Origin: a phage
Sequence record: PQ400056.1
Reading direction: 5' to 3' (one strand)
DNA length: 64,000 bases
The notes beneath the pieces were generated by a model. The model made no database searches and had not been told where the DNA came from. It was given only the letters and a program-made list of their open reading frames with translations. Shown here one piece after another: positions 1 to 64,000 of this stretch. Made by a program: the position numbers and the translations under genes. Every line of letters begins with the position of its first letter. Position 1 is the first letter of the stretch.

Positions 1-75
1 TAGAATCTACCTTTTATCGCTTTCTGTGTCTCGATATCCCAAAATTTTGTTTTTGCCACAACAAACACCTCACAC

Positions 76-83
76 AATAAATA
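76..83 (+). promoter_or_regulatory. possible T4-type late promoter variant (AATAAATA) upstream of gene 34
   Basis: AATAAATA about 29 nt upstream of the gene 34 ATG; differs from the TATAAATA late core at the first base. Confidence 0.25.
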
Positions 84-111
84 ATTTCATATTATAACAG
101 GAGACCCAATA

Positions 112-3100
112 ATGGCAGATTTTTCTCAACATTTCAAGGCCACATTTGGCTTTGACGCTGGTAATGAAAAGGTCGTCAATGTAGCATACGCAGATAAAAA
201 CACATCAACGGATGCGGTCAACGTTGAATTTTTCAATTACCATAATGGCATTACTCAGTATGACACAACTCGCGGTTATGATCAATACGGAACTACAATC
301 TATCAAAACCGTCCGTATTATGCAAAAGAAGATATCACAAAGCCAGCAGGTGATTTTGACCCGACTAAATGGCAAGCACTGCGCACGGACCCACGTTGGG
401 ATTATATTGCAGCAACTTCCGGTGATACTCCTTTACAGTCTGGTGATTATATCGCAGCAGATGGTCAATTTGCAAACTTGACTTTCTCTATGCCAACTAA
501 GCCAGCAGAGGGAGACACTATAACAGTAAAAGATATCGGTGGCAAGTGTGGTGTTAACGAATTATCGTTCTTGAGTACAGGACATGAGTTTTACCATAAC
601 GGTAATGTGTATAACCGAAAATGGTATTGCACTACCCCGTATGCAATGAACTATTTCATCTTTGTTCGTAATCGTTGGCATGTTTATCAGACAGGAACAG
701 AGCCACGCGGTGTGTACGCACAGCCAGCGATTGATGCTATTCAAATGCAGAATGGTGACCAGGTATTTCGTCGTAGTTCGTTGGGTAATATTACCTTAGT
801 GCTTCCTAAGTTTGCCAACAATGGCGACATGATCCAGACTACAGACCTTGACGGATTAACCGCAACCAACCACGTTACGGTTAAAGTTCATGAGCACGCA
901 GAAGAACAATCAATTGGCACGTCCGGTCTAAAAGAGATTATCGGTAAGCGTAGCGGTCATGGTGTATTCATCTTTGACAAGACGGAAAACTTATGGCGTT
1001 TGTGGGATGGTGATCAGTCTGTTCGTCTTAAACCGATCATCGATGACACTCGCTTGCAACCTAATAGCTATGTTGCTGTATTTGGTGATCGTGATGTTAC
1101 TCTGACGCTGCCGACCAATGTCGAGCCGGGTGATCGTATTCAAGTTTCTATGCAGTATATGAACGGAAACCAGAATTGCCGTATTATCACCGCCACAGAG
1201 GATACAAAAATCCTTATGCAGAAAAACATGGTTCAGTTTCCTAAGCGTAGCGAGTACCCATTCAATGGGACCGATACATGGACGGGAGTATCTGAATTGT
1301 CTTTCAACGCTGCAAATGATTATGTACCTTATCTGGAGTTCTCTTATTCAGAAGGTGATGATGGTAAGAAATACTGGTTGGTGGCACATGCTCACCCGAT
1401 TGTAGAACGAGTAGATCCGACTCGTAAAGATCGTGTTGGTGTAATTGCACTGGCTACCCAAACTGAAACGAATAAAAACCATGAAGAGAATCCTAGCGAC
1501 GAAGTTGCAGTAACACCAAAAATGCTGGCTAATAAAACCGCCAACGAAACTCGACGCGGTATTGCTCGCATTGCGACTCAAGCGGAAACGCATCAAGATA
1601 CTGGTTCCAACTTCCTGGATGATGTTATCGTTACGCCTAAAAAGTTAAATGACTGTGTTGCTACCGAAGCCCGTCGTGGTGTGATGGAAATTGCAACCCA
1701 GCACGAAACCAATGAAGGTTTAGACGATACCCGCGCTATTACTCCTAAGAAATTAGAAGAACGTCGCGCTTCCGAAGATCTCGCTGGTATTGCTGAAATT
1801 GTTCAGGCTGGCGGCAGTGCTGCCGCTCGACGTGGCGAAGCTGGTACAGGGATCTATAACATCAATGACCATGCTAAAATTGTTACGCCAAAAAACATCA
1901 ACGAAGTCAAGGCGACCGAAACTTCCCGTGGTGTTGGCTATCTGGCAACTGACGCGGAAGTGCAAGGGGCTACAGAATCAACCCCGCAAGATGCTTTACT
2001 AATCACGACTCGCACGCTAACGAAACGTACTGCTACCGAATCGCGCACTGGTATCGCTGAAATTGCAACTCAGGAAGAAACAAACTTAGGTCAAAGTGAT
2101 AACCATATCATCACGCCTAAAAAGTTGCATACTCGCCGCGCAACGGAAACTTTACACGGTTTAGCAGAAATTGCAACTCAACCGGAGTTTGACGCAGGTC
2201 GTGACGATTCTCGCATTTCTACCCCATTGAAGATTAAAACCTTCTTTGAGAATGCACAGCGTTTGAAAGTAGATCCGACTCAGGGGCTTAACCTTACTGG
2301 TGATTTGTGGCAAGGTATCATGATCAGCGGTCTGGATGCAACCGAAGACACAAAAGGTGTCGCTAAAGTTGCGACTACTCAGCTTACTGACGCTGGTCAA
2401 GATGATACTACAATCATCACGCCTAAAAAGCTGCAAGGCAAGAAGGCCACCGAAGGTAAAGAAGGCATTATCCGAGTTGGTACTCAAGCCGAAACCGTGG
2501 CTGGTATTATGGACAATGTAGCAATTTCTCCGAAGAACTTCAAATATGTTGTTCAGACAGAGGATACATGGAAAGCAACCGAAGCGCGTCGTGGATTCTT
2601 GAAAGTTGCTACTCAGGAAAACTGTTTTGTTGGTGATAATCTGCAAGGTTCTACTCAAGAACTAGGAAACTACCAGCATGACGGAATTGCTGTTACCCCT
2701 AAAGGATTAAACTACGCACTTGCTAATTTCTTACCTAAGATGGCAACCGCTCAGAATAGTTTGAAATTGGGTAACGTAGAGGCCTCTAAATGGGCGCGTA
2801 GAGACATTGATCAGACCATAGAGAGCAATTACACGTTTAATAAAAACGTTAACGTGAAGGGCGATTTAGAGTGCTTAAAATCAGGTTCCTTTGAAACTCT
2901 GTCTGTGACTAAGAACTCGACCGATGTTCCGAGTAATGGTCATCTGGTGTTGGGTGATCGTGGAGTTGACGGTCACACCGGAATTACTCTGCATGGCACA
3001 ACCGCATCGGAAGGAATGAAAAACTCTTGGTCTATTATCGTTGGTGGTACTGGAACAGCGCAAGTTGTTGATAGTGATGCTATCTCTTTCGGTAAAATCA

Positions 3101-3852
3101 ATGATGGTGGAGTCGTTGAGCATTACGCCTTTGCTATGAAACACAATGGCGACGCGACAGCATATAGAGACTTTATTGCAGGTCGTAACCTGTATGCGAA
3201 ACAAGGCGGTTTATACATTGTTGACCAGTCTAATCCGGCAATGACTCGTTCCCCAGATGGTACGCTGAATATCGGTCACGGTGGAAGTGTTAACATCAAG
3301 GCAGGGCATCAAACGTTAACTACAGAGATCGCCGGACAGAAGTATCAGATCGTACACGCAGGAAACGCCGACGAAGTTCTTAACCGTCAGTTTGTTAAGA
3401 ATGCTGGCGATACAATGGTCGGTAAGCTGACTATGGATAATGCGCCTATTGTTTCTGTTAAGCATGAAGCTAGCGCGGCAACCGCTCCGGCAATCGGTAA
3501 CATCGGTTTCTGGAATATGCGAGTTACTACCCAGAACATCAAAGAAACTTATCCAGAGAAGAAAAACGGTACTCTGATGCAATGGGGTACTGACGCGGAC
3601 GGGCTTACCCAGCTTTGGTCCCCTGATGGTACTCATAAACATTATATCCGTTCCGGTACTGGTGGTCAATGGACCGCATGGGGTGAAATTTACACCAAAC
3701 AGAACAAGCCTACCGCTCAGGAAATTGGGGCAGTGGTTGCCGAAGGTGGTTTGATGAACTCTATGACGGTTCGTGATTGGATCAAAGTTGGTAATGTTAA
3801 AATCATCGCCAATAATCTGACTCGTACCGTAGACTTTATCTGGGAAGACTAA
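112..3852 (+). CDS. 34: long tail fibre proximal subunit gp34
   Basis: 1246 aa; N-terminus and internal ITPKKL-type repeats match the remembered T4 gp34 pattern (PKPAGDFD, GDTITVKDIGGK, IARIATQAET); AGGAG SD at 99-103. Confidence 0.9.
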   Translation: MADFSQHFKATFGFDAGNEKVVNVAYADKNTSTDAVNVEFFNYHNGITQYDTTRGYDQYGTTIYQNRPYYAKEDITKPAGDFDPTKWQALRTDPRWDYIAATSGDTPLQSGDYIAADGQFANLTFSMPTKPAEGDTITVKDIGGKCGVNELSFLSTGHEFYHNGNVYNRKWYCTTPYAMNYFIFVRNRWHVYQTGTEPRGVYAQPAIDAIQMQNGDQVFRRSSLGNITLVLPKFANNGDMIQTTDLDGLTATNHVTVKVHEHAEEQSIGTSGLKEIIGKRSGHGVFIFDKTENLWRLWDGDQSVRLKPIIDDTRLQPNSYVAVFGDRDVTLTLPTNVEPGDRIQVSMQYMNGNQNCRIITATEDTKILMQKNMVQFPKRSEYPFNGTDTWTGVSELSFNAANDYVPYLEFSYSEGDDGKKYWLVAHAHPIVERVDPTRKDRVGVIALATQTETNKNHEENPSDEVAVTPKMLANKTANETRRGIARIATQAETHQDTGSNFLDDVIVTPKKLNDCVATEARRGVMEIATQHETNEGLDDTRAITPKKLEERRASEDLAGIAEIVQAGGSAAARRGEAGTGIYNINDHAKIVTPKNINEVKATETSRGVGYLATDAEVQGATESTPQDALLITTRTLTKRTATESRTGIAEIATQEETNLGQSDNHIITPKKLHTRRATETLHGLAEIATQPEFDAGRDDSRISTPLKIKTFFENAQRLKVDPTQGLNLTGDLWQGIMISGLDATEDTKGVAKVATTQLTDAGQDDTTIITPKKLQGKKATEGKEGIIRVGTQAETVAGIMDNVAISPKNFKYVVQTEDTWKATEARRGFLKVATQENCFVGDNLQGSTQELGNYQHDGIAVTPKGLNYALANFLPKMATAQNSLKLGNVEASKWARRDIDQTIESNYTFNKNVNVKGDLECLKSGSFETLSVTKNSTDVPSNGHLVLGDRGVDGHTGITLHGTTASEGMKNSWSIIVGGTGTAQVVDSDAISFGKINDGGVVEHYAFAMKHNGDATAYRDFIAGRNLYAKQGGLYIVDQSNPAMTRSPDGTLNIGHGGSVNIKAGHQTLTTEIAGQKYQIVHAGNADEVLNRQFVKNAGDTMVGKLTMDNAPIVSVKHEASAATAPAIGNIGFWNMRVTTQNIKETYPEKKNGTLMQWGTDADGLTQLWSPDGTHKHYIRSGTGGQWTAWGEIYTKQNKPTAQEIGAVVAEGGLMNSMTVRDWIKVGNVKIIANNLTRTVDFIWED

Positions 3853-3856
3853 TTAA

Positions 3857-3874
3857 AGGGGGCGAAAGCCCCCT
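3857..3874 (+). promoter_or_regulatory. GC hairpin between genes 34 and 35 (AGGGGGC-GAAA-GCCCCCT)
   Basis: perfect 7-bp stem with GAAA loop immediately after the gene 34 stop; no T-run, so probably an RNA structure rather than a full terminator. Confidence 0.3.
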
Positions 3875-3885
3875 ATGGGGTTATT

Positions 3886-5025
3886 ATGACACAAGATATA
3901 GAATTACGCAATACTGGAATTAGGTTTGCGCATTTCGACGAAGACTCTGCGACATTTACCAGCATTTCAGAAAATAACTCTGTGATGTATAAGCTGGAAG
4001 TGCGCGGATCTAATGCGGATTCTACCAAACCAGCAAGGATTAGATTTAATGGAGTGGAGATCGTTGGCACTGGCTATGAAAATGGCCTAAATTTTAAAGT
4101 TCTTACTCCAACTGGACAACTACACGAAGAAAAGGTATTCTATGGTCGCGGTGCTGTTTTGGCAATGCGTGATTATCTTTCTTTGCTGAAAGGTGACTAT
4201 ATCATTGCGATGGCAACGCATGGAGAATTGTTTGCAGATCCGATCAGTGATGGTGTATTCTCTAAGCTGGGATCTGTATCATTCCCGAATCACATTTTGC
4301 TACAGCAAATGCCTCGTGTATCATATGCAGCAATTTATTCTACTAAAATGGGTAAAATTGTGTGCGAAGGGATGCAAGCAACTCACGGGGAAGGACAAGA
4401 TTCATCTATACAAATTGAGAAAGTCTATGATACTATAGATGATCTTGCTATAACAGGAACACCACAACGATTTTTAGATTATCCGGTTGAGTATGTTAGC
4501 GAAGATGCCGAACATTTCGAGCTAATACAATGGCCTCATGATGAGACCAGCGCCCCACTTGAGGATTTTAACATAAAGGCAGGTGACAAACTATCAATAT
4601 CCTTTGAATTGTTCCGTGATAGTGCCGCAGCCGCAGCCAACGTAACAGCGCGTTTCTATCACAACTACTTCACCGATGGACAATATCAAACTGGTGTTCG
4701 ATACAATGCCAGCAAAAAAGACCAATGGGAAAAGTTTGAAGCCGTCTATACCGTACCGGAAGGAGTTGATAGTGTAGTAACTGGTTGTATCAGATATCCA
4801 ACCAACTCCAATGAAGGTATTGTTAAAATTAGAAACATACTAATAACGCCGATCAGTGGAGTCGTCAAAACTACTGGTCCTACTTCATTTGGTGTTAATG
4901 GTGTTAGAACAACTCATATTCAGGATAACGGTGATTTTACTAACCCTGTAATGAGTCTTCTTAAACTACCCAGAGATAATAAACACATCACATCCAACAA
5001 CTTTAAAGAGTTCGATGTTGATTAA
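3886..5025 (+). CDS. 35: long tail fibre hinge protein gp35
   Basis: 379 aa; position between 34 and 36 and size match T4 gp35 (about 372 aa). Confidence 0.7.
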   Translation: MTQDIELRNTGIRFAHFDEDSATFTSISENNSVMYKLEVRGSNADSTKPARIRFNGVEIVGTGYENGLNFKVLTPTGQLHEEKVFYGRGAVLAMRDYLSLLKGDYIIAMATHGELFADPISDGVFSKLGSVSFPNHILLQQMPRVSYAAIYSTKMGKIVCEGMQATHGEGQDSSIQIEKVYDTIDDLAITGTPQRFLDYPVEYVSEDAEHFELIQWPHDETSAPLEDFNIKAGDKLSISFELFRDSAAAAANVTARFYHNYFTDGQYQTGVRYNASKKDQWEKFEAVYTVPEGVDSVVTGCIRYPTNSNEGIVKIRNILITPISGVVKTTGPTSFGVNGVRTTHIQDNGDFTNPVMSLLKLPRDNKHITSNNFKEFDVD

Positions 5026-5035
5026 CATTTTTAAC

Positions 5036-5066
5036 AAGCCGATCCATGTGGTCGGCTTTATTTTTA
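5036..5066 (+). terminator. rho-independent terminator after gene 35
   Basis: stem AAGCCGA / TCGGCTT with 9-nt loop followed by TTTATTTTT. Confidence 0.6.
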
Positions 5067-5186
5067 TACAGTTGGTTAAATTGTAACCAAAACGAAGAAA
5101 GATCTTTAGAATAATAGAAAATTTGTTTCGGTTAAAAAATAGCCAGTGCCTACGGCACGTCGCGAAGCGATATTTTGTTAACATTC

Positions 5187-5194
5187 TATAAATA
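5187..5194 (+). promoter_or_regulatory. T4-type late promoter TATAAATA for gene 36
   Basis: exact TATAAATA 33 nt upstream of the gene 36 ATG. Confidence 0.55.
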
Positions 5195-5227
5195 CTCGGA
5201 ACTATAACTAATTTTTGAGGTTACTTT

Positions 5228-6718
5228 ATGGCAGATTTGAAATATGGATCTACTGTAGGTGGATCTCCCATTTGGACGCAAGGAAACTTGACGATCCAGC
5301 CAGCGGGGGATCAGCTTTTCTACAAAGGTCATAAAATCTATACCGCTTTTGATAGACCTTCGGCTACCGATTTTGATGCTGTTAGTGCATCCGAAGGTGG
5401 CACATTTCAAAAGCAAGTTCATTTCGAGGAAGGTTTAAGCGTAGGTAGCGCATCGGCTGGAGAAACCAAAAAGAATGGTATCTTTAAAGGTCAGAGCGAC
5501 GCTGCTAATTTTGACGGCGTAAGCTGGGGTTTGCATTCATGGAAGTCAATCGGCTTTGTTAATGCCCGTGATGGCGTTATTATGGCGTATATTGACACCA
5601 CAACGGGCGAATTTAAGTCTAAAGGGACTATCGAAGGGACAACCATTAAAGACACAGGTCAACGTGTCTATAGCCCTGTTAATAAACCAACGAATAATGA
5701 TTTGGATTTAGTTTCCCGTCGCGGTGATACTCTCTCAGGAACGTATAATTTAAACACTGTCACTGTTAAACTATCGGTTGATTCGAAATTAATTGCAAGG
5801 GAACGTGATTTAATTAATTTTGATGCGACTAAGATCTATTATGGTAACGTTCTTGATACGTTGGTCTTCCGAAGTAAAGATGAGCCTACCATTTTTGTTA
5901 ATGGCAGAGAAGGTCGTTTTTATCACACCAACAATAAACCAACTAAAGCCGATGTTGGGCTAGGCAATGTCACCAATGATGCACAGGTTAAACGTGCTGG
6001 TGATATTATGGAAGGTAACTTGCAAGCGCCTAGAATGTTGGCGACAAACGATCCCGCTGGTCCTAATGAATTGGTTCGTTTGAGCTACTTTGAGCGAAAA
6101 TCAATGGTAGCAAATCCAACCATCATTGGAAACGTTGATTGGAACACTCTTATTAATCGCGGTATCTATCGTGTGGAAAATGCTGGGTCAGGTACTAATA
6201 AACCGTCTGATAGCTATTATAACGGCGTTTTGATGGTATATCGACCAGAAGATGCGGTCGGTACTCGTCGAATTGTTCAGGTGTATTATCCTGAATCTAT
6301 TGACCATCCGATGTGCTGGCGTTCGTGTTCTAATGAATCATGGACTGCATGGAACTATGTAGATCACCGTAAATTAGCCGATATTCGCTATGTTAACGTA
6401 ACTGGCGATACCATGACAGGACCGTTAACTGTTCCGGCTGCAAATGGCGTTAGAACAGCTAAAACTAACTATAACGGGGATAACTGTTATGCGGCGTTAA
6501 GCGGTGCTGATGGTACTGCTATGATTCACCGCATTAGTGATATTAAAGGGACCGAAAAGCTGGGGATCACCCACGACTCAAAGGTCGTGTTTTTCCGTTC
6601 TCGAAACAATACTCAAACCGTGGACCGCTATCAGCTTTATCATGAAGGTAATAAACCTACTCCGGCTGATGTTGGAGCGGTTCCACTTAATGCGGTGATT
6701 GATTTTGGTACTTTCTAA
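5228..6718 (+). CDS. 36: long tail fibre distal subunit gp36 (enlarged)
   Basis: 496 aa; N-terminus MADLKYGSTVGGSPIWTQGN matches T4 gp36 MADLKVGSTTGGS; about twice the T4 length (about 221 aa). Confidence 0.8.
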   Translation: MADLKYGSTVGGSPIWTQGNLTIQPAGDQLFYKGHKIYTAFDRPSATDFDAVSASEGGTFQKQVHFEEGLSVGSASAGETKKNGIFKGQSDAANFDGVSWGLHSWKSIGFVNARDGVIMAYIDTTTGEFKSKGTIEGTTIKDTGQRVYSPVNKPTNNDLDLVSRRGDTLSGTYNLNTVTVKLSVDSKLIARERDLINFDATKIYYGNVLDTLVFRSKDEPTIFVNGREGRFYHTNNKPTKADVGLGNVTNDAQVKRAGDIMEGNLQAPRMLATNDPAGPNELVRLSYFERKSMVANPTIIGNVDWNTLINRGIYRVENAGSGTNKPSDSYYNGVLMVYRPEDAVGTRRIVQVYYPESIDHPMCWRSCSNESWTAWNYVDHRKLADIRYVNVTGDTMTGPLTVPAANGVRTAKTNYNGDNCYAALSGADGTAMIHRISDIKGTEKLGITHDSKVVFFRSRNNTQTVDRYQLYHEGNKPTPADVGAVPLNAVIDFGTF

Positions 6719-6722
6719 TTTT

Positions 6723-6747
6723 AGCGGGGATTATCTCCCCGCTTTTC
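6723..6747 (+). terminator. rho-independent terminator after gene 36
   Basis: AGCGGGGA-TTATC-TCCCCGCT followed by TTTC. Confidence 0.5.
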
Positions 6748-6788
6748 TAAATAATATTATTCTAATAACCGTTTAAGGATTTTATAAA

Positions 6789-9719
6789 ATGGCAGATTTA
6801 AGCAGAATCCAATTTAAACGCACTAGCACTAAAGGTCGTAAACCGGATGCTAGTACGATGAATCCGGGGGAATTGGCAATCAACCTTGCGGATCAATATC
6901 TTCTTACTAAAAATGATTCCGGTGATATTATCAATTTAAGTTGTCCTCCGGTGTATGACCGCGATGTTACAATGGCGGGTAAGGTTAAAGGTAATAATTA
7001 TATCTTAAGTAAAACCGCTAACTATCTGGAAGATCAGACAGCGAGAGATCTTAACTACTTTGGTGCTTTCCGTACCAATGGTCTTGATGGTCTTCTCGAA
7101 CTCACGCTAAACGTTCCTCACTCTTCCGGTGTCCAATATGGTCGAGGATTTACTTTCCAGTATGGACATACTGGATCACGAGTAGAAACCTATGGCTATA
7201 ATAGAGAAGGTCAAAAAGCATTTAGCTATAAAATGTATCACGAAGGTGATAAACCAACTCCAGGAGAATTGAACGTCTATAGCAAACAAGAAGTTGACCG
7301 TATGTTTGTTAAGAACGTTAAACTTGCTACATCTCCTCGTGATATCGTTGAAGGCTATTTTAAATTAGCAACTGCAATGATTCCACAAAACGGTCTTAGC
7401 GTATTTTTCCGTATTCATGGCGGTAACGGATATAACGTTACTGCATACGATCAAGTTGATATTGTAGAAATTGTTATTCGCAGTGGAAATGGTCGCCCTA
7501 AAGGTGTTAACGTTATTGCATATCGCCGAAATACAAACAAATCATTTGATGTTTTGGCTGTTAATACTTCTGGTGATAACTATGATATCTATGTGAAATA
7601 TCAGCGTTACACTGATAACGTTATTGTTGAATTTGGTAAAAGTGTTGGTGTTAATCTGGTAGTTCATGACGTTCCAGATTTTGTTGCTGAACGTCCTGCT
7701 GGTGATAATGTTATTGGCGGTCGTGCTGTAACTCTTTTCAACACCGAAAATAAACGTGGTGTGTTAAGTTTTGATGATAACACACAAAACAGCTATGACA
7801 TTGTTCATCTAAGTAATGATAAAGGTACTGGACGGAAATATATTCGTAAATTCCGTAGCAATTATAACGAAATGGTTTGGCATGAAACCGTTCAGGGTGC
7901 TGTATATCGTCTTGCTACTGGTGCTACAGATTCTACAGAAGTTATTAGAATTGATTCTAATAGTGCAATACCGGGTAATTATAAAGGATATGTAATTACT
8001 GGTAAAATGGAATTGCACGGTGGTGGTAATGCGATGACTTTACATCGACAGACTGGTCAAGCTGCATATATGGCGTGGTGGGGTCGTCGTGATGGTAAAA
8101 ACCAACGTAGTGGTTATATCGGTCATGCGGATGGTACTAGTGATGGTTTTGTGTGGCGTAATGATGTTGGTGCTAACTCATTTGATTTGGAAGGTAGTGG
8201 ACAAGTAAATTTGACTACAGGAAAAACAAAAATTGTATATACCAATGGTCAATATTATTCCGCTAACGCTGATGCATTCCGTATGATTTACGGTAAGTAT
8301 GGTGCATTCTGGCGAAATGATGGTGGTAAAGTTTATCTGTTGTCTACTGCCGAAAATGATAGATTTGGTGGTTGGAATACATATCGACCTTTTATCTACG
8401 ATCTTACTTCCGGTAACGTTCAATTAGGTGGTGATGGAAACGAAGATGTATTAACTCTAGAACGCGCAAGCAAGGCCGCTCGATTCTCTGGCAACGCTTA
8501 CATCAAAGGTCAACATTTAACATTTGATGCTGGTGCTGGACAATCCCGCGATTACTTCCGGTTTAACCATTGGGGCGATAGTAATAACGCTCGCGATAAC
8601 ATCCTACAGATTGAAGACAGTCAGGGTGCACACTTTACCACTGAACGCGCTATGGGTACTGGCAATATCACAGCACGTTTTAAAGGCTTTGTGCGTGTAG
8701 AATCCGGTGAGATTGCCTTTGATGCTAATCGTGGATCTGCGTCTCAATTTACCTTACATACATGGGGTAACGAGCAACGCAAACAGGTTTTTGAATGTAA
8801 GGATGCTACTAGTTATCATTGGTATACCGAACGTACAAACGGTGGAACTGGTCCTATCCTGTTCTCTGTTGCTGGTACATTAAAAACTGCGAGCAATATA
8901 CAGGTTGGCGGTGCTGATATTGAGTTTCGTCGCAGTGGTAATAAGCATTTATGGTTTAGAGATCCGAACGGTTTAGAATTAGGTTTGATGTACTGCGATG
9001 ATGCTGGTGTTATCCGCTTCCGTGGTCAGAAACAAGGTCAAACTTGGAAACTTGCTGATAAAATGATTCATCTTGAGGCGGGGACTGTCGGCGGGTCTGA
9101 TAAAGGTTTGATTCGTGGTAATGTTGCTGGTGGTAGCTGGGCTAGCTGGCGTGATCGTTCTGCCGGAATCCTCGTAGACTGTCCGAACTCAACCGATTCC
9201 GCTCATAACATCTGGAAAGCGACTCATTGGGGAAAATATCATATTGCGGCAATGGGTGTGCATGTTCCTAGTGGTACTATTACCAATGCTTTAGCTCGCC
9301 TAAACGTTCACGACGCCAACTTTGACTTTAACGCTGCGGGTGATTTTAGCGCAGGTCGTAACGGTAGCTTTAACGATGTTTATATTCGTTCTGATACTCG
9401 CCTTAAAATCAATAAGGAAGAGTATAAGGAGAATGCCACCGATAAAGTTAATCGCTTGACGGTATACACCTATGACAAGGTTAAATCTTTAACCGACCGT
9501 ACTGTCATTGCTCATGAAGTTGGTATTATTGCTCAGGATCTTGAAAAAGAATTGCCGGAAGCCGTAACAACTTCTAAGATCGGCGATCCAGATAATCCAG
9601 AAGAGATCTTAACAATTTCTAACTCCGCTGTCAACGCTCTTTTAATTAAGGCGTTTCAGGAAATGAGCGAAGAATTGAAAGCCGTTAAAGCTGAACTAGC
9701 GGAACTTAAAAAGAATTAA
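6789..9719 (+). CDS. 37: long tail fibre distal subunit gp37 with C-terminal intramolecular chaperone domain
   Basis: 976 aa; N-terminus MADLSRIQFKRTSTKGRKPDAS matches T4 gp37 MATLKQIQFKRSKIAG; last about 110 aa (9390-9716) carry the SDxRLK ... VGIIAQ ... coiled-coil signature of self-cleaving C-terminal chaperone domains. Confidence 0.85.
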   Translation: MADLSRIQFKRTSTKGRKPDASTMNPGELAINLADQYLLTKNDSGDIINLSCPPVYDRDVTMAGKVKGNNYILSKTANYLEDQTARDLNYFGAFRTNGLDGLLELTLNVPHSSGVQYGRGFTFQYGHTGSRVETYGYNREGQKAFSYKMYHEGDKPTPGELNVYSKQEVDRMFVKNVKLATSPRDIVEGYFKLATAMIPQNGLSVFFRIHGGNGYNVTAYDQVDIVEIVIRSGNGRPKGVNVIAYRRNTNKSFDVLAVNTSGDNYDIYVKYQRYTDNVIVEFGKSVGVNLVVHDVPDFVAERPAGDNVIGGRAVTLFNTENKRGVLSFDDNTQNSYDIVHLSNDKGTGRKYIRKFRSNYNEMVWHETVQGAVYRLATGATDSTEVIRIDSNSAIPGNYKGYVITGKMELHGGGNAMTLHRQTGQAAYMAWWGRRDGKNQRSGYIGHADGTSDGFVWRNDVGANSFDLEGSGQVNLTTGKTKIVYTNGQYYSANADAFRMIYGKYGAFWRNDGGKVYLLSTAENDRFGGWNTYRPFIYDLTSGNVQLGGDGNEDVLTLERASKAARFSGNAYIKGQHLTFDAGAGQSRDYFRFNHWGDSNNARDNILQIEDSQGAHFTTERAMGTGNITARFKGFVRVESGEIAFDANRGSASQFTLHTWGNEQRKQVFECKDATSYHWYTERTNGGTGPILFSVAGTLKTASNIQVGGADIEFRRSGNKHLWFRDPNGLELGLMYCDDAGVIRFRGQKQGQTWKLADKMIHLEAGTVGGSDKGLIRGNVAGGSWASWRDRSAGILVDCPNSTDSAHNIWKATHWGKYHIAAMGVHVPSGTITNALARLNVHDANFDFNAAGDFSAGRNGSFNDVYIRSDTRLKINKEEYKENATDKVNRLTVYTYDKVKSLTDRTVIAHEVGIIAQDLEKELPEAVTTSKIGDPDNPEEILTISNSAVNALLIKAFQEMSEELKAVKAELAELKKN

Positions 9720-9759
9720 GGAAACTCCCAGGGAAGGGAACTACTAAGGAGAAACGGCT

Positions 9760-9999
9760 ATGGTCTATAATATCGTCATTGGTGCTTTGTCTAATTTCGG
9801 AATGAAATTATTGTCAAAGTTAATTAGTGAAAAGATGCTCACTAAAATTTTCTTCTATTGCGCTCGTCGTCTTGCGGCCTATACCAATACGCCAATTGAT
9901 GATCGTTTCGTGGAAGAACTTTATAAGGAGTTTAATAAAGATCAGTCAGAAGATAGTAACGAGCAAGATAAACCTAGTGATAGTCAAGTACCTAAATAA
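9760..9999 (+). CDS. hypothetical protein (79 aa) in the position of gene 38
   Basis: ORF between gene 37 and holin t; no similarity to the T4 gp38 adhesin/chaperone recognised. Confidence 0.35.
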   Translation: MVYNIVIGALSNFGMKLLSKLISEKMLTKIFFYCARRLAAYTNTPIDDRFVEELYKEFNKDQSEDSNEQDKPSDSQVPK

Positions 10000-10032
10000 G
10001 AGTACACTGTCATAGTTATCTTAGGGCATTAT

Positions 10033-10689
10033 ATGCAAGTTTCTGAAAAAGGGAAAGACTTTGCTATCTCAAATGTCCTGCGCGCTATTTTCACAACTAA
10101 AAGCACGGAGTTGCTCGTACTTCGTGTTTTTGCTGCCGTCGTGTTGTCCATATTAGCATTTGTCGTTTATAGTAAAAACGAGTTATTTGCGCTTTATAAA
10201 GAGACTCGTTATGAGACTTATGCTCACATTCTCCAGGTAGAGAAAGACCGCAATTTTGATAATGCAGCACAGGAGCAGTTACAGATAGTTCATGTGTCGG
10301 CTGATGCCGATTTTTCTGCTGTTTTTAGTTTTCGTCCGAAAAACCTAAACTATTTTGTTGATTTGGTGGCATATGAAGGAAAGCTACCGCATACAATCGA
10401 TGAAAAAAATTTAGGCGGATTCCCTATCAATAAAACGAGTGAAGAATATCGTAGGCATCTTTTAGGTAAATCATATTTTACCGATAAAGATTTCCAGTAT
10501 ATTCCATCAAGAGAAAAGAAATTAGAGAATATCGATATAGGTTTCATGTATTCTTGTCCTATATTCAATCTCGATAATGTCTATTCTGGTAGTATCGCCA
10601 TTTCATGGAAGAATAAACCGGATATTGACATTGAGAATTTAGATACTCTTTGCAATCAATCTGCCAGAATCCTCGGAAGGATTAGATAA
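10033..10689 (+). CDS. t: holin T
   Basis: 218 aa, same length as T4 T; motifs LEQLQIVHVSADADFSAVFSFRPKNLNYFVD and YSCPIFNLDNVYSGSI match remembered T4 holin sequence. Confidence 0.9.
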   Translation: MQVSEKGKDFAISNVLRAIFTTKSTELLVLRVFAAVVLSILAFVVYSKNELFALYKETRYETYAHILQVEKDRNFDNAAQEQLQIVHVSADADFSAVFSFRPKNLNYFVDLVAYEGKLPHTIDEKNLGGFPINKTSEEYRRHLLGKSYFTDKDFQYIPSREKKLENIDIGFMYSCPIFNLDNVYSGSIAISWKNKPDIDIENLDTLCNQSARILGRIR

Positions 10690-10695
10690 CTTAAA

Positions 10696-10727
10696 GGGGA
10701 AGCCTTTCGGCCTCCCCTTCTTTTTTA
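10696..10727 (+). terminator. terminator after holin t, between convergent transcription units
   Basis: GGGGAAGCC-TTTC-GGCCTCCCC (one mismatch) followed by TTCTTTTTTATT. Confidence 0.55.
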
Positions 10728-10973
10728 TTGGCGCATAGAAGCCCCTGAATCACATTTTGACGCTGTATGATGAAAACAGGTAGCGTACCAGTCATCGGCT
10801 TGTTTGTCTTCGTCAGAAAACGCGTAATTGCGTTGTATGCCGTTTTCTACTTTGACCAGTGCAATAGCTGTTTCTGGAAGATCAATCAATCGGACAAAAT
10901 CGCCATCTTCCCATTCTACACGAGCAATATCATAACCCATCTCAAAATAAACAATCGCTTGTTCTAATTTCAT
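10725..10973 (-). CDS. hypothetical protein (82 aa)
   Basis: ORF in the coding-dense minus-strand array; start approximate. Confidence 0.45.
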   Translation of the reverse strand: MKLEQAIVYFEMGYDIARVEWEDGDFVRLIDLPETAIALVKVENGIQRNYAFSDEDKQADDWYATCFHHTASKCDSGASMRQ

Positions 10974-11302
10974 TCTGGAAACTTCCCGTAAATGTTCTCT
11001 GCTAACATACGCGCATCGCTAATGATATCTTTCATGCTATGACCGTAGTGTTCAGCCATTGAGTTGACACAATCAACAAAGAAATTATAACGGCGACGGT
11101 TTAAGATTTCTTCTCTGCTATAGTTTTCATATTTGACGGTCGAGTGTGCTTTCTCGATTGCCTTGATTGCTATATTGACTTCATTGATAATGGTTTTAGC
11201 ATTGTATGCGCCACGACGGATCAGGATATTTGTCAATTCTCTTGCAATATCTTGCAATTCTTCATATTCATGTTCAAACATAATCAACCTCTCAAAATAC
11301 AA
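10970..11302 (-). CDS. hypothetical protein (110 aa)
   Basis: ORF with stop-start overlap to neighbours in the minus-strand array. Confidence 0.5.
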   Translation of the reverse strand: MYFERLIMFEHEYEELQDIARELTNILIRRGAYNAKTIINEVNIAIKAIEKAHSTVKYENYSREEILNRRRYNFFVDCVNSMAEHYGHSMKDIISDARMLAENIYGKFPE

Positions 11303-11305
11303 TCC

Positions 11306-11638
11306 TTACAGATGAAAACCTGTTACGATCACCGCATCGATCTTACCGCTAGGAATAAACGGTTCGCCCTCTTTTATTTCAACTTTGAATTGATGCCATT
11401 TCGCTAATACTTCTTCCGGTACACCCAGCGATTCGGCGTCTGCTTTAGTTTCATCCATAATCCAACTAGGCTGCATGAGAGCATAGTTTACATAGTCCAT
11501 TTCTGGGGTCATGTCATCAATGTTAATATATTTGCAGTTGACGCGTTTCAGAATTTCAAATTCTTTATTGTCAACCTGTACCATGTATAATTCAGTAGTT
11601 TCTGGAATCAGTTCCCACACAATCAGTACATTTTTCAT
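11306..11638 (-). CDS. hypothetical protein (110 aa)
   Basis: tightly packed minus-strand ORF. Confidence 0.5.
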   Translation of the reverse strand: MKNVLIVWELIPETTELYMVQVDNKEFEILKRVNCKYINIDDMTPEMDYVNYALMQPSWIMDETKADAESLGVPEEVLAKWHQFKVEIKEGEPFIPSGKIDAVIVTGFHL

Positions 11639-11646
11639 AGTTCACC

Positions 11647-12015
11647 TCACTTAACAAAGATTTTCTTTAATGCTTTCAAGATCGTTGCTTCCGGCGCTTC
11701 TTCCGGTGGAGGAAGCAATTCTACCACTTCCTCTTCCAACTCGATATAGTCTACCAGATATTCTACATAGAATGCAAGTGCTTCCATGAAATTAGATGCT
11801 ACATCCGATTCGCCACACGCGCCCACATGCATTGTATAAACATCACTGCGATCAAGTTTGTGGATGCTTCCCAGATAGTTCCGGTTATACCAGACTTCCC
11901 ACACTTTCAGCTTTCCGGTTTTGGTTGCTGTTTTATAATCGGTTTCGTAATGATGCAATTGACGTTGCAAATCATTGATAATAACACATTTTTCGTAATT
12001 GTTTTGAATTTCCAT
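11647..12015 (-). CDS. hypothetical protein (122 aa)
   Basis: tightly packed minus-strand ORF. Confidence 0.5.
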   Translation of the reverse strand: MEIQNNYEKCVIINDLQRQLHHYETDYKTATKTGKLKVWEVWYNRNYLGSIHKLDRSDVYTMHVGACGESDVASNFMEALAFYVEYLVDYIELEEEVVELLPPPEEAPEATILKALKKIFVK

Positions 12016-12025
12016 GATGTAATCC

Positions 12026-12217
12026 TCACTTATCGTTAAGAAGTTCTAAAACTTTCTGTCGTACTTTGTCAATATTAGTTGATTCAAAAACTGTACGGTA
12101 TCCCCAGCTTTGACCGTATGAGCGGTTGCAATCTCCATATCCCCATTGTTCAACCTGATAGTATTCAAGGAATGGATGCTGCCGAACTATGATACCATCG
12201 CGATTAAAAATTACCAT
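12026..12217 (-). CDS. hypothetical protein (63 aa)
   Basis: ATG at 12217 with GAGG SD. Confidence 0.45.
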   Translation of the reverse strand: MVIFNRDGIIVRQHPFLEYYQVEQWGYGDCNRSYGQSWGYRTVFESTNIDKVRQKVLELLNDK

Positions 12218-12240
12218 AATATAATCCTCACGTCAACAAC

Positions 12241-12528
12241 TTATTTTCGGTTGTGGTCACGATATGTTTTAAAATATCCCTCGTACCACGGTAAAACATC
12301 TGGATTTTTACCACTATACAGACCTTTAACCATCATGTCAATAAGGCCATCTGGTGTTTGATAGTTTCCAGCTTTTATAAGCTCTCTGATTAAAATCTCT
12401 CTGTATATGTCTTTCGGATCTTCGTAATCAACTTGTATTGTGGTTGTGGTCTCATTCAATTTGGTTTCTGGAGTATCTCGCATTGCATCCCACCAATCTT
12501 TTGTGACCTTCATGTTATTGAATTGCAT
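12241..12528 (-). CDS. hypothetical protein (95 aa)
   Basis: minus-strand ORF. Confidence 0.45.
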   Translation of the reverse strand: MQFNNMKVTKDWWDAMRDTPETKLNETTTTIQVDYEDPKDIYREILIRELIKAGNYQTPDGLIDMMVKGLYSGKNPDVLPWYEGYFKTYRDHNRK

Positions 12529-12539
12529 AATTTAACCTC

Positions 12540-13298
12540 TTACTTGCAAACGTATTGATCTACATCAATTGCGCCACCGAATGTGGGATGACGTTTTTCA
12601 AATCGAATAGTTCCGTCGTTTGGTTCGAAAACGGAGTATTCATATAGATCTTTCTTGCCAACATTCTTATAAAACCCGCCTTTCGTCATAACGGTTTCTT
12701 GTACGTTTGCTTTGTGTACGTTGTATTCATCAATGTATACAAAATCAACCATCTTCCCATTTTTAATGGTTACTTTAAGATCCCCTGGCTGGTTTCCATA
12801 TTTTGCATACAGTGGAGCCTCTTTAATTTTTGTGGAAATTCCATCTTTCATACTCCACTCATAACGAACGGTGCATTGATAGGTAAAAGTTTCGACCTTC
12901 GGTTCTTCTACCACTTTTGCTTCCTGTTTCGGTTGTTCTTCTTCAACCTTCGCAGAAGTCTCTGAATCGCTTTCTGACGCGGTTTCTTCTTTAGGTAATA
13001 CATTCATCAAGTTTTGGATTTGAGCGTTATATACAGCCTCCAGTGGCTGAATCTGCCCGATATTGATCATTGTATCACGAACAGTTTTATTCCAGTTTCG
13101 TTGCTCTTGTTTCAGAGACGGATCAATCTTAACAGCCTTAACATACACCTCATGAAGTTTAGAGTCCAGTGCGGAGATAGACTCATTAGCACAAATAAAC
13201 TTCTCTGATTTGGTAGTAGCTTTAGCGCAATCAAAGGACGCAGCGTTAGCACCGAAAGCAGTAGCAGAAAGAACGATAGCAGCGATAATGTTTTTCAT
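12540..13298 (-). CDS. secreted protein with DUF1311/LprI-like N-terminal domain
   Basis: 252 aa; signal peptide MKNIIAAIVLSATAFGANA; ASFDCAKATTKSEKFICANESISALDSKLHEVY resembles the two-cysteine DUF1311 motif; E/K-rich linker then a C-terminal domain; ATG 13298 with GAGGA SD. Confidence 0.6.
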   Translation of the reverse strand: MKNIIAAIVLSATAFGANAASFDCAKATTKSEKFICANESISALDSKLHEVYVKAVKIDPSLKQEQRNWNKTVRDTMINIGQIQPLEAVYNAQIQNLMNVLPKEETASESDSETSAKVEEEQPKQEAKVVEEPKVETFTYQCTVRYEWSMKDGISTKIKEAPLYAKYGNQPGDLKVTIKNGKMVDFVYIDEYNVHKANVQETVMTKGGFYKNVGKKDLYEYSVFEPNDGTIRFEKRHPTFGGAIDVDQYVCK

Positions 13299-13332
13299 AA
13301 TATATTCCTCAGTGTTTTGTCTTGATGGGAGT

Positions 13333-13362
13333 ATCTTACTACTCCCTTAATCCGGTGTCAAC
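13333..13362 (-). promoter_or_regulatory. early promoter cassette copy: GTTGAC, 18 nt, TAAGAT, with conserved leader
   Basis: minus-strand GTTGAC (13362-13357) and TAAGAT (13338-13333); overlaps stem-loop GGGAGTA / TACTCCC (13327-13346); leader ACTCCCATCAAG ... GAGGA before ATG 13298. Confidence 0.5.
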
Positions 13363-13372
13363 TACTTTTAAA

Positions 13373-13693
13373 TTATTTTCGCCATTCACCGGAAACAATA
13401 AAGTTTGTAAAGTGATCGTGGTCCATGATAACGTCATTAAGTACCATATGTGGATACACTTTAGTGATAATTTTACTAAGTACCATATGCGGATATGCTT
13501 TAGTGTAATCACGTTTACGATCAGTCATCCAGCCAACGAAAGTTGGTGCAAAGTACGGTACACCGTCAGACGATGCCATATTAAACCCTTTATCAACCAT
13601 AAATGCAGCCGCCCTAAGATTTTTAATTGAAGTAGTGCGACTAATTTCAAAAACTTTATCGGTAAAATTCATTTTAAGCCCCCGCTCGTGCAT
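13373..13693 (-). CDS. hypothetical protein (106 aa)
   Basis: minus-strand ORF. Confidence 0.45.
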   Translation of the reverse strand: MHERGLKMNFTDKVFEISRTTSIKNLRAAAFMVDKGFNMASSDGVPYFAPTFVGWMTDRKRDYTKAYPHMVLSKIITKVYPHMVLNDVIMDHDHFTNFIVSGEWRK

Positions 13694-13883
13694 TAATACG
13701 CATTTTCTGTATAGCCATGATCTGGTTTACTGCTTCTTCTTTACGTTCTTGCGTGATAATGTGACCAGATTCCGCAAACTCTCCAGCAACTTCTTCTACG
13801 ATCTCGCGAACTTGAGAACGTCCAAAGATGCGGTTTCCTTCGTAGCTCATAAACTCTGTTACTACTTGCTCGATAGATTTCAT
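13674..13883 (-). CDS. hypothetical protein (69 aa)
   Basis: ATG 13883 preceded by conserved leader AAAGGAGAATCAC. Confidence 0.5.
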   Translation of the reverse strand: MKSIEQVVTEFMSYEGNRIFGRSQVREIVEEVAGEFAESGHIITQERKEEAVNQIMAIQKMRINARAGA

Positions 13884-13912
13884 GTGATTCTCCTTTCGTT
13901 TGGTATGGGAGT

Positions 13913-13942
13913 ATGTTACTACTCCCTTATCTTTACGTCAAC
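13913..13942 (-). promoter_or_regulatory. early promoter cassette copy: GTTGAC, 18 nt, TAACAT
   Basis: minus-strand GTTGAC (13942-13937), TAACAT (13918-13913); stem-loop GGGAGTA / TACTCCC 13907-13926; leader ACTCCCATACCAAACGAAAGGAGAATCAC then ATG 13883. Confidence 0.5.
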
Positions 13943-13948
13943 TAGTTT

Positions 13949-14191
13949 TTAGAAATTTTTCGCTTCTTCTTCGGTCATCATAACCGCGCATTCGTGCATA
14001 ACTTTGAAAACCGGATCAATCATGTCGAATGCTTCGCGGGACAGTTTACGAGAAGCGATTTTGATTGCTTCTACGTCTTCTACTACAGGAACAAAAACAG
14101 TTTTCAGTTCGTCGAGGACGGCAGCTTCTTTTTCATTCAGGAAGATCCCAGCGTCGTACAGTGCAACTTCGATAACATTAACTTTAACCAT
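13949..14191 (-). CDS. hypothetical protein (80 aa)
   Basis: track ORF 13949-14254 starts at TTG inside the promoter; first ATG with GGAGGA SD is at 14191. Confidence 0.5.
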   Translation of the reverse strand: MVKVNVIEVALYDAGIFLNEKEAAVLDELKTVFVPVVEDVEAIKIASRKLSREAFDMIDPVFKVMHECAVMMTEEEAKNF

Positions 14192-14225
14192 TTTTATTTC
14201 CTCCAGTTCGTTTCGGTATGGGAGT

Positions 14226-14255
14226 ATAATACTACCGATGACCTTTGGCGTCAAC
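14226..14255 (-). promoter_or_regulatory. early promoter cassette copy: GTTGAC, 18 nt, TATTAT
   Basis: minus-strand GTTGAC (14255-14250), TATTAT (14231-14226); leader ACTCCCATACCGAAACGAACTGGAGGAAATAAAA then ATG 14191. Confidence 0.5.
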
Positions 14256-14455
14256 TAGTTTTTTGTTATTTTCGTGAAATTTTTCGTCGCCTCATGTGCT
14301 TTTCGCTGGGCTTCTTGTTGTGCTTGCTGGCGTGCTGCCTCTTGCGATGTCATAACAGACGCATTTGCAGCAGTTACAGCCGCGACCATCGCTGCGGTAT
14401 TAGCATTTACCGTACATGCACTAGCCAGCAAAGCAATCGCAATCATTTTCTTCAT
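14255..14455 (-). CDS. small secreted protein (66 aa)
   Basis: N-terminal signal peptide MKKMIAIALLASACTVNA; A/Q-rich mature part. Confidence 0.5.
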   Translation of the reverse strand: MKKMIAIALLASACTVNANTAAMVAAVTAANASVMTSQEAARQQAQQEAQRKAHEATKNFTKITKN

Positions 14456-14691
14456 AGTTTCCCCTTTAGGTTATCTTCGACCTTCACCCATTCCGCGTAT
14501 TCTTGCGCGGCTACTTTCGGATTTAAGCCGTCTTCGTACATTGCTTCAAGTAATTCTTCGTCGGTGGGCTTATACCCTAGATAAGCCTCCACCTGATTTT
14601 TCCAAATTTTATACCAGTTCATATTATCACCAATCAAGAGCGCGTGTCTCTGCGTCTTCCCATGCTTGATCCATAACAGCCTTGAAAACAT
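14452..14691 (-). CDS. hypothetical protein (79 aa)
   Basis: minus-strand ORF with ATGA-type overlap to the downstream gene. Confidence 0.45.
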   Translation of the reverse strand: MFSRLLWIKHGKTQRHALLIGDNMNWYKIWKNQVEAYLGYKPTDEELLEAMYEDGLNPKVAAQEYAEWVKVEDNLKGKL

Positions 14692-14899
14692 ATTCTAGAG
14701 TATCATCTTTAGAGAATCCGAAGACCTTAGACGGAATATCTTCAATTGCTACTCCCGCAACTTCTGCATTACGCGCTTGGCAATAATGCAACTCTAAGTT
14801 ATCGAGATAGCGACCGCCTAATTTCTCCATATCATCCCAGCATTTCCAGTAACCTACTTTATCTGCAATTGCCAACACTTTGCTGTTTTCGTTGTTCAT
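14627..14899 (-). CDS. hypothetical protein (90 aa)
   Basis: track ORF starts at 14962 inside the promoter; first ATG with AGGAG SD is at 14899. Confidence 0.45.
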   Translation of the reverse strand: MNNENSKVLAIADKVGYWKCWDDMEKLGGRYLDNLELHYCQARNAEVAGVAIEDIPSKVFGFSKDDTLEYVFKAVMDQAWEDAETRALDW

Positions 14900-14930
14900 C
14901 TTTGATTCTCCTTTTGTTTGGTATGGGTGT

Positions 14931-14960
14931 ATTATGCAATGTTGGATTCTGTAAGTCAAC
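14931..14960 (-). promoter_or_regulatory. early promoter cassette copy: GTTGAC, 18 nt, CATAAT
   Basis: minus-strand GTTGAC (14960-14955), CATAAT (14936-14931); leader ACACCCATACCAAACAAAAGGAGAATCAAAG then ATG 14899. Confidence 0.5.
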
Positions 14961-14970
14961 AACTTTTTAA

Positions 14971-15000
14971 AATAAAAAAGCCGACCACAAGGATCGGCTT
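14971..15000 (-). terminator. rho-independent terminator (minus strand)
   Basis: minus-strand AAGCCGATCC-TTGT-GGTCGGCTT followed by TTTTTATTTT; lies just downstream of the 15010-15405 gene. Confidence 0.6.
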
Positions 15001-15009
15001 AATAATCAG

Positions 15010-15405
15010 TTACTTACTAAATTTCTTTTTGGCTTCGTCTACTGCATGAGATGCCAGCACCGCTGCCGCATGTGCACTTTTATCTGTGTTGCAGAGAACA
15101 CCCAGATAAACATCACGCCAAAGTTTAATCATCTCGTAGATCATATCAATATCATTTTCTTGTTTGTTGGCGATGCTATTCGTCGTTATCTGGTAAGGCA
15201 ACGGCTTGATCTGTACTGGTTCAGCCATCGGGCTAATCGGTTTCGGATCAGTCATAATAGGTGCTGTTGTTGGTGGTGTTTTCCATACACCATTATTCCA
15301 CGGTTTAATCGTTGTGTCGTAAAGTTTATAAGGATTTTTGTCTGGGTCAACCATCCATGCATGATGAGTACCCAAACCATTTGAAGTGATGCGTCGTTCA
15401 GTCAT
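15010..15405 (-). CDS. hypothetical protein (131 aa)
   Basis: minus-strand ORF followed by a terminator. Confidence 0.5.
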   Translation of the reverse strand: MTERRITSNGLGTHHAWMVDPDKNPYKLYDTTIKPWNNGVWKTPPTTAPIMTDPKPISPMAEPVQIKPLPYQITTNSIANKQENDIDMIYEMIKLWRDVYLGVLCNTDKSAHAAAVLASHAVDEAKKKFSK

Positions 15406-15408
15406 AAT

Positions 15409-15612
15409 TTATTTCCTCTCTGAAAATTCTTTCATCAAGCTGTCGATCTTTGCTCTGTGTTCTGGTGTGTTTGTCATCTCTGCTAATTTGCTCAGAGATT
15501 CAATAGTGATCCGGTTGGCTTCTTCCATAGTCTCAACGACCATTGGCACAATCTTTTTATTGTTGTACACAAATGCAATATAACCGCCTTCTGGATATTC
15601 TTTCATAATCAA
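15409..15612 (-). CDS. hypothetical protein (67 aa)
   Basis: minus-strand ORF immediately downstream of gene 52. Confidence 0.45.
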   Translation of the reverse strand: MIMKEYPEGGYIAFVYNNKKIVPMVVETMEEANRITIESLSKLAEMTNTPEHRAKIDSLMKEFSERK

Positions 15613-16955
15613 CCCTTCTTAAGTTCTTTAAGATCTTTCTTATATTCCTTCATTGCGGTCGTCTTTGTCCAATACTCATATTCACTATGATGTTTATCGG
15701 CATCTTTGACCAGTCGATCATACTCTTCTTGAGTAACGCTATACAATGGCATAGAAACTAGCTTATCGGCGTATGGACGCAGTTTTTCATGTCCATTGAT
15801 GGATTGCATTACCTCGGCCTTTTTCTTGCCCTGTAGCTCGATTTCGCCCTTAATTACGCGGTCGATAAATTCGGCTTTAGCCATTGCATAATTGTATGCT
15901 TCCAGCGTTTCCGCTTGCATCAATTCAATGCGTTTATCGACATACCCTAATCGGATTTCGACGAATCGACGGATCAGATCGCTCGCTTTCTCGAATACTT
16001 CTACTAAACCACGTTCATTAACCACTACGATATTCTGGGCTACTAACTGTGTTAGTTTAAAATCCTTCATGATTTGCTCATGTCGAGCGGATTCATCTTC
16101 GCTTTTGAAATAATCGCGTTTCAGTGTTACTTCAAATCTGAATCCGTCCTTAGAGCAACGGTCATTATACGATACAATCAGATCTTTTTCTTCCAGTGCA
16201 TCCAGTACCGCTACATATTCTTCACGGTCGAACTTATAAGGAACTTCTGATATTGTCAGTTTAGTCTTGCCGTTTAGTTCATATGTACCCTCAAGAATCA
16301 CACCATCGCGATCATCTCGCGGGATAACTTTACCCGTGAATTTCGGGAATTGAACATTAGGTTCTTTATCCAGTTTTCCGGCAAGTGCTAGCTCTGTGCA
16401 TTCAATAAGGCTTTCCAGTGAATGCGGTAAAATGTCAGTTTTATACCCTGAAGCAATACCACTAATACCATTAGCCAATACCATTGGCACAACTGGCAAG
16501 TAGAACGCTGGCGGGATGTGTTCCAGATCTTCGTGCTTAGGTGCGCAATTCATATCTTTATAGATTTTAAAGAAGTTTTCATGCACACGAGCAAAGATAT
16601 AACGTGCCGCTCCTGCTTTCTGGACTAAACGCGATCCGAAGTTACCTTGACCGTCAAGCAGTGGAGTATTATTGCTCCATGTATTCGCCATGAGTGATCC
16701 GGCTTCTACGGCATTAGTTTCGCCGTGGTGATACCCCAACTCAGCGACACCAGATCCAATATCTGCCATCTTACGGAATTTCTTACGGTCGCCTTTACTC
16801 TTTTGCAAAGCACATTCCATAACAAAGCGTTGCACTGGTTTAAGCCCATCCACTAATTGAGGAATCCCGCGTTCCTCGGCAGAATAGATCGCATATTCCT
16901 TAGCTTCATTATGTACAATGCTTTCAAGGCTGCGGTAAGTAACTGATTTATTCAT
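15609..16955 (-). CDS. 52: DNA topoisomerase II medium subunit gp52
   Basis: GyrA-like motifs LVDGLKPVQRF, LLDGQGNFGS, ARYIFARV matching remembered T4 gp52; track start 16970 is GTG, first ATG with SD is 16955. Confidence 0.92.
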   Translation of the reverse strand: MNKSVTYRSLESIVHNEAKEYAIYSAEERGIPQLVDGLKPVQRFVMECALQKSKGDRKKFRKMADIGSGVAELGYHHGETNAVEAGSLMANTWSNNTPLLDGQGNFGSRLVQKAGAARYIFARVHENFFKIYKDMNCAPKHEDLEHIPPAFYLPVVPMVLANGISGIASGYKTDILPHSLESLIECTELALAGKLDKEPNVQFPKFTGKVIPRDDRDGVILEGTYELNGKTKLTISEVPYKFDREEYVAVLDALEEKDLIVSYNDRCSKDGFRFEVTLKRDYFKSEDESARHEQIMKDFKLTQLVAQNIVVVNERGLVEVFEKASDLIRRFVEIRLGYVDKRIELMQAETLEAYNYAMAKAEFIDRVIKGEIELQGKKKAEVMQSINGHEKLRPYADKLVSMPLYSVTQEEYDRLVKDADKHHSEYEYWTKTTAMKEYKKDLKELKKG

Positions 16956-16962
16956 CTTCACC

Positions 16963-17325
16963 TCATACACGCTTACAAATCACATTCTTTACTTTATCAG
17001 ATTTATCAGCCCAATCCAATAGCCATTTTAACGGAAGGATTGACACAATAAACGGGGCAGCAATCAAAGCAAACATGATACACCTGATAATCAGGAAAAC
17101 GCAAGTGACAAAACTAGCGATAGTGATCCCGACAAAACAAAATACCATAGAAAACAGAGTAATGATATAGAAAGGCCAGAATACCCACTCCCGCATCTTA
17201 ACGCCTTTGTATTCTCTGAATTGCTTAAAATCTACAAACAACTCTCGGATAGACGCGTACAGGACCGAAAAATCATCTTTCATTGCTCTGAATGAGCAAT
17301 CTTCTATTTTAGAATGACCTAGCAT
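16963..17325 (-). CDS. small membrane protein (120 aa)
   Basis: two long hydrophobic segments (FWPFYIITLFSMVFCFVGITIASFVTCVFLIIRCIMFALIAAPFIVSIL). Confidence 0.5.
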   Translation of the reverse strand: MLGHSKIEDCSFRAMKDDFSVLYASIRELFVDFKQFREYKGVKMREWVFWPFYIITLFSMVFCFVGITIASFVTCVFLIIRCIMFALIAAPFIVSILPLKWLLDWADKSDKVKNVICKRV

Positions 17326-17327
17326 TA

Positions 17328-17621
17328 TTAACCGCCTTTAACCATTGATACAGGAATTGTTTTCTGATTTGTGTATAAGTGGCCTACTTCAATTTTTTCT
17401 TGAATCACCACGACGTTACAATATCCACTGTCTTTAAGTTTTCTGATAATGACTCGCTTTTGTTCGTCGGTGATAGGATTGACTGTTCTCACCAATTCAC
17501 CGCAAATAATAGCACCATCTTTACAATTACCAGTAACTTTCATGCTACGACCGTGAACAACAACCACGTCACCGTAAATCACATTTTCGTCGTCGTATTT
17601 GGTAATAACCGTGACCGTCAT
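17328..17621 (-). CDS. hypothetical protein (97 aa)
   Basis: minus-strand ORF preceded by hairpin 17641-17659 and SD. Confidence 0.45.
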   Translation of the reverse strand: MTVTVITKYDDENVIYGDVVVVHGRSMKVTGNCKDGAIICGELVRTVNPITDEQKRVIIRKLKDSGYCNVVVIQEKIEVGHLYTNQKTIPVSMVKGG

Positions 17622-17666
17622 AATATATTCCCTCTAAGAAAGGCCGCGCAAAGCGGCCTATGTTGA

Positions 17667-17993
17667 TTATTGTTCTACAGTATAACCGTTGTTTTCAAGC
17701 CATGCAATAACAATCTTTTCGCCAATTTCATCGAGCATTTCATCAGAGCCATATTCTTTGATGAAAGTCGATGGATCATTATTGCTTACTACGTGCTGGA
17801 TCACAACATGTTCAGGAATTGCGTCTAGTAGTTCGCTATGATCATACTCATTAACGATATCTTCAACACTAACATTATTAACCAAATCAACATCATCCAT
17901 AGTCACAGTAACGCGACCGGACGGACGCAATGAATATTGGCTACTTTCAACTTCAACATGTGCACTTTCGCAAGTAACTTTCATATCAACCAT
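17667..17993 (-). CDS. hypothetical acidic protein (108 aa)
   Basis: minus-strand ORF. Confidence 0.45.
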   Translation of the reverse strand: MVDMKVTCESAHVEVESSQYSLRPSGRVTVTMDDVDLVNNVSVEDIVNEYDHSELLDAIPEHVVIQHVVSNNDPSTFIKEYGSDEMLDEIGEKIVIAWLENNGYTVEQ

Positions 17994-18007
17994 AATTAAT
18001 TCCTCTG

Positions 18008-19009
18008 TTAGTAATGGCTAAAACCTTCGGTTACATCTTCAACCACATAGTAACGATGACAGCGCATTTTGGCATTCGCATAATCTTTCGGGATACTTAC
18101 AACGTGACGCGGATCAACTTTACATTTAATGATTCGGCCTCGTCCACCGCCATAGTGCGGAATATAGTGTTTAGCTGCAACGTGGAGGCCATTAGAGCAA
18201 GTGCGATCATCATCTGGGTCCACGTCTTTACGCTTCATTTTAACCGTGCGACCTGGGCTATTATCAAACGTATGCGTAAAGAAATCTTTATAATCAACAT
18301 CAACACGTTTCCATGCATAGAAACAACCATCTTCCACGATCTCAATGTCGTTGTGCTCTAAGAAGTCAAATAGACGATCTACGGCCTTACGGCTAGGGTT
18401 TTTCTTGCACTTCTCAAAGAAGTTAAGATAGTGCGTATATGGCTTATTCTCTTTAATCGACTCCACAACTCGACGAGTCAGATTATTATCAAGAACAATA
18501 TTATGATAATACACAATACCATTTTCGATACGGAAAGCGCCGTGATAATATACTTCAACCGCTTTCTTAATGTCAATCAGCGTAATAGCTTTGATGAAAT
18601 CATTATGTTTAATCGCTTCCAGTGCTTCCTTAAAGTTAACATGTGATGGATCAGCAGTATAAACAATGTCACCACATGTAATAGTAATAAACTTAGTTGA
18701 GGCTATGGCTACGATTTTTGAGGAAGTAGTTACGGGCTTTTTTGCGCGTTCACCGCCTTTTCCTTTACTGGTTTTACGGCGTGCTTTACGTTTTTCTAGT
18801 GCCTTGCGACCTTCCGCTACTGCGTCTTTCTGAATCAGTAATACACGGGAGGCAGTGCGACGAGATACACCAAATGCTGCCGCAAGTGCTTCGCGGGTAG
18901 TAAACTTACCTTCGCCCCACTGTTTAGCCAGTTTGATTTGTTTCGCAGAATCCAGACATTGAACGTTACGGTCAGAGACGGTGATTTTTGCTTTAGTCAT
19001 AGTATTCAT
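18008..19009 (-). CDS. rIIB: rIIB protein
   Basis: 333 aa; C-terminal two-thirds (SRLFDFL..NDIEI.EDG.FYAWK ... TFDNSPG ... HPRDVVSIP.DY.AKMR ... VVEDVTE) match remembered T4 rIIB; N-terminal HTH-like segment. Confidence 0.9.
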   Translation of the reverse strand: MNTMTKAKITVSDRNVQCLDSAKQIKLAKQWGEGKFTTREALAAAFGVSRRTASRVLLIQKDAVAEGRKALEKRKARRKTSKGKGGERAKKPVTTSSKIVAIASTKFITITCGDIVYTADPSHVNFKEALEAIKHNDFIKAITLIDIKKAVEVYYHGAFRIENGIVYYHNIVLDNNLTRRVVESIKENKPYTHYLNFFEKCKKNPSRKAVDRLFDFLEHNDIEIVEDGCFYAWKRVDVDYKDFFTHTFDNSPGRTVKMKRKDVDPDDDRTCSNGLHVAAKHYIPHYGGGRGRIIKCKVDPRHVVSIPKDYANAKMRCHRYYVVEDVTEGFSHY

Positions 19010-19062
19010 TCCTCTATTAGTTGGGCGACTATTGCCGCCCGATTCACATCATTATACCAGAA

Positions 19063-19194
19063 TTATTTTGCTTCGACAACCTTGCGGATTGTGCGGTCTG
19101 ATACATTATAGATTCGTGCCAGTTCGCCTTTAGTCAAACCGCGAGCGTATTGTTTACGGATGGTTTCTTTCTGGATGGCGGTCAGTTTAGTCAT
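19063..19194 (-). CDS. small HTH protein (43 aa) resembling the T4 rIIB N-terminus
   Basis: not in the ORF track (under 60 aa); MTKLTAIQKETIRKQYARGLTKGELARIYNVSDRTIRKVVEAK resembles T4 rIIB residues about 8-51 (LTKNEQAEIVKLYSSGNYTQQELADWQGVSVDTIRRVLKNAEEAK). Confidence 0.45.
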   Translation of the reverse strand: MTKLTAIQKETIRKQYARGLTKGELARIYNVSDRTIRKVVEAK

Positions 19195-19205
19195 AATATC
19201 ACCTC

Positions 19206-21320
19206 TTAAAATTTAACATTCTTAACCAGTTTCATAAAGTCTTGTGCGCGTTTGTCATTATGCAGAATACGATACCAGTTATCGACAATATCATACAGTA
19301 ACGGGCTATTCTCTTTAAACTTCGCACAAACTGCTTTAATTCGTTCGTTTGCTACCGTGAATTTTTCATCACAAATCTTTTTAGTTTCTTCGTCCATAAT
19401 CCAACGAGTACGAAGGAGTAACTTGGAAACCTCTTTATTATAATGACGACCGTACAGTCTGTCAATAAATTCTGGAACACAGCGTTCTAGTTCATCGTCA
19501 TGAAACAACATAGTGATCACACCCAGATATTCGCCATACCCCAGATGATTGGTCTTAACCTTCTTAGCCAGACCAGCCAGCTTACCGCGAACAAATTCTA
19601 GCGCACATTCCAATTGTTCGTCAACGAGATATTTTTGTGTCTCGTTTCGAGTAATAATATACTTTGTTACCCCGAAGTAGTCAAGCGCCGTGTGTAATGT
19701 ATTTTCACTATGGATCGATTTACGACTACGGCTTTCGAATGCATCACCTACGCGGAACATGTGCAAGCCTGATAACTCGCGAATCTCTGCCGCTTTCATG
19801 TGATGGCTGGTTTTATGCCAACTGTCACCAATCTTTTCCATGATATACACGTTAGGCAGCTTAGGAGTCGCTTCACGTTGTGTACGTGTACGCTCGGTCT
19901 TCTCCGGTTTAACTGCTTTAGCACGCAGATCATCGGCCTCAGAAACTTTAATCACGGTCATTTCAGAATCATCATAATACTGTTTGATGTACTCGAAAGT
20001 TTCCATATGTTTTTCGTTGCGCTGACGGAACACCAGTACCTTTTTATTGATGCCGTATTCCTGGACCATACCGTTAAGAGTCAGTGCGCGTAGTTTCGGT
20101 TTATCGGTATCATCAATAAGACACATAATATCTTCTTTATGCATCCATACAAAATGCGTAATGTTGTATTGACTGCTAACGAAAGCAGGGCGCAATTTAC
20201 TGATTGTGTGACGAGTACGATACAGAGTATACACCTGACCTTCTACGTCATTAGGCGAATCTTTACCCGCATTCACAAACTTATTATAGATTGCTACCGG
20301 ATCATCCCACTGCCCGATCTTACCCATCTTGCTAATAATATTGCGTTGAGTCGATGAATACTCGCTCATAAATTGCGCAAGTTTACGCTCTGTTTTAATG
20401 TTGGCGATCTTCTCTTTGACCTTTTCCAACATCATTTCATTGATTTCTGCAATGCGTTTTTCGATGTTCGCTTTAGTCTCAATTGACAAGTGAACTTCTT
20501 CACGCGATGGCATCAGGTCCAGATCACCCAACTCAAAATTAATGTAAATGGTCTGGTGCTGGCGGTTTACAGCTTCTAACCATGTTCCGCGAACATATTC
20601 ATACGGGATCGGATACTGGATCTTACCCATGATTGCATATACTACATAGGAATCGTTATCACGCCCATTACAAACATAATAATTATCAAAGCTAGGGAAA
20701 TAATTAATTTCGATTGCATTGATATTAGGTTTGTGTTCCCCAAAATGACGCAGTACAAATTGCGCTTCTCGATGCCATGTCTGAATATCTTTTTCTTTCA
20801 CCGGAATAGTGATTTTCAGACCATTGTCTTCATAGGTCGGTTCGTCGAAAATCTGCACCATTTTCGGCATAGAGTTTTGCACAAATGCCGTAAAGCCATA
20901 AGCGCGACCATTGTAATAGTTTACGATTGTAAAGGTGTCAGTGTAGCTATAAGCAGATTTCTCACCTAAACCAAAAGACCCGATATAGTCATTAGTCTGG
21001 TCTTTTGTTGATTCAAAGTAAACCGTAAACAGTTGTTCTAATTCTTTCTTAGACGGAATACCAGTACCATAATCACGCACAGAGAAATACGGTTCGATTG
21101 CAGTCGGTAAATGAATATCAAACGGACGATCTAAGGTTCCGGCTTCTTTGTGAGTGTCGGTAGCATTGCACGAATACTCACGGACGCAAGCACGCTCACA
21201 ATATTGATAAGTGTTCTTAGAAAGCACCATAAAAGCCTTGCTACTTGCTTTCAGTGAAAAATCAACCGCACCGCTCAGGTCACTGCCAAATACTTCTTCA
21301 TTATCAATATGCATTTTCAT
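19206..21320 (-). CDS. rIIA: rIIA protein (GHKL-type ATPase domain)
   Basis: 704 aa; FGLGEKSAYSYTDTFTI and SREEVHLS motifs match remembered T4 rIIA (FGLGSKSPFSYTDTFSI, SREALSL); ATG 21320. Confidence 0.9.
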   Translation of the reverse strand: MKMHIDNEEVFGSDLSGAVDFSLKASSKAFMVLSKNTYQYCERACVREYSCNATDTHKEAGTLDRPFDIHLPTAIEPYFSVRDYGTGIPSKKELEQLFTVYFESTKDQTNDYIGSFGLGEKSAYSYTDTFTIVNYYNGRAYGFTAFVQNSMPKMVQIFDEPTYEDNGLKITIPVKEKDIQTWHREAQFVLRHFGEHKPNINAIEINYFPSFDNYYVCNGRDNDSYVVYAIMGKIQYPIPYEYVRGTWLEAVNRQHQTIYINFELGDLDLMPSREEVHLSIETKANIEKRIAEINEMMLEKVKEKIANIKTERKLAQFMSEYSSTQRNIISKMGKIGQWDDPVAIYNKFVNAGKDSPNDVEGQVYTLYRTRHTISKLRPAFVSSQYNITHFVWMHKEDIMCLIDDTDKPKLRALTLNGMVQEYGINKKVLVFRQRNEKHMETFEYIKQYYDDSEMTVIKVSEADDLRAKAVKPEKTERTRTQREATPKLPNVYIMEKIGDSWHKTSHHMKAAEIRELSGLHMFRVGDAFESRSRKSIHSENTLHTALDYFGVTKYIITRNETQKYLVDEQLECALEFVRGKLAGLAKKVKTNHLGYGEYLGVITMLFHDDELERCVPEFIDRLYGRHYNKEVSKLLLRTRWIMDEETKKICDEKFTVANERIKAVCAKFKENSPLLYDIVDNWYRILHNDKRAQDFMKLVKNVKF

Positions 21321-21334
21321 AATATAATCCTCAC

Positions 21335-21592
21335 TTAATTAAAATCTTCTTTGTCCATCTCTGCGTAGATTACATCCCACGCCCATAAATCAATAAACGC
21401 ATTATATGTCACGGTGCAATCGTTGTCAATCACTTCTTTCGCATATTTCTTGATGTTTTCGTAGGAAACTTGCGGGTCAATTTTGTGTTTACGAAGGTGC
21501 GCATATTCATATCTCAGACATTTCATAAACAGGTCCATCGATTTCTTTTCTCGATGACACTTGGCGATCATAAAATCAAAACTTCGACTCAT
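21335..21592 (-). CDS. hypothetical protein (85 aa)
   Basis: minus-strand ORF upstream of rIIA. Confidence 0.45.
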   Translation of the reverse strand: MSRSFDFMIAKCHREKKSMDLFMKCLRYEYAHLRKHKIDPQVSYENIKKYAKEVIDNDCTVTYNAFIDLWAWDVIYAEMDKEDFN

Positions 21593-21603
21593 TTTTCTAC
21601 TCC

Positions 21604-21798
21604 TTATACATTTTCAATTACCCATTGCAGATGGGCTTCTGCGTCAACCAGTTCAGCGCGGCTTTTCTCTAAGCACTTGCTGTATTCTTTACGTTCCCAC
21701 TCGGCAATTTCGTTTTTCAGGACTTCTTCATAGTAAGCAATTACGCCTTTCAGGTCTGAAACTTTACGGCTTGCCAATTCGATGTAATGGTTACGCAT
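21604..21798 (-). CDS. hypothetical protein (64 aa)
   Basis: minus-strand ORF. Confidence 0.4.
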   Translation of the reverse strand: MRNHYIELASRKVSDLKGVIAYYEEVLKNEIAEWERKEYSKCLEKSRAELVDAEAHLQWVIENV

Positions 21799-21985
21799 TT
21801 TGATTCTCCTTTGTTACTAGATAACGAATTTGGTCTTGCATTGCGATCAGTTCCCAGCGTGCTACTTTCATCATGGAAACTGACTCTTTGAACATAATAT
21901 TAGCTTTTTCCTTCTCCCCTGTCAAGTAGATTTCTGCAATTTTTTCACAAAATTTTTGAGTTTCTTCATTCTTAAACGGTTTCAT
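21791..21985 (-). CDS. hypothetical protein (64 aa)
   Basis: track start 21994 is TTG; first ATG is 21985; preceded by GTTGAC, 18 nt, CATAAT promoter at 22016-22045. Confidence 0.4.
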   Translation of the reverse strand: MKPFKNEETQKFCEKIAEIYLTGEKEKANIMFKESVSMMKVARWELIAMQDQIRYLVTKENQNA

Positions 21986-22051
21986 ATAAGTCAACCTTTT
22001 GTTTTCGATGGGGACATTATGATATATCCCCGATCCAGTGTCAACAGATTT

Positions 22052-22351
22052 TTAATCTTTTTTCAATGCATCCATTACTCGCTCTGCGATCAGTTCTCGT
22101 AAGCACTGATAACCATGATATTTGATGGCAATGTCACGCAGATCATTAACCAGTTCCCGTACTTCATGGTCTTTCAGATCGTCTCTGTATTTCGATTTAA
22201 CCGTGTCTTTAGGTGGATTGTGGATAACCTGAAAACCTTGTTCTGCAATCACTGCGGCTTCTCGCTGGCGTTCATGTTGTACTGTATTTTTTATCAGGTC
22301 TACTTCCATGAACTTTGTCATACTCATCATCATGTTATTCTTTTTGCTCAT
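22052..22351 (-). CDS. hypothetical protein (99 aa)
   Basis: track ORF extends to 22432 and overlaps the gp39 stop; ATG with GAGGA SD at 22351. Confidence 0.45.
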   Translation of the reverse strand: MSKKNNMMMSMTKFMEVDLIKNTVQHERQREAAVIAEQGFQVIHNPPKDTVKSKYRDDLKDHEVRELVNDLRDIAIKYHGYQCLRELIAERVMDALKKD

Positions 22352-22385
22352 TATTAAATCCTCATAAACGAAAAGGGAGACTCCC

Positions 22386-22413
22386 ATTATAGAGAATCTC
22401 CCTTGTATGTCAA
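22386..22413 (-). promoter_or_regulatory. consensus sigma70-type early promoter TTGACA, 16 nt, TATAAT
   Basis: minus-strand TTGACA (22413-22408) and TATAAT (22391-22386) immediately after the gp39 stop; short inverted repeat GGGAG / CTCCC around the -10. Confidence 0.6.
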
Positions 22414-22416
22414 GTG

Positions 22417-24240
22417 TTATGATTGCATCCAAATTTTGCGGCGGTCTGAATCTTCGCTATAGAGCAAATCGAATAGCTCTTTATAGTTTTCCGGTAACGT
22501 GATGATTTCCATTACAGGATCGTTGATCACGCGATGATAATCTGATTCTGTAAGAGATGCTAACCCTTTGATATATCGAATGCTATAACCTTTGATATTA
22601 TCTCGGTCGTTCTCGAAATCTTCTAGGTCATAATACCATCGAACATCATCACCTTTCTTTGGTTCCGCAATGATAATAGGTGTTTTGATAAACCGGATTC
22701 GTCCATCTTCGAACAATTCAGGCCAACGTGCAAAGAAAGAGATCAGACTAGGTTTAATAGACCCGATCCCGTCAGTATCAGCGTCTGTCATAATCGCAAT
22801 ATTTTTGTATTGCATAACTTCCAATGCATCAACACCAAATTGCAAACCAGTGATCGCCATGATGTTAAAAATTTCGGCGTTCTTAACGATCTTTGCCTCC
22901 GGTTGTTCCCACGTTGTAAGAGTTTTGCCTCGCAACGGGAAACCTCCATGTAAATCTGGATCACGTACAGAGACCAGATAGTTGATCGCGGAATCACCTT
23001 CCGTCAAAAACAGGGTAGTTTCTGCGTCAGTTCCAATAAGGTTAGCTTTAACGTGTTTTGCTACCTTAGCCCGTTTCGCTGCTTTGGCTGCCTTAGTCGC
23101 TGCCGCTTTATCTGCTGCCTCTTTGCGTGCCAGGACTACAGCAATAATAGGCATGATAATGTTTTCTTTCTTCGCAATGACTTTAGCCAGCTTTTTAAAA
23201 TCAAGATCAATATGACGCTTGATATCACCAGTTGGATTAGTCAATCGTTCTTTTGTCTGTGAATCAAAACGAAGGTTAGGCAATTCACGAACAATAAGAA
23301 TACAGGTCAATCCAGACTTAACCGCAGCTTTAGTAACATCAACCTTATGTTCTTTCTTGATTCGTTTTACAATCTCTTCACAAAGATCATCTGTCACGTA
23401 GTCTACGTGTGTTCCCCCGTTTTTGGTAAACAGACCATTAGCAAAGGATACTGATTTAAAACCTTCTCCCTCGACCGCAGGAACTAGGGCAAGTGAAAAG
23501 TTTTTATCTTCAATGACAAACGGATCATCATTGTATAGTTTAGCATAATCCTTGAACTTACTAACAATACGTTTACCATTAAACTTAAACGTGATCTTAG
23601 GAAAGATTACGCTCAATGATTGCAGACGATCATGAACAATATCTAAAACAGAGTTGTCCATCATATAACCTTCGAAGTGGTCGAAGTCTGGACAAAATGT
23701 AACCTTTGTTCCCTTCAATTTTGATGGTTTCGATGACCATGTGATATTTTCAGCACCGTTTGTACATTGAACGGTCATTTCTGTTTCTCCGTCACAGGTC
23801 ACACCAGTAAACCAATCGCTAAAGAAATTTGACAACGACGACCCCACACCGTTCATCCCTTGCGTTAATCGATTGGTATCATCAAAGTTAGACCCTGCTT
23901 TTGTTCGTGTCCATGCGGCTACAGGTTGCGGAATCTGCGTGCCCTCTGGGGTAGTAACCATATGTTGAGGAATACCGCGACCGTTGTCTGTTACCGTAAC
24001 AATATTGTTTTGGATATCGACGCTAATCACATTGGCAAATTCAAAATTAGTGCGAATCGCCTCGTCTACAGAGTTGTCGATGATCTCATCAATGATTTTA
24101 ACCAGTCCTGGAACATATGAAATTTTTGTCCATTTACCGAACAGGAAACGTTGGTGTTCTTCGTAAGTTGTTGATCCTATATACATTCCTGCACGCTTAA
24201 GGACATGTTCACGATCAGATAAAATGCGAAACTCACTCAT
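22417..24240 (-). CDS. 39: DNA topoisomerase II large subunit, fused gp39 + gp60 equivalent
   Basis: 607 aa; GyrB-like ATPase N-terminus (GLVKIIDEIIDNSVDE, GRGIPQ) and TOPRIM C-terminus (NIAIMTDADTDG) in one continuous ORF; T4 splits this into genes 39 and 60. Confidence 0.92.
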   Translation of the reverse strand: MSEFRILSDREHVLKRAGMYIGSTTYEEHQRFLFGKWTKISYVPGLVKIIDEIIDNSVDEAIRTNFEFANVISVDIQNNIVTVTDNGRGIPQHMVTTPEGTQIPQPVAAWTRTKAGSNFDDTNRLTQGMNGVGSSLSNFFSDWFTGVTCDGETEMTVQCTNGAENITWSSKPSKLKGTKVTFCPDFDHFEGYMMDNSVLDIVHDRLQSLSVIFPKITFKFNGKRIVSKFKDYAKLYNDDPFVIEDKNFSLALVPAVEGEGFKSVSFANGLFTKNGGTHVDYVTDDLCEEIVKRIKKEHKVDVTKAAVKSGLTCILIVRELPNLRFDSQTKERLTNPTGDIKRHIDLDFKKLAKVIAKKENIIMPIIAVVLARKEAADKAAATKAAKAAKRAKVAKHVKANLIGTDAETTLFLTEGDSAINYLVSVRDPDLHGGFPLRGKTLTTWEQPEAKIVKNAEIFNIMAITGLQFGVDALEVMQYKNIAIMTDADTDGIGSIKPSLISFFARWPELFEDGRIRFIKTPIIIAEPKKGDDVRWYYDLEDFENDRDNIKGYSIRYIKGLASLTESDYHRVINDPVMEIITLPENYKELFDLLYSEDSDRRKIWMQS

Positions 24241-24339
24241 TATTAAACCTCTTCATAACATAACCATAACTTACTGCAACCGCCACAAAGACGGCTGCAA
24301 CAATCATATTAAAAATTGAGTGATTGTCAAGTATATGAC

Positions 24340-24513
24340 TCATGACACGCGCACATTTTTATCGTAATACCCGCCATTAATCCCGCGCGGGGCAGTTAAT
24401 CCCTGTTTACATTCTTTCCCACATTCAGGGCATTCTGCCTTTTCACGCTCGGAAATTTTGCGGATTTTCTGAAATTGACCGTGTTCTTCACAAGAATAAT
24501 CGTATAATGGCAT
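24340..24513 (-). CDS. zinc-ribbon protein (FmdB-like, 57 aa)
   Basis: MPLYDYSCEEHGQFQ ... CPECGKEC: two CxxC pairs; track ORF 24340-24594 has an upstream extension overlapping dexA, first ATG with SD is 24513. Confidence 0.55.
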   Translation of the reverse strand: MPLYDYSCEEHGQFQKIRKISEREKAECPECGKECKQGLTAPRGINGGYYDKNVRVS

Positions 24514-24514
24514 A

Positions 24515-25183
24515 TTATCCCCTTTGTTTCTTAACTGAATTTGGATCTGGATTTTCTGGTAGGTCTTCCAGACCCATAGCATAACGTTGTGCATAGATTA
24601 GCATAAGAATATCGCGAGCGCAATCATGAATTGCATCATGTGCGATAAAACCATCTAGCGTACCCATTGGTAACGGACACTCACACATCCCGCGATGCAT
24701 CAATGTACGCTCAATGGCGGTGCGAACATCTCGGATATTCCAGAATCGCACAGGTTCAAGATTGAACGTCTCTCGTGTATTGTGTGCACGGCGGATCATA
24801 TCAACTAGTAACGGAATATCAAACGCATTACCGCGTGACCACAATACGGATTTAACCGGATCTACCCCTACGGCTTCACAGAATGCGTTAAAACGCGCTA
24901 AACCTTCTTTAGTTGATACTTCCGTACCATTTGTGATTAATTGCTTTCTCATGCCTTCTGAGGCGGTATTCTTCCACCATTCAACCACACCATGATCAAA
25001 CACCCTTACACCTTTCTGGGAAGGAATATCAAATTTTACCAGAAAGGAATTGTCAACCAGTTCTTTAAATGTAGGTGGGTTGTGCGGATCTTCTTTAAAT
25101 CCGATTGCCGCCATATTGATAACCGCCCCATCAGGCGGATAACCTAAACTTTCAAAGTCAATCATTAAATCCACTGGAAGCAT
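24515..25183 (-). CDS. dexA: exonuclease DexA (DnaQ-like DEDDh 3'-5' exonuclease)
   Basis: LMIDFESLG (DxE motif) and HDAIHDCARD (H/D motif); adjacent to dda as in T4; ATG 25183 with GGAGGA SD. Confidence 0.8.
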   Translation of the reverse strand: MLPVDLMIDFESLGYPPDGAVINMAAIGFKEDPHNPPTFKELVDNSFLVKFDIPSQKGVRVFDHGVVEWWKNTASEGMRKQLITNGTEVSTKEGLARFNAFCEAVGVDPVKSVLWSRGNAFDIPLLVDMIRRAHNTRETFNLEPVRFWNIRDVRTAIERTLMHRGMCECPLPMGTLDGFIAHDAIHDCARDILMLIYAQRYAMGLEDLPENPDPNSVKKQRG

Positions 25184-25184
25184 T

Positions 25185-25604
25185 TTAAATATCCTCCGCG
25201 ATATGCCGGAACAACTCCAGATCGTTTTTATCCAGAATGAAACCGCTACAATCAATAATCCCGTTACCGTAATTATCGGTTAACAGTCGTTCCGTTGCCA
25301 TGTATGCGCGTACTTTGTTGTTAAAATTCATTACATGTTGTGCATAGTCACAATGAATCTTTTGACGGTTCCACGCGACAATTGATTGTAGATGTATTAC
25401 ATTAGCCACATTATTAATAACAACCATATCAAAACCCTCGCTTAGTGGAATGTTCTGACATTTTATTGATACATACAGCTTGGTAGTCACGAGATTTTTT
25501 GACGAATTAAGAGCTACGGCCAAAAAATCCTGTAACTGTTCGTTTGTCATTGTTGGCTTACACCGCGTATCTAAACTCTTCTTTCTTCTAGCTTCATTAG
25601 CCAT
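25185..25604 (-). CDS. hypothetical protein (139 aa)
   Basis: minus-strand ORF; contains copy B of a 57-bp direct repeat (25425-25481). Confidence 0.4.
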   Translation of the reverse strand: MANEARRKKSLDTRCKPTMTNEQLQDFLAVALNSSKNLVTTKLYVSIKCQNIPLSEGFDMVVINNVANVIHLQSIVAWNRQKIHCDYAQHVMNFNNKVRAYMATERLLTDNYGNGIIDCSGFILDKNDLELFRHIAEDI

Positions 25605-25605
25605 A

Positions 25606-25773
25606 TCAAAACCCTCGCTTAGTGAAATATTCGATCATTTTATTGATACATTCAGCTTCACTGTCGCCGGATACGTTCCATCCATAATGACCCCAACTAA
25701 AACACATGGTAACAGTTCCATTGTGACGGCGTACCGTCACTTCGTCAAATTCGGGGATACTTCGCATAATCAT
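25606..25773 (-). CDS. small hypothetical protein (55 aa)
   Basis: not in the ORF track; ATG 25773 with GAGGA SD; stop overlaps the next start (TGATATG); ends in copy A of the 57-bp repeat. Confidence 0.35.
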   Translation of the reverse strand: MIMRSIPEFDEVTVRRHNGTVTMCFSWGHYGWNVSGDSEAECINKMIEYFTKRGF

Positions 25774-25783
25774 AATAATTTCC

Positions 25784-27175
25784 TCAAATATAGTCTACTC
25801 GATACCTCGCACGGGTAACACCAACATATAATAACTGCATTGCCAATTCAAAGTCAACATTGTCTGTACACATGCAAGGAGTATACAGGAACACGCGGTC
25901 TACGCTGATCCCTTGTGACTTATGAATGGTGCAAGCTGGTAATGCTTTTACATTCAAGAACATACGCTTCATCGTCCAGAATGAATCCCAATCTGGTTTA
26001 AATTTTGGATTCTCTTTCTTCATTTCGCGATATTGTCCGGCAACCGTATTCAGATAGATAGAGAAAATGTTCTTCTGACGTTGTTCTGTCAGAATGTTGA
26101 TTTCTACCAAATCCGGTTTATCTGTAGTGATTCCGACTGTATCTAAACCGACTTTCTGATTTAGGATTTCTTTGTCTTCGTCATCATCGACGCTTTCCAC
26201 TTTCAGAGTATAGCCTAAAACTGGTTGCGGATCTACCCCCGTGCAACGTAATGTAAATTCGCGCGGTATAACCTCTTTAACTCGGATCATCTCACCATTG
26301 TTAAAAATAACATTGGGGATCTTCTTCCCGCGTTCATCTCGCAGATATTCGATCAATGGTTCCTGAGTAACCAGAATTTCATCTACAATCACTGGTTCAT
26401 CGGTGTTATAAACGCGCTTACGCACAATTTCATTGAGTTTTTCGACGCTCTTGTTAGTGTAGGCCAGAATACGGTTTTCTAGAAGGTCTTCCGGCGTTTT
26501 AACGGTTTCGAAATAATGCTTCATAAACTCCGGCAGAGTTGAGCTATGGAATACACCCTCGTTGCCGCACTGCTTTTCGAATACCCATTTACCATTACGG
26601 ACAGCGGTCGCCACATCAATTATTGGCGCATTAGATCGTTTAATCTCTGTAAGTTCTACATTCTGAAACCTTTCATCGGTGAAGAAAGGAGAGATCGACG
26701 TTGCACCGCTCGGATCAACTGGTCGTAACTGGTACAGATCACCCACGGCAATAATAACAATTCGACCGTTGATACTCTTCATGAGAATATCAAATAGTTT
26801 CTTATCGACCATACTCGCTTCATCAACAATGATGATCTGAACATCATCTAGCTTAGGAGTATCTTTTTGCTCAAATACTTGAGTATCTTCATAGTTGGTC
26901 GGGTTTAGTCGCAGTAGTGCATGTAAAGTAAATGCTTGACGACCTACCGCTTTACTCAAAACTTTTTTAGCCTGGTGGGTAGGCGTTGCCAAAACCACAC
27001 CAGTTACACCACGGCGGACCATTTCCTGAACAATGAATTTCATCATTGCGGTTTTACCAGTACCCGCCGCACCACGGACAGTTGTATGCTTCTTTTGTTC
27101 AATACGTTTCATTAGAACATCAAAAGCATGTTTTTGCCCGTCTGTTAACATATCGAAAGTTAATACTCTGCTCAT
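25784..27175 (-). CDS. dda: DNA helicase Dda (SF1)
   Basis: 463 aa; Walker A VRGAAGTGKT, then IIVDEASM, KRSNAPIIDVATAVRNGKW, YTPCMCTDNVDFELAMQLLYVGVTRARYRVDYI match remembered T4 Dda. Confidence 0.92.
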   Translation of the reverse strand: MSRVLTFDMLTDGQKHAFDVLMKRIEQKKHTTVRGAAGTGKTAMMKFIVQEMVRRGVTGVVLATPTHQAKKVLSKAVGRQAFTLHALLRLNPTNYEDTQVFEQKDTPKLDDVQIIIVDEASMVDKKLFDILMKSINGRIVIIAVGDLYQLRPVDPSGATSISPFFTDERFQNVELTEIKRSNAPIIDVATAVRNGKWVFEKQCGNEGVFHSSTLPEFMKHYFETVKTPEDLLENRILAYTNKSVEKLNEIVRKRVYNTDEPVIVDEILVTQEPLIEYLRDERGKKIPNVIFNNGEMIRVKEVIPREFTLRCTGVDPQPVLGYTLKVESVDDDEDKEILNQKVGLDTVGITTDKPDLVEINILTEQRQKNIFSIYLNTVAGQYREMKKENPKFKPDWDSFWTMKRMFLNVKALPACTIHKSQGISVDRVFLYTPCMCTDNVDFELAMQLLYVGVTRARYRVDYI

Positions 27176-27489
27176 TATCCTAAAATCCTCACCTTGCGAA
27201 CACAGATAGTATTGAGTTCTCGCCGTACCCGTTCTTTTTCATATTCAGGAATTTTATATTCGATACCATCCCGAACAATTTCAGAAGACCGGATTATGCC
27301 AAATTTTCGTTTAGGTACAACCTTGTATTTCGGTTCACCAGCCAATAGACTCTCACAATAATCTATCTGATCACACATTGACGCTAACGCAGCATCATGT
27401 GTTTCGCAAGTTAGGACGCGACCTTTCGCGTCCACTGAGTATTGAAAGAATCCGTCTTTATCACGATAACATACAGCAAATACATGCAT
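27175..27489 (-). CDS. hypothetical protein (104 aa), dda.1 position
   Basis: ORF with ATG/stop overlap to dda. Confidence 0.5.
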   Translation of the reverse strand: MHVFAVCYRDKDGFFQYSVDAKGRVLTCETHDAALASMCDQIDYCESLLAGEPKYKVVPKRKFGIIRSSEIVRDGIEYKIPEYEKERVRRELNTICVRKVRILG

Positions 27490-28244
27490 TATAAACCTAC
27501 CTTCGCTTTCATCAATTCAATCCACGACGCATCAATCGGAAGCCCGTATTTCACGCGTTCTTTTTGTGCTGGCGTTAAGTTCTCATACTTAGAAAGAGAT
27601 TCAATCAAAACGCTGGTATATTTTAGCACGATTTCGGTATTGTTTGCAATAGCCTTAAGTTTTTCTTCTTTCTTGTTGATTTCGCTAAGGGCTTGCTTGA
27701 GATCTGCAATTTTCTGATAACGTTCTTCCATACGGAAGAGAGTATTTTTAATCGCTCGCTCGGCTGCCTCTGCTTTCTCCGGTTCGTTGTGCTTTTTATG
27801 GCGCTCGATTGCTAATTTCTTTTCTTCGATTGCCATTTCCTGATTTTTGATGCGATTCTCGTTAAGTTCGATCCACTCGATGTACTTCGCACGTAGGGCA
27901 ATTTCATCATCAGAAAGTTTACCGTTAGTTCCTAGTTCCTGGATCTCTTTAAGAGATTCGATAGTGTGATTGCCACGGAAAGAATTGTATTTCAGTTTAA
28001 CCGGAATTACATTGCCATCAACATATCCCAGATTGCAATCAATGCGCTCTAAGGAGAGTCCGTCATCACCTTCACCGAAAGCCTCACCTGAATAGGCACA
28101 ATGAGTCTGACGGTAAATGTTACGAACAGTGACTAAGCTCATAGAGAAGTCTTTGTTGCGACGTGAAGCACCAGCCATGATAGAGTTCAGCCGGAAAACA
28201 ACCAGCGCCAATTCTTCGTTAGATTTAAAAGCAAACAGTTTCAT
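27489..28244 (-). CDS. hypothetical protein (251 aa), in the position and size of T4 Srd
   Basis: position after dda and size resemble T4 srd; CAYSGEAF...LSLERID..NLGY..GNV stretch of unclear affinity; coiled-coil C-terminus; assignment is tentative. Confidence 0.4.
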   Translation of the reverse strand: MKLFAFKSNEELALVVFRLNSIMAGASRRNKDFSMSLVTVRNIYRQTHCAYSGEAFGEGDDGLSLERIDCNLGYVDGNVIPVKLKYNSFRGNHTIESLKEIQELGTNGKLSDDEIALRAKYIEWIELNENRIKNQEMAIEEKKLAIERHKKHNEPEKAEAAERAIKNTLFRMEERYQKIADLKQALSEINKKEEKLKAIANNTEIVLKYTSVLIESLSKYENLTPAQKERVKYGLPIDASWIELMKAKVGL

Positions 28245-28305
28245 AATTGATTCTCCTTAGTTGGTATGTGTGTATTATTGTCTATCTGGTTTGTGCTGTC
28301 AACAC

Positions 28306-28809
28306 TTAAATTAAAGAAAATTTGTAAATCTCTATCAGATCGCCGTTACACGCGTAAACTTCCTCGATCTCATCAAGGATCATGGTCGTCCCTGTCTTGT
28401 ATATGCACTCGCGCTCATCTGCCAACATAGCATACAAAGACAGTCGAGTAGTCGGATTGTCATACTCTTTAGACACCACTCGGTCAATAGCATGTTCGTA
28501 ATAATTCATGCAAGGCTTGGTAGGTTTTATTGCAATAATCTTTCCTGTTGCATAAACATCGGTTGCAAAGTCCTCTGCTGTTGATTGTAGTGGCGTAAAG
28601 CTCATAGGACGCTCTACAACGAAAGAATCACCCACAATTAAGGTATCCAGCTTACGGCCTTCTCTTTTGCTCACACCGCGATACAAGGCTTCATGATGCA
28701 CTAACCGCTCAGTCTTTTCAATCAATCCATTAAGGATCGACATATCGATATTTTCTTTAGAGTTCATCACTTCATCAATGATGTTAAGTTCTTCTGGTGT
28801 AAATTGCAT
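28306..28809 (-). CDS. putative ADP-ribosyltransferase-like protein (ModA/ModB position)
   Basis: 167 aa; spacing of YRG ... QST ... ERE resembles the R / S-T / E-x-E arrangement of ADP-ribosyltransferases; between the Srd-like gene and gene 56 as in T4. Confidence 0.4.
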   Translation of the reverse strand: MQFTPEELNIIDEVMNSKENIDMSILNGLIEKTERLVHHEALYRGVSKREGRKLDTLIVGDSFVVERPMSFTPLQSTAEDFATDVYATGKIIAIKPTKPCMNYYEHAIDRVVSKEYDNPTTRLSLYAMLADERECIYKTGTTMILDEIEEVYACNGDLIEIYKFSLI

Positions 28810-28842
28810 AATAAAAAAGCCTCCAATCTTTCGACGGGAGGC

Positions 28843-28872
28843 ATAATAAAACCATTATAGAGTAGTGTCAAC
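28843..28872 (-). promoter_or_regulatory. early promoter GTTGAC, 18 nt, TATTAT followed by an SD-containing hairpin
   Basis: minus-strand GTTGAC (28872-28867), TATTAT (28848-28843); hairpin GCCTCC / GGAGGC (28819-28841) includes the SD for ATG 28809. Confidence 0.45.
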
Positions 28873-28878
28873 TAATTT

Positions 28879-29397
28879 TTAGTAGCCGCGTTCTTGACGG
28901 GCGAAGTTTTCAGCATTTTTCAGATAGTACAGAATAAAGAGTTCTTGAGCGTCAATACCCAGCGGGATCATCTTTGACAGAATGAAGTGGATCGCGTCCA
29001 CAAATTCAAATTTCACTTCAAGCTGATCTTCCGGTGACAGTTCAGAGAATTTACGCGCTCGCGCTTCTCCGTGGTTCTTTTTCCACATTTTCCAGATTGC
29101 ACTTGCATCTTTACCATTGGACATTCCACCCAGCGATGTGTAAAGCTCTCGTGTTTCGTCTGCGATAGCGTCATCCATCCGTTGCATCCAATCCAGCATT
29201 TCACCGCAAGTCTCTAGCTTAGTTGGATTTGGGACCCAATCAAATTTTTCGGATAATGCAACCTGCAAACCAGTTTGCATTTCGAGCATCACCTGAAACG
29301 GATCTTTACCTTCTGCAATAGCGTGATGATATGCGGCGATAGCCGCGTTAATATCTTTTTCGTTAACCAGACCAGCACAAGAATTAAATTCTGACAT
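28879..29397 (-). CDS. 56: dCTP pyrophosphatase gp56 (MazG-like)
   Basis: DPFQVMLEMQ, KLETCGEMLDWM, SPEDQLEVKFEFVDAIHFIL, YYLKNAENFARQERGY closely match remembered T4 gp56; track start is GTG, ATG at 29397. Confidence 0.88.
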   Translation of the reverse strand: MSEFNSCAGLVNEKDINAAIAAYHHAIAEGKDPFQVMLEMQTGLQVALSEKFDWVPNPTKLETCGEMLDWMQRMDDAIADETRELYTSLGGMSNGKDASAIWKMWKKNHGEARARKFSELSPEDQLEVKFEFVDAIHFILSKMIPLGIDAQELFILYYLKNAENFARQERGY

Positions 29398-29411
29398 ATT
29401 CACCTCATTAA

Positions 29412-30440
29412 TTAAAATTTACAATATTTCATAAACCGCATTTTAGCCATCAGACCTTGTACGGTGTTCTCTTTGATGTATTCCATGATCTGGTCGCGTG
29501 TAGCGCCCTCGTCCTGAATCATGGCGTTAACGTCTTTAGAATGCCACGGGCAGCGATCCCACAAAACAATCTTTTCCCCTGCATTGATAAACTTTTCCAG
29601 TCGGTGCATTGTATCGGCAGACCGTGGTTCCGCATCAAGTACAAACACTCGCTGGTCTGGGAAAGGGATTTCATCTAATCCCAACGTACCGCCAGTAATT
29701 GCACACCCGTTATCAATAAACAATGAATCGATCGGACCTTCTAAGAAATACACTGGTTTACTCGGATCGGCGCGTTCAAGACCATAGACCTTACTCGCTA
29801 ACTCGTGAGTTTTAATCGTCATATATTTGGTCTTTCCGTAATCCTTTCTCAATGCTCGCCCCTGAACGGATTCTATCTTGTTCTCGCGGTTAAAGATAGG
29901 AATAACTAAACGCGGTTCAGGTTGTGGATTCTTGAAAGTATCAGCCTTAATGTGATTTGCTACCTTTTGCCATTCTCTCGTGAAATACAGAAGATCCCAT
30001 TTATCGTGGGGAATGCAACGATCACTGACATACTTTATTATAGGATGATTAGCCGGAAGAGTATCTAATCTCTCGCAGAAAGGCAATGTTTGCACTTTCT
30101 TAATCTCCGGCTTTTCTACCTTTTTCAGTGGCTTGAACGTGGTGTTCTTGTGGTCGCCTTGTTCCTTCCGTCGTTCCATAAGCCATTCCCTGAATAGGTC
30201 CGGCTTATACTGTTTGAGAAATTCACCTAACGGCTGATTGTAGTTACAGTTGAAACAGCCGCAACGCAAACTATCTTTATAGGTATAGATACGGAATCGC
30301 GCTTGAGTATGATTTTTCTTTGAGTCACCGCAGATCGGACAACTACAGACCAGCGTAAATGAGCTAGTATGCAACCGTTTAAAATTTCGTTCGCCGTATA
30401 TGGCTTTTTCCGCTATTTCATAATCTGCGTAGTAAATCAT
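29412..30440 (-). CDS. 61: DNA primase gp61
   Basis: 342 aa, same as T4 gp61; zinc-finger CPICGDSKKN, PRLVIPIFN, LEGPIDSLFI, EGATRDQIMEYIKEN. Confidence 0.92.
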   Translation of the reverse strand: MIYYADYEIAEKAIYGERNFKRLHTSSFTLVCSCPICGDSKKNHTQARFRIYTYKDSLRCGCFNCNYNQPLGEFLKQYKPDLFREWLMERRKEQGDHKNTTFKPLKKVEKPEIKKVQTLPFCERLDTLPANHPIIKYVSDRCIPHDKWDLLYFTREWQKVANHIKADTFKNPQPEPRLVIPIFNRENKIESVQGRALRKDYGKTKYMTIKTHELASKVYGLERADPSKPVYFLEGPIDSLFIDNGCAITGGTLGLDEIPFPDQRVFVLDAEPRSADTMHRLEKFINAGEKIVLWDRCPWHSKDVNAMIQDEGATRDQIMEYIKENTVQGLMAKMRFMKYCKF

Positions 30441-30449
30441 AATAACCTC

Positions 30450-30653
30450 TTATAGCTCAAATTTCATGAAAGTTCCTACACTTTCATTTTCATTCTCTCC
30501 GTTTTCATCTAAGCCAAATTTGTATACACTACCATCTGGCGATGTGTAAGAGAATACACGAAAACGGCCTACCGAATCAAGTTCTGTAAATTCATATTCT
30601 TTTCCGGCTTCAAAAAGTGCATATGTGCTTTTAAGACATTTCATCGTAATCAT
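30450..30653 (-). CDS. hypothetical protein (67 aa)
   Basis: ORF immediately downstream of gene 61. Confidence 0.45.
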   Translation of the reverse strand: MITMKCLKSTYALFEAGKEYEFTELDSVGRFRVFSYTSPDGSVYKFGLDENGENENESVGTFMKFEL

Positions 30654-30973
30654 TTAAGCGCCACCGACAACAGAATGAGAACTACACCAACATACATTGT
30701 GATCTCGGATAACTTTTCTGTTTTTGTTTTGTGTCCAGATAATCCGAAAACAACAACACCGATAATAGCGGACAGCAAGCCAACGATAAACATGATGATA
30801 CTAAGCACCGTCTTTCTCCTTTTTGCGTTTTTCTTTACCCGCTACACTAGGTCCACGATTGGTAATAGATCCGCTCGTTTCCCCTGCTGCGATCTTCTCA
30901 GGATTGCCGCCAGCATCGCCAGCGGTCATATCTTCTTTGAGTTTATTTTCTTCAACAAACTGTTTAAATCCAA

Positions 30974-31351
30974 TCATAGAATAATCTCTTTCAGTAAGTC
31001 AACAATCTGGTCTTTCGTCAGTTTATCCTGATTCTCTACAATCTTGATAACACAAGCATTAACATCTTTTCGAGTCACGCGGGAGATCGTTTTAATACGA
31101 TGAAACGGTTCGTAGAAATATACTGCTTCATTATAGAGCGCAGCAATTTTTCGACGCATTTGATCTTTATCTGACAAGAAAACAAGTGCTGTTTTATGAC
31201 CTTCTACACCCGCCACGTTATATAGTTCAGCAACACCCCAGCGACCTTCCGGTTCAATCATTCCGGCGTGTTTACCGTCGATAAAAATAAGAATATCTCC
31301 GTTGAATGCGGTTTTGAATGCTACATCTTCCGGCGTAATCATATTTTTCAT
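30974..31351 (-). CDS. hypothetical protein (125 aa)
   Basis: minus-strand ORF; two further sub-60-aa ORFs (one hydrophobic) lie at 30650-30978. Confidence 0.5.
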   Translation of the reverse strand: MKNMITPEDVAFKTAFNGDILIFIDGKHAGMIEPEGRWGVAELYNVAGVEGHKTALVFLSDKDQMRRKIAALYNEAVYFYEPFHRIKTISRVTRKDVNACVIKIVENQDKLTKDQIVDLLKEIIL

Positions 31352-31381
31352 AATATCGTCTCCTTAGAGTTTCATTATAGA

Positions 31382-32017
31382 TCAAGCGAATGTAGAAAGC
31401 AAACGTTTTGTTTCTTTCAGTTGTCGTTCAAGATCTTTGCGTTTCTCTTTAAGTTGCATTTTAGCATTATTTCGCTCTCTTGTAACCTCTTTATCAATGC
31501 TCTTATTCCAGTTATCAATATCAGAATAAGTTGGCATACCCAATTCTAGACCTAATGCGGTTGGATACAGGGTAACAGTCCATAAACCGCTAATCTTCTT
31601 AAATAGGTCGGGGTGTAGTGTACTATCTACATCTTCCGGTGTCAACTCTTTTTCTTCTTTCAGTGGTGGGATCTCGTCATATGGTTCCAGTGCATTTACT
31701 TTAATATCAGATACCTCATCAAAGAATCCGCGTACATCCGCAGGAAATACACAAGCAATTTCCCAACCGTGATCACGCAGAGAAGTAATATTTTTCACTC
31801 CCCCACCATGTGTGATGATTGATGTGACATTGCCATCAAGGTCCACCGAATTTACGAGAAATGGCTTATCGTCTGTCAGATCATTATAAAACTGTGCTTC
31901 GGCTGTAGTCATCTCCAGAAACAGATCTCGGATCGGACGACCATCAGGTGCGTTACCTTCCTTGAGAGTATAAAAGCGACTTACGATCCATTTTGGCGGT
32001 AAAGCATTAGCGATCAT
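31382..32017 (-). CDS. hypothetical protein (211 aa)
   Basis: minus-strand ORF between genes 41 and 61. Confidence 0.5.
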   Translation of the reverse strand: MIANALPPKWIVSRFYTLKEGNAPDGRPIRDLFLEMTTAEAQFYNDLTDDKPFLVNSVDLDGNVTSIITHGGGVKNITSLRDHGWEIACVFPADVRGFFDEVSDIKVNALEPYDEIPPLKEEKELTPEDVDSTLHPDLFKKISGLWTVTLYPTALGLELGMPTYSDIDNWNKSIDKEVTRERNNAKMQLKEKRKDLERQLKETKRLLSTFA

Positions 32018-32067
32018 GTTATATCTCCTATCAAATCATTCACCAGCGCCCCGTAGGGCGCATTTTA

Positions 32068-33480
32068 TTAGAAAGTCATGTTATTTGCTAGCTCGTCGAG
32101 TTTTTCTCGTTTCTCGGCTTGCTGTGCGCTTTGTGGTTTAACTTGTGCATTCTCCTGATCTGCGATCTGGTTTGGGACTTCATACCAACGCTGATTGCCT
32201 TTTTTCACACCAACGTTAAACCGTGAATAATAGTTCTTATCACCGTAACGAGACTTGATCTGCTTCATGAGTTGGACGCCCATTTTAGCCAGGTCTTCGG
32301 TTTCGATAACACCCAACATAAAGTCGGCAGTAGCCGGAAGACCTGCTGATTCAGCGGTATCACTCATGTTAAGGTCGGAAGCATCCCAACCAGCACGGGT
32401 AGTTTGTGCCGCAGTCCAACCAACAACATCCCACTTAACAAAAAATCCGCGAAGTTCTTCCGCAATCGCTTTAACGAGAGTGTAGCTATTCTCAGAGTAT
32501 ACACGCAAGCGAGACGATGCGCAAATCCCCAGATAGTCAACAATCACAACATCAGGTTTAAACTGTTTCTTGAGTCGCAATTCATTCATTAACGCCTCAA
32601 AGTGATTGGAGTTCGCGCCACCAGTCGGATACTGCTTGATCATCAATTTTCCAACCGGACGATCTCCGATCTTCTTATTCTTAACACGCTTCATACGTGC
32701 GGAATATTCCGCAAAAGAAACATTACCATTATCCAATTCATCTAATGTAATGTCAAGCAAGTTTGCGTCGATACGTTTGGCTACGACATGCTCTGCCATC
32801 TCCATTGAGATATACAATACATCATAACCACATTCCATATAATCCGCAGCAAGAGAACATAATCCAAGCGATTTACCAACATTTACACCAGCAAGCAACA
32901 CATTTAGCGTTTTTCTTTCCGCACCTCCTTTCGTGATTTTATTCAACATCGGCAGCTTAAACGGGATCTTATTCGCCTTAGTCTGATATAGCAAGAATCG
33001 TTTTTCAAAGTCATTAAACCAGTCATGACCTACATCAGAATCAAACGTAATGGATAGTGCTTCCTGCATGATCTCAGGAATAGCACCCTCACTCGGCAAT
33101 TTCTTATTCTGTTTCTCTTTTGGTAGTTGTGCGTTCGCCTGAATCTCTAGCGCCCGTGACATTGCATTATACATGGCACGGTCACGAATAAATTTTTCGG
33201 TTTCCTTCATTAACCAATCAAGGTCTTCCGGTGTATTCTCAAGCGAATCAAGAAGAGTTTTAGCCCCTTCATATGTTGTCTGATTGCCTCTCTCCTTGTC
33301 TAAAGCAATCTGTAATGCAGTTGGCGTAGGAATGTTGGAATATTCGTCTACGTGCTTTTTAATCAGCTTATAAATCAGTTTTTCTTCGTCTTCGGTGAAG
33401 TAGTCCGCTTTAAGGTGAGGCCATACATTCGTAAAGAATGCGCCATTGTAAATCAACTGTGAAAAGATAGTTTTAATCAT
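32068..33480 (-). CDS. 41: replicative DNA helicase gp41 (DnaB-like)
   Basis: 470 aa; Walker A LAGVNVGKSLGLCSLAADY, YISMEMAE, IVDYLGIC, KQIKSRYGDKN match remembered T4 gp41. Confidence 0.92.
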   Translation of the reverse strand: MIKTIFSQLIYNGAFFTNVWPHLKADYFTEDEEKLIYKLIKKHVDEYSNIPTPTALQIALDKERGNQTTYEGAKTLLDSLENTPEDLDWLMKETEKFIRDRAMYNAMSRALEIQANAQLPKEKQNKKLPSEGAIPEIMQEALSITFDSDVGHDWFNDFEKRFLLYQTKANKIPFKLPMLNKITKGGAERKTLNVLLAGVNVGKSLGLCSLAADYMECGYDVLYISMEMAEHVVAKRIDANLLDITLDELDNGNVSFAEYSARMKRVKNKKIGDRPVGKLMIKQYPTGGANSNHFEALMNELRLKKQFKPDVVIVDYLGICASSRLRVYSENSYTLVKAIAEELRGFFVKWDVVGWTAAQTTRAGWDASDLNMSDTAESAGLPATADFMLGVIETEDLAKMGVQLMKQIKSRYGDKNYYSRFNVGVKKGNQRWYEVPNQIADQENAQVKPQSAQQAEKREKLDELANNMTF

Positions 33481-33794
33481 ACATAGCCCCCAACTACACG
33501 CATAACAAAGGTCTTGAGTTTATACCAGAAAGTTTCTTTTTTCAACTTTTCTTCTGCTTCTTTGATCTGCGCGGTTAACGCCTTAATGACGTGTGGATAT
33601 ACCACATCACGATCTGACGGCGTGGAGTAGTCGACCACAATACCTTTAGTGTCTGTATCGTATTCAACATTATGAATATAGACAATATGATGTTCTCCCT
33701 CTTCATCAACAATTATCAGTTCCTGAATAACTGTCTTCATTGCTTCTTGAATCAAGCCGTGTGCTTCTTCTAAACTTGTTGGTTTCTTATCCAT
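33477..33794 (-). CDS. 40: gp40-position protein (105 aa)
   Basis: position between uvsX and 41 as in T4; sequence identity to T4 gp40 not verified. Confidence 0.45.
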   Translation of the reverse strand: MDKKPTSLEEAHGLIQEAMKTVIQELIIVDEEGEHHIVYIHNVEYDTDTKGIVVDYSTPSDRDVVYPHVIKALTAQIKEAEEKLKKETFWYKLKTFVMRVVGGYV

Positions 33795-33815
33795 AATATA
33801 ATCCTCTCTAGATAT

Positions 33816-33837
33816 GAAAAAGGGGCACGTAGCCCCT
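33816..33837 (-). terminator. hairpin with T-run after uvsX (minus strand)
   Basis: minus-strand AGGGGC-TACGT-GCCCCT followed by TTTTT. Confidence 0.45.
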
Positions 33838-33849
33838 TTACTACCATTG

Positions 33850-34920
33850 TTATGCTAACATATCTTCGATTTCTTTGTCAACTGCTTCGTCGCTGATCAC
33901 TTGCCCCAGCTTATAATGATCGTTGATTGCTTCGTTAAACTTATCGTTTGTCAGAAGTGGTTTCCAGAACTCAATGCTATTGGTTTCTTTAGCACGGAAC
34001 TTGCGTTCTTCGGTTTCCATCTCTCCGGTCTCGGTATTTAGGATTGAACGAGAATACCAGCCGTTTGACGGTTTCACTACCCAGCCTAAATCTACAGCCA
34101 ATTCCAGCAACCCGGAATAAGGATCGATACCACCGCTAAATGTTACGCTAATCGGGAACTTAGATTTTTCTTTAACGGTTCGTGATTTTTCCGCATTCAG
34201 GATAAAATCATAACCAGTAATTTCGGTTCCTTCTTTCTGCTGACGACGACCAATAATGAAAACTTCATTGGCTGAATACATCGCGCCCGTACCGCCGGAC
34301 ATAACGGTCTTACTAAACATTTCTTGCGTTTCGTAAGTGTGGTTAATAGCGATGCACGGGATATCATTCATAGTCAGATACGGCGTAACCATACGGAACA
34401 AGCCTTTAAGTGCTTTAGCTCGCGTCATATCCTGCGCTGATTTCTCATTAATCGCGTCTTCAACTTCTTTTTTGCTTGCTAAGTTACCGATTGAGTCAAT
34501 AAAGATGATCACTTTATCTTCACGGGTAATTTGCTCAAGCTGGTTCATGATTTCAAATTTCAGTTCTTCGATGTTCTTGATTGGAACATGCACCACGCGA
34601 TCAGGATCTACACCCATAGATTCAAGATAAGCGGACGTAATACCAAACTCAGAATCAAAGAACAAGCACGCCGCATCAGGATTCTGTTTCATGTATGCAC
34701 TAACGCAAGTTAATCCCATGTTTGATTTAAAGTGCTTAGACGGACCAGCAAAGAAAATCAGACCAGATTGAAAGCCTTTTTTAAGATCACCTGAAAACGC
34801 AATATTCAGCATCGGGATCTTAGTGCGAGTATTTGTTTTTTCGTTAAAGAAGCTGGATTTAGACAGTACCGCAGTAGTTTTCAGGGTAGAGTTCTTTTTC
34901 AGTTTTTCCAGTACAGACAT
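33850..34920 (-). CDS. uvsX: recombinase UvsX (RecA-like)
   Basis: 356 aa; Walker A FAGPSKHFKSN, IPCIAINHTYETQEMFSKTVMSGGTG, KSRTVKEKSKF match remembered T4 UvsX. Confidence 0.92.
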   Translation of the reverse strand: MSVLEKLKKNSTLKTTAVLSKSSFFNEKTNTRTKIPMLNIAFSGDLKKGFQSGLIFFAGPSKHFKSNMGLTCVSAYMKQNPDAACLFFDSEFGITSAYLESMGVDPDRVVHVPIKNIEELKFEIMNQLEQITREDKVIIFIDSIGNLASKKEVEDAINEKSAQDMTRAKALKGLFRMVTPYLTMNDIPCIAINHTYETQEMFSKTVMSGGTGAMYSANEVFIIGRRQQKEGTEITGYDFILNAEKSRTVKEKSKFPISVTFSGGIDPYSGLLELAVDLGWVVKPSNGWYSRSILNTETGEMETEERKFRAKETNSIEFWKPLLTNDKFNEAINDHYKLGQVISDEAVDKEIEDMLA

Positions 34921-34931
34921 TATTAATACCT

Positions 34932-35120
34932 CTATTCAGTTAATCCGTAATACTTTAATTGCTTCATTGTTATTCGATCTTTGTAGTGCTCTTGAATTAA
35001 CTTTTTCATCGCATCAACATCGATCGTCACAAATACTTCGTTGCTGTGATTTCCGTGAACTTTCTTGAAATGCTCTATGCCTTCCTCACGTTCACGTTTA
35101 ATCTTTTCAATGTCTCTCAT
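34932..35120 (-). CDS. hypothetical protein (62 aa)
   Basis: track ORF 34932-35159 starts at GTG; first ATG at 35120; the only ORF between uvsX and 43. Confidence 0.4.
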   Translation of the reverse strand: MRDIEKIKREREEGIEHFKKVHGNHSNEVFVTIDVDAMKKLIQEHYKDRITMKQLKYYGLTE

Positions 35121-35164
35121 CGTATATTTCTCACGTTGGCGGGTATCGTCACCCAACACCCGCC

Positions 35165-35192
35165 ATTATACACACTTTATCTTAAATGTCAA
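35165..35192 (-). promoter_or_regulatory. consensus sigma70-type promoter TTGACA, 16 nt, TATAAT downstream of gene 43
   Basis: minus-strand TTGACA (35192-35187), TATAAT (35170-35165); followed by hairpin GGCGGGT / ACCCGCC (35137-35163). Confidence 0.55.
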
Positions 35193-37860
35193 ACAGGTCA
35201 GTCAGAGAAGCAACTTTCTCATATTGCAGCTTTGCAGCCGTGGTAATGTTCTCCAGTGGTTTGACGAAAGTCTTATTAAACAACAAAGGCCAGTCTAACC
35301 ACTTTAACACCTCTGATTCAATTTCTGGAGGAATACGAGTACCGGACAACCAACCAAAACAGATTTCTCCAAACGGATTTCGATCTTTCAGCGGTACAAT
35401 CATAACCTTCTCGCCCTCACGAATTGGATCTAGTCCGAATTTTCGAGCATTACGATTATAACACAATACACTCTTAACCGCATACGGACAACCCTTAATC
35501 GGATACCCGTTTGAATCGCTGTATTTCTGTAGGTTGTTTGCAGATGATACCGCAGCAACCTCAAGATAATCAAGTTTTCTAAATTCTTGCTCAAAAATAC
35601 CGTAGTATTCCTGCAATGACTCTTCACCTTCCTGCAACATACGGCGAATACATTCTTTCAGTGATTTCTGACATGCTTTAGGGGTGGAGCTACGTTGCGT
35701 TTCCAAGCCCATGATTTTTAGCTTAGGTTCAGCAAAGCGCGTTCCTTCCATATCCCAAACATTAAGAGCATAACGCTTTTTGCCAGTCCAGAATCCACCG
35801 ATACCCGCAGATTTCAACGGAGGACCAGCAATTGCCTCACGGTCCATAAACATCAAGTGCTCATAGTTGTTCATGTACTCGCATAACTCGCGATATCCCT
35901 TGTCGATAATAGGTTCCATTCGATGTTTACCGAAATTATCAAGGAAGTCAACAAGTTTTTCGGTATCGTCGAAACGGTCTTCCCCGCCAACCTTATCAAC
36001 AACATTGTTAACCAGCACATAAACGGAGTCAGTATCACAATAACGAACATATGCAAAATCGGTTGTTCCGCAAAGCTCGTTTAAGTATTCGTTAATCTTA
36101 CGCTCAATCCACTGAATTGCAAGCTGACCAAACAAGGTGATCGCACTAGCGTTACGGAGATCATAAAAACGGAATTTAGGATTCCCCAACGCACCATAAA
36201 GGGAGTTGATCAAAACTTTTCGAGAAAGCTGGTTTGTATTGCACAAGATCGACTCGTCTTTACATTCTTCCAGCAATTTCTCTAAGGCATCTTTACTTAA
36301 TTCAGAAAGCATCGATTTAAACGCTTCATCAAAGTCGTGACGTACTTCAACGCTATAGCTAATGGTTCCCCCATAAACATGATTTTCATCGTGTAGAATC
36401 GCTTTACAGAGTTCAGCATTGCGATCACATGCCAACATCATGTTTTTGTACTGCTTACGCTGATCGAATACCTTTTTAATCTCAATCGGTACGATACCGT
36501 GAATATCTTTTCTATACATCCATCCGTTAGGAGAGCAAGAATACTCATCACTCGGACGTGGTGCAGTTTTATTGATATACTCGTGCATCGGTGCAGCATC
36601 AAAAGATCCGGCGATTGTTTCCGGCGAAATGTTAACCTGTCGAATAATAGATGGGTACAGACTTGTTAAGTCAAAGCTCATCATCCAACGGTAAGCATTC
36701 GGCACAGGTTCTTTTACGAATGCGCCTGGATACGTCTGCTTAGGCTGTATCTTATTTTCCGGTACTACTTTACCCTCAGCTTTCAGAGATCCGAAGATAA
36801 TAGCATCCCATACTTTCATCGGGTTATAAACATGGTTAAATTTAATCTTTGCATAGAAACATAGACTATACACAAGATCGATAAATCCACGCTTTTTATC
36901 AATCGCCAGCACACGATCAACGTCGCCGATGTTATAATCGATGTAAAGTTGATGGTTGTCATCACGCAATTTCTTTAACGGACCATCATAATCAACCTTA
37001 CCGATTCCTGTCTCATATTCAGCAACATAATCTAACGCATATGTTGGTTGAGTCGTAAAGCTAAATTTCTTGTACAGGTCAATATAATCAAGGCTTTCGA
37101 TCCCCATGATCGTAAATGCTTCACGCTCGTTGCCAAAATCATCCTGTGAGATTCGGGATTTAATCTTACCGCACGGGCTTAGACGGTTAGCGGTTCTACT
37201 TCCGAACTTATTACTGATACGTTTAATGATATATGGAATATCGAATGTTTCTGTGTTCCAGCCAGTGAAACCAACGGGTCGGTTTTCCTCAAAGAATCGG
37301 ATGTATTCTAACAGCAATTCATCTTCTGTGTCATAGACGTTATAAACAACGCGCTCTACAATATCAGGTCGAAGAATAGACTTGCTTGCTTCCCAGATTT
37401 CACCGTTTTTTCCCTTCAAATCAAATACAAAGAAACGATCATGTACTGAATCATAATGCGTAATTGCATCGATAGGATATTTCGCTTCTTCTGGTTTAGG
37501 AAATTCTGGGGCAGTGACCTCGATATCAACCCATGCTACACGGATTTTATTTCGGTCATATCGAATCTCTCCTTTATACGTATCAGACAGATAGGAGATG
37601 ATAAAATCATCCATCCCTAGCGCCTCTTGCCCCATTTCTCCCATCTTTTTACGCCATTTGTTGGCCTCGTTCATAGAGGGGAATTTTTTAGCAATGCAAG
37701 GCTTGCCATAGATATCTTTATAATTCGTAACCATACCAGGCGCGGCATGATGAAATAAAGTTGGCGTATATTCAACGTAACGCTCTTGTTCTTGTCCAGC
37801 ATCATCAATATAACGCTCGTAGATCTTATCACCTACTCGCTCACATGACAGAAAATACAT
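35182..37860 (-). CDS. 43: DNA polymerase gp43 (family B)
   Basis: VGDKIYERYID, GWNTETFDIPYI, MSFDLTSLYPSIIRQVNISPETI, YCDTDSVYV, KKRYALNVWDMEG match remembered T4 gp43; track start 37890 is GTG, ATG with AAGGAG SD at 37860. Confidence 0.95.
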   Translation of the reverse strand: MYFLSCERVGDKIYERYIDDAGQEQERYVEYTPTLFHHAAPGMVTNYKDIYGKPCIAKKFPSMNEANKWRKKMGEMGQEALGMDDFIISYLSDTYKGEIRYDRNKIRVAWVDIEVTAPEFPKPEEAKYPIDAITHYDSVHDRFFVFDLKGKNGEIWEASKSILRPDIVERVVYNVYDTEDELLLEYIRFFEENRPVGFTGWNTETFDIPYIIKRISNKFGSRTANRLSPCGKIKSRISQDDFGNEREAFTIMGIESLDYIDLYKKFSFTTQPTYALDYVAEYETGIGKVDYDGPLKKLRDDNHQLYIDYNIGDVDRVLAIDKKRGFIDLVYSLCFYAKIKFNHVYNPMKVWDAIIFGSLKAEGKVVPENKIQPKQTYPGAFVKEPVPNAYRWMMSFDLTSLYPSIIRQVNISPETIAGSFDAAPMHEYINKTAPRPSDEYSCSPNGWMYRKDIHGIVPIEIKKVFDQRKQYKNMMLACDRNAELCKAILHDENHVYGGTISYSVEVRHDFDEAFKSMLSELSKDALEKLLEECKDESILCNTNQLSRKVLINSLYGALGNPKFRFYDLRNASAITLFGQLAIQWIERKINEYLNELCGTTDFAYVRYCDTDSVYVLVNNVVDKVGGEDRFDDTEKLVDFLDNFGKHRMEPIIDKGYRELCEYMNNYEHLMFMDREAIAGPPLKSAGIGGFWTGKKRYALNVWDMEGTRFAEPKLKIMGLETQRSSTPKACQKSLKECIRRMLQEGEESLQEYYGIFEQEFRKLDYLEVAAVSSANNLQKYSDSNGYPIKGCPYAVKSVLCYNRNARKFGLDPIREGEKVMIVPLKDRNPFGEICFGWLSGTRIPPEIESEVLKWLDWPLLFNKTFVKPLENITTAAKLQYEKVASLTDLFDI

Positions 37861-37892
37861 AATATAAACTCCTTCACTTACGAAAGACACTC

Positions 37893-37921
37893 ATTATAGG
37901 GGAATCGACTTAGTTTGTCAA
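37893..37921 (-). promoter_or_regulatory. consensus sigma70-type promoter TTGACA, 17 nt, TATAAT for gene 43, embedded in an inverted repeat
   Basis: minus-strand TTGACA (37921-37916), TATAAT (37898-37893); flanked by inverted repeat ATAGGGG / CCCCTAT (37896-37930). Confidence 0.6.
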
Positions 37922-37942
37922 TACCCCTATCCCATCAGTATC

Positions 37943-38305
37943 TTATCGCCCGATCTGATATTTCTCGATCAGCGTCCACTCTTCTTTCTGTTTGAAAGAC
38001 AATACACGGAAATTATTAACTTCGGTAGTTTCAAAATCACTATCAATCAGGGTACACAGATTCCACTGCGCCAGAAGTTTTGCAATGTTATTACGGCGTA
38101 ATTCATCTTCCCACGTCATTTTAACACTACGACCATCTAATTTCAACAACTCCTTGAAATGAACGATGTAATAGCGCCCTTTCTTCTGGAGAATATGACA
38201 AGACTGATACAGTGTCTTGTCTCGATTGTTGGCAATGCCGCAGCGGGTTAAAGTTTCCTTAATTTTAAGGAAGTTTTCAGGACTAATCAAATTAATTTCA
38301 ATCAT
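37943..38305 (-). CDS. regA: translational repressor RegA
   Basis: 120 aa; IKETLTRCGIANNRDKTLYQSCHILQKKGRYYIVHFKELLKLDGR and NNFRVLSFKQKEEW match remembered T4 RegA. Confidence 0.92.
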   Translation of the reverse strand: MIEINLISPENFLKIKETLTRCGIANNRDKTLYQSCHILQKKGRYYIVHFKELLKLDGRSVKMTWEDELRRNNIAKLLAQWNLCTLIDSDFETTEVNNFRVLSFKQKEEWTLIEKYQIGR

Positions 38306-38306
38306 T

Positions 38307-38885
38307 TTACCACCTTTCTATAATCTTTTTAAGTCGTTTCCTTTCTGTCTGATTCTTAGTAACACCCGCCAAAAGTTCATCGGTCGCATACGGTTTAATG
38401 TGCTTCAATAACTTGTCCATATATCCCTTTTCATTAGCCAAATCGAGATAAAACCGGGCGTCATCCATATTTACACAATATGCTTTCGCCACTGCCATTA
38501 AAACCAATTTTTGGTCCAATTCTTCTGTTAGTTTAGCCCATTTACCGTATCGTTTCCCCTTAGAAATACTCTGTAAGAGATAATCAAAATGCATTTGATC
38601 TGGGAGGCCATGACCGATTAAATTCATCACATACGCGCTATATAGGCAATCTGCGTGCTGGGAAAGAGCGGTGTTAATCCATCTCTGGTTATATGCAGAA
38701 TTGTTTCCCACATTAACGCGCTGTTTATCTAAGGTGATATGATCCATCAGAGCAAATAATGCATTGTCGGTTTTCTCGGTGAATGTGTCCGCTAATTCAG
38801 ACACCTTTTCCCAATCACGAGAGCGCCATGCAATTTCATGCTCGTTTAATTGTGTATCATCTTCACCGAAAAATTGACCTAACAT
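38307..38885 (-). CDS. 62: clamp loader small subunit gp62
   Basis: 192 aa; QLNEHEIAW, YVMNLIGHGL, KGKRYGKWAKL match remembered T4 gp62. Confidence 0.88.
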   Translation of the reverse strand: MLGQFFGEDDTQLNEHEIAWRSRDWEKVSELADTFTEKTDNALFALMDHITLDKQRVNVGNNSAYNQRWINTALSQHADCLYSAYVMNLIGHGLPDQMHFDYLLQSISKGKRYGKWAKLTEELDQKLVLMAVAKAYCVNMDDARFYLDLANEKGYMDKLLKHIKPYATDELLAGVTKNQTERKRLKKIIERW

Positions 38886-39859
38886 TATACGAACTCCAAT
38901 TCAACCATTAATTGCATTAACAAAAAGACAATGTGAATCTCTTTATCAGCCGCGTGCGCAAACATCTGATTATTTTCACCAATAATCTCGGTCAGACGAA
39001 TAATAGACGCTGGCTTAACTTGAGTATACAACTCATTATAAAGTTTCTTGACAAATTGAGCGTATGTATTGGTATAGCGTGGCGCGAGTTTACGCACATT
39101 AGCAAACTGTTTAGTTTTAAGTGCTTCCACCACATCGGTTACTTCGGTATTGCTACTTTCGATAACCATGCTCAATACGCCAGCATCAATTTTACCATGT
39201 TTAGCGTAGCGGTCCAAAAGTTTCATTACGCGTCGGAAGTCTGGGAAGTTCTGCTTAACCAATTCCGCTAATACGCGCATTTCTTCTACTGGTACACCTT
39301 CTTTATCAAGAATTGCTTTACACCGGACGATCATTTCTTTCATCATGCGAAGCTGATCATCTTTAGTCGGAGATCCAAACGTGATGGGGTCAAAACGAGA
39401 TCGTAACGCTGGGATAATACCTTCTAGATCGTTTGCTGTGATAATGAATGTTACATTGTTTGAGTATGCCTCAGAGAAACTACGCAAGTGTCTTTGAGCA
39501 TCAGCTAGCCCCGCTCGGTCATACTCATCGATAATAACAACTTTGCCTTTTTCTCGTTTTTCTTCATCGAGTGATACACTCTGCGCAAAGCGTGTAATCT
39601 CATCTCGGATAAAATCAATCTTACAATCTGCGCCGTTAACAAACAGATAATCAACACCCACATCTTCGCAAAGCGCCTTAGCAACGGTTGTTTTACCAGT
39701 ACCCGGCGATGGGCTATGCAGAATCATTGAAGGGATTCGGCCTTGCTTAACAATCTGCGCGAAGATCTTTTTATCTGCTTCCGGCAGAATACATTCAGAA
39801 ATTGATTTCGGACGGTATTTCTGTTCCCACTGAAACTCATTTTCATTAACACTCAGCAT
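38885..39859 (-). CDS. 44: clamp loader large subunit gp44 (AAA+)
   Basis: EQKYRP, ILHSPSPGTGKTTVAKAL, VIIDEYDR, PDFRRVM, HIVFLLMQL match remembered T4 gp44; ATG with GAGGTG SD at 39859 (track start 39874 is GTG). Confidence 0.92.
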   Translation of the reverse strand: MLSVNENEFQWEQKYRPKSISECILPEADKKIFAQIVKQGRIPSMILHSPSPGTGKTTVAKALCEDVGVDYLFVNGADCKIDFIRDEITRFAQSVSLDEEKREKGKVVIIDEYDRAGLADAQRHLRSFSEAYSNNVTFIITANDLEGIIPALRSRFDPITFGSPTKDDQLRMMKEMIVRCKAILDKEGVPVEEMRVLAELVKQNFPDFRRVMKLLDRYAKHGKIDAGVLSMVIESSNTEVTDVVEALKTKQFANVRKLAPRYTNTYAQFVKKLYNELYTQVKPASIIRLTEIIGENNQMFAHAADKEIHIVFLLMQLMVELEFV

Positions 39860-39925
39860 ATAATCACCTCTCACAAATTACATCATTAAAACGGGGAGTA
39901 TTTTATACTCCCCACAAACATTATA

Positions 39926-40612
39926 TTAGTCGGTGTAGCTGGAGTCAAGGTCACACGCGATCATATAAGATACGGTTTCACTTGCCAGCCATACAGCCTT
40001 ACGGCGAGTGAAGCTCAGTTTGTAATCGCCGAAGTCAGTAGCAACCAGTTTCATGTTATCTTTACGAATAAAGAAATGGAAGTCTGCGGTTCCGGTATAT
40101 TCGCCCATATCAAGACAAAACATCTCATTAGGATTATTTTTGTCAATCTCTTCCCAACCTTTGATCATCAGACGACCATCAATCGGAAGAAATTCAAGGC
40201 GGTCCACTTTAAGCTGATTGCTCATTTTCATAAGCTGTTTCAGATCGTCGTTGCTCAGTTCGTAATCTACATCGCTTGCAGGTGGAGTAACTCGGCCTTT
40301 CGGTGATACGATAGCAGCAGCACTAGCACCAGGATAATTAATTTTCAGACGATCATTAGACACACGAATGTTTCCGGTGCGGTCATCAACCGTAATATCT
40401 GCTTCATCGCCTACCAGATTCAGAATACCCAGGAAAGAGTTAAGATCATAGATCCCAATTTCGTGTTCCAGTTCTTGATTCAGAGTCGCTTCACCATATA
40501 CAACGTTTGTCATGTTTTTGGTGATTAGGACGTTTCCTTTTTTCAGGATGATACCTGGGTTAATAGCGGAAAAGTTTTTCAGGGTAGCAATGGTTTCTTT
40601 AGTCAGTTTCAT
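39926..40612 (-). CDS. 45: sliding clamp gp45
   Basis: LKNFSAINPGIILKKG, IGIYDLNSFLGILNLVGDEADI match remembered T4 gp45. Confidence 0.9.
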   Translation of the reverse strand: MKLTKETIATLKNFSAINPGIILKKGNVLITKNMTNVVYGEATLNQELEHEIGIYDLNSFLGILNLVGDEADITVDDRTGNIRVSNDRLKINYPGASAAAIVSPKGRVTPPASDVDYELSNDDLKQLMKMSNQLKVDRLEFLPIDGRLMIKGWEEIDKNNPNEMFCLDMGEYTGTADFHFFIRKDNMKLVATDFGDYKLSFTRRKAVWLASETVSYMIACDLDSSYTD

Positions 40613-40642
40613 CAAATCACCTTTATCATGTTAATCAATTAA

Positions 40643-41041
40643 TTACGGGTTTACTTCGTGCTCATTTTGAATCTTTAGCATTCTTTCGATAAATTTTTTC
40701 TCGGCTTCCTTGTCGGATGAGTGAGTATACTTCAATCCAATGTAAGCTGTCAAGTATTGTTGCAGAGCATAGACAGTAACAGGATTCTTTGCGGTCTTTT
40801 TGCCGTCGAGATATACCAGATCACCACGAACATCAAACGCAAGTTTACGACGAATCACATCATCAACAAATTTATCTAGAACAAAATACCACTCAATACA
40901 CTCTATCCCGTGACGGTAGTTCATTACATCATTATCTTTGATATAGTCAAACGGAATATGACATAATTTACTATTTTGTAGGATGAATAGCATTTGTTCT
41001 TTTAAGCTCATACGTTTCATTCTATCACTTCCCATCAGCAA
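40643..41041 (-). CDS. hypothetical protein (132 aa), rpbA position
   Basis: position after gene 45 and size (T4 RpbA about 129 aa) only; sequence not verified. Confidence 0.4.
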   Translation of the reverse strand: MLMGSDRMKRMSLKEQMLFILQNSKLCHIPFDYIKDNDVMNYRHGIECIEWYFVLDKFVDDVIRRKLAFDVRGDLVYLDGKKTAKNPVTVYALQQYLTAYIGLKYTHSSDKEAEKKFIERMLKIQNEHEVNP

Positions 41042-41417
41042 TTGCGATCAGACGAGTTACTACTACGCTAGCGGCTTCAATCAGCAGTTCATCAGTGTCA
41101 ATCTGATAACCCTTTTCGAGAATATCTTTACCTCGAATAGTTTTAGCGCCTTTAGCAATTGAATCATCGTAATACTTGCGCATTGCCGCGATCCATTCTT
41201 TTTGCACCATATCATCAATATGCGCGTACAGTTCAAAGCGTGCTTGCTGCGGGATAACCTTCATTTTAGCTTTCTCGCTTTCCGGCATTTGTAGTACCCA
41301 CGCTTTACGGATCTTGTTCATTGCTCGGTCAAATTCGAGACTGGTTTTCTTGTTCTGAATGTCTGCTACAGTAATTTTAGCCAGGTTTGCGGAAGTAGTC
41401 ATAATATTAATCTCCAA
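41025..41417 (-). CDS. hypothetical protein (130 aa)
   Basis: minus-strand ORF between rpbA-position gene and gene 46. Confidence 0.45.
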   Translation of the reverse strand: MEINIMTTSANLAKITVADIQNKKTSLEFDRAMNKIRKAWVLQMPESEKAKMKVIPQQARFELYAHIDDMVQKEWIAAMRKYYDDSIAKGAKTIRGKDILEKGYQIDTDELLIEAASVVVTRLIAIADGK

Positions 41418-41432
41418 AATAAAATCAGTATA

Positions 41433-41663
41433 TCACGTTCTAAAGTTTGTTGCAACCCCAGCATCAGGGTAATCGAGTTTATCAAAGTTGGGGACCAGCA
41501 TAAACTCATGATGACGACAAGACAACATTTTTGTTATGTCTGCATCGCTGTATATGCTGTTTTTCATATCCCCCATACTAACTACATATTCTTCACCGGA
41601 ATATAGATTGATTAAGGTATACAATTCTAACTCCGGCTGCGTTACTCTGTCAAATGTTAACAT
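41433..41663 (-). CDS. hypothetical protein (76 aa)
   Basis: minus-strand ORF overlapping the gene 46 stop. Confidence 0.4.
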   Translation of the reverse strand: MLTFDRVTQPELELYTLINLYSGEEYVVSMGDMKNSIYSDADITKMLSCRHHEFMLVPNFDKLDYPDAGVATNFRT

Positions 41664-43332
41664 TCATTTCAGTGAATCGCCCACGTTTAACCATCTTGAG
41701 ATGACGGCTAAAATCATCAGGGTTATGGTCACGATGGCTGATAATATACACGTTATCATCTAACTTGTCAATGATGGAATCAAGTGCTTTTACGCCTTGA
41801 ACGTCCGTAGCCCCATCATAAATTTCGTCGAGTACCAACAAAGAAATGTTAGTACCAGATACTTTACCAGCAACATCACGCCATGTAAAGAGCATCGCAA
41901 GGTCAATACGTGCTTTTTCGCCTTGACTGAACGATGTATACGAAAACGATTCACGCCCCCGTGATTTGATTGTTTCGTTAAACTCTTCATCTAGCGTAAA
42001 GATATAATCCGCTTCCATGATATCAAGATAATACGCAATCCGATCATTGAAATATGGAATATATTTCTTGACGATAGACGCCTTAACACCGGAATCCTTC
42101 AACATTTCTGTTACAAATCCACGGTGATATTTTTCAAGAACTAGCTTTGATTTTTCATTAGTAATCTCTACCAGTTCGTGTTCCAGTTTAGCAAGTTCTT
42201 CGGAATTGTCAACCCTTTCTTTTTGTAATTCCTGAATTGCTTTCTGGATCTGTTTAGCCCGACCTACAGATGCCGTTAAATTCGCTCTCTGTGACTCTAT
42301 AGCGCGTTTAATTTCCAAGACCTTAGTTTGTGCTGTCTGGAAAGAATTGGCTTTCTCTGCGTATTCTACGCGTTTCTCGTCAATAAGAGACAGTTTATGT
42401 TCGGCTTGTGCTTTTTGTTCGCGTACAGCCTGATCATTACCCTGAATGATCGGTTGTGTGCACGTAGGACAGATCCCGCCTTTCTCGTGCATATGGATAA
42501 CACGGTCAAAGTTCTGGATCTGCGCACCAATCTGTGCGATAGCAGTATTAATTTTAGCCAATGCTGCGCTAGGATCTTCCGGCATAACAACAGCCAATAG
42601 CTCATCGGTCAAGCGCGTTTCTTCGGCTTTAAACGCTTTAGCTGATTCTACTTCTTTCTCGTACATATTCTGCAAACGCTGTAGATTCTCGGCACTCGCC
42701 TTGCTAGCGTCTTCTATGTACTTTTTATGAGTGTTGATTTGTTGCTGAACGTGATTAGCTTTCATTTCCTGCATTTGGATATTCTGGGTAATCTCTCGCA
42801 CATACGCTTTATTCAGTTTATCCATTTCGCCTAGCGTAGCAATATCAAGCAAATCCTCGACCAGTTTACGGCGACCCGCTGCCGGAAGACTCATAAACGG
42901 AACATAACCAGCAGTGCCTAAAACAACGATCTGTTTAAAGCTGGCTAGGTTCATGCCTATGATACCTTCAAAATATTCCTGAAAGTCTTTGGTGCTTGCG
43001 CTCTCGTCGATCTTTTGACCGTCGCGATGCACTTCGAATACTTCCGGTTTTTGACCACGTTTGATATAAAACTCTTTCCCGTCCAGTTCAAACCAGACTT
43101 CGACTAACAGTTTCTTTTTGTTGACGCTGTTAATCAATTGGCCTTTCTTGATACTACGAAACGGTTTACCGAACAACACAAAGCAAAGCGCCTCGATCAT
43201 TGTTGATTTACCAGCACCGTTAACACCAGTGATTAGTGTCTTTTTGAATCCGTCTAGCTGAATCTCTACAGGTTCAGCACCCACGCTCATTATATTTTGA
43301 TAGCGCAAGGTTTTAAAATTTAACTTTGCCAT
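41650..43332 (-). CDS. 46: recombination endonuclease subunit gp46 (Rad50/SbcC-like)
   Basis: Walker A ITGVNGAGKSTMIEAL, central coiled coil with CPTC zinc hook, C-terminal FSYTSFSQGEKARIDLAMLFTWRDV and LLVLDEIYDG match remembered T4 gp46; ATG at 43332 (track start is TTG). Confidence 0.92.
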   Translation of the reverse strand: MAKLNFKTLRYQNIMSVGAEPVEIQLDGFKKTLITGVNGAGKSTMIEALCFVLFGKPFRSIKKGQLINSVNKKKLLVEVWFELDGKEFYIKRGQKPEVFEVHRDGQKIDESASTKDFQEYFEGIIGMNLASFKQIVVLGTAGYVPFMSLPAAGRRKLVEDLLDIATLGEMDKLNKAYVREITQNIQMQEMKANHVQQQINTHKKYIEDASKASAENLQRLQNMYEKEVESAKAFKAEETRLTDELLAVVMPEDPSAALAKINTAIAQIGAQIQNFDRVIHMHEKGGICPTCTQPIIQGNDQAVREQKAQAEHKLSLIDEKRVEYAEKANSFQTAQTKVLEIKRAIESQRANLTASVGRAKQIQKAIQELQKERVDNSEELAKLEHELVEITNEKSKLVLEKYHRGFVTEMLKDSGVKASIVKKYIPYFNDRIAYYLDIMEADYIFTLDEEFNETIKSRGRESFSYTSFSQGEKARIDLAMLFTWRDVAGKVSGTNISLLVLDEIYDGATDVQGVKALDSIIDKLDDNVYIISHRDHNPDDFSRHLKMVKRGRFTEMNVNI

Positions 43333-43576
43333 TAATCCACTCCGCAATCACACATTCCATAATATTAAATGCTAACACATCTTCATCAATGTTGTAAACA
43401 CTTGCCGCCTTCACTTTAACTAATGTGTCTCTGCGATCTGGCAACATGATCACATAATCCAGTGTCGCAGGATCATATGTCATAAAGGGATCAACATAAA
43501 TCCCTTTATTCAATGCCAGATATTCGTGAAGACCTTCTATAACCCTGTGTCTAAGGTAGGTCATCGATAGAATCAT
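43313..43576 (-). CDS. hypothetical protein (87 aa)
   Basis: minus-strand ORF between 47 and 46. Confidence 0.45.
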   Translation of the reverse strand: MILSMTYLRHRVIEGLHEYLALNKGIYVDPFMTYDPATLDYVIMLPDRRDTLVKVKAASVYNIDEDVLAFNIMECVIAEWINGKVKF

Positions 43577-44169
43577 TTTAGTTTATGTTCCTCTAAAAAT
43601 TCTTCAATTTCACCTTGCAGGTCTTCCGCTTGCTGTTCCAGAATATCGCGAAATTCACCTACAGTCAAGCGGTGATCACATTTCACCAGTCGATGCGGGA
43701 GAATATATCCCTTGTACATTGTCTCTGACGCTTCCAGGAATACACCGCTATGCATGACAGAGATCCAACCTGTTAGCGTCAATGGAGTATTCGGAAAATA
43801 ATACTTGCTGGATTGTATCCACTGGACGAAAGCACCATATACAATCGGATTATATTCACCAACCACACTCTTAATAATTGCTTCTACTTTGTCTTTTACA
43901 AAGTCGCCAATGTCCATAGTTACCATCAAATCCTGTGGATGAATAACTTTAAGGTAACGACGGTAGCCGTCATCATACCACATCTTAACCACTGGCTGAC
44001 CCCACATTTTAGCAATACGCGCTTTCAGATAGCCATAGATTGGATTCTTGTGATATGATTGTTTTATTGTGTATTTGTTCACCAATTCAATAAAATGTTC
44101 AATTACCAGCGAATCAGAATCAGCCGCGACCATAGTCATATTCATAATATGTTCCTCGTTCAATCTCAT
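43573..44169 (-). CDS. hypothetical protein (198 aa)
   Basis: minus-strand ORF between 47 and 46. Confidence 0.5.
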   Translation of the reverse strand: MRLNEEHIMNMTMVAADSDSLVIEHFIELVNKYTIKQSYHKNPIYGYLKARIAKMWGQPVVKMWYDDGYRRYLKVIHPQDLMVTMDIGDFVKDKVEAIIKSVVGEYNPIVYGAFVQWIQSSKYYFPNTPLTLTGWISVMHSGVFLEASETMYKGYILPHRLVKCDHRLTVGEFRDILEQQAEDLQGEIEEFLEEHKLK

Positions 44170-44437
44170 ATTGTTTCAGGTCTTCTAAAAGTTCATCCAT
44201 TGCTTGTTTCAGCACATGACGCAGCGTAAAGTAATAGCTTTCATCAAATTCTATCTCCTCGCGAGGAATAGAACGAATCTTACACTTAACGGTAGTGTCA
44301 GTGAGTCGCTTTTCTAGCATCATCCGAACTTCTTCATGCTCTTTGGAATACCATACGTCAACGGAGATCCCCTTACGGCGAGCGAACATCGGCAACGCTG
44401 CATTAAATTCCATTACTTTTTGTGTAAGTGTTTTCAT
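44120..44437 (-). CDS. hypothetical protein (105 aa)
   Basis: minus-strand ORF. Confidence 0.45.
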   Translation of the reverse strand: MKTLTQKVMEFNAALPMFARRKGISVDVWYSKEHEEVRMMLEKRLTDTTVKCKIRSIPREEIEFDESYYFTLRHVLKQAMDELLEDLKQYEIERGTYYEYDYGRG

Positions 44438-44685
44438 CGTACAGACTCCATAGATCCACGCGCAATAACATTCTGGGTAATATCAGCAATCTTACGGGAT
44501 ACAATGGTTGCTAGTTCCAGTCTAGTGATATTGTCTCGGTCGAAAGGAATTTCGTCATGTGTCCACATCCCGTAGTTAGAACGGAAGGATAGCATATGTT
44601 GACCATTCCGAACAACCTCAAAAACTCGGATCTTAGTAAACTTCTCTAAACTTGCGTTAAATTCTTTCAGTGCATCAGTAATCAT
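44434..44685 (-). CDS. hypothetical protein (83 aa)
   Basis: ATG with GGAGG SD at 44685 (track start 44697 is TTG). Confidence 0.45.
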   Translation of the reverse strand: MITDALKEFNASLEKFTKIRVFEVVRNGQHMLSFRSNYGMWTHDEIPFDRDNITRLELATIVSRKIADITQNVIARGSMESVR

Positions 44686-44710
44686 AATAACCTCCAATCA
44701 ATTTTTAATG

Positions 44711-44740
44711 AGTATAACGGGGATTTCTCCCCGCGTCAAC
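44711..44740 (-). promoter_or_regulatory. early promoter GTTGAC, 18 nt, TATACT
   Basis: minus-strand GTTGAC (44740-44735), TATACT (44716-44711); spacer contains hairpin CGGGGA / TCCCCG. Confidence 0.45.
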
Positions 44741-45765
44741 TAACTTTTTGCGCTATTTACTTCTGCTAAAAGTTCATCAGAGATACGCTTAACTGCCGCA
44801 AGTTCTTCCGGTTCTAGGTTTTGTTCTTCCAGATATTCATAGACCATCTGAATAGTGCTTTTAACTTCAATAACACCTGTTTCCTGTGATGCGCTACTCT
44901 CCAGTTTATGGACCACTTTTAGCTTGTGTACAACGGCCTCTAACGCGCTTTCTAACTTAGTTAACCCATTATCAGCAACCGTTGCAATAAGACGCACACT
45001 AAGCCCCTTAAAGCGTTCTACATCGATTTTATCATCTGACGGGTAAGTGATACGCACATGATAAGTTTTGTCATTCTGGATAAACTCTTTTTTGTGTGTA
45101 TCGGTATCGAATACCCAAAACCCACGCGGATCGTTTTCGTCACCCGCCGTTAGTGTGTATGGTGTACCGATATACGTTACATTACCGCCATCGCTGATAG
45201 TATGAAAATGACCGGAAAACACTTCACGGTATTTCTTGAGGAAGTCCGCGCTATAACCTTCGGATTTTAGCCCTTTATAGAAATAGTAACCGGACAATTC
45301 CCAATGGCCTACACAATATTCGCTGAATGAGTTTTGAATAAACTCTAAAATCTCTGATTTATTGTCATCACAAAACCACGGGAACAGATCAAATGATACA
45401 CCATCAAAGGTAACTGTTTCCGGTTTATCGATAACCTTAATGCAATCATACTGGCTTAACACTTCACGCGGTGCGTTAGGCTGGATCTTGTTTCGTTTAA
45501 ACATATCATGGTTCCCGACCGTGATATAACAAGTAATTCCAGCCTCTTCCAGTAATGGGATGACCTTAGTACGGTTAAATTTCATGGTTTCATGGGTAAT
45601 TGCTTTTCGGCAATCAAACCAATCCCCTGTTTGAATCCATGTCTTAATATTATGCTCTTTGGAGTATTCAACCGCCTTCTTGATGGTATCAAGAATATAC
45701 TCATGCACCCACGGATCATCGCCACCGATACCAGTATGCAGATCACCTAAAAGCAAAATTTTCAT
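44740..45765 (-). CDS. 47: recombination nuclease gp47 (Mre11/SbcD-like)
   Basis: 341 aa; MKILLLGDLH, GDWFD, TVGNHD, GHWELSGYYFYKG, GHFHTIS, GDENDPRGFWVFDT match remembered T4 gp47. Confidence 0.92.
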   Translation of the reverse strand: MKILLLGDLHTGIGGDDPWVHEYILDTIKKAVEYSKEHNIKTWIQTGDWFDCRKAITHETMKFNRTKVIPLLEEAGITCYITVGNHDMFKRNKIQPNAPREVLSQYDCIKVIDKPETVTFDGVSFDLFPWFCDDNKSEILEFIQNSFSEYCVGHWELSGYYFYKGLKSEGYSADFLKKYREVFSGHFHTISDGGNVTYIGTPYTLTAGDENDPRGFWVFDTDTHKKEFIQNDKTYHVRITYPSDDKIDVERFKGLSVRLIATVADNGLTKLESALEAVVHKLKVVHKLESSASQETGVIEVKSTIQMVYEYLEEQNLEPEELAAVKRISDELLAEVNSAKS

Positions 45766-45855
45766 AGTCTCTTCCTCTCTTCGTTTTCGATGCTCTCACT
45801 ATATCACAGAAAAATAAAAAGGGAAACCCCTTTCAGAGTCTCCCTTATAAAGCCA

Positions 45856-46143
45856 TTACAGCATACTTAATACCGTTTGCCGTGTACTAATCCACATAGC
45901 AGAAAGCAGTTCTGGCGTGTGTGGCTGTTTGTAGATATCACGTAACTTTCCGATAGCGTAGATATACGCATCACGGTTATCATCGATGATAGCTTGTTCA
46001 GCCCACCGCTTAAGGCGTGCAATCTCTCGCGAGTTCTTACGCAAGATCTTTTCCGCTTTCTTAGCGGCTTTAGCCTCTAGTTCTGCTTGTACTTTGTCTA
46101 CTTCATTCACTGCAATCTGGTCATGCTGTTCATTGCAAGTCAT
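45856..46143 (-). CDS. hypothetical protein (95 aa)
   Basis: minus-strand ORF between 55 and 47; no alpha-glucosyltransferase-sized gene here. Confidence 0.45.
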   Translation of the reverse strand: MTCNEQHDQIAVNEVDKVQAELEAKAAKKAEKILRKNSREIARLKRWAEQAIIDDNRDAYIYAIGKLRDIYKQPHTPELLSAMWISTRQTVLSML

Positions 46144-46144
46144 A

Positions 46145-46378
46145 TTATTTTACCTCTGGGATATAATCAATTATTAAAGAAAATTCATCTTCTGATACAT
46201 TATAGCTATGTGAGATTGTACCCGTAAAGACCTCAAGATCCGGTGATTTGATATTGCACGGATCGATAATCACCGGAACGCCGCAATCTCTCAAAAATAA
46301 TTTGGCGAAATACGGCACAAGGTCAGTTTCAAACTCTGCTTCTTCCAGCAAACGGGAAATGTTAATTTTCAATCTCAT
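46145..46378 (-). CDS. hypothetical protein (77 aa)
   Basis: minus-strand ORF. Confidence 0.4.
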
Positions 46379-46895
46379 AAAATTGGTCCAAGCTAGGCAA
46401 TTCCTCGGTCAATACATCTTCAACCTTTGGCGCTTTCGGTTTATTGACCGATTCCTCGTAGTTGTTGATTTTATCGTAAATGTCCTGTATGAATGCCTCA
46501 TCAGCAATCTGGCACATATCAGCGTCGCGTTCGTCATATACATGATGCACAAAATATTTGTATTTTGCGGCTGTCGCTGTTCTCTCTTTTTTAATGCGCT
46601 GTACAAAAGCATTAAAGCACGCTTGCGTGATGTAAGCATGAGGATTTTTATACTTTGTCTCGTCAAAATTAATCAAACCCTTGACCGCCGCTTCGATTCC
46701 GTCGTCGATCATTTCTTCGCGCCACGTTTGACTATAACCAGAAAAGTTAAAACGACGTGATAGATTTTTAGAGATTTGCATAATTGCTAGGCCGATTTGA
46801 TCGCTCATTGGAACTTGCCGACCTTCTGCTGCAATTTGTTGTTTCCAACGGCAAATTTCTTCGTAAAGCTCTTTATTGTTTACATAATCAGACAC
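46362..46895 (-). CDS. 55: late sigma factor gp55
   Basis: [60 protein letters not shown] is near-identical to remembered T4 gp55; GTG start with GAGGGTG SD. Confidence 0.92.
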
Positions 46896-46935
46896 TTCGC
46901 ACCCTCGCTATTATTTAGGAAATAACCCTTTCGGG

Positions 46936-48405
46936 CTATTCCCCATTACCATTATACTTTCTTTGCTTAGTTATCCACACTCTAACCATCTCTACAGATT
47001 CGCCGTCAGACGGATCAAGAGTTTTTCCTTTTTTCTTCATGCGGTACTTAAATCCGTTAAATCTTGCATTCTCTTGCTCGTTAAAGTCGAACATCTTTTT
47101 AAATGATTTTCGCCCTTTACGTTCACCACATTCTAGCGGAATCATTCGATCTGTTATTACATTGGCATTAGGCAGAAACGTTTTTAGATAATCCACCAAC
47201 GCCCAATCAGGAACATATAGATTAACATTCTCCTTGCTCTCGTTGTCTCTCAGGTTACAACGCAAACATAATTGAAATGCTGGTTCCAGATAATCAGACA
47301 CATGACGCGCTTTCAAAAACTCGTTTGTCGGGAGATCACAACTATTAGCAAGACCTTTTAAAATATCAATCTCCCATCGTTGAGGGTTAAAGCTGAACAT
47401 CACAGCAACATTTTTATGATGAATGTAAGAGTTAAGACCATAAGACCCGTAAGGTATCCGCTCACCAATACCATTTGTACACGCTTCACGGTCCCGATTC
47501 ACGGTATAAATGAAGTCATCGCCACATTCATTTTTAACCATATCAACAAGACGTTCAAAGGTATTGTTTGTTTCTGACTGGTGACGCGACCATCGTTCAG
47601 AGTCCGTCATAAGGATGATATTAACTCTATCTGTATTTTTATACTCTTTGAAATATAGTCTGGATTCTAGCGCACTCGGAACAAAATCGCAATTTGCATA
47701 GTATCGTAGATACTTCCCACTATATGTATCAAAGAGATTTGCACATGCTATCGTAACCTTTTTAAAGTCTCCCCACGTACCGTGTTTGTTATCGTTCAAG
47801 AAAACAATTTTCGACCCATTCTTCCGGTGTCCTTCGTTATGTTTTACCATAACGTTGATTTTCTTCTCTAATAACGCCTCATAAAGCCCTCTAAGAGAAG
47901 AATCGATCATATCAGTACCATCCTTCGCACTTTCTATCTTTTCTTTGATAGCGGCCTTCTCAGAGTCTTTTAGAACTAAGTTCTGTAGGCATTCCGATTC
48001 GTCGGCGATTGGTTCGCAATGCTTCGTGATAAGTTCAAGATTAGACTTAAACGGATACTCATTAAATTCAACCAGTTGAGGAACTTCATCAATGTAAAGA
48101 GCATAATCACCAAACATTTTTGAACGTTCCATATTAGATAACGCTGTATGTGTAATGAATATCACATCAGCACCATCTTTAACTGATTGCATTATCGACG
48201 CTTGCACTGTCTTAAGGCTTCTTAGTCTTGTGCTATCAATCAAGACAGCACGACCGCCCATTCTTTTAAACTTATTGTAAGATTGTTCACTTAAAACACG
48301 AGATGGCGAAGCAATAACCGCTTTTTCTTTTGTCTCTAGGACGTGGGAAAGTATAGCATCAGTTTTCCCCGCCGCTGGCAATGCGATTAATGTTTCAATC
48401 TTCAT
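46936..48405 (-). CDS. P-loop NTPase of unknown function (489 aa)
   Basis: N-terminal Walker A IALPAAGKTD (residues 7-16), Walker B-like LYIDEVPQ about 95 aa later; no counterpart remembered at this position in T4; ATG 48405 with SD. Confidence 0.6.
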   Translation of the reverse strand: MKIETLIALPAAGKTDAILSHVLETKEKAVIASPSRVLSEQSYNKFKRMGGRAVLIDSTRLRSLKTVQASIMQSVKDGADVIFITHTALSNMERSKMFGDYALYIDEVPQLVEFNEYPFKSNLELITKHCEPIADESECLQNLVLKDSEKAAIKEKIESAKDGTDMIDSSLRGLYEALLEKKINVMVKHNEGHRKNGSKIVFLNDNKHGTWGDFKKVTIACANLFDTYSGKYLRYYANCDFVPSALESRLYFKEYKNTDRVNIILMTDSERWSRHQSETNNTFERLVDMVKNECGDDFIYTVNRDREACTNGIGERIPYGSYGLNSYIHHKNVAVMFSFNPQRWEIDILKGLANSCDLPTNEFLKARHVSDYLEPAFQLCLRCNLRDNESKENVNLYVPDWALVDYLKTFLPNANVITDRMIPLECGERKGRKSFKKMFDFNEQENARFNGFKYRMKKKGKTLDPSDGESVEMVRVWITKQRKYNGNGE

Positions 48406-48710
48406 TAGAAACCCTTACGTCGTGCTTTCTGGCATTTCTTGATCATTTTATCAGAAATTTCGCGCTTAGGTGCAATCTCTTTCACACCGAAAGCACTAAT
48501 GCCAAATTCAGAGAGAATATATTCAACAAACAATTCACGCACACGCGCTTTACCGATATTCACGCCGTTATTTTTCAGATATGTCTGGCCTTCGACTTGC
48601 ATCAGATCTAAATCTGCGTCGGTAATATTGATTTCTTCCATGCGCCCAAATCGAGAATAAACCATGTGTGCGATTGCATTGTGTACTAACATAATATATT
48701 CCTCACTCAA
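48405..48710 (-). CDS. hypothetical protein (101 aa)
   Basis: minus-strand ORF with TAATG overlap to the P-loop gene. Confidence 0.45.
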   Translation of the reverse strand: MSEEYIMLVHNAIAHMVYSRFGRMEEINITDADLDLMQVEGQTYLKNNGVNIGKARVRELFVEYILSEFGISAFGVKEIAPKREISDKMIKKCQKARRKGF

Positions 48711-48713
48711 GAA

Positions 48714-48872
48714 TTACTTAATGATACTTACTTTACCAGATCCATGACAATGAGCGCAACACCCATCACCACGCAATCCTGTTCCGTTACAGTGTTTACA
48801 CTTCTTCAACGGTAAAGCCATTATAGCAAATAAAGCAATAATGAATACCGAAACTAAATTCTCAATAATCAT
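48714..48872 (-). CDS. small membrane-anchored DnaJ-type zinc-finger protein (52 aa)
   Basis: not in the ORF track; hydrophobic N-terminus then CKHCNGTG and CAHCHGSG (two CxxCxGxG repeats); ATG 48872 with GAGGG SD, overlaps the nrdH stop by 11 nt. Confidence 0.4.
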   Translation of the reverse strand: MIIENLVSVFIIALFAIMALPLKKCKHCNGTGLRGDGCCAHCHGSGKVSIIK

Positions 48873-49131
48873 AAATCGCCCTCAGTTCTTTATAGCCTCC
48901 AATGTGCTCGTTGTCAATGAATATCTGGGGGTATACAAACCGGAGGCTCTTTGAGTTTAGCCTCCCCGCCAGTTCTTCAATCATATCACGGTCGGGAATA
49001 ATGTCAACCCCGACCTGCTTGAATACTGGTTTAAGTGTATACGGAATACCCAGATCATCCAGTAGCTTCATTGCACTAATACAACCATAACAATGATAAG
49101 CCTCTTTCGGTATACCGTATATCTCGATCAT
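48862..49131 (-). CDS. nrdH: NrdH-like glutaredoxin
   Basis: 89 aa; redox motif CYGC near N-terminus; position upstream of nrdG/nrdD as in T4. Confidence 0.7.
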   Translation of the reverse strand: MIEIYGIPKEAYHCYGCISAMKLLDDLGIPYTLKPVFKQVGVDIIPDRDMIEELAGRLNSKSLRFVYPQIFIDNEHIGGYKELRAIYDY

Positions 49132-49625
49132 TTCTCAGCCTTTAATCTTTCTAGTTCTTCTTCCAGTTCCTTGATCCGTTGGTCACGTTCAAAGTCACGC
49201 TGTAGCTTAGTGGCAAATACTCGCTTAAACTGATTGTAATCATCGATTTTAAACACTTCTTCTTCGCCATAGCGACGTACAGAAACTTCGTAGTTGTTGA
49301 AAAATTGTTCCAACATTGCATCAGTAGTCAGTTCTGACGACACCACTTTAAAATAACGTTCTTCTGATTGCAAAAACCAGTTGTGCGCGTATTCCCGTAC
49401 ATCATCAACATCTCGACAGGTGTATGTTTTTCCATCAATTTCAATCGCAGAAACATATTCGATATCTGACGCAATTTTTTCAAAAGCGATAACTTTAAAT
49501 GTACGGTCACCGATAAAGTCTGCTATTGCATCATTTGCAACACTGGTTGCAAATGCTTTCCGCGCTCGCTCGTTTTTCCACTGATAGGTCATACCAACAA
49601 CAAACATATTACCATCAACAAACAT
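49128..49625 (-). CDS. paralogous-family protein (WExGKTY family), member 1
   Basis: MTYQWKNERARKAF...FKVIAFEKI...IEIDGKTY...RYFKVV resembles the neighbouring paralogs; N-terminus has an 18-bp tandem duplication; start uncertain (several in-frame ATGs 49592-49649). Confidence 0.45.
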   Translation of the reverse strand: MFVDGNMFVVGMTYQWKNERARKAFATSVANDAIADFIGDRTFKVIAFEKIASDIEYVSAIEIDGKTYTCRDVDDVREYAHNWFLQSEERYFKVVSSELTTDAMLEQFFNNYEVSVRRYGEEEVFKIDDYNQFKRVFATKLQRDFERDQRIKELEEELERLKAEK

Positions 49626-49634
49626 ATTACCAAC
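49599..49634 (-). repeat. 18-bp tandem duplication (2 copies, 17/18 identical)
   Basis: plus-strand AACAAACATATTACCATC then AACAAACATATTACCAAC; duplicates GNMFVD/GNMFVV codons. Confidence 0.8.
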
Positions 49635-50451
49635 CTCGCTCTTTACCAATCAAAAATTCAACTTCACGACGTTTAATGTCTTCTTGAAGGTCTTTAATCT
49701 TCTGGCGATCTTGCATGATTTCATCCATCTTGTCAAGTGCCGCAATGAAATCATCGAAACGTTCAAAGGTTTTACCTTCATTTGCTTCGCCAAATTTAAC
49801 CATTGTCAGGCCGTAACGACTACTAAACAGACGTTTCAACTGTCCAACGATCTTAGAATCAGTGGTTATAACTTCCAATTCTTCTACTTCACGAAAGAAT
49901 TTTCTATCAGAATCAATAAACCAGCTAGTTCCTTTATGGTCTCTATCTTCGGTTGCGCTCATTAGAGTATGGTCTTTACCATCAATTTCAATTACATCAA
50001 TTTGCCCACATGGACTAACATTTTTAACAGTAAAAGGTCTATAATTTATTGCTCGTGCAATAACATAATTAAGGTTAGATACGTTTTCAGCATAATGGCA
50101 GAAGTCGGTCATAGCATTCGCATCTTTCCAAGTATAAGTTTTACCAACTTCCCATTTCTGGGGAACTTCTTCAACTTCACGAAAGAATTTTCTATCGAAT
50201 GGACTAAAGAAATATGTGGCAGTCCAAATGTCTTTTCCTGTAGCAGTTTTCGCCGTATGATAAACACCGTCTAGCTCTATTGCATCAATCCAACCGTTAC
50301 CATCGATCTCGATGATGGTAAATGGCTTGTCACCAATAGCTGCACTAATATCGCTGTTAAGTGGAGAAAGAACACCTTCTCCGTTAGTAATAAACTCAGT
50401 TTTAGCGTTTTCATCTTTCCAGGTGTAGGTTTTACCAATTTCCCATTTCAT
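49627..50451 (-). CDS. paralogous-family protein, member 2 (internal two-fold repeat)
   Basis: 274 aa; MKWEIGKTYTWKDENA ... DRKFFREVEE repeated as QKWEVGKTYTWKDANA ... DRKFFREVEE. Confidence 0.55.
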   Translation of the reverse strand: MKWEIGKTYTWKDENAKTEFITNGEGVLSPLNSDISAAIGDKPFTIIEIDGNGWIDAIELDGVYHTAKTATGKDIWTATYFFSPFDRKFFREVEEVPQKWEVGKTYTWKDANAMTDFCHYAENVSNLNYVIARAINYRPFTVKNVSPCGQIDVIEIDGKDHTLMSATEDRDHKGTSWFIDSDRKFFREVEELEVITTDSKIVGQLKRLFSSRYGLTMVKFGEANEGKTFERFDDFIAALDKMDEIMQDRQKIKDLQEDIKRREVEFLIGKERGW

Positions 50452-50463
50452 AATATATTCCCC

Positions 50464-50964
50464 TTAACCGATTTTATCAAGTTCGTTTAATGCTTTCTCT
50501 GCTTCCTGTATAGCTTGCACTCTTTCCGGCATTTTGTCAAGAAAATCTTTCAACTCTTCAAAACTGGAGATATGACGCAAGGCATTAGCACCGATAGCCG
50601 CATGTGATTTGCATTCAAAGCGAATTTTATAATTATCCATCGCCAATTTGAGAAGGTCTATTAGATCATATTCATGACCAGGCAATAAAACTTCTTTGAA
50701 GCACGCTCGGTCGCCATCGGAAAACCATATATTATCACCAACATCGATAGAACTAATATAATCCCCTTCGTGATTATAGATTGAACGTACATTACCCCAA
50801 CGGTCTACCGTAGCGACAGTAAATGGTTTATCTAGATATGTAAACACACCATCAATATTAGGTTTTTGTTCGTAACGCCAACAATCACGCAAAATGCGCT
50901 TTTCGTCCTCACCAACCAACTTATATGTCTTCCCTTCTTCCCATTTCATAATATCATCTCTCAT
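50464..50964 (-). CDS. paralogous-family protein, member 3
   Basis: 166 aa; MKWEEGKTYKL ... DRACFKEV plus coiled-coil C-terminus. Confidence 0.55.
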   Translation of the reverse strand: MRDDIMKWEEGKTYKLVGEDEKRILRDCWRYEQKPNIDGVFTYLDKPFTVATVDRWGNVRSIYNHEGDYISSIDVGDNIWFSDGDRACFKEVLLPGHEYDLIDLLKLAMDNYKIRFECKSHAAIGANALRHISSFEELKDFLDKMPERVQAIQEAEKALNELDKIG

Positions 50965-51491
50965 TTTTTGATACGTGATTCTAATTGGATCATACGGTCG
51001 CGCGTTTGCTTGTATTCGCGGATAGCACCGATCCGGCTAGGCATACCATCAAGCACGCTCTTAATCCCTTCTAGGGTAGTGATTTTAGCAATGCTATTAT
51101 GTAACCCCATCTTATCGATCAACTGAATGTCGTAGGCTTCCATAAGCAGACCCAGACGTTCTAAAGTTAGGTCTTCTTCTTTTTCTTCCGATTCTGGAAT
51201 CTTAGGTTCAATAATAACTTCGGTAAAGAAACGACGCTCACCCGACCAAAACCACACACCGGAACAGCCAATAGGGGATTCTTTTAACGTCATAGAGTCG
51301 AAATCACTACCGATAATAGTAATTTCTCTAACATCACCATCATCGTCAATGTCTTCTACCCTAAACGGGCGACCAGCCAACAAGTCAACAATACATCTGT
51401 TAATAGACGACGAAAATTTAGTCAGTTCGGCTTTCGACGCTTCGCATTCAATCTTGTAAGTTTTACCAACTTCCCATTCCATAATAATCAC
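50961..51491 (-). CDS. paralogous-family protein, member 4
   Basis: 176 aa; MEWEVGKTYKI ... ERRFFTEV plus coiled-coil C-terminus. Confidence 0.55.
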   Translation of the reverse strand: MIIMEWEVGKTYKIECEASKAELTKFSSSINRCIVDLLAGRPFRVEDIDDDGDVREITIIGSDFDSMTLKESPIGCSGVWFWSGERRFFTEVIIEPKIPESEEKEEDLTLERLGLLMEAYDIQLIDKMGLHNSIAKITTLEGIKSVLDGMPSRIGAIREYKQTRDRMIQLESRIKK

Positions 51492-51492
51492 C

Positions 51493-51996
51493 TCAAATAA
51501 TTTTCACTGGAATACTATTAACAATCTTGTATTGTACTTGATTGTCAGACCCCCGCCACGGCTTCTTCGTTGGCATATCTTTAATATAACGCCCATCGAT
51601 GAACATGTCAACTGATTCTACAATTTTTCTTTGCTCATCATTCAATTGGTCAAGGGTATAACCGGACCATAGCCAAATATCTTTATTTGGCATCCATGAT
51701 TTTACTTCATCGATGATCCGCTGTACACCCTTTAAATTGCGTTTATACAGTGGATCGCCACCTAAGAATGTTAGCCCCTGAATAAAATCAGGTCTAAGCA
51801 GGTCCAGAATCAATCCCATTGTATCATCGGTGAATGGTTCCCCGTTCTTAGGATTGAGTAGGCTAGCATTAAAGCAACCATCACATGCGTGTGAACATCC
51901 GGTAACGTAAAGGGAGACTCTCACTCCCTCACCGTTAACCATATCACAATCTTTAATATCGGCATAGCGTAGTTTGCCGTATGTATCAGAACTCAT
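51493..51996 (-). CDS. nrdG: anaerobic ribonucleotide reductase activating protein NrdG (radical SAM)
   Basis: CSHACDGC (CxxxCxxC), GLTFLGGDPLY, KDIWLWSGY, KPWRGSDNQ match remembered T4 NrdG; ATG 51996 (track start is TTG). Confidence 0.88.
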   Translation of the reverse strand: MSSDTYGKLRYADIKDCDMVNGEGVRVSLYVTGCSHACDGCFNASLLNPKNGEPFTDDTMGLILDLLRPDFIQGLTFLGGDPLYKRNLKGVQRIIDEVKSWMPNKDIWLWSGYTLDQLNDEQRKIVESVDMFIDGRYIKDMPTKKPWRGSDNQVQYKIVNSIPVKII

Positions 51997-52213
51997 ATTC
52001 AATTACCCCGAACTCGTTTACAATCTGCGCTTTATAGTAACCACCGCGAGATGCTAATAGATAAGCTGGGCTTAGGTATTCGTATTCACGGATTTCTACT
52101 TGTGCGTTTTCAGTTTCCCAAATCAGTAAAGTCCACATATTTGATTCTCCTGTAAAGTTGTATCTCGTCTTGATGAATATAGTATAGGGGATCTCGCGAT
52201 CCCCGTCAAGCAT
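51986..52213 (-). CDS. hypothetical protein (75 aa)
   Basis: minus-strand ORF just outside the inverted-repeat arm. Confidence 0.4.
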   Translation of the reverse strand: MLDGDREIPYTIFIKTRYNFTGESNMWTLLIWETENAQVEIREYEYLSPAYLLASRGGYYKAQIVNEFGVIEYEF

Positions 52214-52741
52214 TTATTTTAAATTTTTTCGAATGTAGTCAGACCATTCCTTCCCTGTCAGTTCGGTCCCATTCTGGAAACTGAAATATTCATACGGCAT
52301 CGAGTCAAGATAAAACAGGATCATACATCGCGCCATATAATACCAATCACGATTAAAGTAAACTACGTTATCGCCAGTACCATCAGCACCTTTATCATAA
52401 CCATCGCGGGTACGGGCGACCCATTGAATAGTATCATTTTTCTCACGGATCGTAACAGGTTCCCAATATCCAGCACATCCAGCATGACCACACGAACAAG
52501 TAATGAAATATTGTCCTTTTGCTTTGTTGTCATCCCATTCACGATGGATTGGTTCGATCTCGTGAAACAGTGCTAAGCAATCATGATTATGCAACACTGG
52601 CTTACCATCAATCAATGCATGGAATGTATACAAACGACCCGTAGACAAATAGCTATCCTCACGCTCAACCAGTTCAATAGCAATCTTTTTAGCTCGTTCT
52701 TTGTGTCGTTGTGCTTTACGCTTACGGTTTAATGATTTCAT
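52214..52741 (-). CDS. hypothetical Cys/His-rich protein (175 aa)
   Basis: basic N-terminus MKSLNRKRKAQRHKERAKK; HNHDCLALFHEIEPIHREW and CSCGHAGCAGYW suggest metal binding; ATG 52741 with GAGGTGA SD. Confidence 0.5.
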   Translation of the reverse strand: MKSLNRKRKAQRHKERAKKIAIELVEREDSYLSTGRLYTFHALIDGKPVLHNHDCLALFHEIEPIHREWDDNKAKGQYFITCSCGHAGCAGYWEPVTIREKNDTIQWVARTRDGYDKGADGTGDNVVYFNRDWYYMARCMILFYLDSMPYEYFSFQNGTELTGKEWSDYIRKNLK

Positions 52742-52758
52742 ATTCACCTCACACATTA

Positions 52759-53298
52759 TCAAAGGTCGCGATATAGTACATTATGAAAATGAGAACTTGC
52801 ATTACCAATATTGTAGATAATAAATTCTTCATCCGGCGCTTGCGCTACAAATTGAGTATGAGCAACCGCCACAACCTTAAAAATACGATCCGTGATCTTG
52901 TGTTTAATTTCTGCCCCTACTTCCATAGGAACATATTCATTTGTTTCTGTTTCAGTCGCAAAACAGCCATCTTCTTCATAAGCACGAACAAATCGATCGC
53001 AATCAGTACGCTTAACAAATTCAAGAGTATACAATTCTCGTGAATTGTCGGTATAGACCAATACAGAATTATTATGATAGCGAATCACATACAGGTTATT
53101 ATCATCGTCAATTACGCAAAAGCTACGGATTCCTTCGCCTTTACTCCAGCAGATATTAACCACCGTTCCTCTAATAAAAAAACTTTCCTTTAAATTAAAA
53201 CTAGTCAATGTGCTAGCGTGCATTTTAACAACAACACCATCGCCAATTTCCAGTTTACGAAGTTTAACTTCTTTGTTCAGTACACAAAACATCATCAT
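52759..53298 (-). CDS. hypothetical protein (179 aa)
   Basis: first gene after the nrdD terminator-promoter pair; ATG 53298 with GAGAGG SD. Confidence 0.5.
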   Translation of the reverse strand: MMMFCVLNKEVKLRKLEIGDGVVVKMHASTLTSFNLKESFFIRGTVVNICWSKGEGIRSFCVIDDDNNLYVIRYHNNSVLVYTDNSRELYTLEFVKRTDCDRFVRAYEEDGCFATETETNEYVPMEVGAEIKHKITDRIFKVVAVAHTQFVAQAPDEEFIIYNIGNASSHFHNVLYRDL

Positions 53299-53327
53299 GT
53301 TGTCCTCTCGTTGTTTTCGATGTGAGC

Positions 53328-53355
53328 ATTATACATTAGCTAATCATGTTGTCAA
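53328..53355 (-). promoter_or_regulatory. consensus sigma70-type promoter TTGACA, 16 nt, TATAAT
   Basis: minus-strand TTGACA (53355-53350), TATAAT (53333-53328); mirrored on the plus strand at 56596-56623 in the inverted copy. Confidence 0.6.
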
Positions 53356-53361
53356 CACCCC

Positions 53362-53393
53362 AAAACGAAAAAGCCGACCCTTTCGGATCGGCT
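53362..53393 (-). terminator. rho-independent terminator after nrdD
   Basis: minus-strand AGCCGATCCGAAAGGGTCGGCT followed by TTTTCGTTTT. Confidence 0.6.
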
Positions 53394-53398
53394 GAAAT

Positions 53399-55262
53399 TT
53401 ACATGTGCTTAACGCGGTTTACCATCTCGGAGTGTTTCCCGTGGTTGAATGGACGCAGATCAACAGATCCAAGATATCCACTAACGCGACGGATAACATT
53501 CATCTTTTCCAGATTGTCATTACCGCAATCAGGACAAACAAAACCAGACTCGGTCGCTCTCATTTCCTTAGTAGATCCGCATACATGACATACATCAGAA
53601 GGAGTATTAACACCGAAGTAGTGCAATTTATCCATTGCATAGTCTACTACAGTTTCAAGACCTTTCAGGTTGTTTTTCATGTCTGGGAACTCAACATAAG
53701 AGATCATGCCACCGGACGCCAGCCAGTGATAATCTTTCTCAAAGTCAATTTTCTCAAATGGAGTGACTTTCCGGTCTACGTCAAGGTGGAATGAGTTGGT
53801 GTACCAGTCTTTATCGGTAGCACCCTTAACAATACCAAATTGCTCTCGGTCCAGTCGATTAAATCGATAGCAAAGGCTCTCGGCTGGAGTACCGTAAAGA
53901 CTAAACCCAAGTCCGGTTTCGTCCTTCCATTTTTCAGTATAATGACGCAAGATCTTAAGAATATGTTTACCGTATCGCTGCGCATCTTCCGAATCAAACG
54001 GATGAACACCAAACAGGACGCTCAATACCTCATGTAAACCAATATATCCAAGAGAGATACTAGCGCGACCATCTTTCAACACTTCCAAAATTTCATCGTT
54101 TTGATGAATACGGAAAAACGCACCTTCGGTATACAGCACCGGAGCAACATTGGCTTTAGCCCCTTTTAAAGCGTCTACGCGACTCATGAGCGCATCAAAG
54201 CAAATAGGCATACGATTGGCTAGCTCTTGTTCGAATAGCTCAATTCTGCGCATTACAGACGCTTTACCAGCACGACGCGCGGCAATAAGGGCAATACGCG
54301 GAAGATTCAGGGTCACAACACCCAAGTTATTACGTCCGTCTAATACTTCTTCTCCTTTCTCATTATGCCACACACCCAGGAAGCTACGACAACCCATCGG
54401 GCTAACCGGAACACTAGATCCGGTGATACTACGGTTATTCTTCGCAGAGATATAATCAGGGTAAAGACGCTTACTAGAACATTCCAATGCAAGTTGCTTA
54501 ATGTCGTAGTTCGGATCTTCCGGTTTAAGGTTTAATCCTTCTTCTAAGAACATCACCAGCTTAGGAAACACCGGAGTGATACCATCTTTACCTAAACCTT
54601 TAGTTCGAACGTTCAGGATCGCTTTCTGAATCAGTTTTTTCTTCCCAGCTAGTACCCATACCAAAGGTTAAAGTCACAAAAGGCGTTTGACCGTTGGTGG
54701 AGAACAAAGTGTTGATTTCATATTCCAACGCCTGATATCCGTCTAACGTTTCTTTTTCTGTTTTCTCTTGTGCATAGAGAGTATCAGCTTTGATTCCGTA
54801 GGTTTCGGCATCAGCAAGGTGTTTATAATATGTTTTCTCAACATACGGTGCTAACACCTGATCGATGTTTGCGATTGTGGTCCCGCCATATTGATGACTT
54901 GCCACCTGTGCGATAATTTGAGCGGTTACAGCACAAGCAACGCCGATTGATTTCGGACTTTCGATTTGTGCGCTACCCAATTTAAAACCATTCTCTAACA
55001 TGTCTTTGAGATTAACAAGACAGCAGTTAGTAAACGGCATAGCGGGTGCATAATCCATATCATGATAATGAATGTCACCGTCTACATGCGCTTTATAGAT
55101 GTGCTCAGGTAACACGGTTTTAGCAATCTGTTTAGACACAGCACCAGCAATCAGATCTCGACGTGTCGGGAATGTTCGCGCGTCTTTGTTCGCGTTCTCT
55201 TTGCTTACTTCGTTTTCTTTACCCGTTGCGATCTCTGTAATGTCTTTGATTAGTTTTTCCAT
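53399..55262 (-). pseudogene. nrdD: anaerobic ribonucleotide reductase NrdD, interrupted by a 1-nt frameshift in an A6 run
   Basis: N-terminal ORF 54600-55262 (ENANKDARTFPTRRDL, FTNCCLVNLKDMLENGFKLG, TFGMGTSW) and C-terminal ORF 53399-54664 (LIQKAILNVRTKGLGKDGITPVFPKLV ... C-terminal CPDCG zinc ribbon) match remembered T4 NrdD; frames join if the A run at 54635-54640 (minus strand) is 5 nt; no intron. Confidence 0.85.
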
Positions 55263-55404
55263 TGTATCACCTATGAAAAAGCGGGATTTCTCCCGCTCGT
55301 TGATAGTTATTTTACCAGTTCTGCTAATTCTTTTTCTTTAGCTTCTAGTTCAGCTTTAAGCTGTTTAATCTCTTGTCGCTTCTTATTCATATTACGCTAA
55401 AGAA

Positions 55405-57721
55405 TAGAAGAAGGATTAAACCTTAAACCGGAAGATCCGAACTACGACATTAAGCAACTTGCATTGGAATGTTCTAGTAAGCGTCTTTACCCTGATTATA
55501 TCTCTGCGAAGAATAACCGTAGTATCACCGGATCTAGTGTTCCGGTTAGCCCGATGGGTTGTCGTAGCTTCCTGGGTGTGTGGCATAATGAGAAAGGAGA
55601 AGAAGTATTAGACGGACGTAATAACTTGGGTGTTGTGACCCTGAATCTTCCGCGTATTGCCCTTATTGCCGCGCGTCGTGCTGGTAAAGCGTCTGTAATG
55701 CGCAGAATTGAGCTATTCGAACAAGAGCTAGCCAATCGTATGCCTATTTGCTTTGATGCGCTCATGAGTCGCGTAGACGCTTTAAAAGGGGCTAAAGCCA
55801 ATGTTGCTCCGGTGCTGTATACCGAAGGTGCGTTTTTCCGTATTCATCAAAACGATGAAATTTTGGAAGTGTTGAAAGATGGTCGCGCTAGTATCTCTCT
55901 TGGATATATTGGTTTACATGAGGTATTGAGCGTCCTGTTTGGTGTTCATCCGTTTGATTCGGAAGATGCGCAGCGATACGGTAAACATATTCTTAAGATC
56001 TTGCGTCATTATACTGAAAAATGGAAGGACGAAACCGGACTTGGGTTTAGTCTTTACGGTACTCCAGCCGAGAGCCTTTGCTATCGATTTAATCGACTGG
56101 ACCGAGAGCAATTTGGTATTGTTAAGGGTGCTACCGATAAAGACTGGTACACCAACTCATTCCACCTTGACGTAGACCGGAAAGTCACTCCATTTGAGAA
56201 AATTGACTTTGAGAAAGATTATCACTGGCTGGCGTCCGGTGGCATGATCTCTTATGTTGAGTTCCCAGACATGAAAAACAACCTGAAAGGTCTTGAAACT
56301 GTAGTAGACTATGCAATGGATAAATTGCACTACTTCGGTGTTAATACTCCTTCTGATGTATGTCATGTATGCGGATCTACTAAGGAAATGAGAGCGACCG
56401 AGTCTGGTTTTGTTTGTCCTGATTGCGGTAATGACAATCTGGAAAAGATGAATGTTATCCGTCGCGTTAGTGGATATCTTGGATCTGTTGATCTGCGTCC
56501 ATTCAACCACGGGAAACACTCCGAGATGGTAAACCGCGTTAAGCACATGTAAATTTCAGCCGATCCGAAAGGGTCGGCTTTTTCGTTTTGGGGTGTTGAC
56601 AACATGATTAGCTAATGTATAATGCTCACATCGAAAACAACGAGAGGACAACATGATGATGTTTTGTGTACTGAACAAAGAAGTTAAACTTCGTAAACTG
56701 GAAATTGGCGATGGTGTTGTTGTTAAAATGCACGCTAGCACATTGACTAGTTTTAATTTAAAGGAAAGTTTTTTTATTAGAGGAACGGTGGTTAATATCT
56801 GCTGGAGTAAAGGCGAAGGAATCCGTAGCTTTTGCGTAATTGACGATGATAATAACCTGTATGTGATTCGCTATCATAATAATTCTGTATTGGTCTATAC
56901 CGACAATTCACGAGAATTGTATACTCTTGAATTTGTTAAGCGTACTGATTGCGATCGATTTGTTCGTGCTTATGAAGAAGATGGCTGTTTTGCGACTGAA
57001 ACAGAAACAAATGAATATGTTCCTATGGAAGTAGGGGCAGAAATTAAACACAAGATCACGGATCGTATTTTTAAGGTTGTGGCGGTTGCTCATACTCAAT
57101 TTGTAGCGCAAGCGCCGGATGAAGAATTTATTATCTACAATATTGGTAATGCAAGTTCTCATTTTCATAATGTACTATATCGCGACCTTTGATAATGTGT
57201 GAGGTGAATATGAAATCATTAAACCGTAAGCGTAAAGCACAACGACACAAAGAACGAGCTAAAAAGATTGCTATTGAACTGGTTGAGCGTGAGGATAGCT
57301 ATTTGTCTACGGGTCGTTTGTATACATTCCATGCATTGATTGATGGTAAGCCAGTGTTGCATAATCATGATTGCTTAGCACTGTTTCACGAGATCGAACC
57401 AATCCATCGTGAATGGGATGACAACAAAGCAAAAGGACAATATTTCATTACTTGTTCGTGTGGTCATGCTGGATGTGCTGGATATTGGGAACCTGTTACG
57501 ATCCGTGAGAAAAATGATACTATTCAATGGGTCGCCCGTACCCGCGATGGTTATGATAAAGGTGCTGATGGTACTGGCGATAACGTAGTTTACTTTAATC
57601 GTGATTGGTATTATATGGCGCGATGTATGATCCTGTTTTATCTTGACTCGATGCCGTATGAATATTTCAGTTTCCAGAATGGGACCGAACTGACAGGGAA
57701 GGAATGGTCTGACTACATTCG
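55405..57721. repeat. inverted repeat arm 2: inverted duplicate of nrdD 3' part, terminator, promoter and two ORFs
   Basis: track ORFs 55464-56552, 56653-57192 and 57189-57800 duplicate the 53399-54664, 52759-53298 and 52214-52762 products; the last acquires a different C-terminus past the repeat boundary at 57721. Confidence 0.9.
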
Positions 57722-57800
57722 CCATCTGATGGTTGCTTTTAGTGATTGCCGACAGCATCCGGGGAAGTACAATAATAAATGGGAATTGATGACCTGTTAA

Positions 57801-58060
57801 GACCTGATTTATTGGGGTAAATTTTAGGTGAAATCACTGTATAAAAAATTAAAGGGGCTGAGGATATAAATAAAATAAAATGGAGAGCCAAAGAGTCTCA
57901 GGGAACCTCCAGAAAAAAAGGGGAGGGGGGGGGGGAGAGAGTATTTATTAGTGGGTGTGGCTGTCGGGGAATTTTTATGAGGGGAATTGATGGTTCAAAT
58001 TGATTAAAAAGATGGGCTGCATATAAAAAGGGATCGGGAAAAAATATCTAAAACAGTAAC
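57801..58060. other. purine-rich low-complexity bridge with no coding capacity (probable chimeric junction)
   Basis: strong A/G bias with very few C, G run of 11 at 57925-57935, GGGGAGAGAG-type strings; separates AT-rich phage sequence from GC-rich P2-like sequence. Confidence 0.6.
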
Positions 58061-58166
58061 TCATCCAAGCATCACACATCACTATGCCGACACAGAAGAC
58101 ACCGTGCTGGAAATTCAGCGGCTGGCTACCGTCTGCCGCGACACCCTGAATGGCATGACGAAGTAA
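58061..58166 (+). other. 3' fragment of a truncated upstream ORF of the P2-like replication region
   Basis: open frame ...HPSITHHYADTEDTVLEIQRLATVCRDTLNGMTK ending 7 nt before the gene A start; 5' part absent. Confidence 0.3.
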
Positions 58167-58172
58167 ATCACT

Positions 58173-60938
58173 ATGACGGCAGAGCACATCAGGGACTGGC
58201 AACAACCGCGCCACGCAGTGGGGCGTGAAGGAACGGGGATCCCCGCTCCTGAATCCGCGCTTTCCTCCTGGCTGGATGCCTACCGGGCAGAGAACGAGCG
58301 CCGCAAGGAAATGGCTGATGCGGCGTTCTCCGCCACGCCGCTGGGCAACCTGATTAATAAAAGCCTGGACGCACAGGAAAAACAGGACAAAACCATCACA
58401 CTGGCAGGAGACGCCAGAAAACAGGCACGCGGCGCAGTGGATGAAGCCATGGCCTCGCTGCGCCTGCTGCCGTCCTATCTGCGCGATCCGCTTATTCGCC
58501 ACCTCTCCTTCCTGCGCAAAAAACAGGAAGCCGATCGCCGGAAAGGCAAAAAGAGCTGGCAGGCGGAACGCTATGCACGCGGAACCCTGCGCAAAATATT
58601 CGAACGTCTGGACCGCACCGATCACCGCTGGCTGACACCGGGTTATCGCTCCCTTGCCGGACGCGAACGCCTGGACGATTTGCTTTACCTGCCGCAGCTC
58701 AACAAACACCAGATACAGACGCTGGCCACCATGACGGCGGCGATGTTCAGCAGCACCTTCGAAAAACTCTGCGATGGCTTTGGCGCGACCGATGGCGAGC
58801 TGACCATGGATGTAACGCTGAAGGCGTATCAGATGCTGGCCCGCATGGCGTTACACCTGCACGCCATGCCTCCACATTATGACGCACTGACAACAGACAA
58901 AGACCGGAGGAACGAACCAGACACGGAGCTGCTGCCGGGCGCAATCCTTCGCCTGACCTGTGCGGAATGGTGGAAACGCAAACTGTGGCTGTTACGTTGC
59001 GAGTGGCGGGAAGAACAACTCCGCGCCGCCTGTCTGGTTTCCAGAAAAACATCGCCCTATCTGAGCCAGGACGCGTTAAGCGAGTTTCGCGCACAGCGCG
59101 AGAAAACACGCGATTTCCTGAAAAGTTTCATGCTGGAAAATGAAGACGGGTTCACGATTGATCTCGAGACGGTGTATTACGCGGGAGTAAGTAACCCGGT
59201 TCACCGTAAGGCAGAAATGATGGCCACCATGAAGGGACTGGAACTTCTGGCCGAAGCCCGTGGCGACAGAGCGGTGTTTCTGACCGTCACCTGCCCGTCA
59301 AAATACCACGCAACAACGGAGAACGGTCATCCGAACCCCAAATGGAACGGGGCCACCATGCGCGACTCCAGCGATTACCTGGTTAACACGTTTTTTGCGG
59401 CGGTCCGCAAAAAACTGAACCGCGACGGCCTGCGCTGGTATGGCATCCGCACGGTGGAGCCTCACCATGACGGCACTGTGCACTGGCATATGATGGTCTT
59501 TGCACATCCGGACGAGATTGAAACCATCGTGTCCCACGTCTGCGATATTGCCATTCAGGAGGACCGCCACGAGCTGGGCGATGACATAACTCCGCGTTTT
59601 AAGGCGGAGTATGTCGACGGCTCAAAAGGCACACCAACCAGCTACATCGCCACCTACATCGGAAAGAACCTGGACAGCCGCGCCGTGGATGGCATCGACC
59701 CGAAAACGGGCAAGCCACGCGTTGACCACGAAACCGGAAAATCAATGGCCGAGAGCGTGGAGCGCGCCATCGGCTGGGCGCGCCTTCACCGGGTCCGTCA
59801 GTTCCAGTTCTTTGGCATCCCCTCCCGTCAGGTGTGGCGTGAACTGCGCCGCCTTGCCAGCCAGATGGCACGCAATCCGGAAGGCCCGCAACGGCTGAAA
59901 GATGATGCAATGGATGCGGTACTCGCTGCCGCCGATGCCGGGTGTTTTGCCACCTACATTGAAAAACAGGGTGGCGTGCTTGTTCCACGCAAGGACTACC
60001 TGATTCGCACCGCCTACGACCTCGCAGATGAGCTGAACGATTACGGCGAACAGAGCGTACAGATTTACGGGATCTGGTCACCACTCATCGGGGAATCCTC
60101 CCGTGTGTGCACGCATCCGGATAACTGGAAATTGGTAAGACGTAAACCAGAACCAGAAGACAACGCCCACGAAAATGGTTTTGACCTTCAGGGCGGCCCT
60201 GCCGCCCCTTGGACTCGTGGCAATAACTGTCCCCGTGTACAGGAAACAGGCAACAGCGGGACAGAACAGTCGGAAGAACGGCCAGCACCGTGGCCGCAGC
60301 TTCCTGACGGCGTTGATGTGGATGAATGGATGCGCTCACTGAAACGGCACGAACGCCGGGCGCTGATGCGTTCGCTGCGTGACAAACAGGCAAAAAACAA
60401 CAGTGATGAAATGCAGAACTGGACACAGAGCCGCAAACAGCCGCGGCCTTTGCCTGATAACCACGAGTTACTCGCTAAAGAATGGCGGGAGTCTGCCGAA
60501 TCTCTCGGCCTGCATATCGGTGAACAACAGATGCTGCACCTGTTACGGGGCGGCAGTCTGTACGTTGACGGCAGCATCATTGCGCCGCAGGGATATGAAA
60601 TTGTATGTAAACCGGATACCCGACCGGACAGCCGAATCACGCAACTCTGGCAGCGCCTGAGTCGTAATCACAGCGTAAACAGCACGGAAATCCGCCATAA
60701 CCCGGTTTCCAGCTATCTGAAACAGCTCGGGGCATCAGACCCAGAAGCCGCCGCACGCCTGGCATCCACAATTCAGCAGGACCAGAACACCATGAAAACT
60801 CCCGTTACCGTGCTTTCTGACATGCTGCGCGCCATCCGTGACGCAGAGCACGCACAGAGAATCAATGAAACCACTGAACGCGCACGTCACAAGGCGGGTC
60901 TGTTGCAGGGCAAAGGCAATAGCGAGAAGAAAAAATAA
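58173..60938 (+). CDS. A: P2-type replication initiation protein A (HUH rolling-circle endonuclease)
   Basis: 921 aa, GC-rich; HUH motif VHWHMMVF and dual-tyrosine motif YIATYIGKN typical of the P2/186 gpA family; minus-strand track ORFs inside it are judged spurious. Confidence 0.85.
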   Translation: MTAEHIRDWQQPRHAVGREGTGIPAPESALSSWLDAYRAENERRKEMADAAFSATPLGNLINKSLDAQEKQDKTITLAGDARKQARGAVDEAMASLRLLPSYLRDPLIRHLSFLRKKQEADRRKGKKSWQAERYARGTLRKIFERLDRTDHRWLTPGYRSLAGRERLDDLLYLPQLNKHQIQTLATMTAAMFSSTFEKLCDGFGATDGELTMDVTLKAYQMLARMALHLHAMPPHYDALTTDKDRRNEPDTELLPGAILRLTCAEWWKRKLWLLRCEWREEQLRAACLVSRKTSPYLSQDALSEFRAQREKTRDFLKSFMLENEDGFTIDLETVYYAGVSNPVHRKAEMMATMKGLELLAEARGDRAVFLTVTCPSKYHATTENGHPNPKWNGATMRDSSDYLVNTFFAAVRKKLNRDGLRWYGIRTVEPHHDGTVHWHMMVFAHPDEIETIVSHVCDIAIQEDRHELGDDITPRFKAEYVDGSKGTPTSYIATYIGKNLDSRAVDGIDPKTGKPRVDHETGKSMAESVERAIGWARLHRVRQFQFFGIPSRQVWRELRRLASQMARNPEGPQRLKDDAMDAVLAAADAGCFATYIEKQGGVLVPRKDYLIRTAYDLADELNDYGEQSVQIYGIWSPLIGESSRVCTHPDNWKLVRRKPEPEDNAHENGFDLQGGPAAPWTRGNNCPRVQETGNSGTEQSEERPAPWPQLPDGVDVDEWMRSLKRHERRALMRSLRDKQAKNNSDEMQNWTQSRKQPRPLPDNHELLAKEWRESAESLGLHIGEQQMLHLLRGGSLYVDGSIIAPQGYEIVCKPDTRPDSRITQLWQRLSRNHSVNSTEIRHNPVSSYLKQLGASDPEAAARLASTIQQDQNTMKTPVTVLSDMLRAIRDAEHAQRINETTERARHKAGLLQGKGNSEKKK

Positions 60939-61118
60939 CCAAGAAAGAAATCATCAATTGTATGAAGGTAGAGTTTAGACATGGTAAGGACGTTCCATGA
61001 GGCACACTGTAATTTCATATAGTATTCCTCTTCCCTGTTTGATAAAAAAGTGCAATACTATAAATAGTCCAGTTAAATGTTTTTTCAATTCACTTAAAAT
61101 CAAGAGGTTACAGTTAAG

Positions 61119-62240
61119 ATGGGCGACTTAGGTGGTATTCAGTCAGATTTAGCCCAACTAGTTAGACTGGTAATAACTGAACAGTATGATGACGTTCGGT
61201 TATATGTCGCTCGCTTGGTGCGTAAATATCGGGAAACTATGCCTGCTCTATCCGAGCAGCTTGATCTTTATCTACGAAATAAACCGCAAAAGCCTGCACA
61301 AAGCCTGCGTAAGGTTACCGCACCAAAACAAGCGCTGCCTCAAACCATGCCTGTGGACGAGGAGTCAAGGCTTACCTTGCTTAAAGCACCAAATGAAAAG
61401 ATTGTGAGCAAACCTCTACTGTCCAGTCAGATAGAAGACTCACTGGATCAAATTATTCTTGAGCGGAAGCACATCGATCGCCTCAAGACTCTCGGCTTAC
61501 AACCAACACGCTCTGCCATTTTTGTTGGCCCTCCGGGTGTAGGTAAAACACTTACGGCAAGCTGGTTAGCTCAGAAATTAGGGGTTCCTTTTTACGTTCT
61601 TGATTTAACGGCAGTAATGAGCAGCTATCTGGGCAAAAGCGGAAATAACCTTCGGGCAGCTCTAGATTTTGCGAAGAAAGGGCCGTGCGTTCTTCTGTTA
61701 GATGAAATTGATTCAATCGCCAAAAAGAGAAGTGATGATTCTGATGTTGGAGAATTAAAAAGACTTGTTACCGTAATACTCCAGGAGGTTGACGAATGGC
61801 CGTCTTCTAGTTTGCTACTTGCTGCAACTAACTTCGCTGAGTTGATTGATCCAGCACTATGGAGACGTTTTGATTTAGTGCTCAATTTTGAGAAGCCAGA
61901 TAGCGAAAGTATTAAAGAAGCAATTAAACGCTTTTCAGGTCCCGACTACGCGATTTTTGCACGTTGGATAGATCTACTGGCTATTATGTTCAAAAATGAA
62001 TCTTTTAGTAATATTGAGCGTTCTATCAACAAATTCCGACGTTCGGTCGCTTTAGGTATTTCCTCAGATGAAGAGTTGATTGGGTCGTTCATTAAAGATG
62101 GTTTATCAGAATTAGACAGGAATGAACGTAAAGAAATTGCAGTTACTCTAAAAAGAAATTCTAAATTATCCCAGCATGCCATATCAGACTTAACCGGAGT
62201 CAGTAGGGATACAATTAGAAAATACAGTCAAAAAATGTAA
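61119..62240 (+). CDS. AAA+ ATPase (373 aa), candidate defence-module component
   Basis: Walker A GPPGVGKT, Walker B VLLLDEID, sensor-1 LLLAATN, arginine-finger region PALWRRFD; AAGAGG SD; AT-rich island directly downstream of GC-rich gene A. Confidence 0.85.
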   Translation: MGDLGGIQSDLAQLVRLVITEQYDDVRLYVARLVRKYRETMPALSEQLDLYLRNKPQKPAQSLRKVTAPKQALPQTMPVDEESRLTLLKAPNEKIVSKPLLSSQIEDSLDQIILERKHIDRLKTLGLQPTRSAIFVGPPGVGKTLTASWLAQKLGVPFYVLDLTAVMSSYLGKSGNNLRAALDFAKKGPCVLLLDEIDSIAKKRSDDSDVGELKRLVTVILQEVDEWPSSSLLLAATNFAELIDPALWRRFDLVLNFEKPDSESIKEAIKRFSGPDYAIFARWIDLLAIMFKNESFSNIERSINKFRRSVALGISSDEELIGSFIKDGLSELDRNERKEIAVTLKRNSKLSQHAISDLTGVSRDTIRKYSQKM

Positions 62241-62263
62241 TACAGCATAGATAAGGAGTATGT

Positions 62264-62521
62264 ATGGCGAAAACTAATTTTCTGATTGGACGCGGCGAAT
62301 TATTAACCAGCGATATTCCTGGTCCTAAAAGAGTGCCCGGAAAAGCTGAGGTTTATTCTCTTTACGAATCGAAACAACGTTTATTGCCGCAAATTGCATC
62401 TACTATAGAAAATTTTGATGATTTACCCAGTCAGGCATGTCCTTATGATTATGCTGTGGCTAAGTTGACGTTGAATCCGAGCTATATTGCACGCTCTTTT
62501 TTTTCCTGCAAAAATGCTTAA
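62264..62521 (+). CDS. small ORF (85 aa), possibly the frameshifted N-terminus of the downstream subtilase
   Basis: strong AAGGAG SD; ends 3' of a T8 run (62497-62504); removing one T fuses it in frame to the subtilase ORF. Confidence 0.45.
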   Translation: MAKTNFLIGRGELLTSDIPGPKRVPGKAEVYSLYESKQRLLPQIASTIENFDDLPSQACPYDYAVAKLTLNPSYIARSFFSCKNA

Positions 62522-64000
62522 GTCTACCGGGTTAACGTCTATTGGCAGCAGGACGGTAAAAATTACGCCTCAAAGCTGGAAGCGAAAAGTTACTGTGTCA
62601 GAAGTAACTACGACACAAATGTTTGTTGCTGGTAAAAGAGAATCCTTCAAAGAGTTACCTCATTGGGTGTCAGGACTCAAAGAGTTTTCTGACGAAGCGA
62701 TTGATTTTGCACGCATAGAACGGTTCGATGCCTATTTACCCGAAGAGCGTATTATTACCATTGGTGAGCAGGATTCTTCGTATTTTGAGGTTGGTGTTCA
62801 TTTACTGCCAGATAATGAACAAGACTTGGTTCAGCAACAATTTGTTCAGTTTGCATCAAATTTGAACATCAAAGTACATACTTCATTAGCTTTTACCGCT
62901 GGTACATTATGGTTCGTGCCAATCCAGGCCGATAGAATTACTATTAGTAAGCTTGCGAAATTTACATTTGTACGAGTAATAAGACCGGTTCCAAGATTGC
63001 GTGGGATTAGACCAATACAAAGGAACTACGGTCCTTTAGCTCAGTGTAAATTGCCTGCTGAGGGCCCCGTATCTTCAGAAATAAAAGTTGCGATTCTTGA
63101 TGGTGGTTTACCATCAGAGCACGCTATATCGCCATGGTTAAAATCCTATAGAGTTTTGGACGATCATGCAGAGGATGATCCAGACGGTTTAGAGCATGGT
63201 TTAGCTGTGTCTTCAGCCTTTTTATTTGGACCAATAAGTAATAAATCGGAAGCGAAAAGACCATACTCTTATATTGATAACTTAAGAGTTTTGGACAACA
63301 AGACCTGCCAAGAAGATCCGCTGGAACTATATCGAACTTTGGGCTTTATTGAAGAGGTATTGTTGTCTCGCCAGTATCAGTTTATCAATCTAAGTTTAGG
63401 TCCAGACCTACCAATTGAAGATACGGAAGTTCATGCATGGACTTCCGTTATTGATGATTTGTTAAGTGATGGTGAAACATTAATGACTGTTGCTGTTGGC
63501 AACAATGGAGAAATGGATCGCAAGTCTGGTAATGCAAGAATTCAAGTACCAGCCGATTGCGTTAATGCTCTTGCTGTTGGTGCTTGTGATACAGTTAATG
63601 ATACGGAATGGAAACGAGCACCATATAGCGCCATTGGGCCAGGCAGAAGTCCTGGCGTGATGAAACCGGATTTAGTTGCGTTTGGTGGTGACACAGACGA
63701 GTACTTTCATGTTTTAGGTAAAGGTAAGAAGCCTGTAATCATACCCCAGCTAGGAACAAGCTTTGCCTCTCCTTACGCCTTACGAGCAGCTGTTGGTGTT
63801 CGGGCAATTTTAGGGAACGATTTGAGCCTACTAGCAATCAAAGCTTTGTTAATTCATGCGTCAAAACAGCTTGATCATCCTTGTACAGAAGTTGGCTGGG
63901 GAAAACTTCCTGAAGACTTGAACGACATTATAGTCAGCCCTGATGGTGTTGCCCCGCTCGGAAGGTTACACAAACCCTGGACAAGGTCTCGTGGGCTCGG
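62514..64000 (+). CDS. subtilisin-like serine protease (peptidase S8), partial at window end
   Basis: catalytic motifs in D-H-S order: VAILDGG, LEHGLAV, VAVGNNGE (oxyanion Asn), GTSFASPY; ORF remains open to 64000; no SD before its own ATG. Confidence 0.8.
   Translation, partial: MLKSTGLTSIGSRTVKITPQSWKRKVTVSEVTTTQMFVAGKRESFKELPHWVSGLKEFSDEAIDFARIERFDAYLPEERIITIGEQDSSYFEVGVHLLPDNEQDLVQQQFVQFASNLNIKVHTSLAFTAGTLWFVPIQADRITISKLAKFTFVRVIRPVPRLRGIRPIQRNYGPLAQCKLPAEGPVSSEIKVAILDGGLPSEHAISPWLKSYRVLDDHAEDDPDGLEHGLAVSSAFLFGPISNKSEAKRPYSYIDNLRVLDNKTCQEDPLELYRTLGFIEEVLLSRQYQFINLSLGPDLPIEDTEVHAWTSVIDDLLSDGETLMTVAVGNNGEMDRKSGNARIQVPADCVNALAVGACDTVNDTEWKRAPYSAIGPGRSPGVMKPDLVAFGGDTDEYFHVLGKGKKPVIIPQLGTSFASPYALRAAVGVRAILGNDLSLLAIKALLIHASKQLDHPCTEVGWGKLPEDLNDIIVSPDGVAPLGRLHKPWTRSRGL

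Follow-up and report, generated by a model that had tools for sequence, protein, structure and literature searches.

The distal tail-fibre locus of an RB49-like Krischvirus: a gp37 with an intramolecular chaperone domain and, probably, a gp38 cap encoded at a distance

Introduction

A gp37 subunit that carries a chaperone domain and is capped by gp38 characterizes the long tail fibres of phages T2, T6 and S16 (PMC9569957, PMC7917993). In S16, gp37 is cleaved at DLNVS^SDRRIKK, and the motif DVYIR^SD(G/T)RLKI of the T2-like fPS phages aligns to this site; once the chaperone domain has left, the DVYIR strand serves as the platform on which the N-terminal domain of gp38 docks (PMC7917993). For RB49, it has been reported that the chaperone domain of gp37 is cleaved off, that a gp38 monomer then attaches as a cap, and that host-range mutants carry the substitutions E230K and Y231S in gp38 (PMC9569957). 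Variants of gp38 decide the choice of receptor in Krischvirus (PMC12032242), and the g38 of RB49 is displaced, with a small open reading frame in its place (PMC3157838, in a passage that cites Desplats 2002).

T5 pb1 and the K1F endosialidase have a domain of the same Pfam family, with a serine, a lysine at +5 and a C-terminal coiled coil, and release some 110-130 residues; in pb1 the Thr1263-Ser1264 bond is cut, Ser1264 being activated by Lys1269, five residues downstream (PMC4690869). T4 gp37 has an HxH iron-binding needle and no chaperone domain, and needs gp38 as a chaperone.

Here we analyze the fibre genes in a 64,000-nucleotide stretch of phage DNA (the window), for which a preliminary description had suggested a receptor-binding tip and an assembly pathway different from those of T4 or T2. 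The best-supported reading is that the fibre differs from that of T4 in tip and folding route, and from that of T2 only in the location of the gp38 gene. Such an arrangement is already known, having been present in GenBank ever since the genome of RB49 was deposited and being explained in the literature (PMC3157838, PMC9569957).

Gene order and phage lineage

Positions 112-10689 of the plus strand hold six consecutive open reading frames, gp34, gp35, gp36, gp37, ORF79 and holin t, with gene names supported by PHROG and Pfam scans; NCBIfam gave no match for gp36, gp37 or ORF79. The features of the locus are as follows.

112-3852, plus strand: gp34, proximal long-tail-fibre subunit, 1246 residues (phrog_972 over 1-1246 of 1246; colinear with RB49 gene 34)
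3886-5025, plus strand: gp35, proximal hinge connector, 379 residues (phrog_1154, E 4.8e-126; counterpart of RB49 gene 35)
5036-5058, plus strand: terminator-like hairpin 3' of g35, a 9-bp stem followed by a T run (consensus match only)
5187-5194, plus strand: T4-type late promoter motif TATAAATA, 34 nt 5' of g36 (exact match)
5228-6718, plus strand: gp36, distal hinge connector, long form, 496 residues (99% identity to RB49 gp36)
6789-9719, plus strand: gp37, precursor of the distal long-tail-fibre subunit, 976 residues (phrog_1699, E 4.6e-187)
8064-8399, plus strand: Gp34_trimer-type domain within gp37, residues 426-537 (Pfam PF21446, E 6.4e-38)
9375-9389, plus strand: DVYIR strand, gp37 residues 863-867 (same motif as in the T2-like fPS phages, PMC7917993)
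9390-9719, plus strand: Peptidase_S74 intramolecular chaperone domain, gp37 residues 868-976 and stop (Pfam PF13884, E 8.6e-11)
9760-9999, plus strand: ORF79, homologue of RB49ORF251w/dc5, 79 residues (97% identity to the RB49 frame; phrog_402, E 5e-20)
10033-10689, plus strand: holin t, 218 residues, final gene of the rightward late block (Pfam Phage_holin_T, E 4.5e-61)

Gene order and lengths match those of the RB49 locus (AY343333 145039-155628: 34-35-36-37, RB49ORF251w/dc5, t), with 496 residues for gp36 and 79 for ORF79 in both phages, and 976 versus 979 for gp37. Congruent with this, megablast places the fibre region in Krischvirus (RB49, Phi1, JSE and many recent isolates), and the window displays the synteny of that genus, being colinear with RB49 from 88 to 55387 at 95-98% identity. 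The nearest complete genome is vB_EcoM_PTE-Eco09, with a backbone identity of 99.4% over 25 kb. On synteny and sequence identity, we assign the region to an RB49-like Krischvirus coliphage, of whose long-tail-fibre operon it represents the distal half. Homology to T4 extends over the N-terminal 171 residues of gp36 and the N-terminal ~60 residues of gp37, and the operon has the same position upstream of t.

The window contains only three copies of TATAAATA, a number not above chance, and position is thus the sole argument for a late promoter 5' of g36. Scanning the window for the motif revealed none ahead of g37, ORF79 or t, from which we infer that g36, g37 and ORF79, possibly together with t, are co-transcribed.

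The chaperone domain and predicted cleavage site of gp37

That gp37 ends in an intramolecular chaperone domain had been proposed from its C-terminal hallmarks, and profile searching bears this out: PF13884 (Peptidase_S74, "chaperone of endosialidase") matches residues 868-927 with an E-value of 8.6e-11 and 42.4 bits, exceeding the curated Pfam cut-off of 22 bits. The C-terminus shows YIRSDTRLKINKE at 865-877, VGIIAQDLEKELPEA at 911-925 and, up to residue 976, a helical tail of heptad-like character; from the sequence we judge that a coiled coil would end the domain, which occupies the final 109 residues at the extreme C-terminus. When the last 263 residues were compared with all PDB sequences, the sole significant match was S16 gp37 (6F45_A, E 1.7e-4), in an alignment that spans the cleavage motif through the C-terminal helix and places the tail NALLIKAFQEMSEELKAVKAELAELKKN on the helix of the S16 chaperone domain. 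The two domains are homologous and have the scissile S-D-x-R-x-K motif in common, whereas no sequence relationship to S16 is seen in the shaft preceding the last strand, only the chaperone domain being alignable.

The motif reads DVYIR^S868-D-T-R-L-K873 and positions Lys873 at +5 from Ser868. Since this is the Ser/Lys(+5) geometry of T5 pb1 and S16, cleavage of gp37 is predicted at R867^S868, by homology with these proteins. Counted from the motif to residue 976, it would release 109 residues, in agreement with the approximate figure offered earlier. The DVYIR strand (863-867), identical to that of the fPS phages (PMC7917993), lies directly before the predicted cut, as is expected of the gp38-docking strand in a T2/T6/S16-type tip, and by the same homology mature gp37 would end with this strand, which would serve as docking face for the N-terminal domain of gp38.

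As already pointed out in the preliminary description, gp37 has no His-rich tip of the T4 type. There are no HxH motifs, versus eight in T4 gp37, and tblastn within the 64-kb window detects neither the T4 gp37 tip nor T4 gp38. The fibre thus has neither the HxH metal-binding needle nor the T4-type gp38 chaperone that together define a T4-type tip.

The Gp34_trimer-type domain of gp37 matches the T4 gp34 structures 4UXE and 5NXF by sequence. Overall, gp37 is 81% identical to that of RB49, with 86-96% over residues 751-976 (the last ~225, covering tip and chaperone domain), and the differences are concentrated in the shaft segments 151-350 and 601-700, at 46-72% identity; gp36 and ORF79, for comparison, reach 99% and 97%. 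By alignment, the gp37 allele is a new mosaic in the shaft, not in the tip. In the pre-cleavage tip, residues 801-850 share no more than 86% identity with RB49, so that a divergent gp38 allele is a possible partner.

gp38 is encoded away from the fibre genes in relatives

In S16, T2 and T6 the gp38 gene directly follows g37, and T4 likewise carries gene 38 in this slot, which in the window holds ORF79. It had been proposed that no gp38 homologue exists, and this holds for the 64-kb window, where tblastn yields chance matches only. It does not hold for the lineage, as RB49 and the relatives named below encode gp38 some 59 kb away; the further reading, that the phage lacks a gp38 adhesin and for that reason differs from T2, falls with it, an adhesin of this kind being encoded elsewhere in relatives with the same gp37 C-terminus.

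In RB49, g38 is annotated at 45367-46143, ~59 kb from g36. Its product is an end-to-end homologue of the S16 adhesin 6F45_D (E 1.5e-50) and represents a T2/S16-type adhesin with glycine-rich motifs and N-terminal tryptophan prongs, the two proteins sharing the N-terminal attachment motif MA....WVGSS.V.ETGQ.W with its conserved tryptophans. The close relatives that were recovered by megablast of the fibre region and are included in the tblastn listing for gp38 carry g38, among them SAP, TB34, PTE-Eco09, ELT3, JSE, Whisky, Cognac, SSG23 and GoldenSnicker, at 79.8-100% identity and in each case tens of kilobases from g37.

RB49 colinearity puts the expected g38 at ~64.2-65.2 kb in window coordinates, just past the window end, and the phage sequence already breaks at 55,387, before this site. 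Because the site where relatives carry the gene lies beyond the window, absence from the window says nothing about the phage, which by analogy with its relatives presumably encodes gp38. Window frames of gp38-like size (among them 12540-13298, 24515-25255, 27489-28244 and 49627-50451) were considered and rejected, being LprI-like, exonuclease-like or of unknown type, and RB49ORF143w, located between g8 and g9, turned out to be a methyltransferase rather than the displaced g38.

The displacement of g38 is a matter of gene order rather than of mechanism. Anyone who annotates Krischvirus genomes or predicts their host range has to seek the receptor-binding protein far from the fibre operon, and reading the fibre locus in a limited window leads to the false conclusion that this protein is missing.

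The small open reading frame in the gp38 slot

ORF79 had been described as unrelated to gp38, an assessment with which our comparisons agree: tblastn reveals no relationship to T2/RB49-type gp38. Two further identities were rejected for ORF79: that of a T4 gp38 chaperone remnant, the resemblance amounting to a seven-residue coincidence (EELYKEF) with an hhalign probability of 1.6%, and that of a homologue of the T4 antiholin RIII, with which no alignment was obtained. The frame matches phrog_402, a family of unknown function, and its homologues bear the precomputed label PF26925. In the AlphaFold2 model (pLDDT 68), three helices are accompanied by an acidic tail that is disordered, the N-terminal helix being only borderline hydrophobic. 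Among the listed Krischvirus phages ORF79 is 96-100% conserved while gp38 varies, which argues against a role as adhesin. ORF79 is a small three-helix late protein, not a gp38 substitute.

Members of the family were detected by tblastn in 392 phage records, belonging to Krischvirus, Ounavirinae, a Yersinia phage and some Vibrio and Aeromonas phages. Exhaustive HMMER searching adds a handful of relatives of 62-76 residues; giant repeat proteins from the same search (3836 and 2491 residues) were dismissed as low-complexity artefacts with incoherent Pfam matches. Scans of viral contigs with four distant relatives gave no matches.

In Ounavirinae, as in Krischvirus, the family gene lies directly 3' of the tail-fibre gene. 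It is followed there by a frame of 110-125 residues that combines a transmembrane segment at the N-terminus with a coiled coil and bears the label "holin" in phage mistaenkt, and then by a strand switch. Compared by gene order, Krischvirus and Ounavirinae, two myovirus lineages that are not related, share the succession of a distal tail-fibre gene, an ORF79 family gene and a holin or holin-like transmembrane/coiled-coil gene. Elsewhere the setting varies, the family member being located 3' of a lysozyme-like gene, not of a fibre gene, in Vibrio phage 1.144.O, and among structural genes in two Aeromonas phages. That the family represents an uncharacterised partner of the lysis machinery (for example a holin regulator), or a link from fibre completion to lysis, rather than a filler of the gp38 slot, is a tentative idea that we are more inclined to doubt than to adopt.

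Proposed assembly of the fibre

Very probably, the fibre follows the route of T2, T6 and S16, in which a self-cleaving gp37 chaperone domain is combined with a gp38 cap, here encoded ~59 kb away. According to this scheme, gp36 and gp37 would be synthesized late, probably from TATAAATA at 5187, and three gp37 chains would fold with the aid of their own C-terminal chaperone domain (868-976). Upon formation of the correct trimer, Ser868, activated by Lys873, would cut the R867-S868 bond and the 109-residue domain would depart. This would expose a flat tip of three DVYIR strands, onto which one gp38 would dock via its N-terminal tryptophan prongs, supplying the receptor-binding surface. The 496-residue gp36 would serve as the genus-typical connector, with a T4-like N-terminal part and additional shaft and knob modules.

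Given that T5 and K1F have chaperone domains of this very Pfam family, and that neither the locus nor the window contains a gp38 homologue, one may ask whether the gp37 tip itself binds the receptor following removal of the chaperone, without any gp38, in the manner of the T5 L-shaped fibre or the endosialidase tailspikes and by a pathway unlike those of both T4 and T2. We consider this highly improbable: RB49 and the listed relatives with the same gp37 C-terminus encode gp38 elsewhere, the strand preceding the scissile serine is the DVYIR motif for gp38 docking (PMC7917993), the host-range mutations of RB49 fall in gp38 (PMC9569957), and the region where gp38 is expected lies outside the window. 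For T5 and K1F, binding or degrading the receptor is the task of the matured protein itself, whereas the matured tip of the window gp37 is the proposed docking platform for a separate adhesin. Of the earlier suggestion that tip and assembly depart from both T4 and T2, the first half is upheld by the chaperone domain and the missing HxH needle; the second is not.

It is just as improbable that ORF79 functionally replaces gp38 as a new adhesin or fibre-assembly chaperone. It does occupy the gp38 position, is probably co-transcribed with g37 and has family members 3' of tail-fibre genes also in Ounavirinae. However, with 79 residues, three helices, an acidic tail and no glycine-rich motifs it shows no significant similarity to either T4 gp38 or T2-type gp38; it is conserved where gp38 varies, the opposite of what is seen for an adhesin; gp37 already has a chaperone domain of its own; and in the Vibrio phage it is a lysozyme-like gene, not a fibre gene, that precedes the family member. 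Less credible still is that this phage lost gp38 through a real genome rearrangement, as might be read from the right end of the window, where, past the end of phage colinearity at 55,387, there come first an inverted copy of phage DNA and next prophage DNA of E. coli. The junction looks like that of a chimeric read or assembly, with a perfect (100%) foldback of 2,317 nt, a 340-nt low-complexity filler rich in G and A, and host prophage sequence at 99.9% identity. Moreover, a T-even-type phage without adhesin would not adsorb via its long fibres, and the nearest complete genome encodes gp38. The T2/T6/S16 route with a distantly encoded cap hence remains the reading that we favour.

The long form of gp36

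The earlier comparison of 496 residues for gp36 with 221 in T4 is correct and refers to a long-annotated property of the genus. Only residues 1-171 align with the 221-residue T4 protein (37% identity, E 3e-29), and residues 172-496 constitute extra fibre modules beyond this gp36-like N-terminal part, making the protein more than twice as long as its counterparts in S16, T2 and T6. Identity amounts to 99% with RB49 and 100% with PTE-Eco09. A tblastn search with gp36 gave 72 phage records in which the match spans 80% or more of its 496 residues, and those listed at full length are Krischvirus; in the remaining ~1,370 records, similarity does not extend beyond the N-terminal ~170 residues. By this distribution a long gp36 typifies the whole genus; it has been annotated since RB49 and is nothing new.

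Within the extension, two motifs are repeated, YH.(G/N)NKPT.ADVG at ~232-245 and ~470-483, and GD.M.G.L at ~258-265 and ~393-400. The AlphaFold2 model, built from a shallow alignment, is poor overall (mean pLDDT 43.8), with one confident compact domain at residues ~300-380 (pLDDT 66-83). Foldseek searches with the model gave the C-terminal region of T4 gp34 and R-pyocin fibres as best, weak matches, which are no more than suggestive of an extension composed of ordinary shaft and knob modules. As simple arithmetic, the per-chain length of gp36 and mature gp37 adds up to 496 + 867 = 1363 residues, compared with 221 + 1026 = 1247 in T4.

Module sharing in gp37 and the setting of ORF79

The distal long-tail-fibre subunit gp37 carries, within its 976 residues, a domain otherwise named for the proximal subunit gp34, and solved T4 gp34 structures match this segment:

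8064-8399, Gp34_trimer domain within gp37 (residues 426-537; PF21446, E 6.4e-38)

With Gp34_trimer present in gp37, the proximal and distal subunits of the fibre offer an example of a shared module. Downstream of gp37 lies ORF79, a 79-aa ORF, and the order of tail fibre, small ORF of the ORF79 family and holin-like ORF is common to Krischvirus and Ounavirinae, as seen in the window (9760-9999) and at the loci L005, L036, L039 and L040, each with a family member. At the Ounavirinae locus L005, the fibre upstream of the family member has a T4-type gp37_C tip (PF12604), without a chaperone domain.

Right end of the window

Colinearity of the window with the Krischvirus coliphage RB49 ends at 55387, slightly beyond the start of nrdD, and 55388-64000 is not contiguous phage DNA. 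Following this junction are:

55405-57721, perfect inverted copy of 52230-54546 (100% identity)
57722-58062, G/A-rich low-complexity filler
~58063-63955, E. coli chromosomal P2-like (P88-type) prophage DNA (99.9-100% identity)

Rather than biology, 55388-64000 seems to reflect a chimera in a read or in the assembly, with a foldback joined to host DNA. The prophage piece encodes:

58173-60938 (+), P2-type replication gene A protein (PF05840, E 1.7e-129)
61119-62240 (+), AAA ATPase with C-terminal HTH

The prophage match extends to about 63955, and the annotation of E. coli genomes that share it includes a gene for an S8-family peptidase in this stretch. This content is cargo adjoining gene A of a P2-like prophage, and could represent a defence-type gene pair.

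Additional ORFs

Several further ORFs of the window deserve mention:

53399-54664 and 54600-55262 (-), phage nrdD as two overlapping ORFs
12540-13298 (-), protein of 252 aa; signal peptide, then LprI (lysozyme inhibitor) domain in the N-terminal part (E 1.4e-5)
49627-50451 (-), 274-aa ORF, part of which is duplicated in tandem

Whereas nrdD is one 1863-nt gene in RB49, it is divided between two ORFs here, the probable cause being a frameshift, an error in sequencing or pseudogene status. The LprI-domain protein has an RB49 homologue, RB49ORF260c. The 274-aa ORF found no match in Pfam; its two copies each comprise the motif KWE(I/V)GKTYTWKD(E/A)NA and the next ~90 residues.

Follow-up and report, generated by a model that had tools for sequence, protein, structure and literature searches.

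The interval between holin gene t and gene 52 in the phage sequence PQ400056.1 (64,000 nucleotides, the whole of which we refer to as the window) is very probably a hyperplastic region (HPR) of a Krischvirus T4-type coliphage, which occupies the locus of T4 asiA, arn and motA and in which genes would be expressed early and exchanged by recombination between promoter-early stem-loops (PeSLs), the elements described for HPRs of RB49, phi1 and JSE (Arbiol 2010, PMC2839356; Comeau 2014, PMC4122927). The original prediction, made from the window sequence, is confirmed in all its parts at positions 10725-15612, with adjustments of scope given below. An accessory stretch in place of T4 asiA and motA is real, yet ordinary for RB49-like phages and described before; the plasticity of the region, its PeSLs and the lack of both motA and middle promoters are already published for RB49 and phi1 (PMC1524935, PMC2839356).

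Genomic context and coding capacity

The window is that of an RB49-like (Krischvirus) coliphage, with 97-98% identity to phages Skers and kaaroe. Its t-to-52 interval corresponds to RB49 ORF253c-266c and phi1 ORF255-268, locus and genus both being the same, and is ~96% identical to RB49 across the matching ~79%. It is bounded by holin t (10033-10689, plus strand; Pfam Phage_holin_T, E 4.5e-61) and by the topoisomerase gene 52 (15609-16970, minus strand; Pfam DNA_topoisoIV, E 2.3e-68). All 15 ORFs of the interval are densely packed on the minus (early) strand downstream of gene 52, in a block of negative GC skew, and are separated by 3 to 24 nt or have overlapping stop and start codons, except at four gaps of 60-110 nt that contain promoter cassettes. 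The predicted count of about 15 small ORFs stands, but their range of 63-252 aa becomes 56-252 aa, with four start codons revised using relatives.

That these ORFs are mostly non-coding filler, or pseudogenes decaying since asiA, arn and motA were lost, is hardly credible: although 12 lack a known domain, several are shorter than 70 aa and four had ambiguous start codons, a Shine-Dalgarno sequence precedes each ORF checked, 13 of the 15 match PHROG families (E 1e-19 to 1e-156), and the dense single-strand packing is accompanied by reading frames that are intact across genomes at 91-100% protein identity. Two of the ORFs are, in addition, predicted to fold, with models of moderate to high confidence.

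Plasticity among Krischvirus genomes

Comparison with pseudo-T-even genomes revealed gene gain and loss across 12 Krischvirus genomes, confirming the reading as a plastic accessory region. The interval ranges from 3863 to 5581 bp (a 45% variation in length) and from 13 to 18 ORFs, with seven ORF families present or absent in differing combinations among genomes that are 92-98% identical at the nucleotide level, whereas the position of the t and 52 flanks is invariant. ORF2, ORF6 and the C-terminal domain of ORF7 occur as alternative alleles with 14-53% identity. Ten of the 15 ORFs (1-7, 9, 14 and 15) are represented in every one of the 12 genomes, most being 94-100% identical; thus, the interval is variable only in part, with much of the block stable and specific to the genus. 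The term 'hyperplastic', as originally applied to the whole interval, holds mainly for 13.3-15.0 kb.

The same conservation, together with the fact that 45 of 59 records align with 80% or more of a 6-kb query (which includes the conserved t and 52 flanks), might be taken to indicate a stable genus-specific early operon rather than an HPR, with strain-level indel noise in a ~1.7-kb segment. We consider this unlikely given the extent of variation in length, gene content and alleles between invariant flanks in such closely related genomes, the classification of the locus as an HPR in the literature (PMC2839356), and the sharing of ORF5 with an unrelated phage subfamily: the module of ORF5 (12026-12217, minus strand; 63 aa; phrog_6957), at 12009-12229, has ~84% nucleotide identity to rV5-like (Vequintavirinae) phages.

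An HPR is also indicated by the gene-52-proximal half, where cassette-scale insertion/deletion junctions fall within promoter cassettes. In ECD7 a terminator/promoter cassette runs straight into ORF9, a gene that in G37-3 is joined to the ORF-F19 cassette; the window and kaaroe have lost a 51-aa ORF261c cassette between two PeSLs; and the gene fused downstream to the cassette that we term d varies among ECD7, FL04, G37-3, SSG23 and Brandy. Recombination between PeSLs is not the sole mechanism, since no cassettes bound the replacement of ORF2, the alternative ORF6 alleles or the exchanged C-terminal domains of ORF7.

Promoter cassettes and terminators

The repeated promoter cassettes and terminator that had been predicted are four sigma70-type cassettes in coding-strand orientation (-35 hexamers at 13361, 13941, 14254 and 14959), an intrinsic terminator in the last of these, and a second terminator at the t border. 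All four cassettes are intergenic and agree with the consensus at 10 or more of its 12 positions, and each is followed, 58-63 nt downstream, by a start codon that has a Shine-Dalgarno sequence; they have extended repeats in common (families D1, D2, D5 and D7). A 37-nt pattern linking the -35 element to the stem-loop is found at two sites (0.00 expected), whereas a loose promoter scan overall returned 20 sites against 22.6 expected. Non-randomness thus resides in the repeated cassettes, not in promoter-like hexamers generally.

PeSL cassette a (13299-13372, minus strand; -35 TTGACA 13361-13356, -10 TAAGAT 13338-13333) has a stem-loop, GGGAGTA...TACTCCC (13345-13326; dG -11.9), that overlaps the -10 element and is followed by the ORF7 Shine-Dalgarno sequence; it directly follows ORF8 in the window because the RB49 ORF261c cassette is missing. 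The same stem-loop again lies over the -10 element in PeSL cassette b (13884-13948, minus strand; -35 TTGACG 13941-13936, -10 TAACAT 13918-13913; dG -11.9, z -3.2), and this PeSL subclass has three further sites in the RB49 genome outside the t-to-52 interval. In promoter cassette c (14192-14254, minus strand; -35 TTGACG 14254-14249, -10 TATTAT 14231-14226) the stem-loop is degenerate and its fold weak (dG -9.6, z -1.3). Cassette d (14900-15000, minus strand) combines an intrinsic terminator (15000-14978; dG -12.7, z -3.9) with a promoter (-35 TTGACT 14959-14954, -10 CATAAT 14936-14931). Activity of the cassettes as promoters and terminators is likely, judging from their fit to the consensus, their conservation and the behaviour of other RB49 and phi1 PeSLs, which act as strong promoters and terminators in published reporter assays (PMC2839356).

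Between the convergent t (late, plus strand) and ORF1 (early, minus strand) lies a bidirectional intrinsic terminator hairpin (10693-10720; dG -23.2 kcal/mol, z -5.5), to which the original prediction did not refer. None of 200 shuffles folds as well, a T-run lies 3' of the hairpin on the plus strand, and a terminator is annotated at the matching place in phage G37-3.

Absence of AsiA, MotA and a middle-promoter signature

The T4 t-to-52 interval comprises asiA, asiA.1, arn, arn.1-4, motA and motA.1, in agreement with the earlier description. Searches for homologues of AsiA, MotA and Arn among the 15 ORFs (tblastn/BLAST, phmmer, Pfam at E<=1 and PHROG, in which the T4 proteins are represented by phrog_1166, phrog_1345 and phrog_3151, respectively) gave no match, which bears out the initial impression that no recognisable MotA or AsiA was present. 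AsiA and MotA were likewise unmatched in the complete RB49 genome (tblastn E<=1, phmmer E<=0.1), the curated annotation of which lists neither asiA nor motA. The MotA-box pattern is at chance in the window (three seen, 3.03 expected) and is not enriched in the RB49 genome (five against 7.2), whereas T4 positions 1-50000, orthologous to window 17-55 kb, have 17 against 3.47 expected, an approximately fivefold enrichment reached in none of 100 shuffles. These results support the proposal of a phage without T4-style middle-mode transcription, and are in accord with the absence from RB49 of a motA orthologue and of a middle-promoter consensus (PMC1524935), published in 2002 and 2006.

It is very unlikely that the ORFs conceal a strongly diverged relative of AsiA or MotA that appropriates sigma and sustains a cryptic middle mode. 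The best candidate would be ORF2 (10970-11281, minus strand; 103 aa with the ATG at 11281 as start, where the ORF listing gave TTG at 11302), which is modelled as a small all-helical protein, a four-helix bundle, lies near the T4 asiA position but one gene further from t, and is the top, non-significant, phmmer match of T4 AsiA (E 1.3 against all window ORFs; 5.0 bits). The AsiA/MotA pair can also be uncoupled, as in the AsiA-only phages KVP40 and Aeh1, AsiA being found only in RB69, 44RR, Aeh1 and KVP40 (PMC1524935). Profile and fold searches with ORF2 found no AsiA, MotA or Arn, however. ORF2 is a divergent allele of RB49 ORF254c, at a position where RB49 has three genes (254c, 256.1 and 255c).

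Predicted gene products

All coordinates in this section refer to the minus strand. Host-takeover, exclusion or anti-defence functions had been proposed for the block, and a single ORF has a credible anti-defence assignment, predicted from its sequence: ORF1 (10725-10973; 82 aa; RB49 ORF253c) is a marginal candidate for a Tad2-like sponge for immune signalling nucleotides. Its Pfam (Tad2/DUF2829) score exceeds the threshold by 2.9 bits, but homologues are few and identity to Tad2/DUF2829 sponges (SPO1 Tad2, ModTad2 9EIB, HgmTad2/AcrIIA7 8KBI) is very low, at 14-25%. Foldseek with the ORF1 model (pLDDT 70.7) returned no match at E<=0.001, and a profile of ORF1 homologues did not match Tad2 sequences in the PDB.

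ORF3 (11306-11638; 110 aa; RB49 ORF256c) is 95-100% conserved and belongs to phrog_4658 (E 2.3e-40), with no match in Pfam, NCBIfam, PADLOC or PDB searches. ORF4 (11647-12015; 122 aa; RB49 ORF257c) is a homologue of T4 arn.4, both being members of phrog_1594 (E 8.8e-26 for ORF4 and 1.1e-26 for T4 Arn.4), with which the RB49 annotation note agrees. ORF6 (12241-12528; 95 aa; phrog_15915) occurs in the genus as two allelic types, ~50% identical to each other.

The two signal-peptide proteins of the original prediction are ORF7 and ORF11, both with Sec-type signals read directly from sequence. ORF7 (12540-13298; 252 aa; RB49 ORF260c) begins with MKNIIAAIVLSATAFGANA, followed by AS, and continues with an LprI/DUF1311 domain (Pfam LprI score 25.8 bits, cutoff 22), an acidic linker and, at the C terminus, a variable domain with at least three alternative versions in the genus (identities 100%, 37% and 14%). 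Over residues 1-123, ORF7 shares ~95% identity with a protein encoded on the E. coli chromosome next to hicAB and annotated as 'lysozyme inhibitor LprI family protein'. The LprI match is limited to the N-terminal domain, and the lysozyme-inhibitor label is transferred from a mycobacterial lipoprotein. We predict that ORF7 is a periplasmic protein with an LprI domain, which may inhibit lysozyme or serve as an exclusion factor acting on the envelope. The ORF1 and ORF7 calls go beyond the 'hypothetical protein' labels of the sequence records consulted, and both domain calls are already in public databases.

In the gene-52-proximal half, ORF8 (13373-13693; 99-106 aa, starting at 13672 or 13693; phrog_19692) is a variable ORFan present in five of 12 genomes and homologous to phi1 ORFan 263.1; within it a 39-bp sequence is duplicated in tandem (13426-13503; repeat family D3), which is annotated as a repeat_region in kaaroe. 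ORF9 (13674-13883; 69 aa; RB49 ORF262c; phrog_14966) is present in all 12 genomes, and ORF10 (13949-14191; 80 aa, ATG at 14191), a variable ORFan without a PHROG, Pfam or other family match, in seven. ORF11 (14255-14455; 66 aa; six of 12 genomes), for which profile searches gave no family match, begins with MKKMIAIALLASACTVNA, followed by NT, has an Ala/Gln-rich tail and is predicted to be a small secreted or membrane-anchored protein. ORF12 (14452-14691) matches phrog_8655 across residues 22-72 and most likely starts at the ATG at 14622, giving 56 aa; like ORF13 (14627-14899; 90 aa, ATG at 14899; RB49 ORF264c; phrog_7287), it is missing from ECD7 and G37-3. ORF14 (15010-15405; 131 aa; RB49 ORF265c; phrog_15644, E 1.4e-92) is present in all 12 genomes, with no match in Pfam, NCBIfam or PDB searches, and the start of ORF15 (15409-15612; 65-67 aa; RB49 ORF266c; phrog_15105) overlaps the gene 52 stop codon.

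A model for the region and comparison with known systems

We propose that host sigma70 RNA polymerase, in its unmodified form, transcribes the HPR directly after infection. Some transcripts would read through from gene 52, subject to attenuation by the cassette stem-loops, and others would start at the region's own PeSL promoters, while the bidirectional terminator would seal the accessory block from the convergent late gene t. Promoter-plus-ORF modules would be inserted, deleted and swapped by homologous recombination between PeSLs, the mechanism that Arbiol et al. 2010 put forward for RB49 and phi1. The products may be non-essential accessory proteins targeting the host or competing phages, with ORF1 most likely a Tad2-type sponge sequestering nucleotide immune signals (of Thoeris, CBASS or Pycsar type) and ORF7 a protein with a constant N-terminal half that may have passed between phage and E. 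coli and a C-terminal domain that may be swapped between phages. Expression would follow a two-stage programme, early and late, without sigma appropriation.

For ORF7 only, a functional analogue is proposed in T4 Spackle (sp), a periplasmic inhibitor of the tail lysozyme gp5 acting in superinfection exclusion. Both are early and exported to the periplasm (by prediction for ORF7), the ORF7 domain is annotated as a lysozyme inhibitor, and neither the window nor RB49 has a detectable homologue of sp or imm; the two proteins have no sequence relationship. The T4 interval, like that of the window, is flanked by 37 and t at one end and by 52 at the other; it has the same early-strand orientation and, likewise, a small predicted exported protein (motA.1 in T4, ORF11 in the window). 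The arn.4/ORF4 family is, however, the only one in common, 14 of the 15 window genes being unrelated, and the promoters of the window are of sigma70-consensus type with stem-loops rather than MotA-dependent.

Relative to the published HPRs the window differs only in its gene set, having ORF8, ORF10 and ORF11 and lacking the 51-aa ORF261c cassette, the 256.1/255c pair and the 68-aa ORF of FL04, G37-3, SSG23 and Brandy. Phi1 263.1, which belongs to the t-to-52 interval, was itself named as an HPR ORFan (Arbiol 2010, PMC2839356), whereas the published mini-circle experiments concern other HPRs (ORF192, ORF210; PMC2839356; PMC4122927). The PeSLs of RB49, phi1 and JSE have the same design as those of the window, i.e. 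an AT-rich tract, consensus -35 and -10 elements, a stem-loop (over the -10 element or upstream of the promoter, in the window as in the published cases) and a Shine-Dalgarno sequence, and in those HPRs, as in the window, the indel junctions lie in the cassettes.

Results

The 6-kb stretch around the interval between holin t and gene 52 (10725-15612; hereafter the block) shares 97-98% identity with Escherichia phages vB_EcoM_Skers and kaaroe. A total of 59 phage records match it, and all those for which the taxonomy was looked up belong to Krischvirus, i.e. the RB49 group of T4-type coliphages. The gene order of the window (34-37, a small dc5-like ORF, holin t, the block, 52, rIIB, rIIA, 39, dexA, dda, srd, 61, 41, uvsX, 43, 62, 44, 45, 46, 47, 55, nrdG, nrdD) is that of RB49 and crosses the conventional map start. 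The sole ORF between gene 37 and t (9760-9999, + strand) encodes the 79-residue dc5-like protein (phrog_402); unlike in T4, no gene 38 adhesin/chaperone is found between 37 and t in the window, and gene 38 of RB49 is annotated far away, at about 45 kb. When T4 1-50000 was compared with window 17000-55000 (tblastn, E<=0.01), no homologue was detected there for the T4 early genes sp, imm, motB, modA, goF, mrh, srh, pin and dmd, the last of which is present elsewhere in the RB49 genome; homologues of 61, 61.1, 41, dda, dexA, srd and rpbA were detected.

The block is flanked by holin t (10033-10689, + strand; Pfam Phage_holin_T, E 4.5e-61) and by gene 52 (15609-16970, - strand; DNA_topoisoIV, E 2.3e-68). 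In line with the original prediction of about 15 small ORFs, it holds 15 that are tightly spaced and all on the minus strand (ORF1 to ORF15, numbered from the t side towards gene 52), and the whole block has a negative GC skew, like the adjoining early genes. Comparison with annotated relatives shifted four start codons (ORF2 to 11281, ORF10 to 14191, ORF12 to 14622 and ORF13 to 14899), such that of the predicted size range of 63-252 residues the upper bound stands and the lower does not, the corrected range being 56-252 residues. The two proposed signal-peptide proteins are ORF7 and ORF11, the sequences of which start with typical Sec signal peptides. Thirteen ORFs fall in PHROG families of unknown function; PADLOC and NCBIfam searches of the block ORFs gave nothing useful, and PDB sequence searches with ORF1, ORF3, ORF4, ORF7 and ORF14 gave no match. 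Within ORF8, a 39-bp tandem duplication (13426-13503; copies 82% identical), which encodes a repeated KxYPHMVL motif, corresponds to an annotated repeat_region in phage kaaroe.

The T4 counterpart of the block does hold asiA, arn and motA, as had been stated (the full set being asiA, asiA.1, arn, arn.1-4, motA and motA.1), and the claim that neither motA nor asiA occurs among the ORFs of the block withstood every test applied, by tblastn, phmmer, Pfam and PHROG. Profile searches with each of the 15 ORFs assigned none to the AsiA, MotA or Arn families. For MotA, defined by an N-terminal activation domain and a C-terminal double-wing DNA-binding domain (Pfam MotA_activ/MotCF; phrog_1345), there was no Pfam match at E<=1 and no PHROG match at E<=0.01; T4 MotA itself, as positive control, matches phrog_1345 at 2.3e-98. 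For AsiA (Pfam AsiA; phrog_1166) the best of the 15 ORFs, ORF2, reached E 1.3 (5 bits), which is no match, and the anti-McrBC protein Arn (phrog_3151) had no profile match among them, the three T4 proteins matching their own PHROG families at 1e-41 to 1e-98. Against the 64-kb window, tblastn with T4 AsiA, MotA and Arn gave nothing better than E about 1 (best for MotA, E 3.0), and the sole phmmer match under E 0.5 was that of MotA to the low-complexity secreted ORF11 (E 0.12, 7.4 bits). ORF2 is the best positional candidate for a hidden AsiA; a fold and profile test led us to reject it, as its predicted fold is not AsiA-like and the profile of its family matches only designed coiled coils in the PDB.

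The same picture holds for the complete RB49 genome, where T4 AsiA and MotA have no tblastn match at E<=1 and no phmmer match at E<=0.1, where the curated annotation lists neither asiA nor motA, and where the best match of T4 Arn (E 0.016-0.03) lies in the gene 7 region on the opposite strand. The MotA box (TGCTTtA N11-13 TAtaAT; pattern used, TGCTTNA-N11-13-TANNNT), the element that would betray middle promoters, occurs at chance level in the window (3 sites versus 3.03 expected) and in RB49 (5 versus 7.2), with T4 1-50000, the orthologue of window 17-55 kb, serving as positive control (17 versus 3.47, a count reached by 0 of 100 shuffles). These results for the window and RB49 agree with Nolan et al. 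2006 (PMC1524935), where RB49 is described as without a motA orthologue or a middle-promoter consensus, an earlier failed attempt by Desplats et al. 2002 is cited, and AsiA is listed for RB69, 44RR, Aeh1 and KVP40 only.

One family, phrog_1594, is common to the block and the T4 asiA-motA interval, and it is the only one. ORF4 belongs to it (E 8.8e-26), as does T4 Arn.4 (E 1.1e-26), and the two genes are syntenic in position. The link is visible only through the PHROG profiles: the direct pairwise match of ORF4 with T4 Arn.4 is weak (7.6 bits), and blastp and phmmer comparison of the 15 ORFs with all nine proteins of the T4 interval returned noise only. The common family supports an old RB49 annotation note for ORF257c and shows that the block and the T4 interval are orthologous loci.

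The repeated promoter cassettes that had been noticed in the block are borne out by four coding-strand sites (a, 13299..13372; b, 13884..13948; c, 14192..14254; d, 14900..15000), each with at least 10 of 12 sigma70 consensus positions and a 17-nt spacer. All four are intergenic, follow an AT-rich tract and have extended repeats in common; 58-63 nt downstream of each lies a start codon provided with a Shine-Dalgarno sequence. One and the same 7-bp G+C-rich stem-loop spans the -10 element of cassettes a and b (dG -11.9 kcal/mol), whereas that of cassette c is degenerate (z -1.3); stem-loops of the same subclass occur at three further sites in the RB49 genome. Promoter-like hexamers are not enriched per se (20 versus 22.6 expected), and the non-random signal is the repeated cassette, the 37-nt composite motif occurring twice in the window versus 0.00 expected. 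The terminator that had been proposed lies at 15000-14978 (dG -12.7), directly upstream of the promoter of cassette d. A second, stronger hairpin (10693-10720; dG -23.2, z -5.5) separates the stop codon of ORF1 from that of t, and its T-run on the + strand marks it as a terminator parting convergent early and late transcription. Elsewhere in the block, the best sigma70 match of the region (TTGACA-17-TATAGT, 11 of 12 positions; 12341-12313, - strand) falls inside the coding part of ORF6, some 95 nt ahead of ORF5, and is a candidate internal promoter; a TTGACG...TATTAT pair just upstream of ORF5 was rejected as a promoter, its -10 element abutting the start codon.

A distant-mode search with the 4.9-kb interval returned Krischvirus records whose coverage of it runs from 59% to 100%, at 92-98% identity (RB49, 79%). 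The t-to-52 interval was taken from 11 relatives and all its minus-strand ORFs were clustered with those of the window, a comparison that upheld the view of the block as a plastic region: over the 12 genomes the interval ranges from 3863 to 5581 bp and from 13 to 18 ORFs. ORF1-7, 9, 14 and 15 are present in 12 of 12 genomes, with ORF8, 10, 11, 12 and 13, a 51-residue ORF (ORF261c of RB49) and a 68-residue ORF variably present. Across these genomes, the cassette-scale gains and losses in 13.3-15.0 kb have their ends inside a promoter cassette. Thus, in ECD7 four genes are deleted and the terminator/promoter cassette is joined straight to the ORF9 leader; in G37-3 the cassette downstream of the 68-residue ORF is joined to ORF9; and the window and kaaroe have both lost the ORF261c module, between its own cassette, which in relatives (the F11 cassette) has a polyG/polyC stem between -35 and -10, and that of ORF7.

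Exceptions, without cassette bounds, are ORF2, ORF6 and the C-terminal alleles of ORF7. ORF6 exists as two alleles about 50% identical, and ORF2 is a single, 53%-identical allele in place of three RB49 genes. A simple recombinant of the RB49 paralogues 254c and 255c was considered as the origin of ORF2 and rejected, since its identity to the two is uniform along its length, at about 53% and 36%; ORF2 is a third allele. Also without cassette bounds is ORF5, which together with its ribosome-binding site (12009-12229) matches a hypothetical gene in more than 100 rV5-like (Vequintavirinae) records at about 84% nucleotide identity, and looks like a recent horizontal exchange of one 63-residue gene between unrelated myovirus groups.

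Two of the conserved ORFs carry recognizable domains. ORF1 matches Pfam PF11195 (Tad2/DUF2829) over model positions 1-71 of 73 (27.9 bits, cutoff 25; E 3.4e-6), the precomputed Pfam annotation of its cluster, P0001, gives the same domain, and its predicted structure shows the fold of Tad2, i.e. an N-terminal helix and an antiparallel five-stranded sheet with short helices. The profile of its family has no match in the PDB, and because an exhaustive HMMER search of 1.84 billion representatives gave only 8 matches, three of them repetitive giant proteins, a deep alignment could not be built. Tad2 sponges are homotetramers that sequester gcADPR, His-ADPR or cyclic nucleotides and inhibit Thoeris, CBASS or Pycsar in vivo.

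Residues 24-76 of ORF7 (252 residues), which follow the signal peptide read off the sequence, match Pfam PF07007 (LprI/DUF1311; 25.8 bits, cutoff 22), and NCBI gives its homologues the name 'lysozyme inhibitor LprI family protein'. Over residues 1-123, ORF7 shares about 95% identity with a chromosomal LprI family protein of E. coli, the gene for which adjoins hicAB/yncJ/ydcP (loci L015 6001-6795 and L016 1033-1827). The identical part comprises the signal peptide, LprI domain and linker; beyond it the proteins diverge, the E. coli and phage C-terminal domains being unrelated. Across the genus, conservation of the signal peptide and LprI domain is 95-100%, and there are three or more versions of the C-terminal domain (100%, 37% and 14% identity). 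A constant exported module that is joined to a swappable domain and driven from a strong promoter of its own suggests action on the envelope, e.g. superinfection exclusion. Homologues of T4 sp and imm were not detectable in the window or in RB49, a tblastn match of T4 Spackle in RB49 (E 0.049) being rejected as noise inside gene 41; a Spackle-like role for ORF7 is conceivable.

Colinearity with Krischvirus ends near 55.39 kb (about 55387). Just beyond, 55405-57721 is a perfect reverse-complement copy of 52230-54546, forming a 2317-nt inverted repeat (100%) with an 858-nt spacer; as the relatives are colinear only to about 55387, the second arm seems to be an artefact of fold-back assembly rather than a genuine phage structure. 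The segment 58062-60883, which is not T4-type DNA, shares 96.7% identity with the replication gene region of the P2-like phage P88 and related prophages, and the P2-like stretch probably runs on to 64000. The colinearity break, the fold-back copy and the P88 match together indicate that the source contig is very probably chimeric or misassembled by fold-back beyond about 55.4 kb, with T4-type DNA joined to that of a P2-like phage or prophage. This is without effect on the block but bears on whatever else is found in that part of the window.

Discussion

The organization of the block is best explained by a scheme in which immediate-early transcription would be carried out by the unmodified sigma70 holoenzyme, via read-through from gene 52 and promoter-early stem-loop (PeSL) promoters, as part of a two-class (early and late) transcription programme. 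The stem-loops may attenuate transcription, recombination between cassettes would drive the shuffling, and the products may serve in accessory anti-defence and exclusion roles. A more specific proposal is that the conserved, t-proximal part forms a Krischvirus anti-defence/exclusion module, with ORF1 as an active Tad2 sponge directed at Thoeris, CBASS or Pycsar, and with ORF7 as a periplasmic LprI lysozyme inhibitor obtained from E. coli, which bears an exchangeable C-terminal specificity domain and takes over superinfection exclusion from the missing Spackle/Imm; we consider this combined proposal unlikely.

The Tad2-like and LprI domain calls are themselves already in public databases, as precomputed Pfam annotation, with the phage records stating 'hypothetical'. 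They provide two concrete candidate accessory functions in therapy phages, one as a Tad2-like sponge, the other as a secreted protein that has an LprI domain, is related to a host protein and carries swappable C-terminal domains.

The original reading of the sequence was sound, but it rediscovers two published facts on RB49-type phages, the absence of motA, asiA and middle promoters, together with a simpler transcription programme, and the organization of the variable regions by mobile promoter/stem-loop cassettes in the PeSL and hyperplastic region (HPR) architecture. The block belongs to a known class, and its locus and genus have likewise been described before; it affords a clean worked example, in 12 genomes, of PeSL-bounded cassette gain and loss at this locus. 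In reporter assays, PeSLs of RB49 and phi1 act as strong promoters and terminate efficiently, the published activity and mini-circles being those of other RB49/phi1 PeSLs only, and phi1 263.1, the homologue of ORF8, is named as an ORFan in a hyperplastic region (PMC2839356); the PeSL/HPR work has been extended to other T4-like phages (PMC4122927). The modular shuffling of the block is exactly of the PeSL-mediated kind described for RB49 and phi1.

Follow-up and report, generated by a model that had tools for sequence, protein, structure and literature searches.

A DUF1311 protein of Krischviruses with interchangeable, predicted beta-barrel C-terminal domains is shared with Escherichia coli prophages

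Background

Proteins of the DUF1311 family (LprI, YecT, ScwA, Etsi4) have in common the motif S-F-D-C...C, a helical bundle, secretion and disulfide bonding. In the Mycobacterium tuberculosis lipoprotein LprI, from which PF07007 has its name, the DUF1311 domain is followed by a small beta-barrel (MliC), and it is this MliC domain that is regarded as sufficient for lysozyme resistance. ScwA, a free periplasmic, disulfide-bonded DUF1311 protein, causes lysis when overproduced and raises the levels of the lytic transglycosylase MltD, and a Salmonella scwA deletion mutant is unchanged in its lysozyme sensitivity. Given the sufficiency ascribed to the MliC domain in LprI and the result obtained for ScwA, 'lysozyme inhibitor' has to be taken as a family label and not as evidence. 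Other secreted DUF1311 proteins have been predicted to be orphan immunity proteins, adjoining lysozyme-like type VI secretion system (T6SS) effectors in Pantoea and also WHIX effectors, and a 2026 study reported that the toxicity of the T6SS effector Etse4 in the periplasm is rescued by Etsi4 of E. coli O157 (DUF1311). Barrels of the MliC/PliC/ACP kind are closed by a disulfide bond between beta1 and beta8.

Among the T4-like phages that infect Escherichia, Klebsiella, and Aeromonas, DUF1311 proteins are widespread, and our literature search brought up no publication that deals with a DUF1311 protein of a phage. To our knowledge, few of the periplasmic proteins by which T4-type phages confer immunity or superinfection exclusion are understood (Spackle, Imm), and we know of none that is polymorphic. 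Krischviruses, the phages considered here, are used in phage-therapy cocktails (e.g., phi1). T4 Spackle, like the protein described below, is an early, signal-peptide-bearing, disulfide-bonded periplasmic protein of a T4-type phage, but it consists of a single, highly conserved helical bundle of 75 aa and has no homology to the phage DUF1311 protein. A regulatory cassette named PeSL (promoter-early stem-loop) is known from RB49 and phi1, and other PeSLs of these two phages act as strong early promoters and terminators (Arbiol et al. 2010).

Here, we describe a DUF1311 gene located in a stretch of 64,000 nucleotides of phage DNA (PQ400056.1, hereafter the window). Its product has the same domain order as LprI, i.e., DUF1311 followed by a predicted beta-barrel; it differs in that it is not a lipoprotein and in that its barrel is not a Pfam MliC domain. 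Compared with the DUF1311 family as a whole, the C-terminal domain of the phage protein is a polymorphic cassette, carried by a lytic phage as well as by a prophage and in neither case with an adjacent effector, which also separates it from the T6SS-related immunity proteins (Etsi4, Pantoea) that are encoded beside a cognate periplasm-acting effector or in one island with it. We hold the description of the protein's anatomy and evolution given below with high confidence and, as far as our searches show, neither the cassette polymorphism at the level of a domain, nor the ORFan barrel, nor the exchange of lytic phages with prophages had been described before.

Gene, genomic setting, and earlier annotation

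The window is DNA of a Krischvirus, a T4-type E. coli myovirus resembling RB49: between positions 11500 and 14500 it is 99% identical to phage kaaroe and 93-99% identical to 58 further Krischvirus records. On its minus strand, at 12540..13298, there is an ORF of 252 aa with an ATG start, as an earlier reading based on the sequence only had described it. In RB49 this ORF is RB49ORF260c (UniProt Q7Y3G7). The kaaroe counterpart (kaaroe_184) is labelled 'hypothetical', Q7Y3G7 carries the UniProt name 'Lysozyme inhibitor LprI-like N-terminal domain-containing protein', the E. coli copies of the gene are labelled 'lysozyme inhibitor LprI family protein' by PGAP, and a weak DUF1311 match (E = 0.2) was published for RB49ORF260c (Nolan et al. 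2006). The DUF1311 label of the phage protein is already public, hence there is no novelty in it.

The gene is found in essentially all Krischvirus genomes, with 59 records containing it and 60 containing gp5 (one of these being a gp5-only entry); as every genome with gp5 also has the gene, it has the character of an accessory gene that is fixed in Krischvirus. It is situated in a hyperplastic region made up of small minus-strand early genes, flanked by the holin gene t and the tail-fibre genes on one side and by topoisomerase gene 52 on the other, with t at a distance of 1.9 kb in the same region. The neighbourhood of the gene is mosaic among RB49, Phi1, JSE, and UPWr_E1, and its phage neighbours are small ORFans. 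A Tad2-like anti-defence gene is located within the same early gene block, and except for this match no functional clue was obtained from the neighbouring phage genes or from those of the prophage arm. The coordinates of all features are compiled in Table 1.

Table 1. Features of the DUF1311 gene and its upstream region (window coordinates)
Feature	Position	Strand	Details
PeSL, putative early promoter/stem-loop	13327..13361	-	TTGACA-17-TAAGAT plus stem over the -10 box
-35 box	13361-13356	-	TTGACA
-10 box	13338-13333	-	TAAGAT
Stem	13346-13340 paired with 13333-13327	-	GGGAGTA with TACTCCC; 7 bp, overlaps the -10 box
Shine-Dalgarno	13306..13310	-	GAGGA, 7 nt 5' of the ATG, read from the sequence
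Signal peptide, residues 1-19	13242..13298	-	predicted SPase I site between ANA and A
DUF1311/LprI-type helical N-domain, residues 20-100	12999..13241	-	Cys24 and Cys36
Acidic disordered linker, residues 101-134	12897..12998	-	net charge -6; pLDDT < 50
Variable C-domain, residues 135-252	12543..12896	-	allele type A; predicted all-beta barrel
Stop codon	12540..12542	-	inter-allele DNA homology resumes here

Early promoter cassette

The sequence-only reading had credited the gene with a promoter cassette of its own, and this was borne out by the two hexamers with their 17-nt spacing, the stem-loop and the GAGGA, all of which match the published PeSL. AT-rich DNA precedes the -35 and -10 boxes, the stem-loop lies over the -10 box, and GAGGA and the ATG come after it, i.e., all PeSL elements are present. 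The cassette pattern would be expected to occur 0.01 times by chance and was found twice in exact form, and the RNA of the stem-loop folds with -16.3 kcal/mol (z = -3.1). Another PeSL, the stem of which is almost the same, is located 580 bp upstream, and the PeSL is kept 5' of the gene in Phi1, JSE, and UPWr_E1, where homology starts at window position 13374. Since the PeSL is placed directly upstream, the gene heads a putative early transcription unit, and judged from its sequence it is an early gene driven by a predicted PeSL sigma-70 promoter.

Signal peptide, N-terminal module, and linker

The protein starts with MKNIIAAIVLSATAFGANA followed by ASFDC, with a lysine at position 2, a hydrophobic core (residues 4-16, mean Kyte-Doolittle value 2.28) and A-x-A at -3/-1, and the first 20 residues are modelled by AF2 with a pLDDT < 50. 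The junction between AxA and ASFDC is retained in the ~40% identical homologues of two distant phages, Marfa of Klebsiella and AS-sw of Aeromonas. Sec-type export with cleavage after Ala19 is predicted from these features, and together with the conserved junction they support the signal peptide that had been claimed beforehand. A reading of the product as a lipoprotein was dropped, the N-terminus having no lipobox. The mature protein would comprise about 233 aa in three parts, namely a DUF1311 domain, an acidic linker and a beta-barrel.

The two-cysteine DUF1311/LprI-type domain, another element of the sequence-only reading, was checked with Pfam and scored above threshold: PF07007 (LprI/DUF1311) was matched with 25.8 bits (cutoff 22, E 1.4e-5) over residues 24-76, corresponding to positions 1-71 of the 106 in the profile (its first two thirds), and all 15 of the 15 aligned family members matched it as well. 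A profile search with the N-module retrieved 90 proteins of the DUF1311/YecT/LprI family, mostly single-domain and 100-180 aa in length. S-F-D-C and the second cysteine (C24 and C36 in this protein) are invariant in an alignment of 26 sequences. The second cysteine pair of many DUF1311 members is absent, with no cysteine at all between residues 37 and 141, whereas the consensus of relatives carries R..C.....C at this place. In the AF2 model, residues 30-98 form four helices in a bundle like that of PDB 3gi7, and the acidic linker is disordered between residues 104 and 132. Both the acidic linker and a second domain after it (residues 135-252) had likewise been anticipated correctly. What the sequence-only reading overlooked is the most informative feature of the protein, a hypervariable, swapped beta-barrel in a gene shared with E. 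coli prophages.

The variable C-terminal domain

Residues 135-251 are predicted by AF2 as a confident all-beta domain (pLDDT about 88), which in type A, the allele present in the window, is a barrel of nine strands. Cys142 in the first strand and Cys251 in the last are invariant in all 20 clusters, and a disulfide bond between the two probably closes the modelled barrel; their placement suggests a first-to-last-strand closure similar to that in MliC/PliC/ACP.

Homologous clusters are rare, only 20 being present in a collection of 5.8 billion proteins. In their alignment residues 1 to ~130 are almost invariant, and the terminal 115-130 residues are of several strongly differing types that have only the two cysteines and one glycine in common. 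Mutual identities among types A to C amount to 26-40%, and in profile-profile comparisons of type D with A-C homology was undetectable beyond the first strand, although the AF2 model of type D is also a beta domain, with eight strands between the two cysteines. At least six deeply diverged C-domain alleles are precisely swapped onto the shared N-module: type A (this window, RB49, and about 45 Krischvirus records), type B1 (a metagenomic Krischvirus contig and E. coli prophages), type B2 (UPWr_E1), type C1 (Phi1, GEC-3S, MIZ2, MIZ6, and PHB13), type C2 (a 174-kb metagenomic Krischvirus contig and E. coli prophages), and type D (JSE and E. coli prophages). The C-domains of the Marfa and AS-sw homologues are unrelated in sequence, that of Marfa looking helix-rich by eye.

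Searches for relatives of the C-domain covered several collections. When residues 131-252 were compared exhaustively with 1.84 billion representative proteins by phmmer, the matches consisted of a single family member and of two spurious, repetitive proteins; neither Pfam (E ≤ 10) nor NCBIfam contained anything relevant for this domain, PADLOC gave weak matches in the N-terminal half only, and sequence and profile searches against the PDB gave nothing significant. A word-indexed search with the C-domain profile of type D yielded zero matches, known family members also not being retrieved by it. In a fold search of the BFVD, only the entry of RB49 itself and unannotated phage lipoproteins or barrels were found. 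As far as sequence comparison goes, the C-domain thus appears as a barrel without relatives outside its own family.

The resemblance to LprI in domain order made MliC/PliC the obvious family to compare. The MliC profile (PF09864) was not matched by this protein at E up to 10, nor by 15 family members at E up to 1. The SxSGAxY motif (loop 4) is absent from every allele and so is YxxxTKG (strand 6); type A has a TKG (205-207) but lacks the tyrosine, and this TKG is unconserved in the other types. MliC/PliC barrels are eight-stranded, while the type A model has nine strands; barrels of OmpW, NspA, FABP, NHBA, and TbpB score against this model like those of the MliC type, unrelated barrels matching it as well or better, and the type D model retrieves NHBA, TbpB, fHbp, and HpuA, but not MliC. 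With no profile match, no motifs and an unspecific fold, membership in MliC/PliC fails.

Boundaries of the swapped segment and selection

DNA identity of 94-98% with the other alleles ends at window positions 12928-12891. In the comparisons with Phi1, JSE, and UPWr_E1, it extends from 13374 down to 12897-12891, which corresponds to codons 134-136 and to the end of the linker, and homology resumes (90-97%) with the stop codon or immediately behind it (position 12541 in JSE, 12532 in UPWr_E1). Homology with the copy of E. coli H2 likewise resumes at position 12532. The exchanged unit is of another kind than in the PeSL shuffling described by Arbiol et al. 2010, which likewise involves a hyperplastic region and a gene directly 3' of a canonical PeSL: shuffling swaps units between two PeSLs, whereas here an intragenic domain segment is exchanged, from the linker to the stop codon, and the E. 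coli copies lack a co-transferred PeSL, their homology beginning 6 nt before the ATG.

Rates of substitution (Nei-Gojobori estimates, custom script) differ among the three parts. The N-module, about 95% identical in DNA across alleles, has a dS of 0.05-0.25 and a dN of 0-0.03 in every computed pair, whatever the C-type, with dN/dS at 0.27 or below and mostly at 0.1 or below; strong purifying selection, along with recombination, keeps it nearly constant. The linker evolves nearly neutrally (dN/dS 0.12-1.6). For the C-domain, dS is saturated between types, and dN/dS within types amounts to 0.14-0.54, so the alleles are functional. In-situ positive selection of the C-domain was considered and rejected, as dS is saturated between types and dN/dS stays below 1 within them; for the same two reasons, the divergence is explained better by old alleles and recombination. 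We read this pattern as old, functional allelic lineages recombined onto a homogenised and constrained N-module.

Copies in E. coli prophages

Of 5426 complete E. coli genomes searched by Megablast, 26 contain the first 371-408 nt of the gene with an identity of 94-96%, each positive genome having a single chromosomal copy. At the four loci inspected, the gene is the last one in a low-GC prophage arm (38-42% GC, versus about 50% on the chromosome side), and the prophage-like element, which carries a terminase gpA and a Rha regulator, abuts hicB, into which it appears to be inserted (hicB is annotated as truncated in three of the four). The terminase is a lambda-type gpA, i.e., the element is not T4-type; prophage copies of the gene occur without any T4-type fibre. 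In IMG/VR the same element is represented by 23-36 kb contigs that have the gene at their end. None of the adjacent prophage genes matched Pfam or PADLOC, and no effector gene adjoins the DUF1311 gene, neither in phages nor in prophages.

Types B1, C2, and D are shared by phages and prophages. The B1 copy in Krischvirus context and that of E. coli H2 are 95.9% identical over the whole gene, with homology that begins 6 nt upstream of the ATG and continues for ~66 nt beyond the stop codon. This downstream stretch in E. coli H2 is a 25-codon remnant of the next phage ORF (95 aa), which points to a transfer from Krischvirus to the prophage. In types C2 and D, the N-parts of phage and prophage copies are 92-98% identical and the C-parts 52-85%.

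Proposed function and alternatives

According to the sequence-only reading, the protein could modulate lysis, superinfection exclusion or envelope defences. Our working interpretation, which we put forward tentatively, is that the product is a periplasmic binder or inhibitor, i.e., an immunity or exclusion factor against incoming periplasm-acting proteins. It would be produced shortly after infection, or at all times in a lysogen, and would intercept in the periplasm a protein that arrives from outside and acts there, candidate targets being cell-wall hydrolases or other proteins that a superinfecting phage ejects, T6SS effectors, and bacteriocins. The target recognised would be set by the variable barrel, and the constant DUF1311 module would contribute a common function as a second binding head, by dimerisation, or by anchoring.

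Several lines of evidence are consistent with immunity or exclusion: the signal peptide and the two invariant cysteine pairs, which suit an oxidising compartment; the early timing suggested by the PeSL; the DUF1311 family itself, with the domain order of LprI, the predicted orphan immunity proteins of Pantoea, and Etsi4; the predicted fold; the balanced cassette polymorphism, typical of specificity or immunity determinants; and the capture at a prophage edge, the lack of an annotated spackle gene at the syntenic site of RB49, and the Tad2-like gene in the block. Other observations argue against it, namely the generic fold and the missing inhibitor motifs, the negative outcome of the covariation analyses with the fibre tip and gp5, ScwA having no role in lysozyme resistance, the lack of a neighbouring effector, the presence of both genes (spackle and DUF1311) in Marfa, the undetectable homology of type D to A-C, and the unrelated C-domains of the distant homologues. 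A more elaborate version of the immunity reading, doubtful as a whole, would have a polymorphic, two-headed immunity/exclusion protein in which the constant DUF1311 module is combined with interchangeable, disulfide-closed barrels that each neutralise a different incoming periplasmic weapon of phages or bacteria, the alleles being maintained by frequency-dependent selection and traded between lytic T4-type phages and temperate prophages; a lysogen could then gain an exclusion factor from a virulent phage.

A ScwA-like role, in which the protein would bind or stabilise periplasmic peptidoglycan enzymes of the host (lytic transglycosylases, endopeptidases) and thereby tune the envelope or the timing of lysis, with the C-domain picking the enzyme, is an unlikely alternative. 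It would agree with the increase of MltD and the lysis upon overproduction known for ScwA, with the holin gene t at 1.9 kb, and with a screen of the beta-lactam resistome of Pseudomonas in which a YecT-family DUF1311 gene appeared; however, the core peptidoglycan enzymes of E. coli are conserved, which leaves six or more ancient C-alleles unexplained, the DUF1311 domain of ScwA is C-terminal and thus part of a different architecture, and the position at the prophage edge better suits a protective accessory gene.

We consider it less probable still that the protein acts as T5 Llp does on FhuA and masks, from within the periplasm, a receptor or porin. Its barrel would then bind the periplasmic face of the phage's own outer-membrane receptor, superinfection would be blocked, progeny would not be wasted on debris, and the allele would depend on which receptor is used. 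T5 Llp is a precedent, and a periplasmic, early, and polymorphic protein with tail-fibre genes close by would fit; nevertheless, with no lipobox and a cleavage site between ANA and A the protein is not a lipoprotein, the prophage copies are not accompanied by a T4-type fibre, and the C-type does not covary with the g37 tip. Type A was found with at least three different g37 tail-fibre tips, and the tip type of the window is shared by JSE (type D) and PHB13 (type C1) at 86-89% identity.

Capture or sequestration of a lipid, an envelope precursor or a signalling molecule by a calycin- or lipocalin-like barrel that binds small ligands in the periplasm (compare Cap15, FABP, and hemophilin) is very unlikely: a single ligand predicts neither the deep allelic divergence nor the undetectable homology between type D and A-C, and zero matches to profiles of ligand-binding families were obtained. 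Least probable is an antiholin-type lysis-inhibition factor (an RI analogue) binding the periplasmic domain of holin T, for which a periplasmic, early protein encoded near t would speak, but to RI it has no similarity and the hicB element carrying the gene is not T4-type (lambda-type gpA, Rha).

Should the immunity mechanism hold, it would be a first function for phage DUF1311 proteins and would amount to a modular specificity system, the alleles of which could be swapped to map what each of them blocks. An exclusion factor open to capture by lysogens would also affect the prediction of host ranges. Whatever the function, the locus provides a well-defined case of domain-level cassette polymorphism with mapped junctions and of gene flow that has recently linked virulent Krischviruses with prophages of E. 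coli.

Regarding the targets within the Krischviruses themselves, the tail lysozyme gp5 has 95.7-100% identity over its full length throughout the 60 records; being near-constant across C-types, it argues against the variable domain as a Spackle-like inhibitor matched to Krischvirus gp5. The constant N-module could fill the role of Spackle in RB49, because no sp was found there: RB49 has no annotated sp gene at the syntenic g61-g41 site, and tblastn with the Sp of Marfa gave no Sp-like match in the 88 kb examined, including the window and RB49 6-30 kb. The same query matched 730 phage records, and Klebsiella phage Marfa itself has both spackle and a protein with the DUF1311 N-module.

Junction between phage and prophage sequence

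The 25-codon remnant of a 95-aa phage ORF, which sits immediately 3' of the DUF1311/LprI-type gene in the E. coli H2 prophage (locus L004), marks the transfer junction and indicates that transfer went from phage to prophage. The accessory arm of the prophage contains, between the Rha regulator and the LprI-like gene, hypothetical genes (60–333 aa) for which no match was found in Pfam or PADLOC in any of the three E. coli loci. At the insertion, hicB is annotated as truncated in all of them.

Coordinates and properties of the analyzed features
Feature	Location	Strand	Details
25-codon remnant of the 95-aa ORF	L004 (E. coli H2) 9772-9850		MKFNSMKITKDWWDAMKANHQNDIN*; corresponds to window 12532-12466
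95-aa phage ORF	window 12241-12528		full-length source of the remnant
Accessory arm, E. coli prophage	L004 4000-9000; L008; L009		low GC (38-42%); adjoins hicB
Distant homologue, Klebsiella phage Marfa	L021 2501-3259
Distant homologue, Aeromonas phage AS-sw	L022 1974-2693
dc1, dc2 and two ORFans	L023 5062-6629 (RB49 11061-12628)		where T4-type phages have 61.2, sp, 61.4
3' end of g37 and Dc5 (distal tail-fibre tip)	window 8300-10000	+	coverage by other Krischvirus genomes
82-aa ORF, Tad2-like	window 10725-10973	-	Pfam PF11195 (Thoeris anti-defence 2)
39-nt tandem direct repeat	window 13426-13503		two copies, 82% identical; within ORF 13373-13693 (-)
Second PeSL	window 13907-13941	-	stem-loop GGGAGTAgtaacaTACTCCC; -35 box TTGACG
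66-aa ORF	window 14255-14455	-	MKKMIAIALLASACTVNA...; N-terminus signal-peptide-like

Distant homologues and the spackle position

In the Marfa and AS-sw homologues, as in the Krischvirus protein, a signal peptide and the DUF1311 N-module are followed by a charged linker and then by a C-domain with two Cys. Their C-domains show no sequence relation to the Krischvirus barrels, that of Marfa being helix-rich in appearance (judged by eye). The modular plan is thus widespread among T4-like phages. The Marfa gene is flanked by primase g61 and dCTPase g56, with spackle approximately 2 kb away. In RB49, dc1, dc2 and two ORFans occupy the site instead of 61.2, sp and 61.4, and no spackle homologue was found either at this position or in the window.

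Hyperplastic region and tail-fibre tip

The distal tail-fibre tip was strongly mosaic across Krischviruses: other genomes covered 17% to 100% of it at 84–97% identity, and kaaroe, despite 99% identity in the hyperplastic region, had only the final 38% in common. The Tad2-like ORF, located at the end of the minus-strand early gene block that holds the DUF1311/LprI-type gene, scored 27.9 bits (E 3.4e-6; PF11195 cutoff 25 bits), a match above cutoff which suggests that the hyperplastic region carries counter-defence genes; PF11195 was also matched in two metagenomic Krischvirus contigs (L024 and L026).

The second PeSL (promoter-early stem-loop cassette), located 580 bp further upstream, has a stem-loop nearly identical to that of the first. 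The two cassettes could serve as partners in the kind of recombination described by Arbiol et al. 2010. The 39-nt repeat, annotated as repeat_region in kaaroe_183, lies in the ORF immediately upstream of the first PeSL, where it duplicates a peptide of 13 residues (..YPHMVL..). The 66-aa ORF, with a possible weak lipobox (LASAC), would be a further small exported protein of the hyperplastic region, as predicted from its N-terminus.

Follow-up and report, generated by a model that had tools for sequence, protein, structure and literature searches.

The window (the whole stretch of 64,000 nt analysed here, record PQ400056.1) stems from an RB49-like T4-type coliphage. Up to about 55.4 kb it can be assigned to Krischvirus, with 99% identity to phages FL37, FL15 and kaaroe. 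Within a cluster of small ORFs on its minus strand lie four copies (P1 to P4) of one cassette, each directly before an ORF:

13296–13375, minus strand: PeSL-type cassette, copy 1 (P1), before the 252-aa LprI-domain gene (ATG 13298–13296); upstream stop TAA 13375–13373, A-tract, −35 TTGACA 13361–13356, 17-bp spacer, −10 TAAGAT 13338–13333; predicted start A at 13326; SD TGAGGAA
13346–13327, minus strand: P1 hairpin GGGAGTA-6 nt-TACTCCC, straddling the −10
13373–13693, minus strand: variable ORF between P2 and P1, homologue of phi1 ORFan 263.1
13881–13951, minus strand: copy 2 (P2), before a 69-aa ORF (ATG 13883–13881); upstream stop TAA 13951–13949, −35 TTGACG 13941–13936, −10 TAACAT 13918–13913; hairpin 13926–13907; predicted start A at 13906; leader ATACCAAACGAAAGGAGAATCAC
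14189–14257, minus strand: copy 3 (P3), a degraded-stem version, before an 80-aa ORF (ATG 14191–14189); upstream stop TAG 14257–14255 overlapping the G of GTTGAC, −35 TTGACG 14254–14249, −10 TATTAT 14231–14226; stem GGTAGTA/TACTCCC with one mismatch; leader ACTCCCATACCGAAAC; SD TGGAGGAA
14897–15012, minus strand: copy 4 (P4), before a 90-aa ORF (ATG 14899–14897); upstream stop TAA 15012–15010, −35 TTGACT 14959–14954, −10 CATAAT 14936–14931; leader ACACCCATACCAAACAAAAGGAGAATCAAAG
15000–14978, minus strand: P4 stem-loop, a predicted intrinsic terminator hairpin with U-run, upstream of the −35

Among the flanked ORFs a Pfam family (LprI) was found for the 252-aa gene only, and the PHROGs of all of them are of unknown function. 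They fall into separate BLAST clusters and are mutually unrelated. Therefore, the similarity of the cassettes is not a by-product of gene duplication, which was considered as its source and rejected. ORF 13373–13693 is translationally coupled (TAAAATG) to the 69-aa ORF behind P2. Its homologue is labelled phi1p263.1 in the annotation of E26, and ORFan 263.1, located in a hyperplastic region, is named among the differential ORFans of the PeSL paper (PMC2839356). An Rfam search of 12–16 kb with E-values up to 1 returned no known RNA family; the sole match, to a eukaryotic lncRNA with 18 bits, was spurious.

The four copies had been proposed in a first-pass annotation (13333–13362, 13913–13942, 14226–14255 and 14931–14960), and all of them are indeed present, all on the minus strand. 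In each, an A-rich tract with the stop codon of the upstream gene (all four stops precede A-tracts) is followed by GTTGAC, a 17-bp spacer and the −10 box; then come a start region rich in C, a ribosome site of the GGAG type and the ATG. All four have TTGACN, and 9–10 out of 12 bases match the sigma-70 consensus. The distance from the −10 to the ATG is 29–34 nt, with GGAG or GAGG 6–9 nt 5' of the ATG. The spacer of 18 nt given initially equals the canonical 17 bp when it is counted from TTGACN. The −10 form TAnnnT holds for copies 1–3 only, copy 4 having CATAAT. The leader said to be common to all copies is found, as a 15-nt element, in three of the four; P1 shares ACTCCCAT with the others and then diverges towards the SD TGAGGAA. 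An alignment of 12 cassettes yields the consensus TAAAAAnTnGTTGACA-17-TATAAT-AC.CCCAT..CAAA.AAA..GGAGAAT.AATTATG.

How often would such elements be expected by chance? The pattern GTTGAC-N18-TANNNT has 9 matches in the window compared to 0.59 expected, a number reached in none of 100 shuffles, and all 9 are on the minus strand, which is the strand of the early genes. In simulations, 0.05 occurrences of the 15-nt leader would be expected (≤2 mismatches; 3 found), 0 of the 20-nt hairpin (≤1 mismatch; 2 found) and 0.7 of the upstream 14-mer AAAAACTAGTTGAC (≤2 mismatches; 8 found). A loose promoter scan of 12–16 kb gave 15 sites, with 11.1 expected, which is not significant alone; therefore, the strict pattern and the flanking motifs are needed. 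The 10-nt core of the leader, too short for this kind of test, showed no enrichment at 2 mismatches (43 versus 44.8 expected).

At least 14 such cassettes exist within the window. The following lie outside the cluster, together with the gene they border:

21983–22074, minus strand: distant cassette (22016–22045), TTGACA-17-CATAAT; leader CCCCATCGAAAACAAAAGG; hairpin GGGGATAT..GTCCCC over the −10 (dG −14.6 kcal/mol)
28242–28332, minus strand: additional cassette (28302), TTGACA-17-AATAAT; leader ACACACATACCAACTAAGGAGAATCA; no hairpin
28807–28901, minus strand: distant cassette (28843–28872), TTGACA-17-TATTAT; hairpin with U-run downstream of the −10, including the SD GGAGG
35130–37951, minus strand: family-B DNA polymerase gene (gp43, 892 aa), with cassettes on both sides (37921 upstream, 35192 downstream)
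44683–44769, minus strand: distant cassette (44711–44740), TTGACG-17-TATACT; hairpin CGGGGA-GAAA-TCCCCG inside the spacer (dG −13.4 kcal/mol, z −3.2)

Positions 22016, 28843 and 44711 had been listed before for their promoter geometry only. They are genuine cassettes with hairpins of their own, although the one at 22016 lacks the TAnnnT box. Further cassettes, absent from the earlier list, are those at 22413, 28302, 35192, 37921, 39948, 52209 and 53355. The leader of the 28302 cassette belongs to the same subfamily as those of copies 2–4.

We conclude that the repeated cassettes are, very probably, promoter-early stem-loops (PeSLs) of an RB49-like phage, with the recombination role proposed for these elements. 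PeSLs were defined in the phages RB49 and phi1 (Arbiol, Comeau, Kutateladze, Adamia, Krisch 2010, Genome Biol Evol 2:140; PMC2839356), which belong to the genus of the window, so this is a correct re-identification and not a discovery. The type named by the first-pass annotation was right. Each defining feature at the sequence level is found at the locus: the stop of the preceding gene in an AT-rich tract, the promoter TTGACA-N17-TATAAT, a G/C stem-loop whose position varies (within or adjoining the promoter, in one of five positions), an SD and the ATG. Architecture, excess over chance, hairpins, cassette-bounded indels and one hybrid cassette are direct observations, and copies 1–4 are predicted early promoters. 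Here as there, the elements mostly precede ORFans in hyperplastic regions and border g43 on both sides, they are associated with indels, their crossover zones fall in the interval from the −10 to the ATG, and the locus holds the homologue of ORFan 263.1. In architecture and locus we see no essential difference. The family consensus is TTGACA-N17-TATAAT with Gn-loop-Cn stems (PMC4122927); the hairpins of P1 and P2 differ in having neither polyG/polyC runs nor a U-tract. In lacZ assays strong promoter activity was shown for PeSL206/205 and inferred for PeSL193/192, whereas terminator or attenuator activity of the stem-loop was shown for PeSL211/210 only (PMC2839356).

Related elements, the PeSLs and PmSLs of T4/PST and KVP40/nt-1 (Comeau, Arbiol, Krisch 2014; PMC4122927), also combine promoter, stem-loop and SD next to differential ORFs and include degraded 'half' PeSLs, similar to P3. 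They differ in their promoters (TTTACW..TAYWAT; TTGYVH..TAWWAT), in other stem motifs and in stem-loops located mostly upstream of the promoter. The RB49 early promoter consensus (G-36, G-33, T/C at −12, C at −3 to −1; Desplats et al. 2002, as quoted in Nolan et al. 2006, PMC1524935) agrees, according to the latter, with 5'-end mapping. It accounts for GTTGAC, CATAAT and the 'ACTCCCA' part of the claimed leader; as quoted there, it comprises neither a hairpin nor the conserved ATACCAAAC..GGAGAATCA leader of the window. Lambdoid morons (Hendrix et al. 2000, as presented in PMC2839356) are likewise single accessory genes with their own promoter and terminator, but in that account no conserved repeated linker flanks them, and illegitimate recombination is their presumed mode of acquisition.

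We mapped indel breakpoints at the DNA level in ten relatives. Gene content at the locus varies among the 11 genomes, and small ORF modules bounded by cassettes are present or absent. ORF 13373–13693 is shared by the window, kaaroe, Skers and E26 and is absent from GEC-3S, MIZ4, 011D4, RB49, FL04, Makalu and Brandy; one of its junctions lies in the A-tract directly 5' of the P1 −35. A 51-aa module (in RB49, FL04, Makalu, Brandy, Skers and E26) is bracketed by two cassettes, and its deletion junction falls in the A-tract 5' of the −35. All four combinations of presence and absence of these two modules exist. A 68-aa module of FL04, Makalu and Brandy sits between two cassettes with a common leader of about 30 nt. 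In genomes lacking it, just one hybrid cassette is left, P4, whose promoter half is that of the cassette before the 68-aa ORF and whose leader half is that of the stem-loop cassette before the 90-aa ORF in these three phages, with the junction between the −10 and the SD. One of the four indels in the region is off the cassettes, inside a 66-aa gene (window 14305–14463) in 011D4 and E26. As far as genome comparison can tell, these cassette-bounded modules and the hybrid P4 support the idea of modular gene shuffling at the locus of copies 1–4. The enrichment of junctions at cassettes could in part reflect the survival of intergenic junctions only, since nearly all intergenic space at the locus is cassette.

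According to the PeSL model, each cassette fills the gap between two small early genes. Its A-rich tract holds the stop of the upstream gene, followed by a near-consensus host sigma-70 promoter (G-TTGACN, 17 bp, T/C-AnnnT), a C-rich −3 to −1 region with the predicted start at the A of CCCAT, and a leader of 23–28 nt with a strong GGAG-type ribosome site 6–9 nt before the ATG. Right after infection, host RNA polymerase in its unmodified form would transcribe from these promoters, leading to high expression of the small ORFans. In many cassettes a G-rich/C-rich hairpin, lying 5' of the −35, within the spacer, over the −10 or 3' of it, may attenuate or terminate transcription in read-through RNA from the upstream unit. 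Because direct repeats of about 60–100 bp of similar sequence follow each other at intervals of a few hundred bases, the homologous recombination machinery of the phage could cross over between cassettes and so delete, insert or swap the intervening modules, with hybrid cassettes left behind. Mini-circles with crossovers between the −10 and the ATG are known from RB49/phi1 (PMC2839356). PeSLs are among the few concrete mechanisms proposed for accessory-gene shuffling in large lytic phages without a dedicated recombinase. The window adds no new principle but offers a clear case study from more recent Krischvirus genomes; the hybrid cassette, the two bracketed modules and the four indel combinations are independent support for the model of 2010, which was based on two genomes.

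The leader might instead act mainly after transcription. The block GGAGAATCA(A/C)A would then be a target of the RegB/S1 endoribonuclease shutting off early mRNAs, with recombination incidental. Judged from the leader sequences, we regard this as somewhat unlikely. GGAGAATCA occurs 5 times with 0.5 expected, always as a minus-strand SD, and fits 10 of the 11 positions of the T4 strong-site consensus GGAGRAYARAA; furthermore, RB49 encodes a diverged RegB (PMC3014915). However, the relaxed form GGAGRAYNRAA is only weakly enriched (5 versus 1.0 expected), and the SD contexts of P1 and P3 differ. Such cleavage is compatible with the PeSL explanation and would add to it.

The hairpin deserves separate attention. 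GGGAGTA/TACTCCC had been reported for two copies and is clean in P1 and P2, forming a 7-bp stem over the −10 with a dG of −11.9 kcal/mol and z-scores of −2.5 and −3.5, respectively; the two 20-nt hairpins differ by 1 base. In P3 it is degenerate. Copy 4 also has a stem-loop, outside the range reported for it, namely the predicted terminator hairpin at 14978–15000 (dG −12.7 kcal/mol), which is the only one among copies 1–4 with a sense-strand U-run. P1 and P2 continue with AUACC and AUCAA instead and were not flagged as terminator-like on the minus strand. A terminator role for the hairpins of P1 and P2 is thus doubtful and at best putative. In the cassettes overall the hairpins are of unrelated sequence and differing position (other positions occur at 44739, 52209, 28871, 35192 and 39948), with z ≤ −2.3 in 8 out of 13 and a dG of −25 kcal/mol at the 35192 cassette downstream of the gp43 gene.

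Could the hairpin be the functional core, recognised by a recombinase, a nickase or a factor shutting off early promoters, so that the cassettes would be site-specific, integron-like mobile elements? Arbiol et al. speculated that a recombination protein might bind the G..C stem (PMC2839356). The poor terminator qualities of GGGAGTA/TACTCCC would fit, as would the occurrence of the identical hairpin GGGAGTAGTAAnATACTCCCA before other, unrelated genes elsewhere in Krischvirus contigs; an exact-pattern scan of viral contigs found it in Krischvirus-like contigs only, with no wider spread at such stringency. The P1 stem is unchanged in all 11 phages, whereas its loop is variable. However, the P2 stem is broken in two of them, GEC-3S and RB49, without compensation, and across the orthologues of the 11 phages no compensatory changes were found; invariance (P1) or decay (P2) alone neither supports nor rejects structural selection. 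Moreover, cassettes without any hairpin exist (28302, 37921, 53355). Integron cassettes, flanked by attC, resemble the modules in being small promoter-served ORF units with circular intermediates and insertion at a repeated site. attC structures have about 57–141 bp, unlike the 20-nt hairpins of the window, where, in addition, each module has its own promoter. The junctions vary relative to the hairpin, lying in the A-tract for the 51-aa module and in the −10/SD interval for the 68-aa module, so there is no fixed crossover point and general homologous recombination fits. No integrase or integrase-like gene is reported for RB49/phi1 either (PMC2839356). Site-specific mobility centred on the hairpin is therefore decidedly unlikely. 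An extension, which we consider unlikely too, would combine both ideas: a phage protein could recognise the structure over the −10 and either silence the early promoters or introduce nicks from which cassette exchange begins. This PeSL subfamily would then be mobile in a regulated, quasi-site-specific way, and in parallel the GGAGAATCA leader could be a RegB/S1 cleavage signal.

Returning to PeSLs with shared ancestry, one has to ask whether the copies resemble each other beyond what function demands. A strong sigma-70 promoter with a ribosome site must look alike anywhere, and pure convergence would imply neither common descent nor a role in recombination. Consistent with it, the −35, the −10 and the SD are the most conserved alignment columns, and cassettes beyond the local cluster are just 33–36% identical outside the pattern-defining bases. 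With these bases excluded, however, the four copies have an average pairwise identity of 0.53, compared to 0.27 for 22 sites sharing the geometry only, and none of 5000 random control quartets reaches 0.53; the claim that the copies are more similar than random sequence is borne out. This identity extends to positions free of promoter or ribosome-site constraint, and similarity among the cassettes is a mosaic. Together with the nearly identical P1/P2 hairpins, the 15-nt leader in three copies, the hybrid P4 and the duplicated leaders flanking the 68-aa module, this largely refutes convergence, which we hold to be very improbable. An accidental cluster of promoter-like hexamers in AT-rich intergenic sequence, towards which only the slight surplus of the loose scan leans, is already refuted by the strict-pattern, motif, conservation and identity tests and has next to no probability. 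P3 is nearly invariant across all 11 phages, the cassette sites are conserved in position across the ten relatives, and the independent annotation of GEC-3S marks promoters at the homologous sites.

The phage part of the window holds at least 14 promoter-leader cassettes, all on the minus strand. Each is named by the position at which its -35 element starts:

13361 (P1), minus, hairpin over the -10
13941 (P2), minus, hairpin over the -10
14254 (P3), minus, hairpin degenerate
14959 (P4), minus, hairpin upstream of the -35
22044, minus, hairpin over the -10
22413, minus, hairpin over the -10
28302, minus, no hairpin
28871, minus, hairpin after the -10
35192, minus, hairpin after the -10
37921, minus, no hairpin
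39948, minus, hairpin after the -10
44739, minus, hairpin inside the spacer
52209, minus, hairpin inside the spacer
53355, minus, no hairpin

The four neighbouring copies P1 to P4, which the first-pass annotation had pointed out, are all present on the minus strand at the sites it named. In each, G-TTGACN is followed after 17 bp by a -10 hexamer and ACwCCCA; then come a short leader, a Shine-Dalgarno (SD) sequence of the GGAG type and ATG. Some details of the earlier description have to be modified. Its 18-nt spacer is the canonical 17 bp if counted from TTGACN, and its TAnnnT -10 holds except in P4 and at the 22016 site, which read CATAAT. The full leader is found in three copies, while P1 has only ACTCCCAT and then diverges. 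The stem-loop GGGAGTA/TACTCCC, reported for two copies, is clean in P1 and P2 and degenerate in P3; just upstream of P4, outside the range first given, there is instead a terminator hairpin followed by a U-run (15000-14978).

One would expect 0.59 instances of GTTGAC-N18-TANNNT in 64 kb; there are nine, all on the minus strand, and none of 100 shuffles reaches this number. Likewise, the 15-nt leader occurs three times with up to two mismatches (0.05 expected), the 20-nt hairpin twice with up to one mismatch (0 expected) and the upstream 14-mer of A-tract plus GTTGAC eight times with up to two mismatches (0.7 expected). Identity was also compared pairwise in anchored sequences from which the pattern-defining bases were left out, with 22 minus-strand sites sharing only the promoter geometry as controls. 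Mean identity is 0.53 for P1 to P4 versus 0.27 for the controls, and 0 of 5000 random control quartets reached 0.53. Thus, the possibility that the copies are no more alike than random intergenic DNA fails, and the repeated cassettes are real. Gene duplication cannot account for their similarity, since the flanked ORFs, all of unknown function, are not related to each other. The likeness is mosaic, highest in the leader for P2-P4 (84%), upstream for P1-P3 (80%) and in the spacer for P1-P2 (64%), a pattern which, judged from these alignments, is what repeated exchange would produce.

The stretch from 13.0 to 15.3 kb, with genes on the minus strand and the topoisomerase II medium-subunit gene (15609-16970) upstream of them, shares 99% identity with Escherichia phages FL37, FL15 and kaaroe; for about 55 further genomes of Krischvirus (RB49-like, T4-type) the value is 95-98%. 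In RB49 and phi1, promoter-early stem-loops (PeSLs) consist of an AT-rich tract that includes the stop codon of the upstream gene, a sigma-70 consensus promoter, an SD and a start codon, with the stem-loop at any of five positions; about 50 exist per genome, mainly before ORFans in hyperplastic regions, and gene 43 has one on both sides (Arbiol et al. 2010, PMC2839356). Their consensus is TTGACA-N17-TATAAT with Gn-loop-Cn stems, and degraded 'half' PeSLs are recognised as well (Comeau et al. 2014, PMC4122927). The cassettes match this definition, including the variable stem-loop: their hairpins are unrelated in sequence and differ in position. As with gene 43, an 892-aa ORF coding for a family-B DNA polymerase lies between cassettes 37921 and 35192. 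The cassettes are therefore PeSLs, an already known element, re-identified in the genus in which it was defined, and the earlier reading of them as PeSL-type elements linked to gene shuffling is supported by these features and by the recombinant nature of P4.

This became evident when the region was taken from 10 relatives and breakpoints were mapped; the expected variation of cassette-flanked ORFs was borne out for three ORFs. FL04, Makalu_001 and Brandy have an extra 68-aa ORF, flanked on one side by a terminator-plus-TTGACT..CATAAT cassette and on the other by the GGGAGTAG-TAAnAT-ACTCCC stem-loop cassette that precedes the 90-aa gene; in Brandy a leader of about 30 nt is near-identical in both. 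The window and seven other phages lack this ORF and retain a single cassette. There, P4 joins the promoter half of the former cassette to the leader half of the latter and is thus a recombinant. Its exchange zone, between the -10 and the SD/ATG, is that of the sequenced mini-circle crossovers of RB49 and phi1 (PMC2839356). A 51-aa ORF, flanked by a GGGGATCG..GATCCCC cassette and P1, is present in RB49, FL04, Makalu, Brandy, Skers and E26 and missing in the window, kaaroe, GEC-3S, MIZ4 and 011D4, with the junction in the A-tract directly 5' of the -35. The ORF at 13373-13693 is found in the window, kaaroe, Skers and E26 only; the E26 annotation names the homologue there phi1p263.1, and ORFan 263.1 is a phi1-specific ORF of a hyperplastic region (PMC2839356). 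The 51-aa ORF and the 13373-13693 ORF occur in all four combinations, which implies recombination or recurrent events. Not every indel is cassette-mediated, as the 66-aa gene deletion in 011D4 and E26 (window 14305-14463) lies where there is no cassette. Cassettes make up about 10% of 3.3 kb, yet hold three of four indel events (binomial P about 0.004 by our arithmetic), an enrichment to which survival of intergenic junctions could add, nearly all intergenic DNA at the locus being cassette.

The deletion removes about 160 bp of the signal-peptide-like 66-aa gene; its flanking matches overlap by 17-20 bp or so in the relatives' coordinates, which suggests a loss via short homology. Within the 13373-13693 ORF, a 39-bp tandem duplication (13426-13503, copies 82% identical, a repeat_region in the kaaroe record) adds 13 aa compared to the 86-aa homologue of Skers and E26.

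According to the RB49 early-promoter consensus (G at -36, G at -33, T or C at -12, C at -3 to -1; Desplats et al. 2002 as cited in Nolan et al. 2006, PMC1524935), the predicted start is the A of CCCAT, at 13326, 13906, 14219 and 14924. By this comparison, part of the supposed leader is the published promoter consensus, and in the P1 and P2 hairpins the 3' arm would lie upstream of the transcript that the cassette itself starts. In the GenBank record of GEC-3S, promoters are annotated independently at the homologous sites. Both hairpins have 7 bp and a dG of -11.9 kcal/mol (z -2.5 and -3.5). On the sense strand no U-tract follows them, so a terminator role is doubtful for these two. The P1 stem is the same in 11 phages while its loop varies; the P2 stem is broken in GEC-3S and RB49, and neither has a compensatory change. 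An exact scan of IMG/VR returned the hairpin in three contigs only, two of 150-165 kb matching the window and a 4.4-kb fragment; in these contigs it also precedes other, different genes. On the plus strand (13907-13926) the P2 hairpin has a T-rich tail, was flagged terminator-like and could stop antisense transcription. The minus-strand cassette at 28809-28872 has a hairpin and U-run after the -10, with its SD GGAGG within the 3' arm; it would attenuate its own transcript and sequester its own ribosome site, an odd layout for a strong early promoter.

GGAGAATCA, an SD block, is found five times (0.5 expected), always directly before ATG on the minus strand, and agrees with the T4 RegB/S1 strong-site consensus GGAGRAYARAA at 10 of 11 positions; RB49 carries a diverged regB (PMC3014915). 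As a side lead, it is a candidate RegB/S1 site; the relaxed consensus is only weakly enriched. A second conserved initiation block unlike this type, GAGGATTATATT-ATG, is common to about eight genes (minus strand; 12002, 12204, 13285, 21307, 24243, 33781, 44132, 48679) and is used by P1. The 252-aa gene downstream of P1 (12540-13298, minus) has an N-terminal LprI (lysozyme-inhibitor, formerly DUF1311) domain (E = 1.4e-5) and, by eye, a signal-peptide-like N-terminus; RB49ORF260c has a weak DUF1311 hit in the list of Nolan et al. (PMC1524935).

The window is chimeric: lytic phage DNA is joined in it to host/prophage DNA. Krischvirus homology ends at about 55387, and a perfect 2317-nt inverted repeat (52230-54546 and 55405-57721, 858 nt apart) most likely arose as an artefact of assembly or fold-back. 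As its second arm is a copy made by fold-back, the same PeSL is seen on the minus strand at 53355 and again on the plus strand at 56596. The segment 58062-63954, with GC up to 0.57, is 99.9-100% identical to a P2-like (P88-like) prophage segment of the E. coli chromosome (ETEC strains, UMNK88) and codes for a replication endonuclease, an S8 peptidase and an AAA ATPase. Direct-repeat families D2, D6 and D20 at 49879-51486 (spaced by 288-291 bp or about 500 bp, with identities of up to 97%) suggest that small paralogous genes are arrayed here in tandem, and a 58-nt direct repeat (family D5) lies at 25424-25481 and 25601-25658, 90% identical and 177 bp apart.
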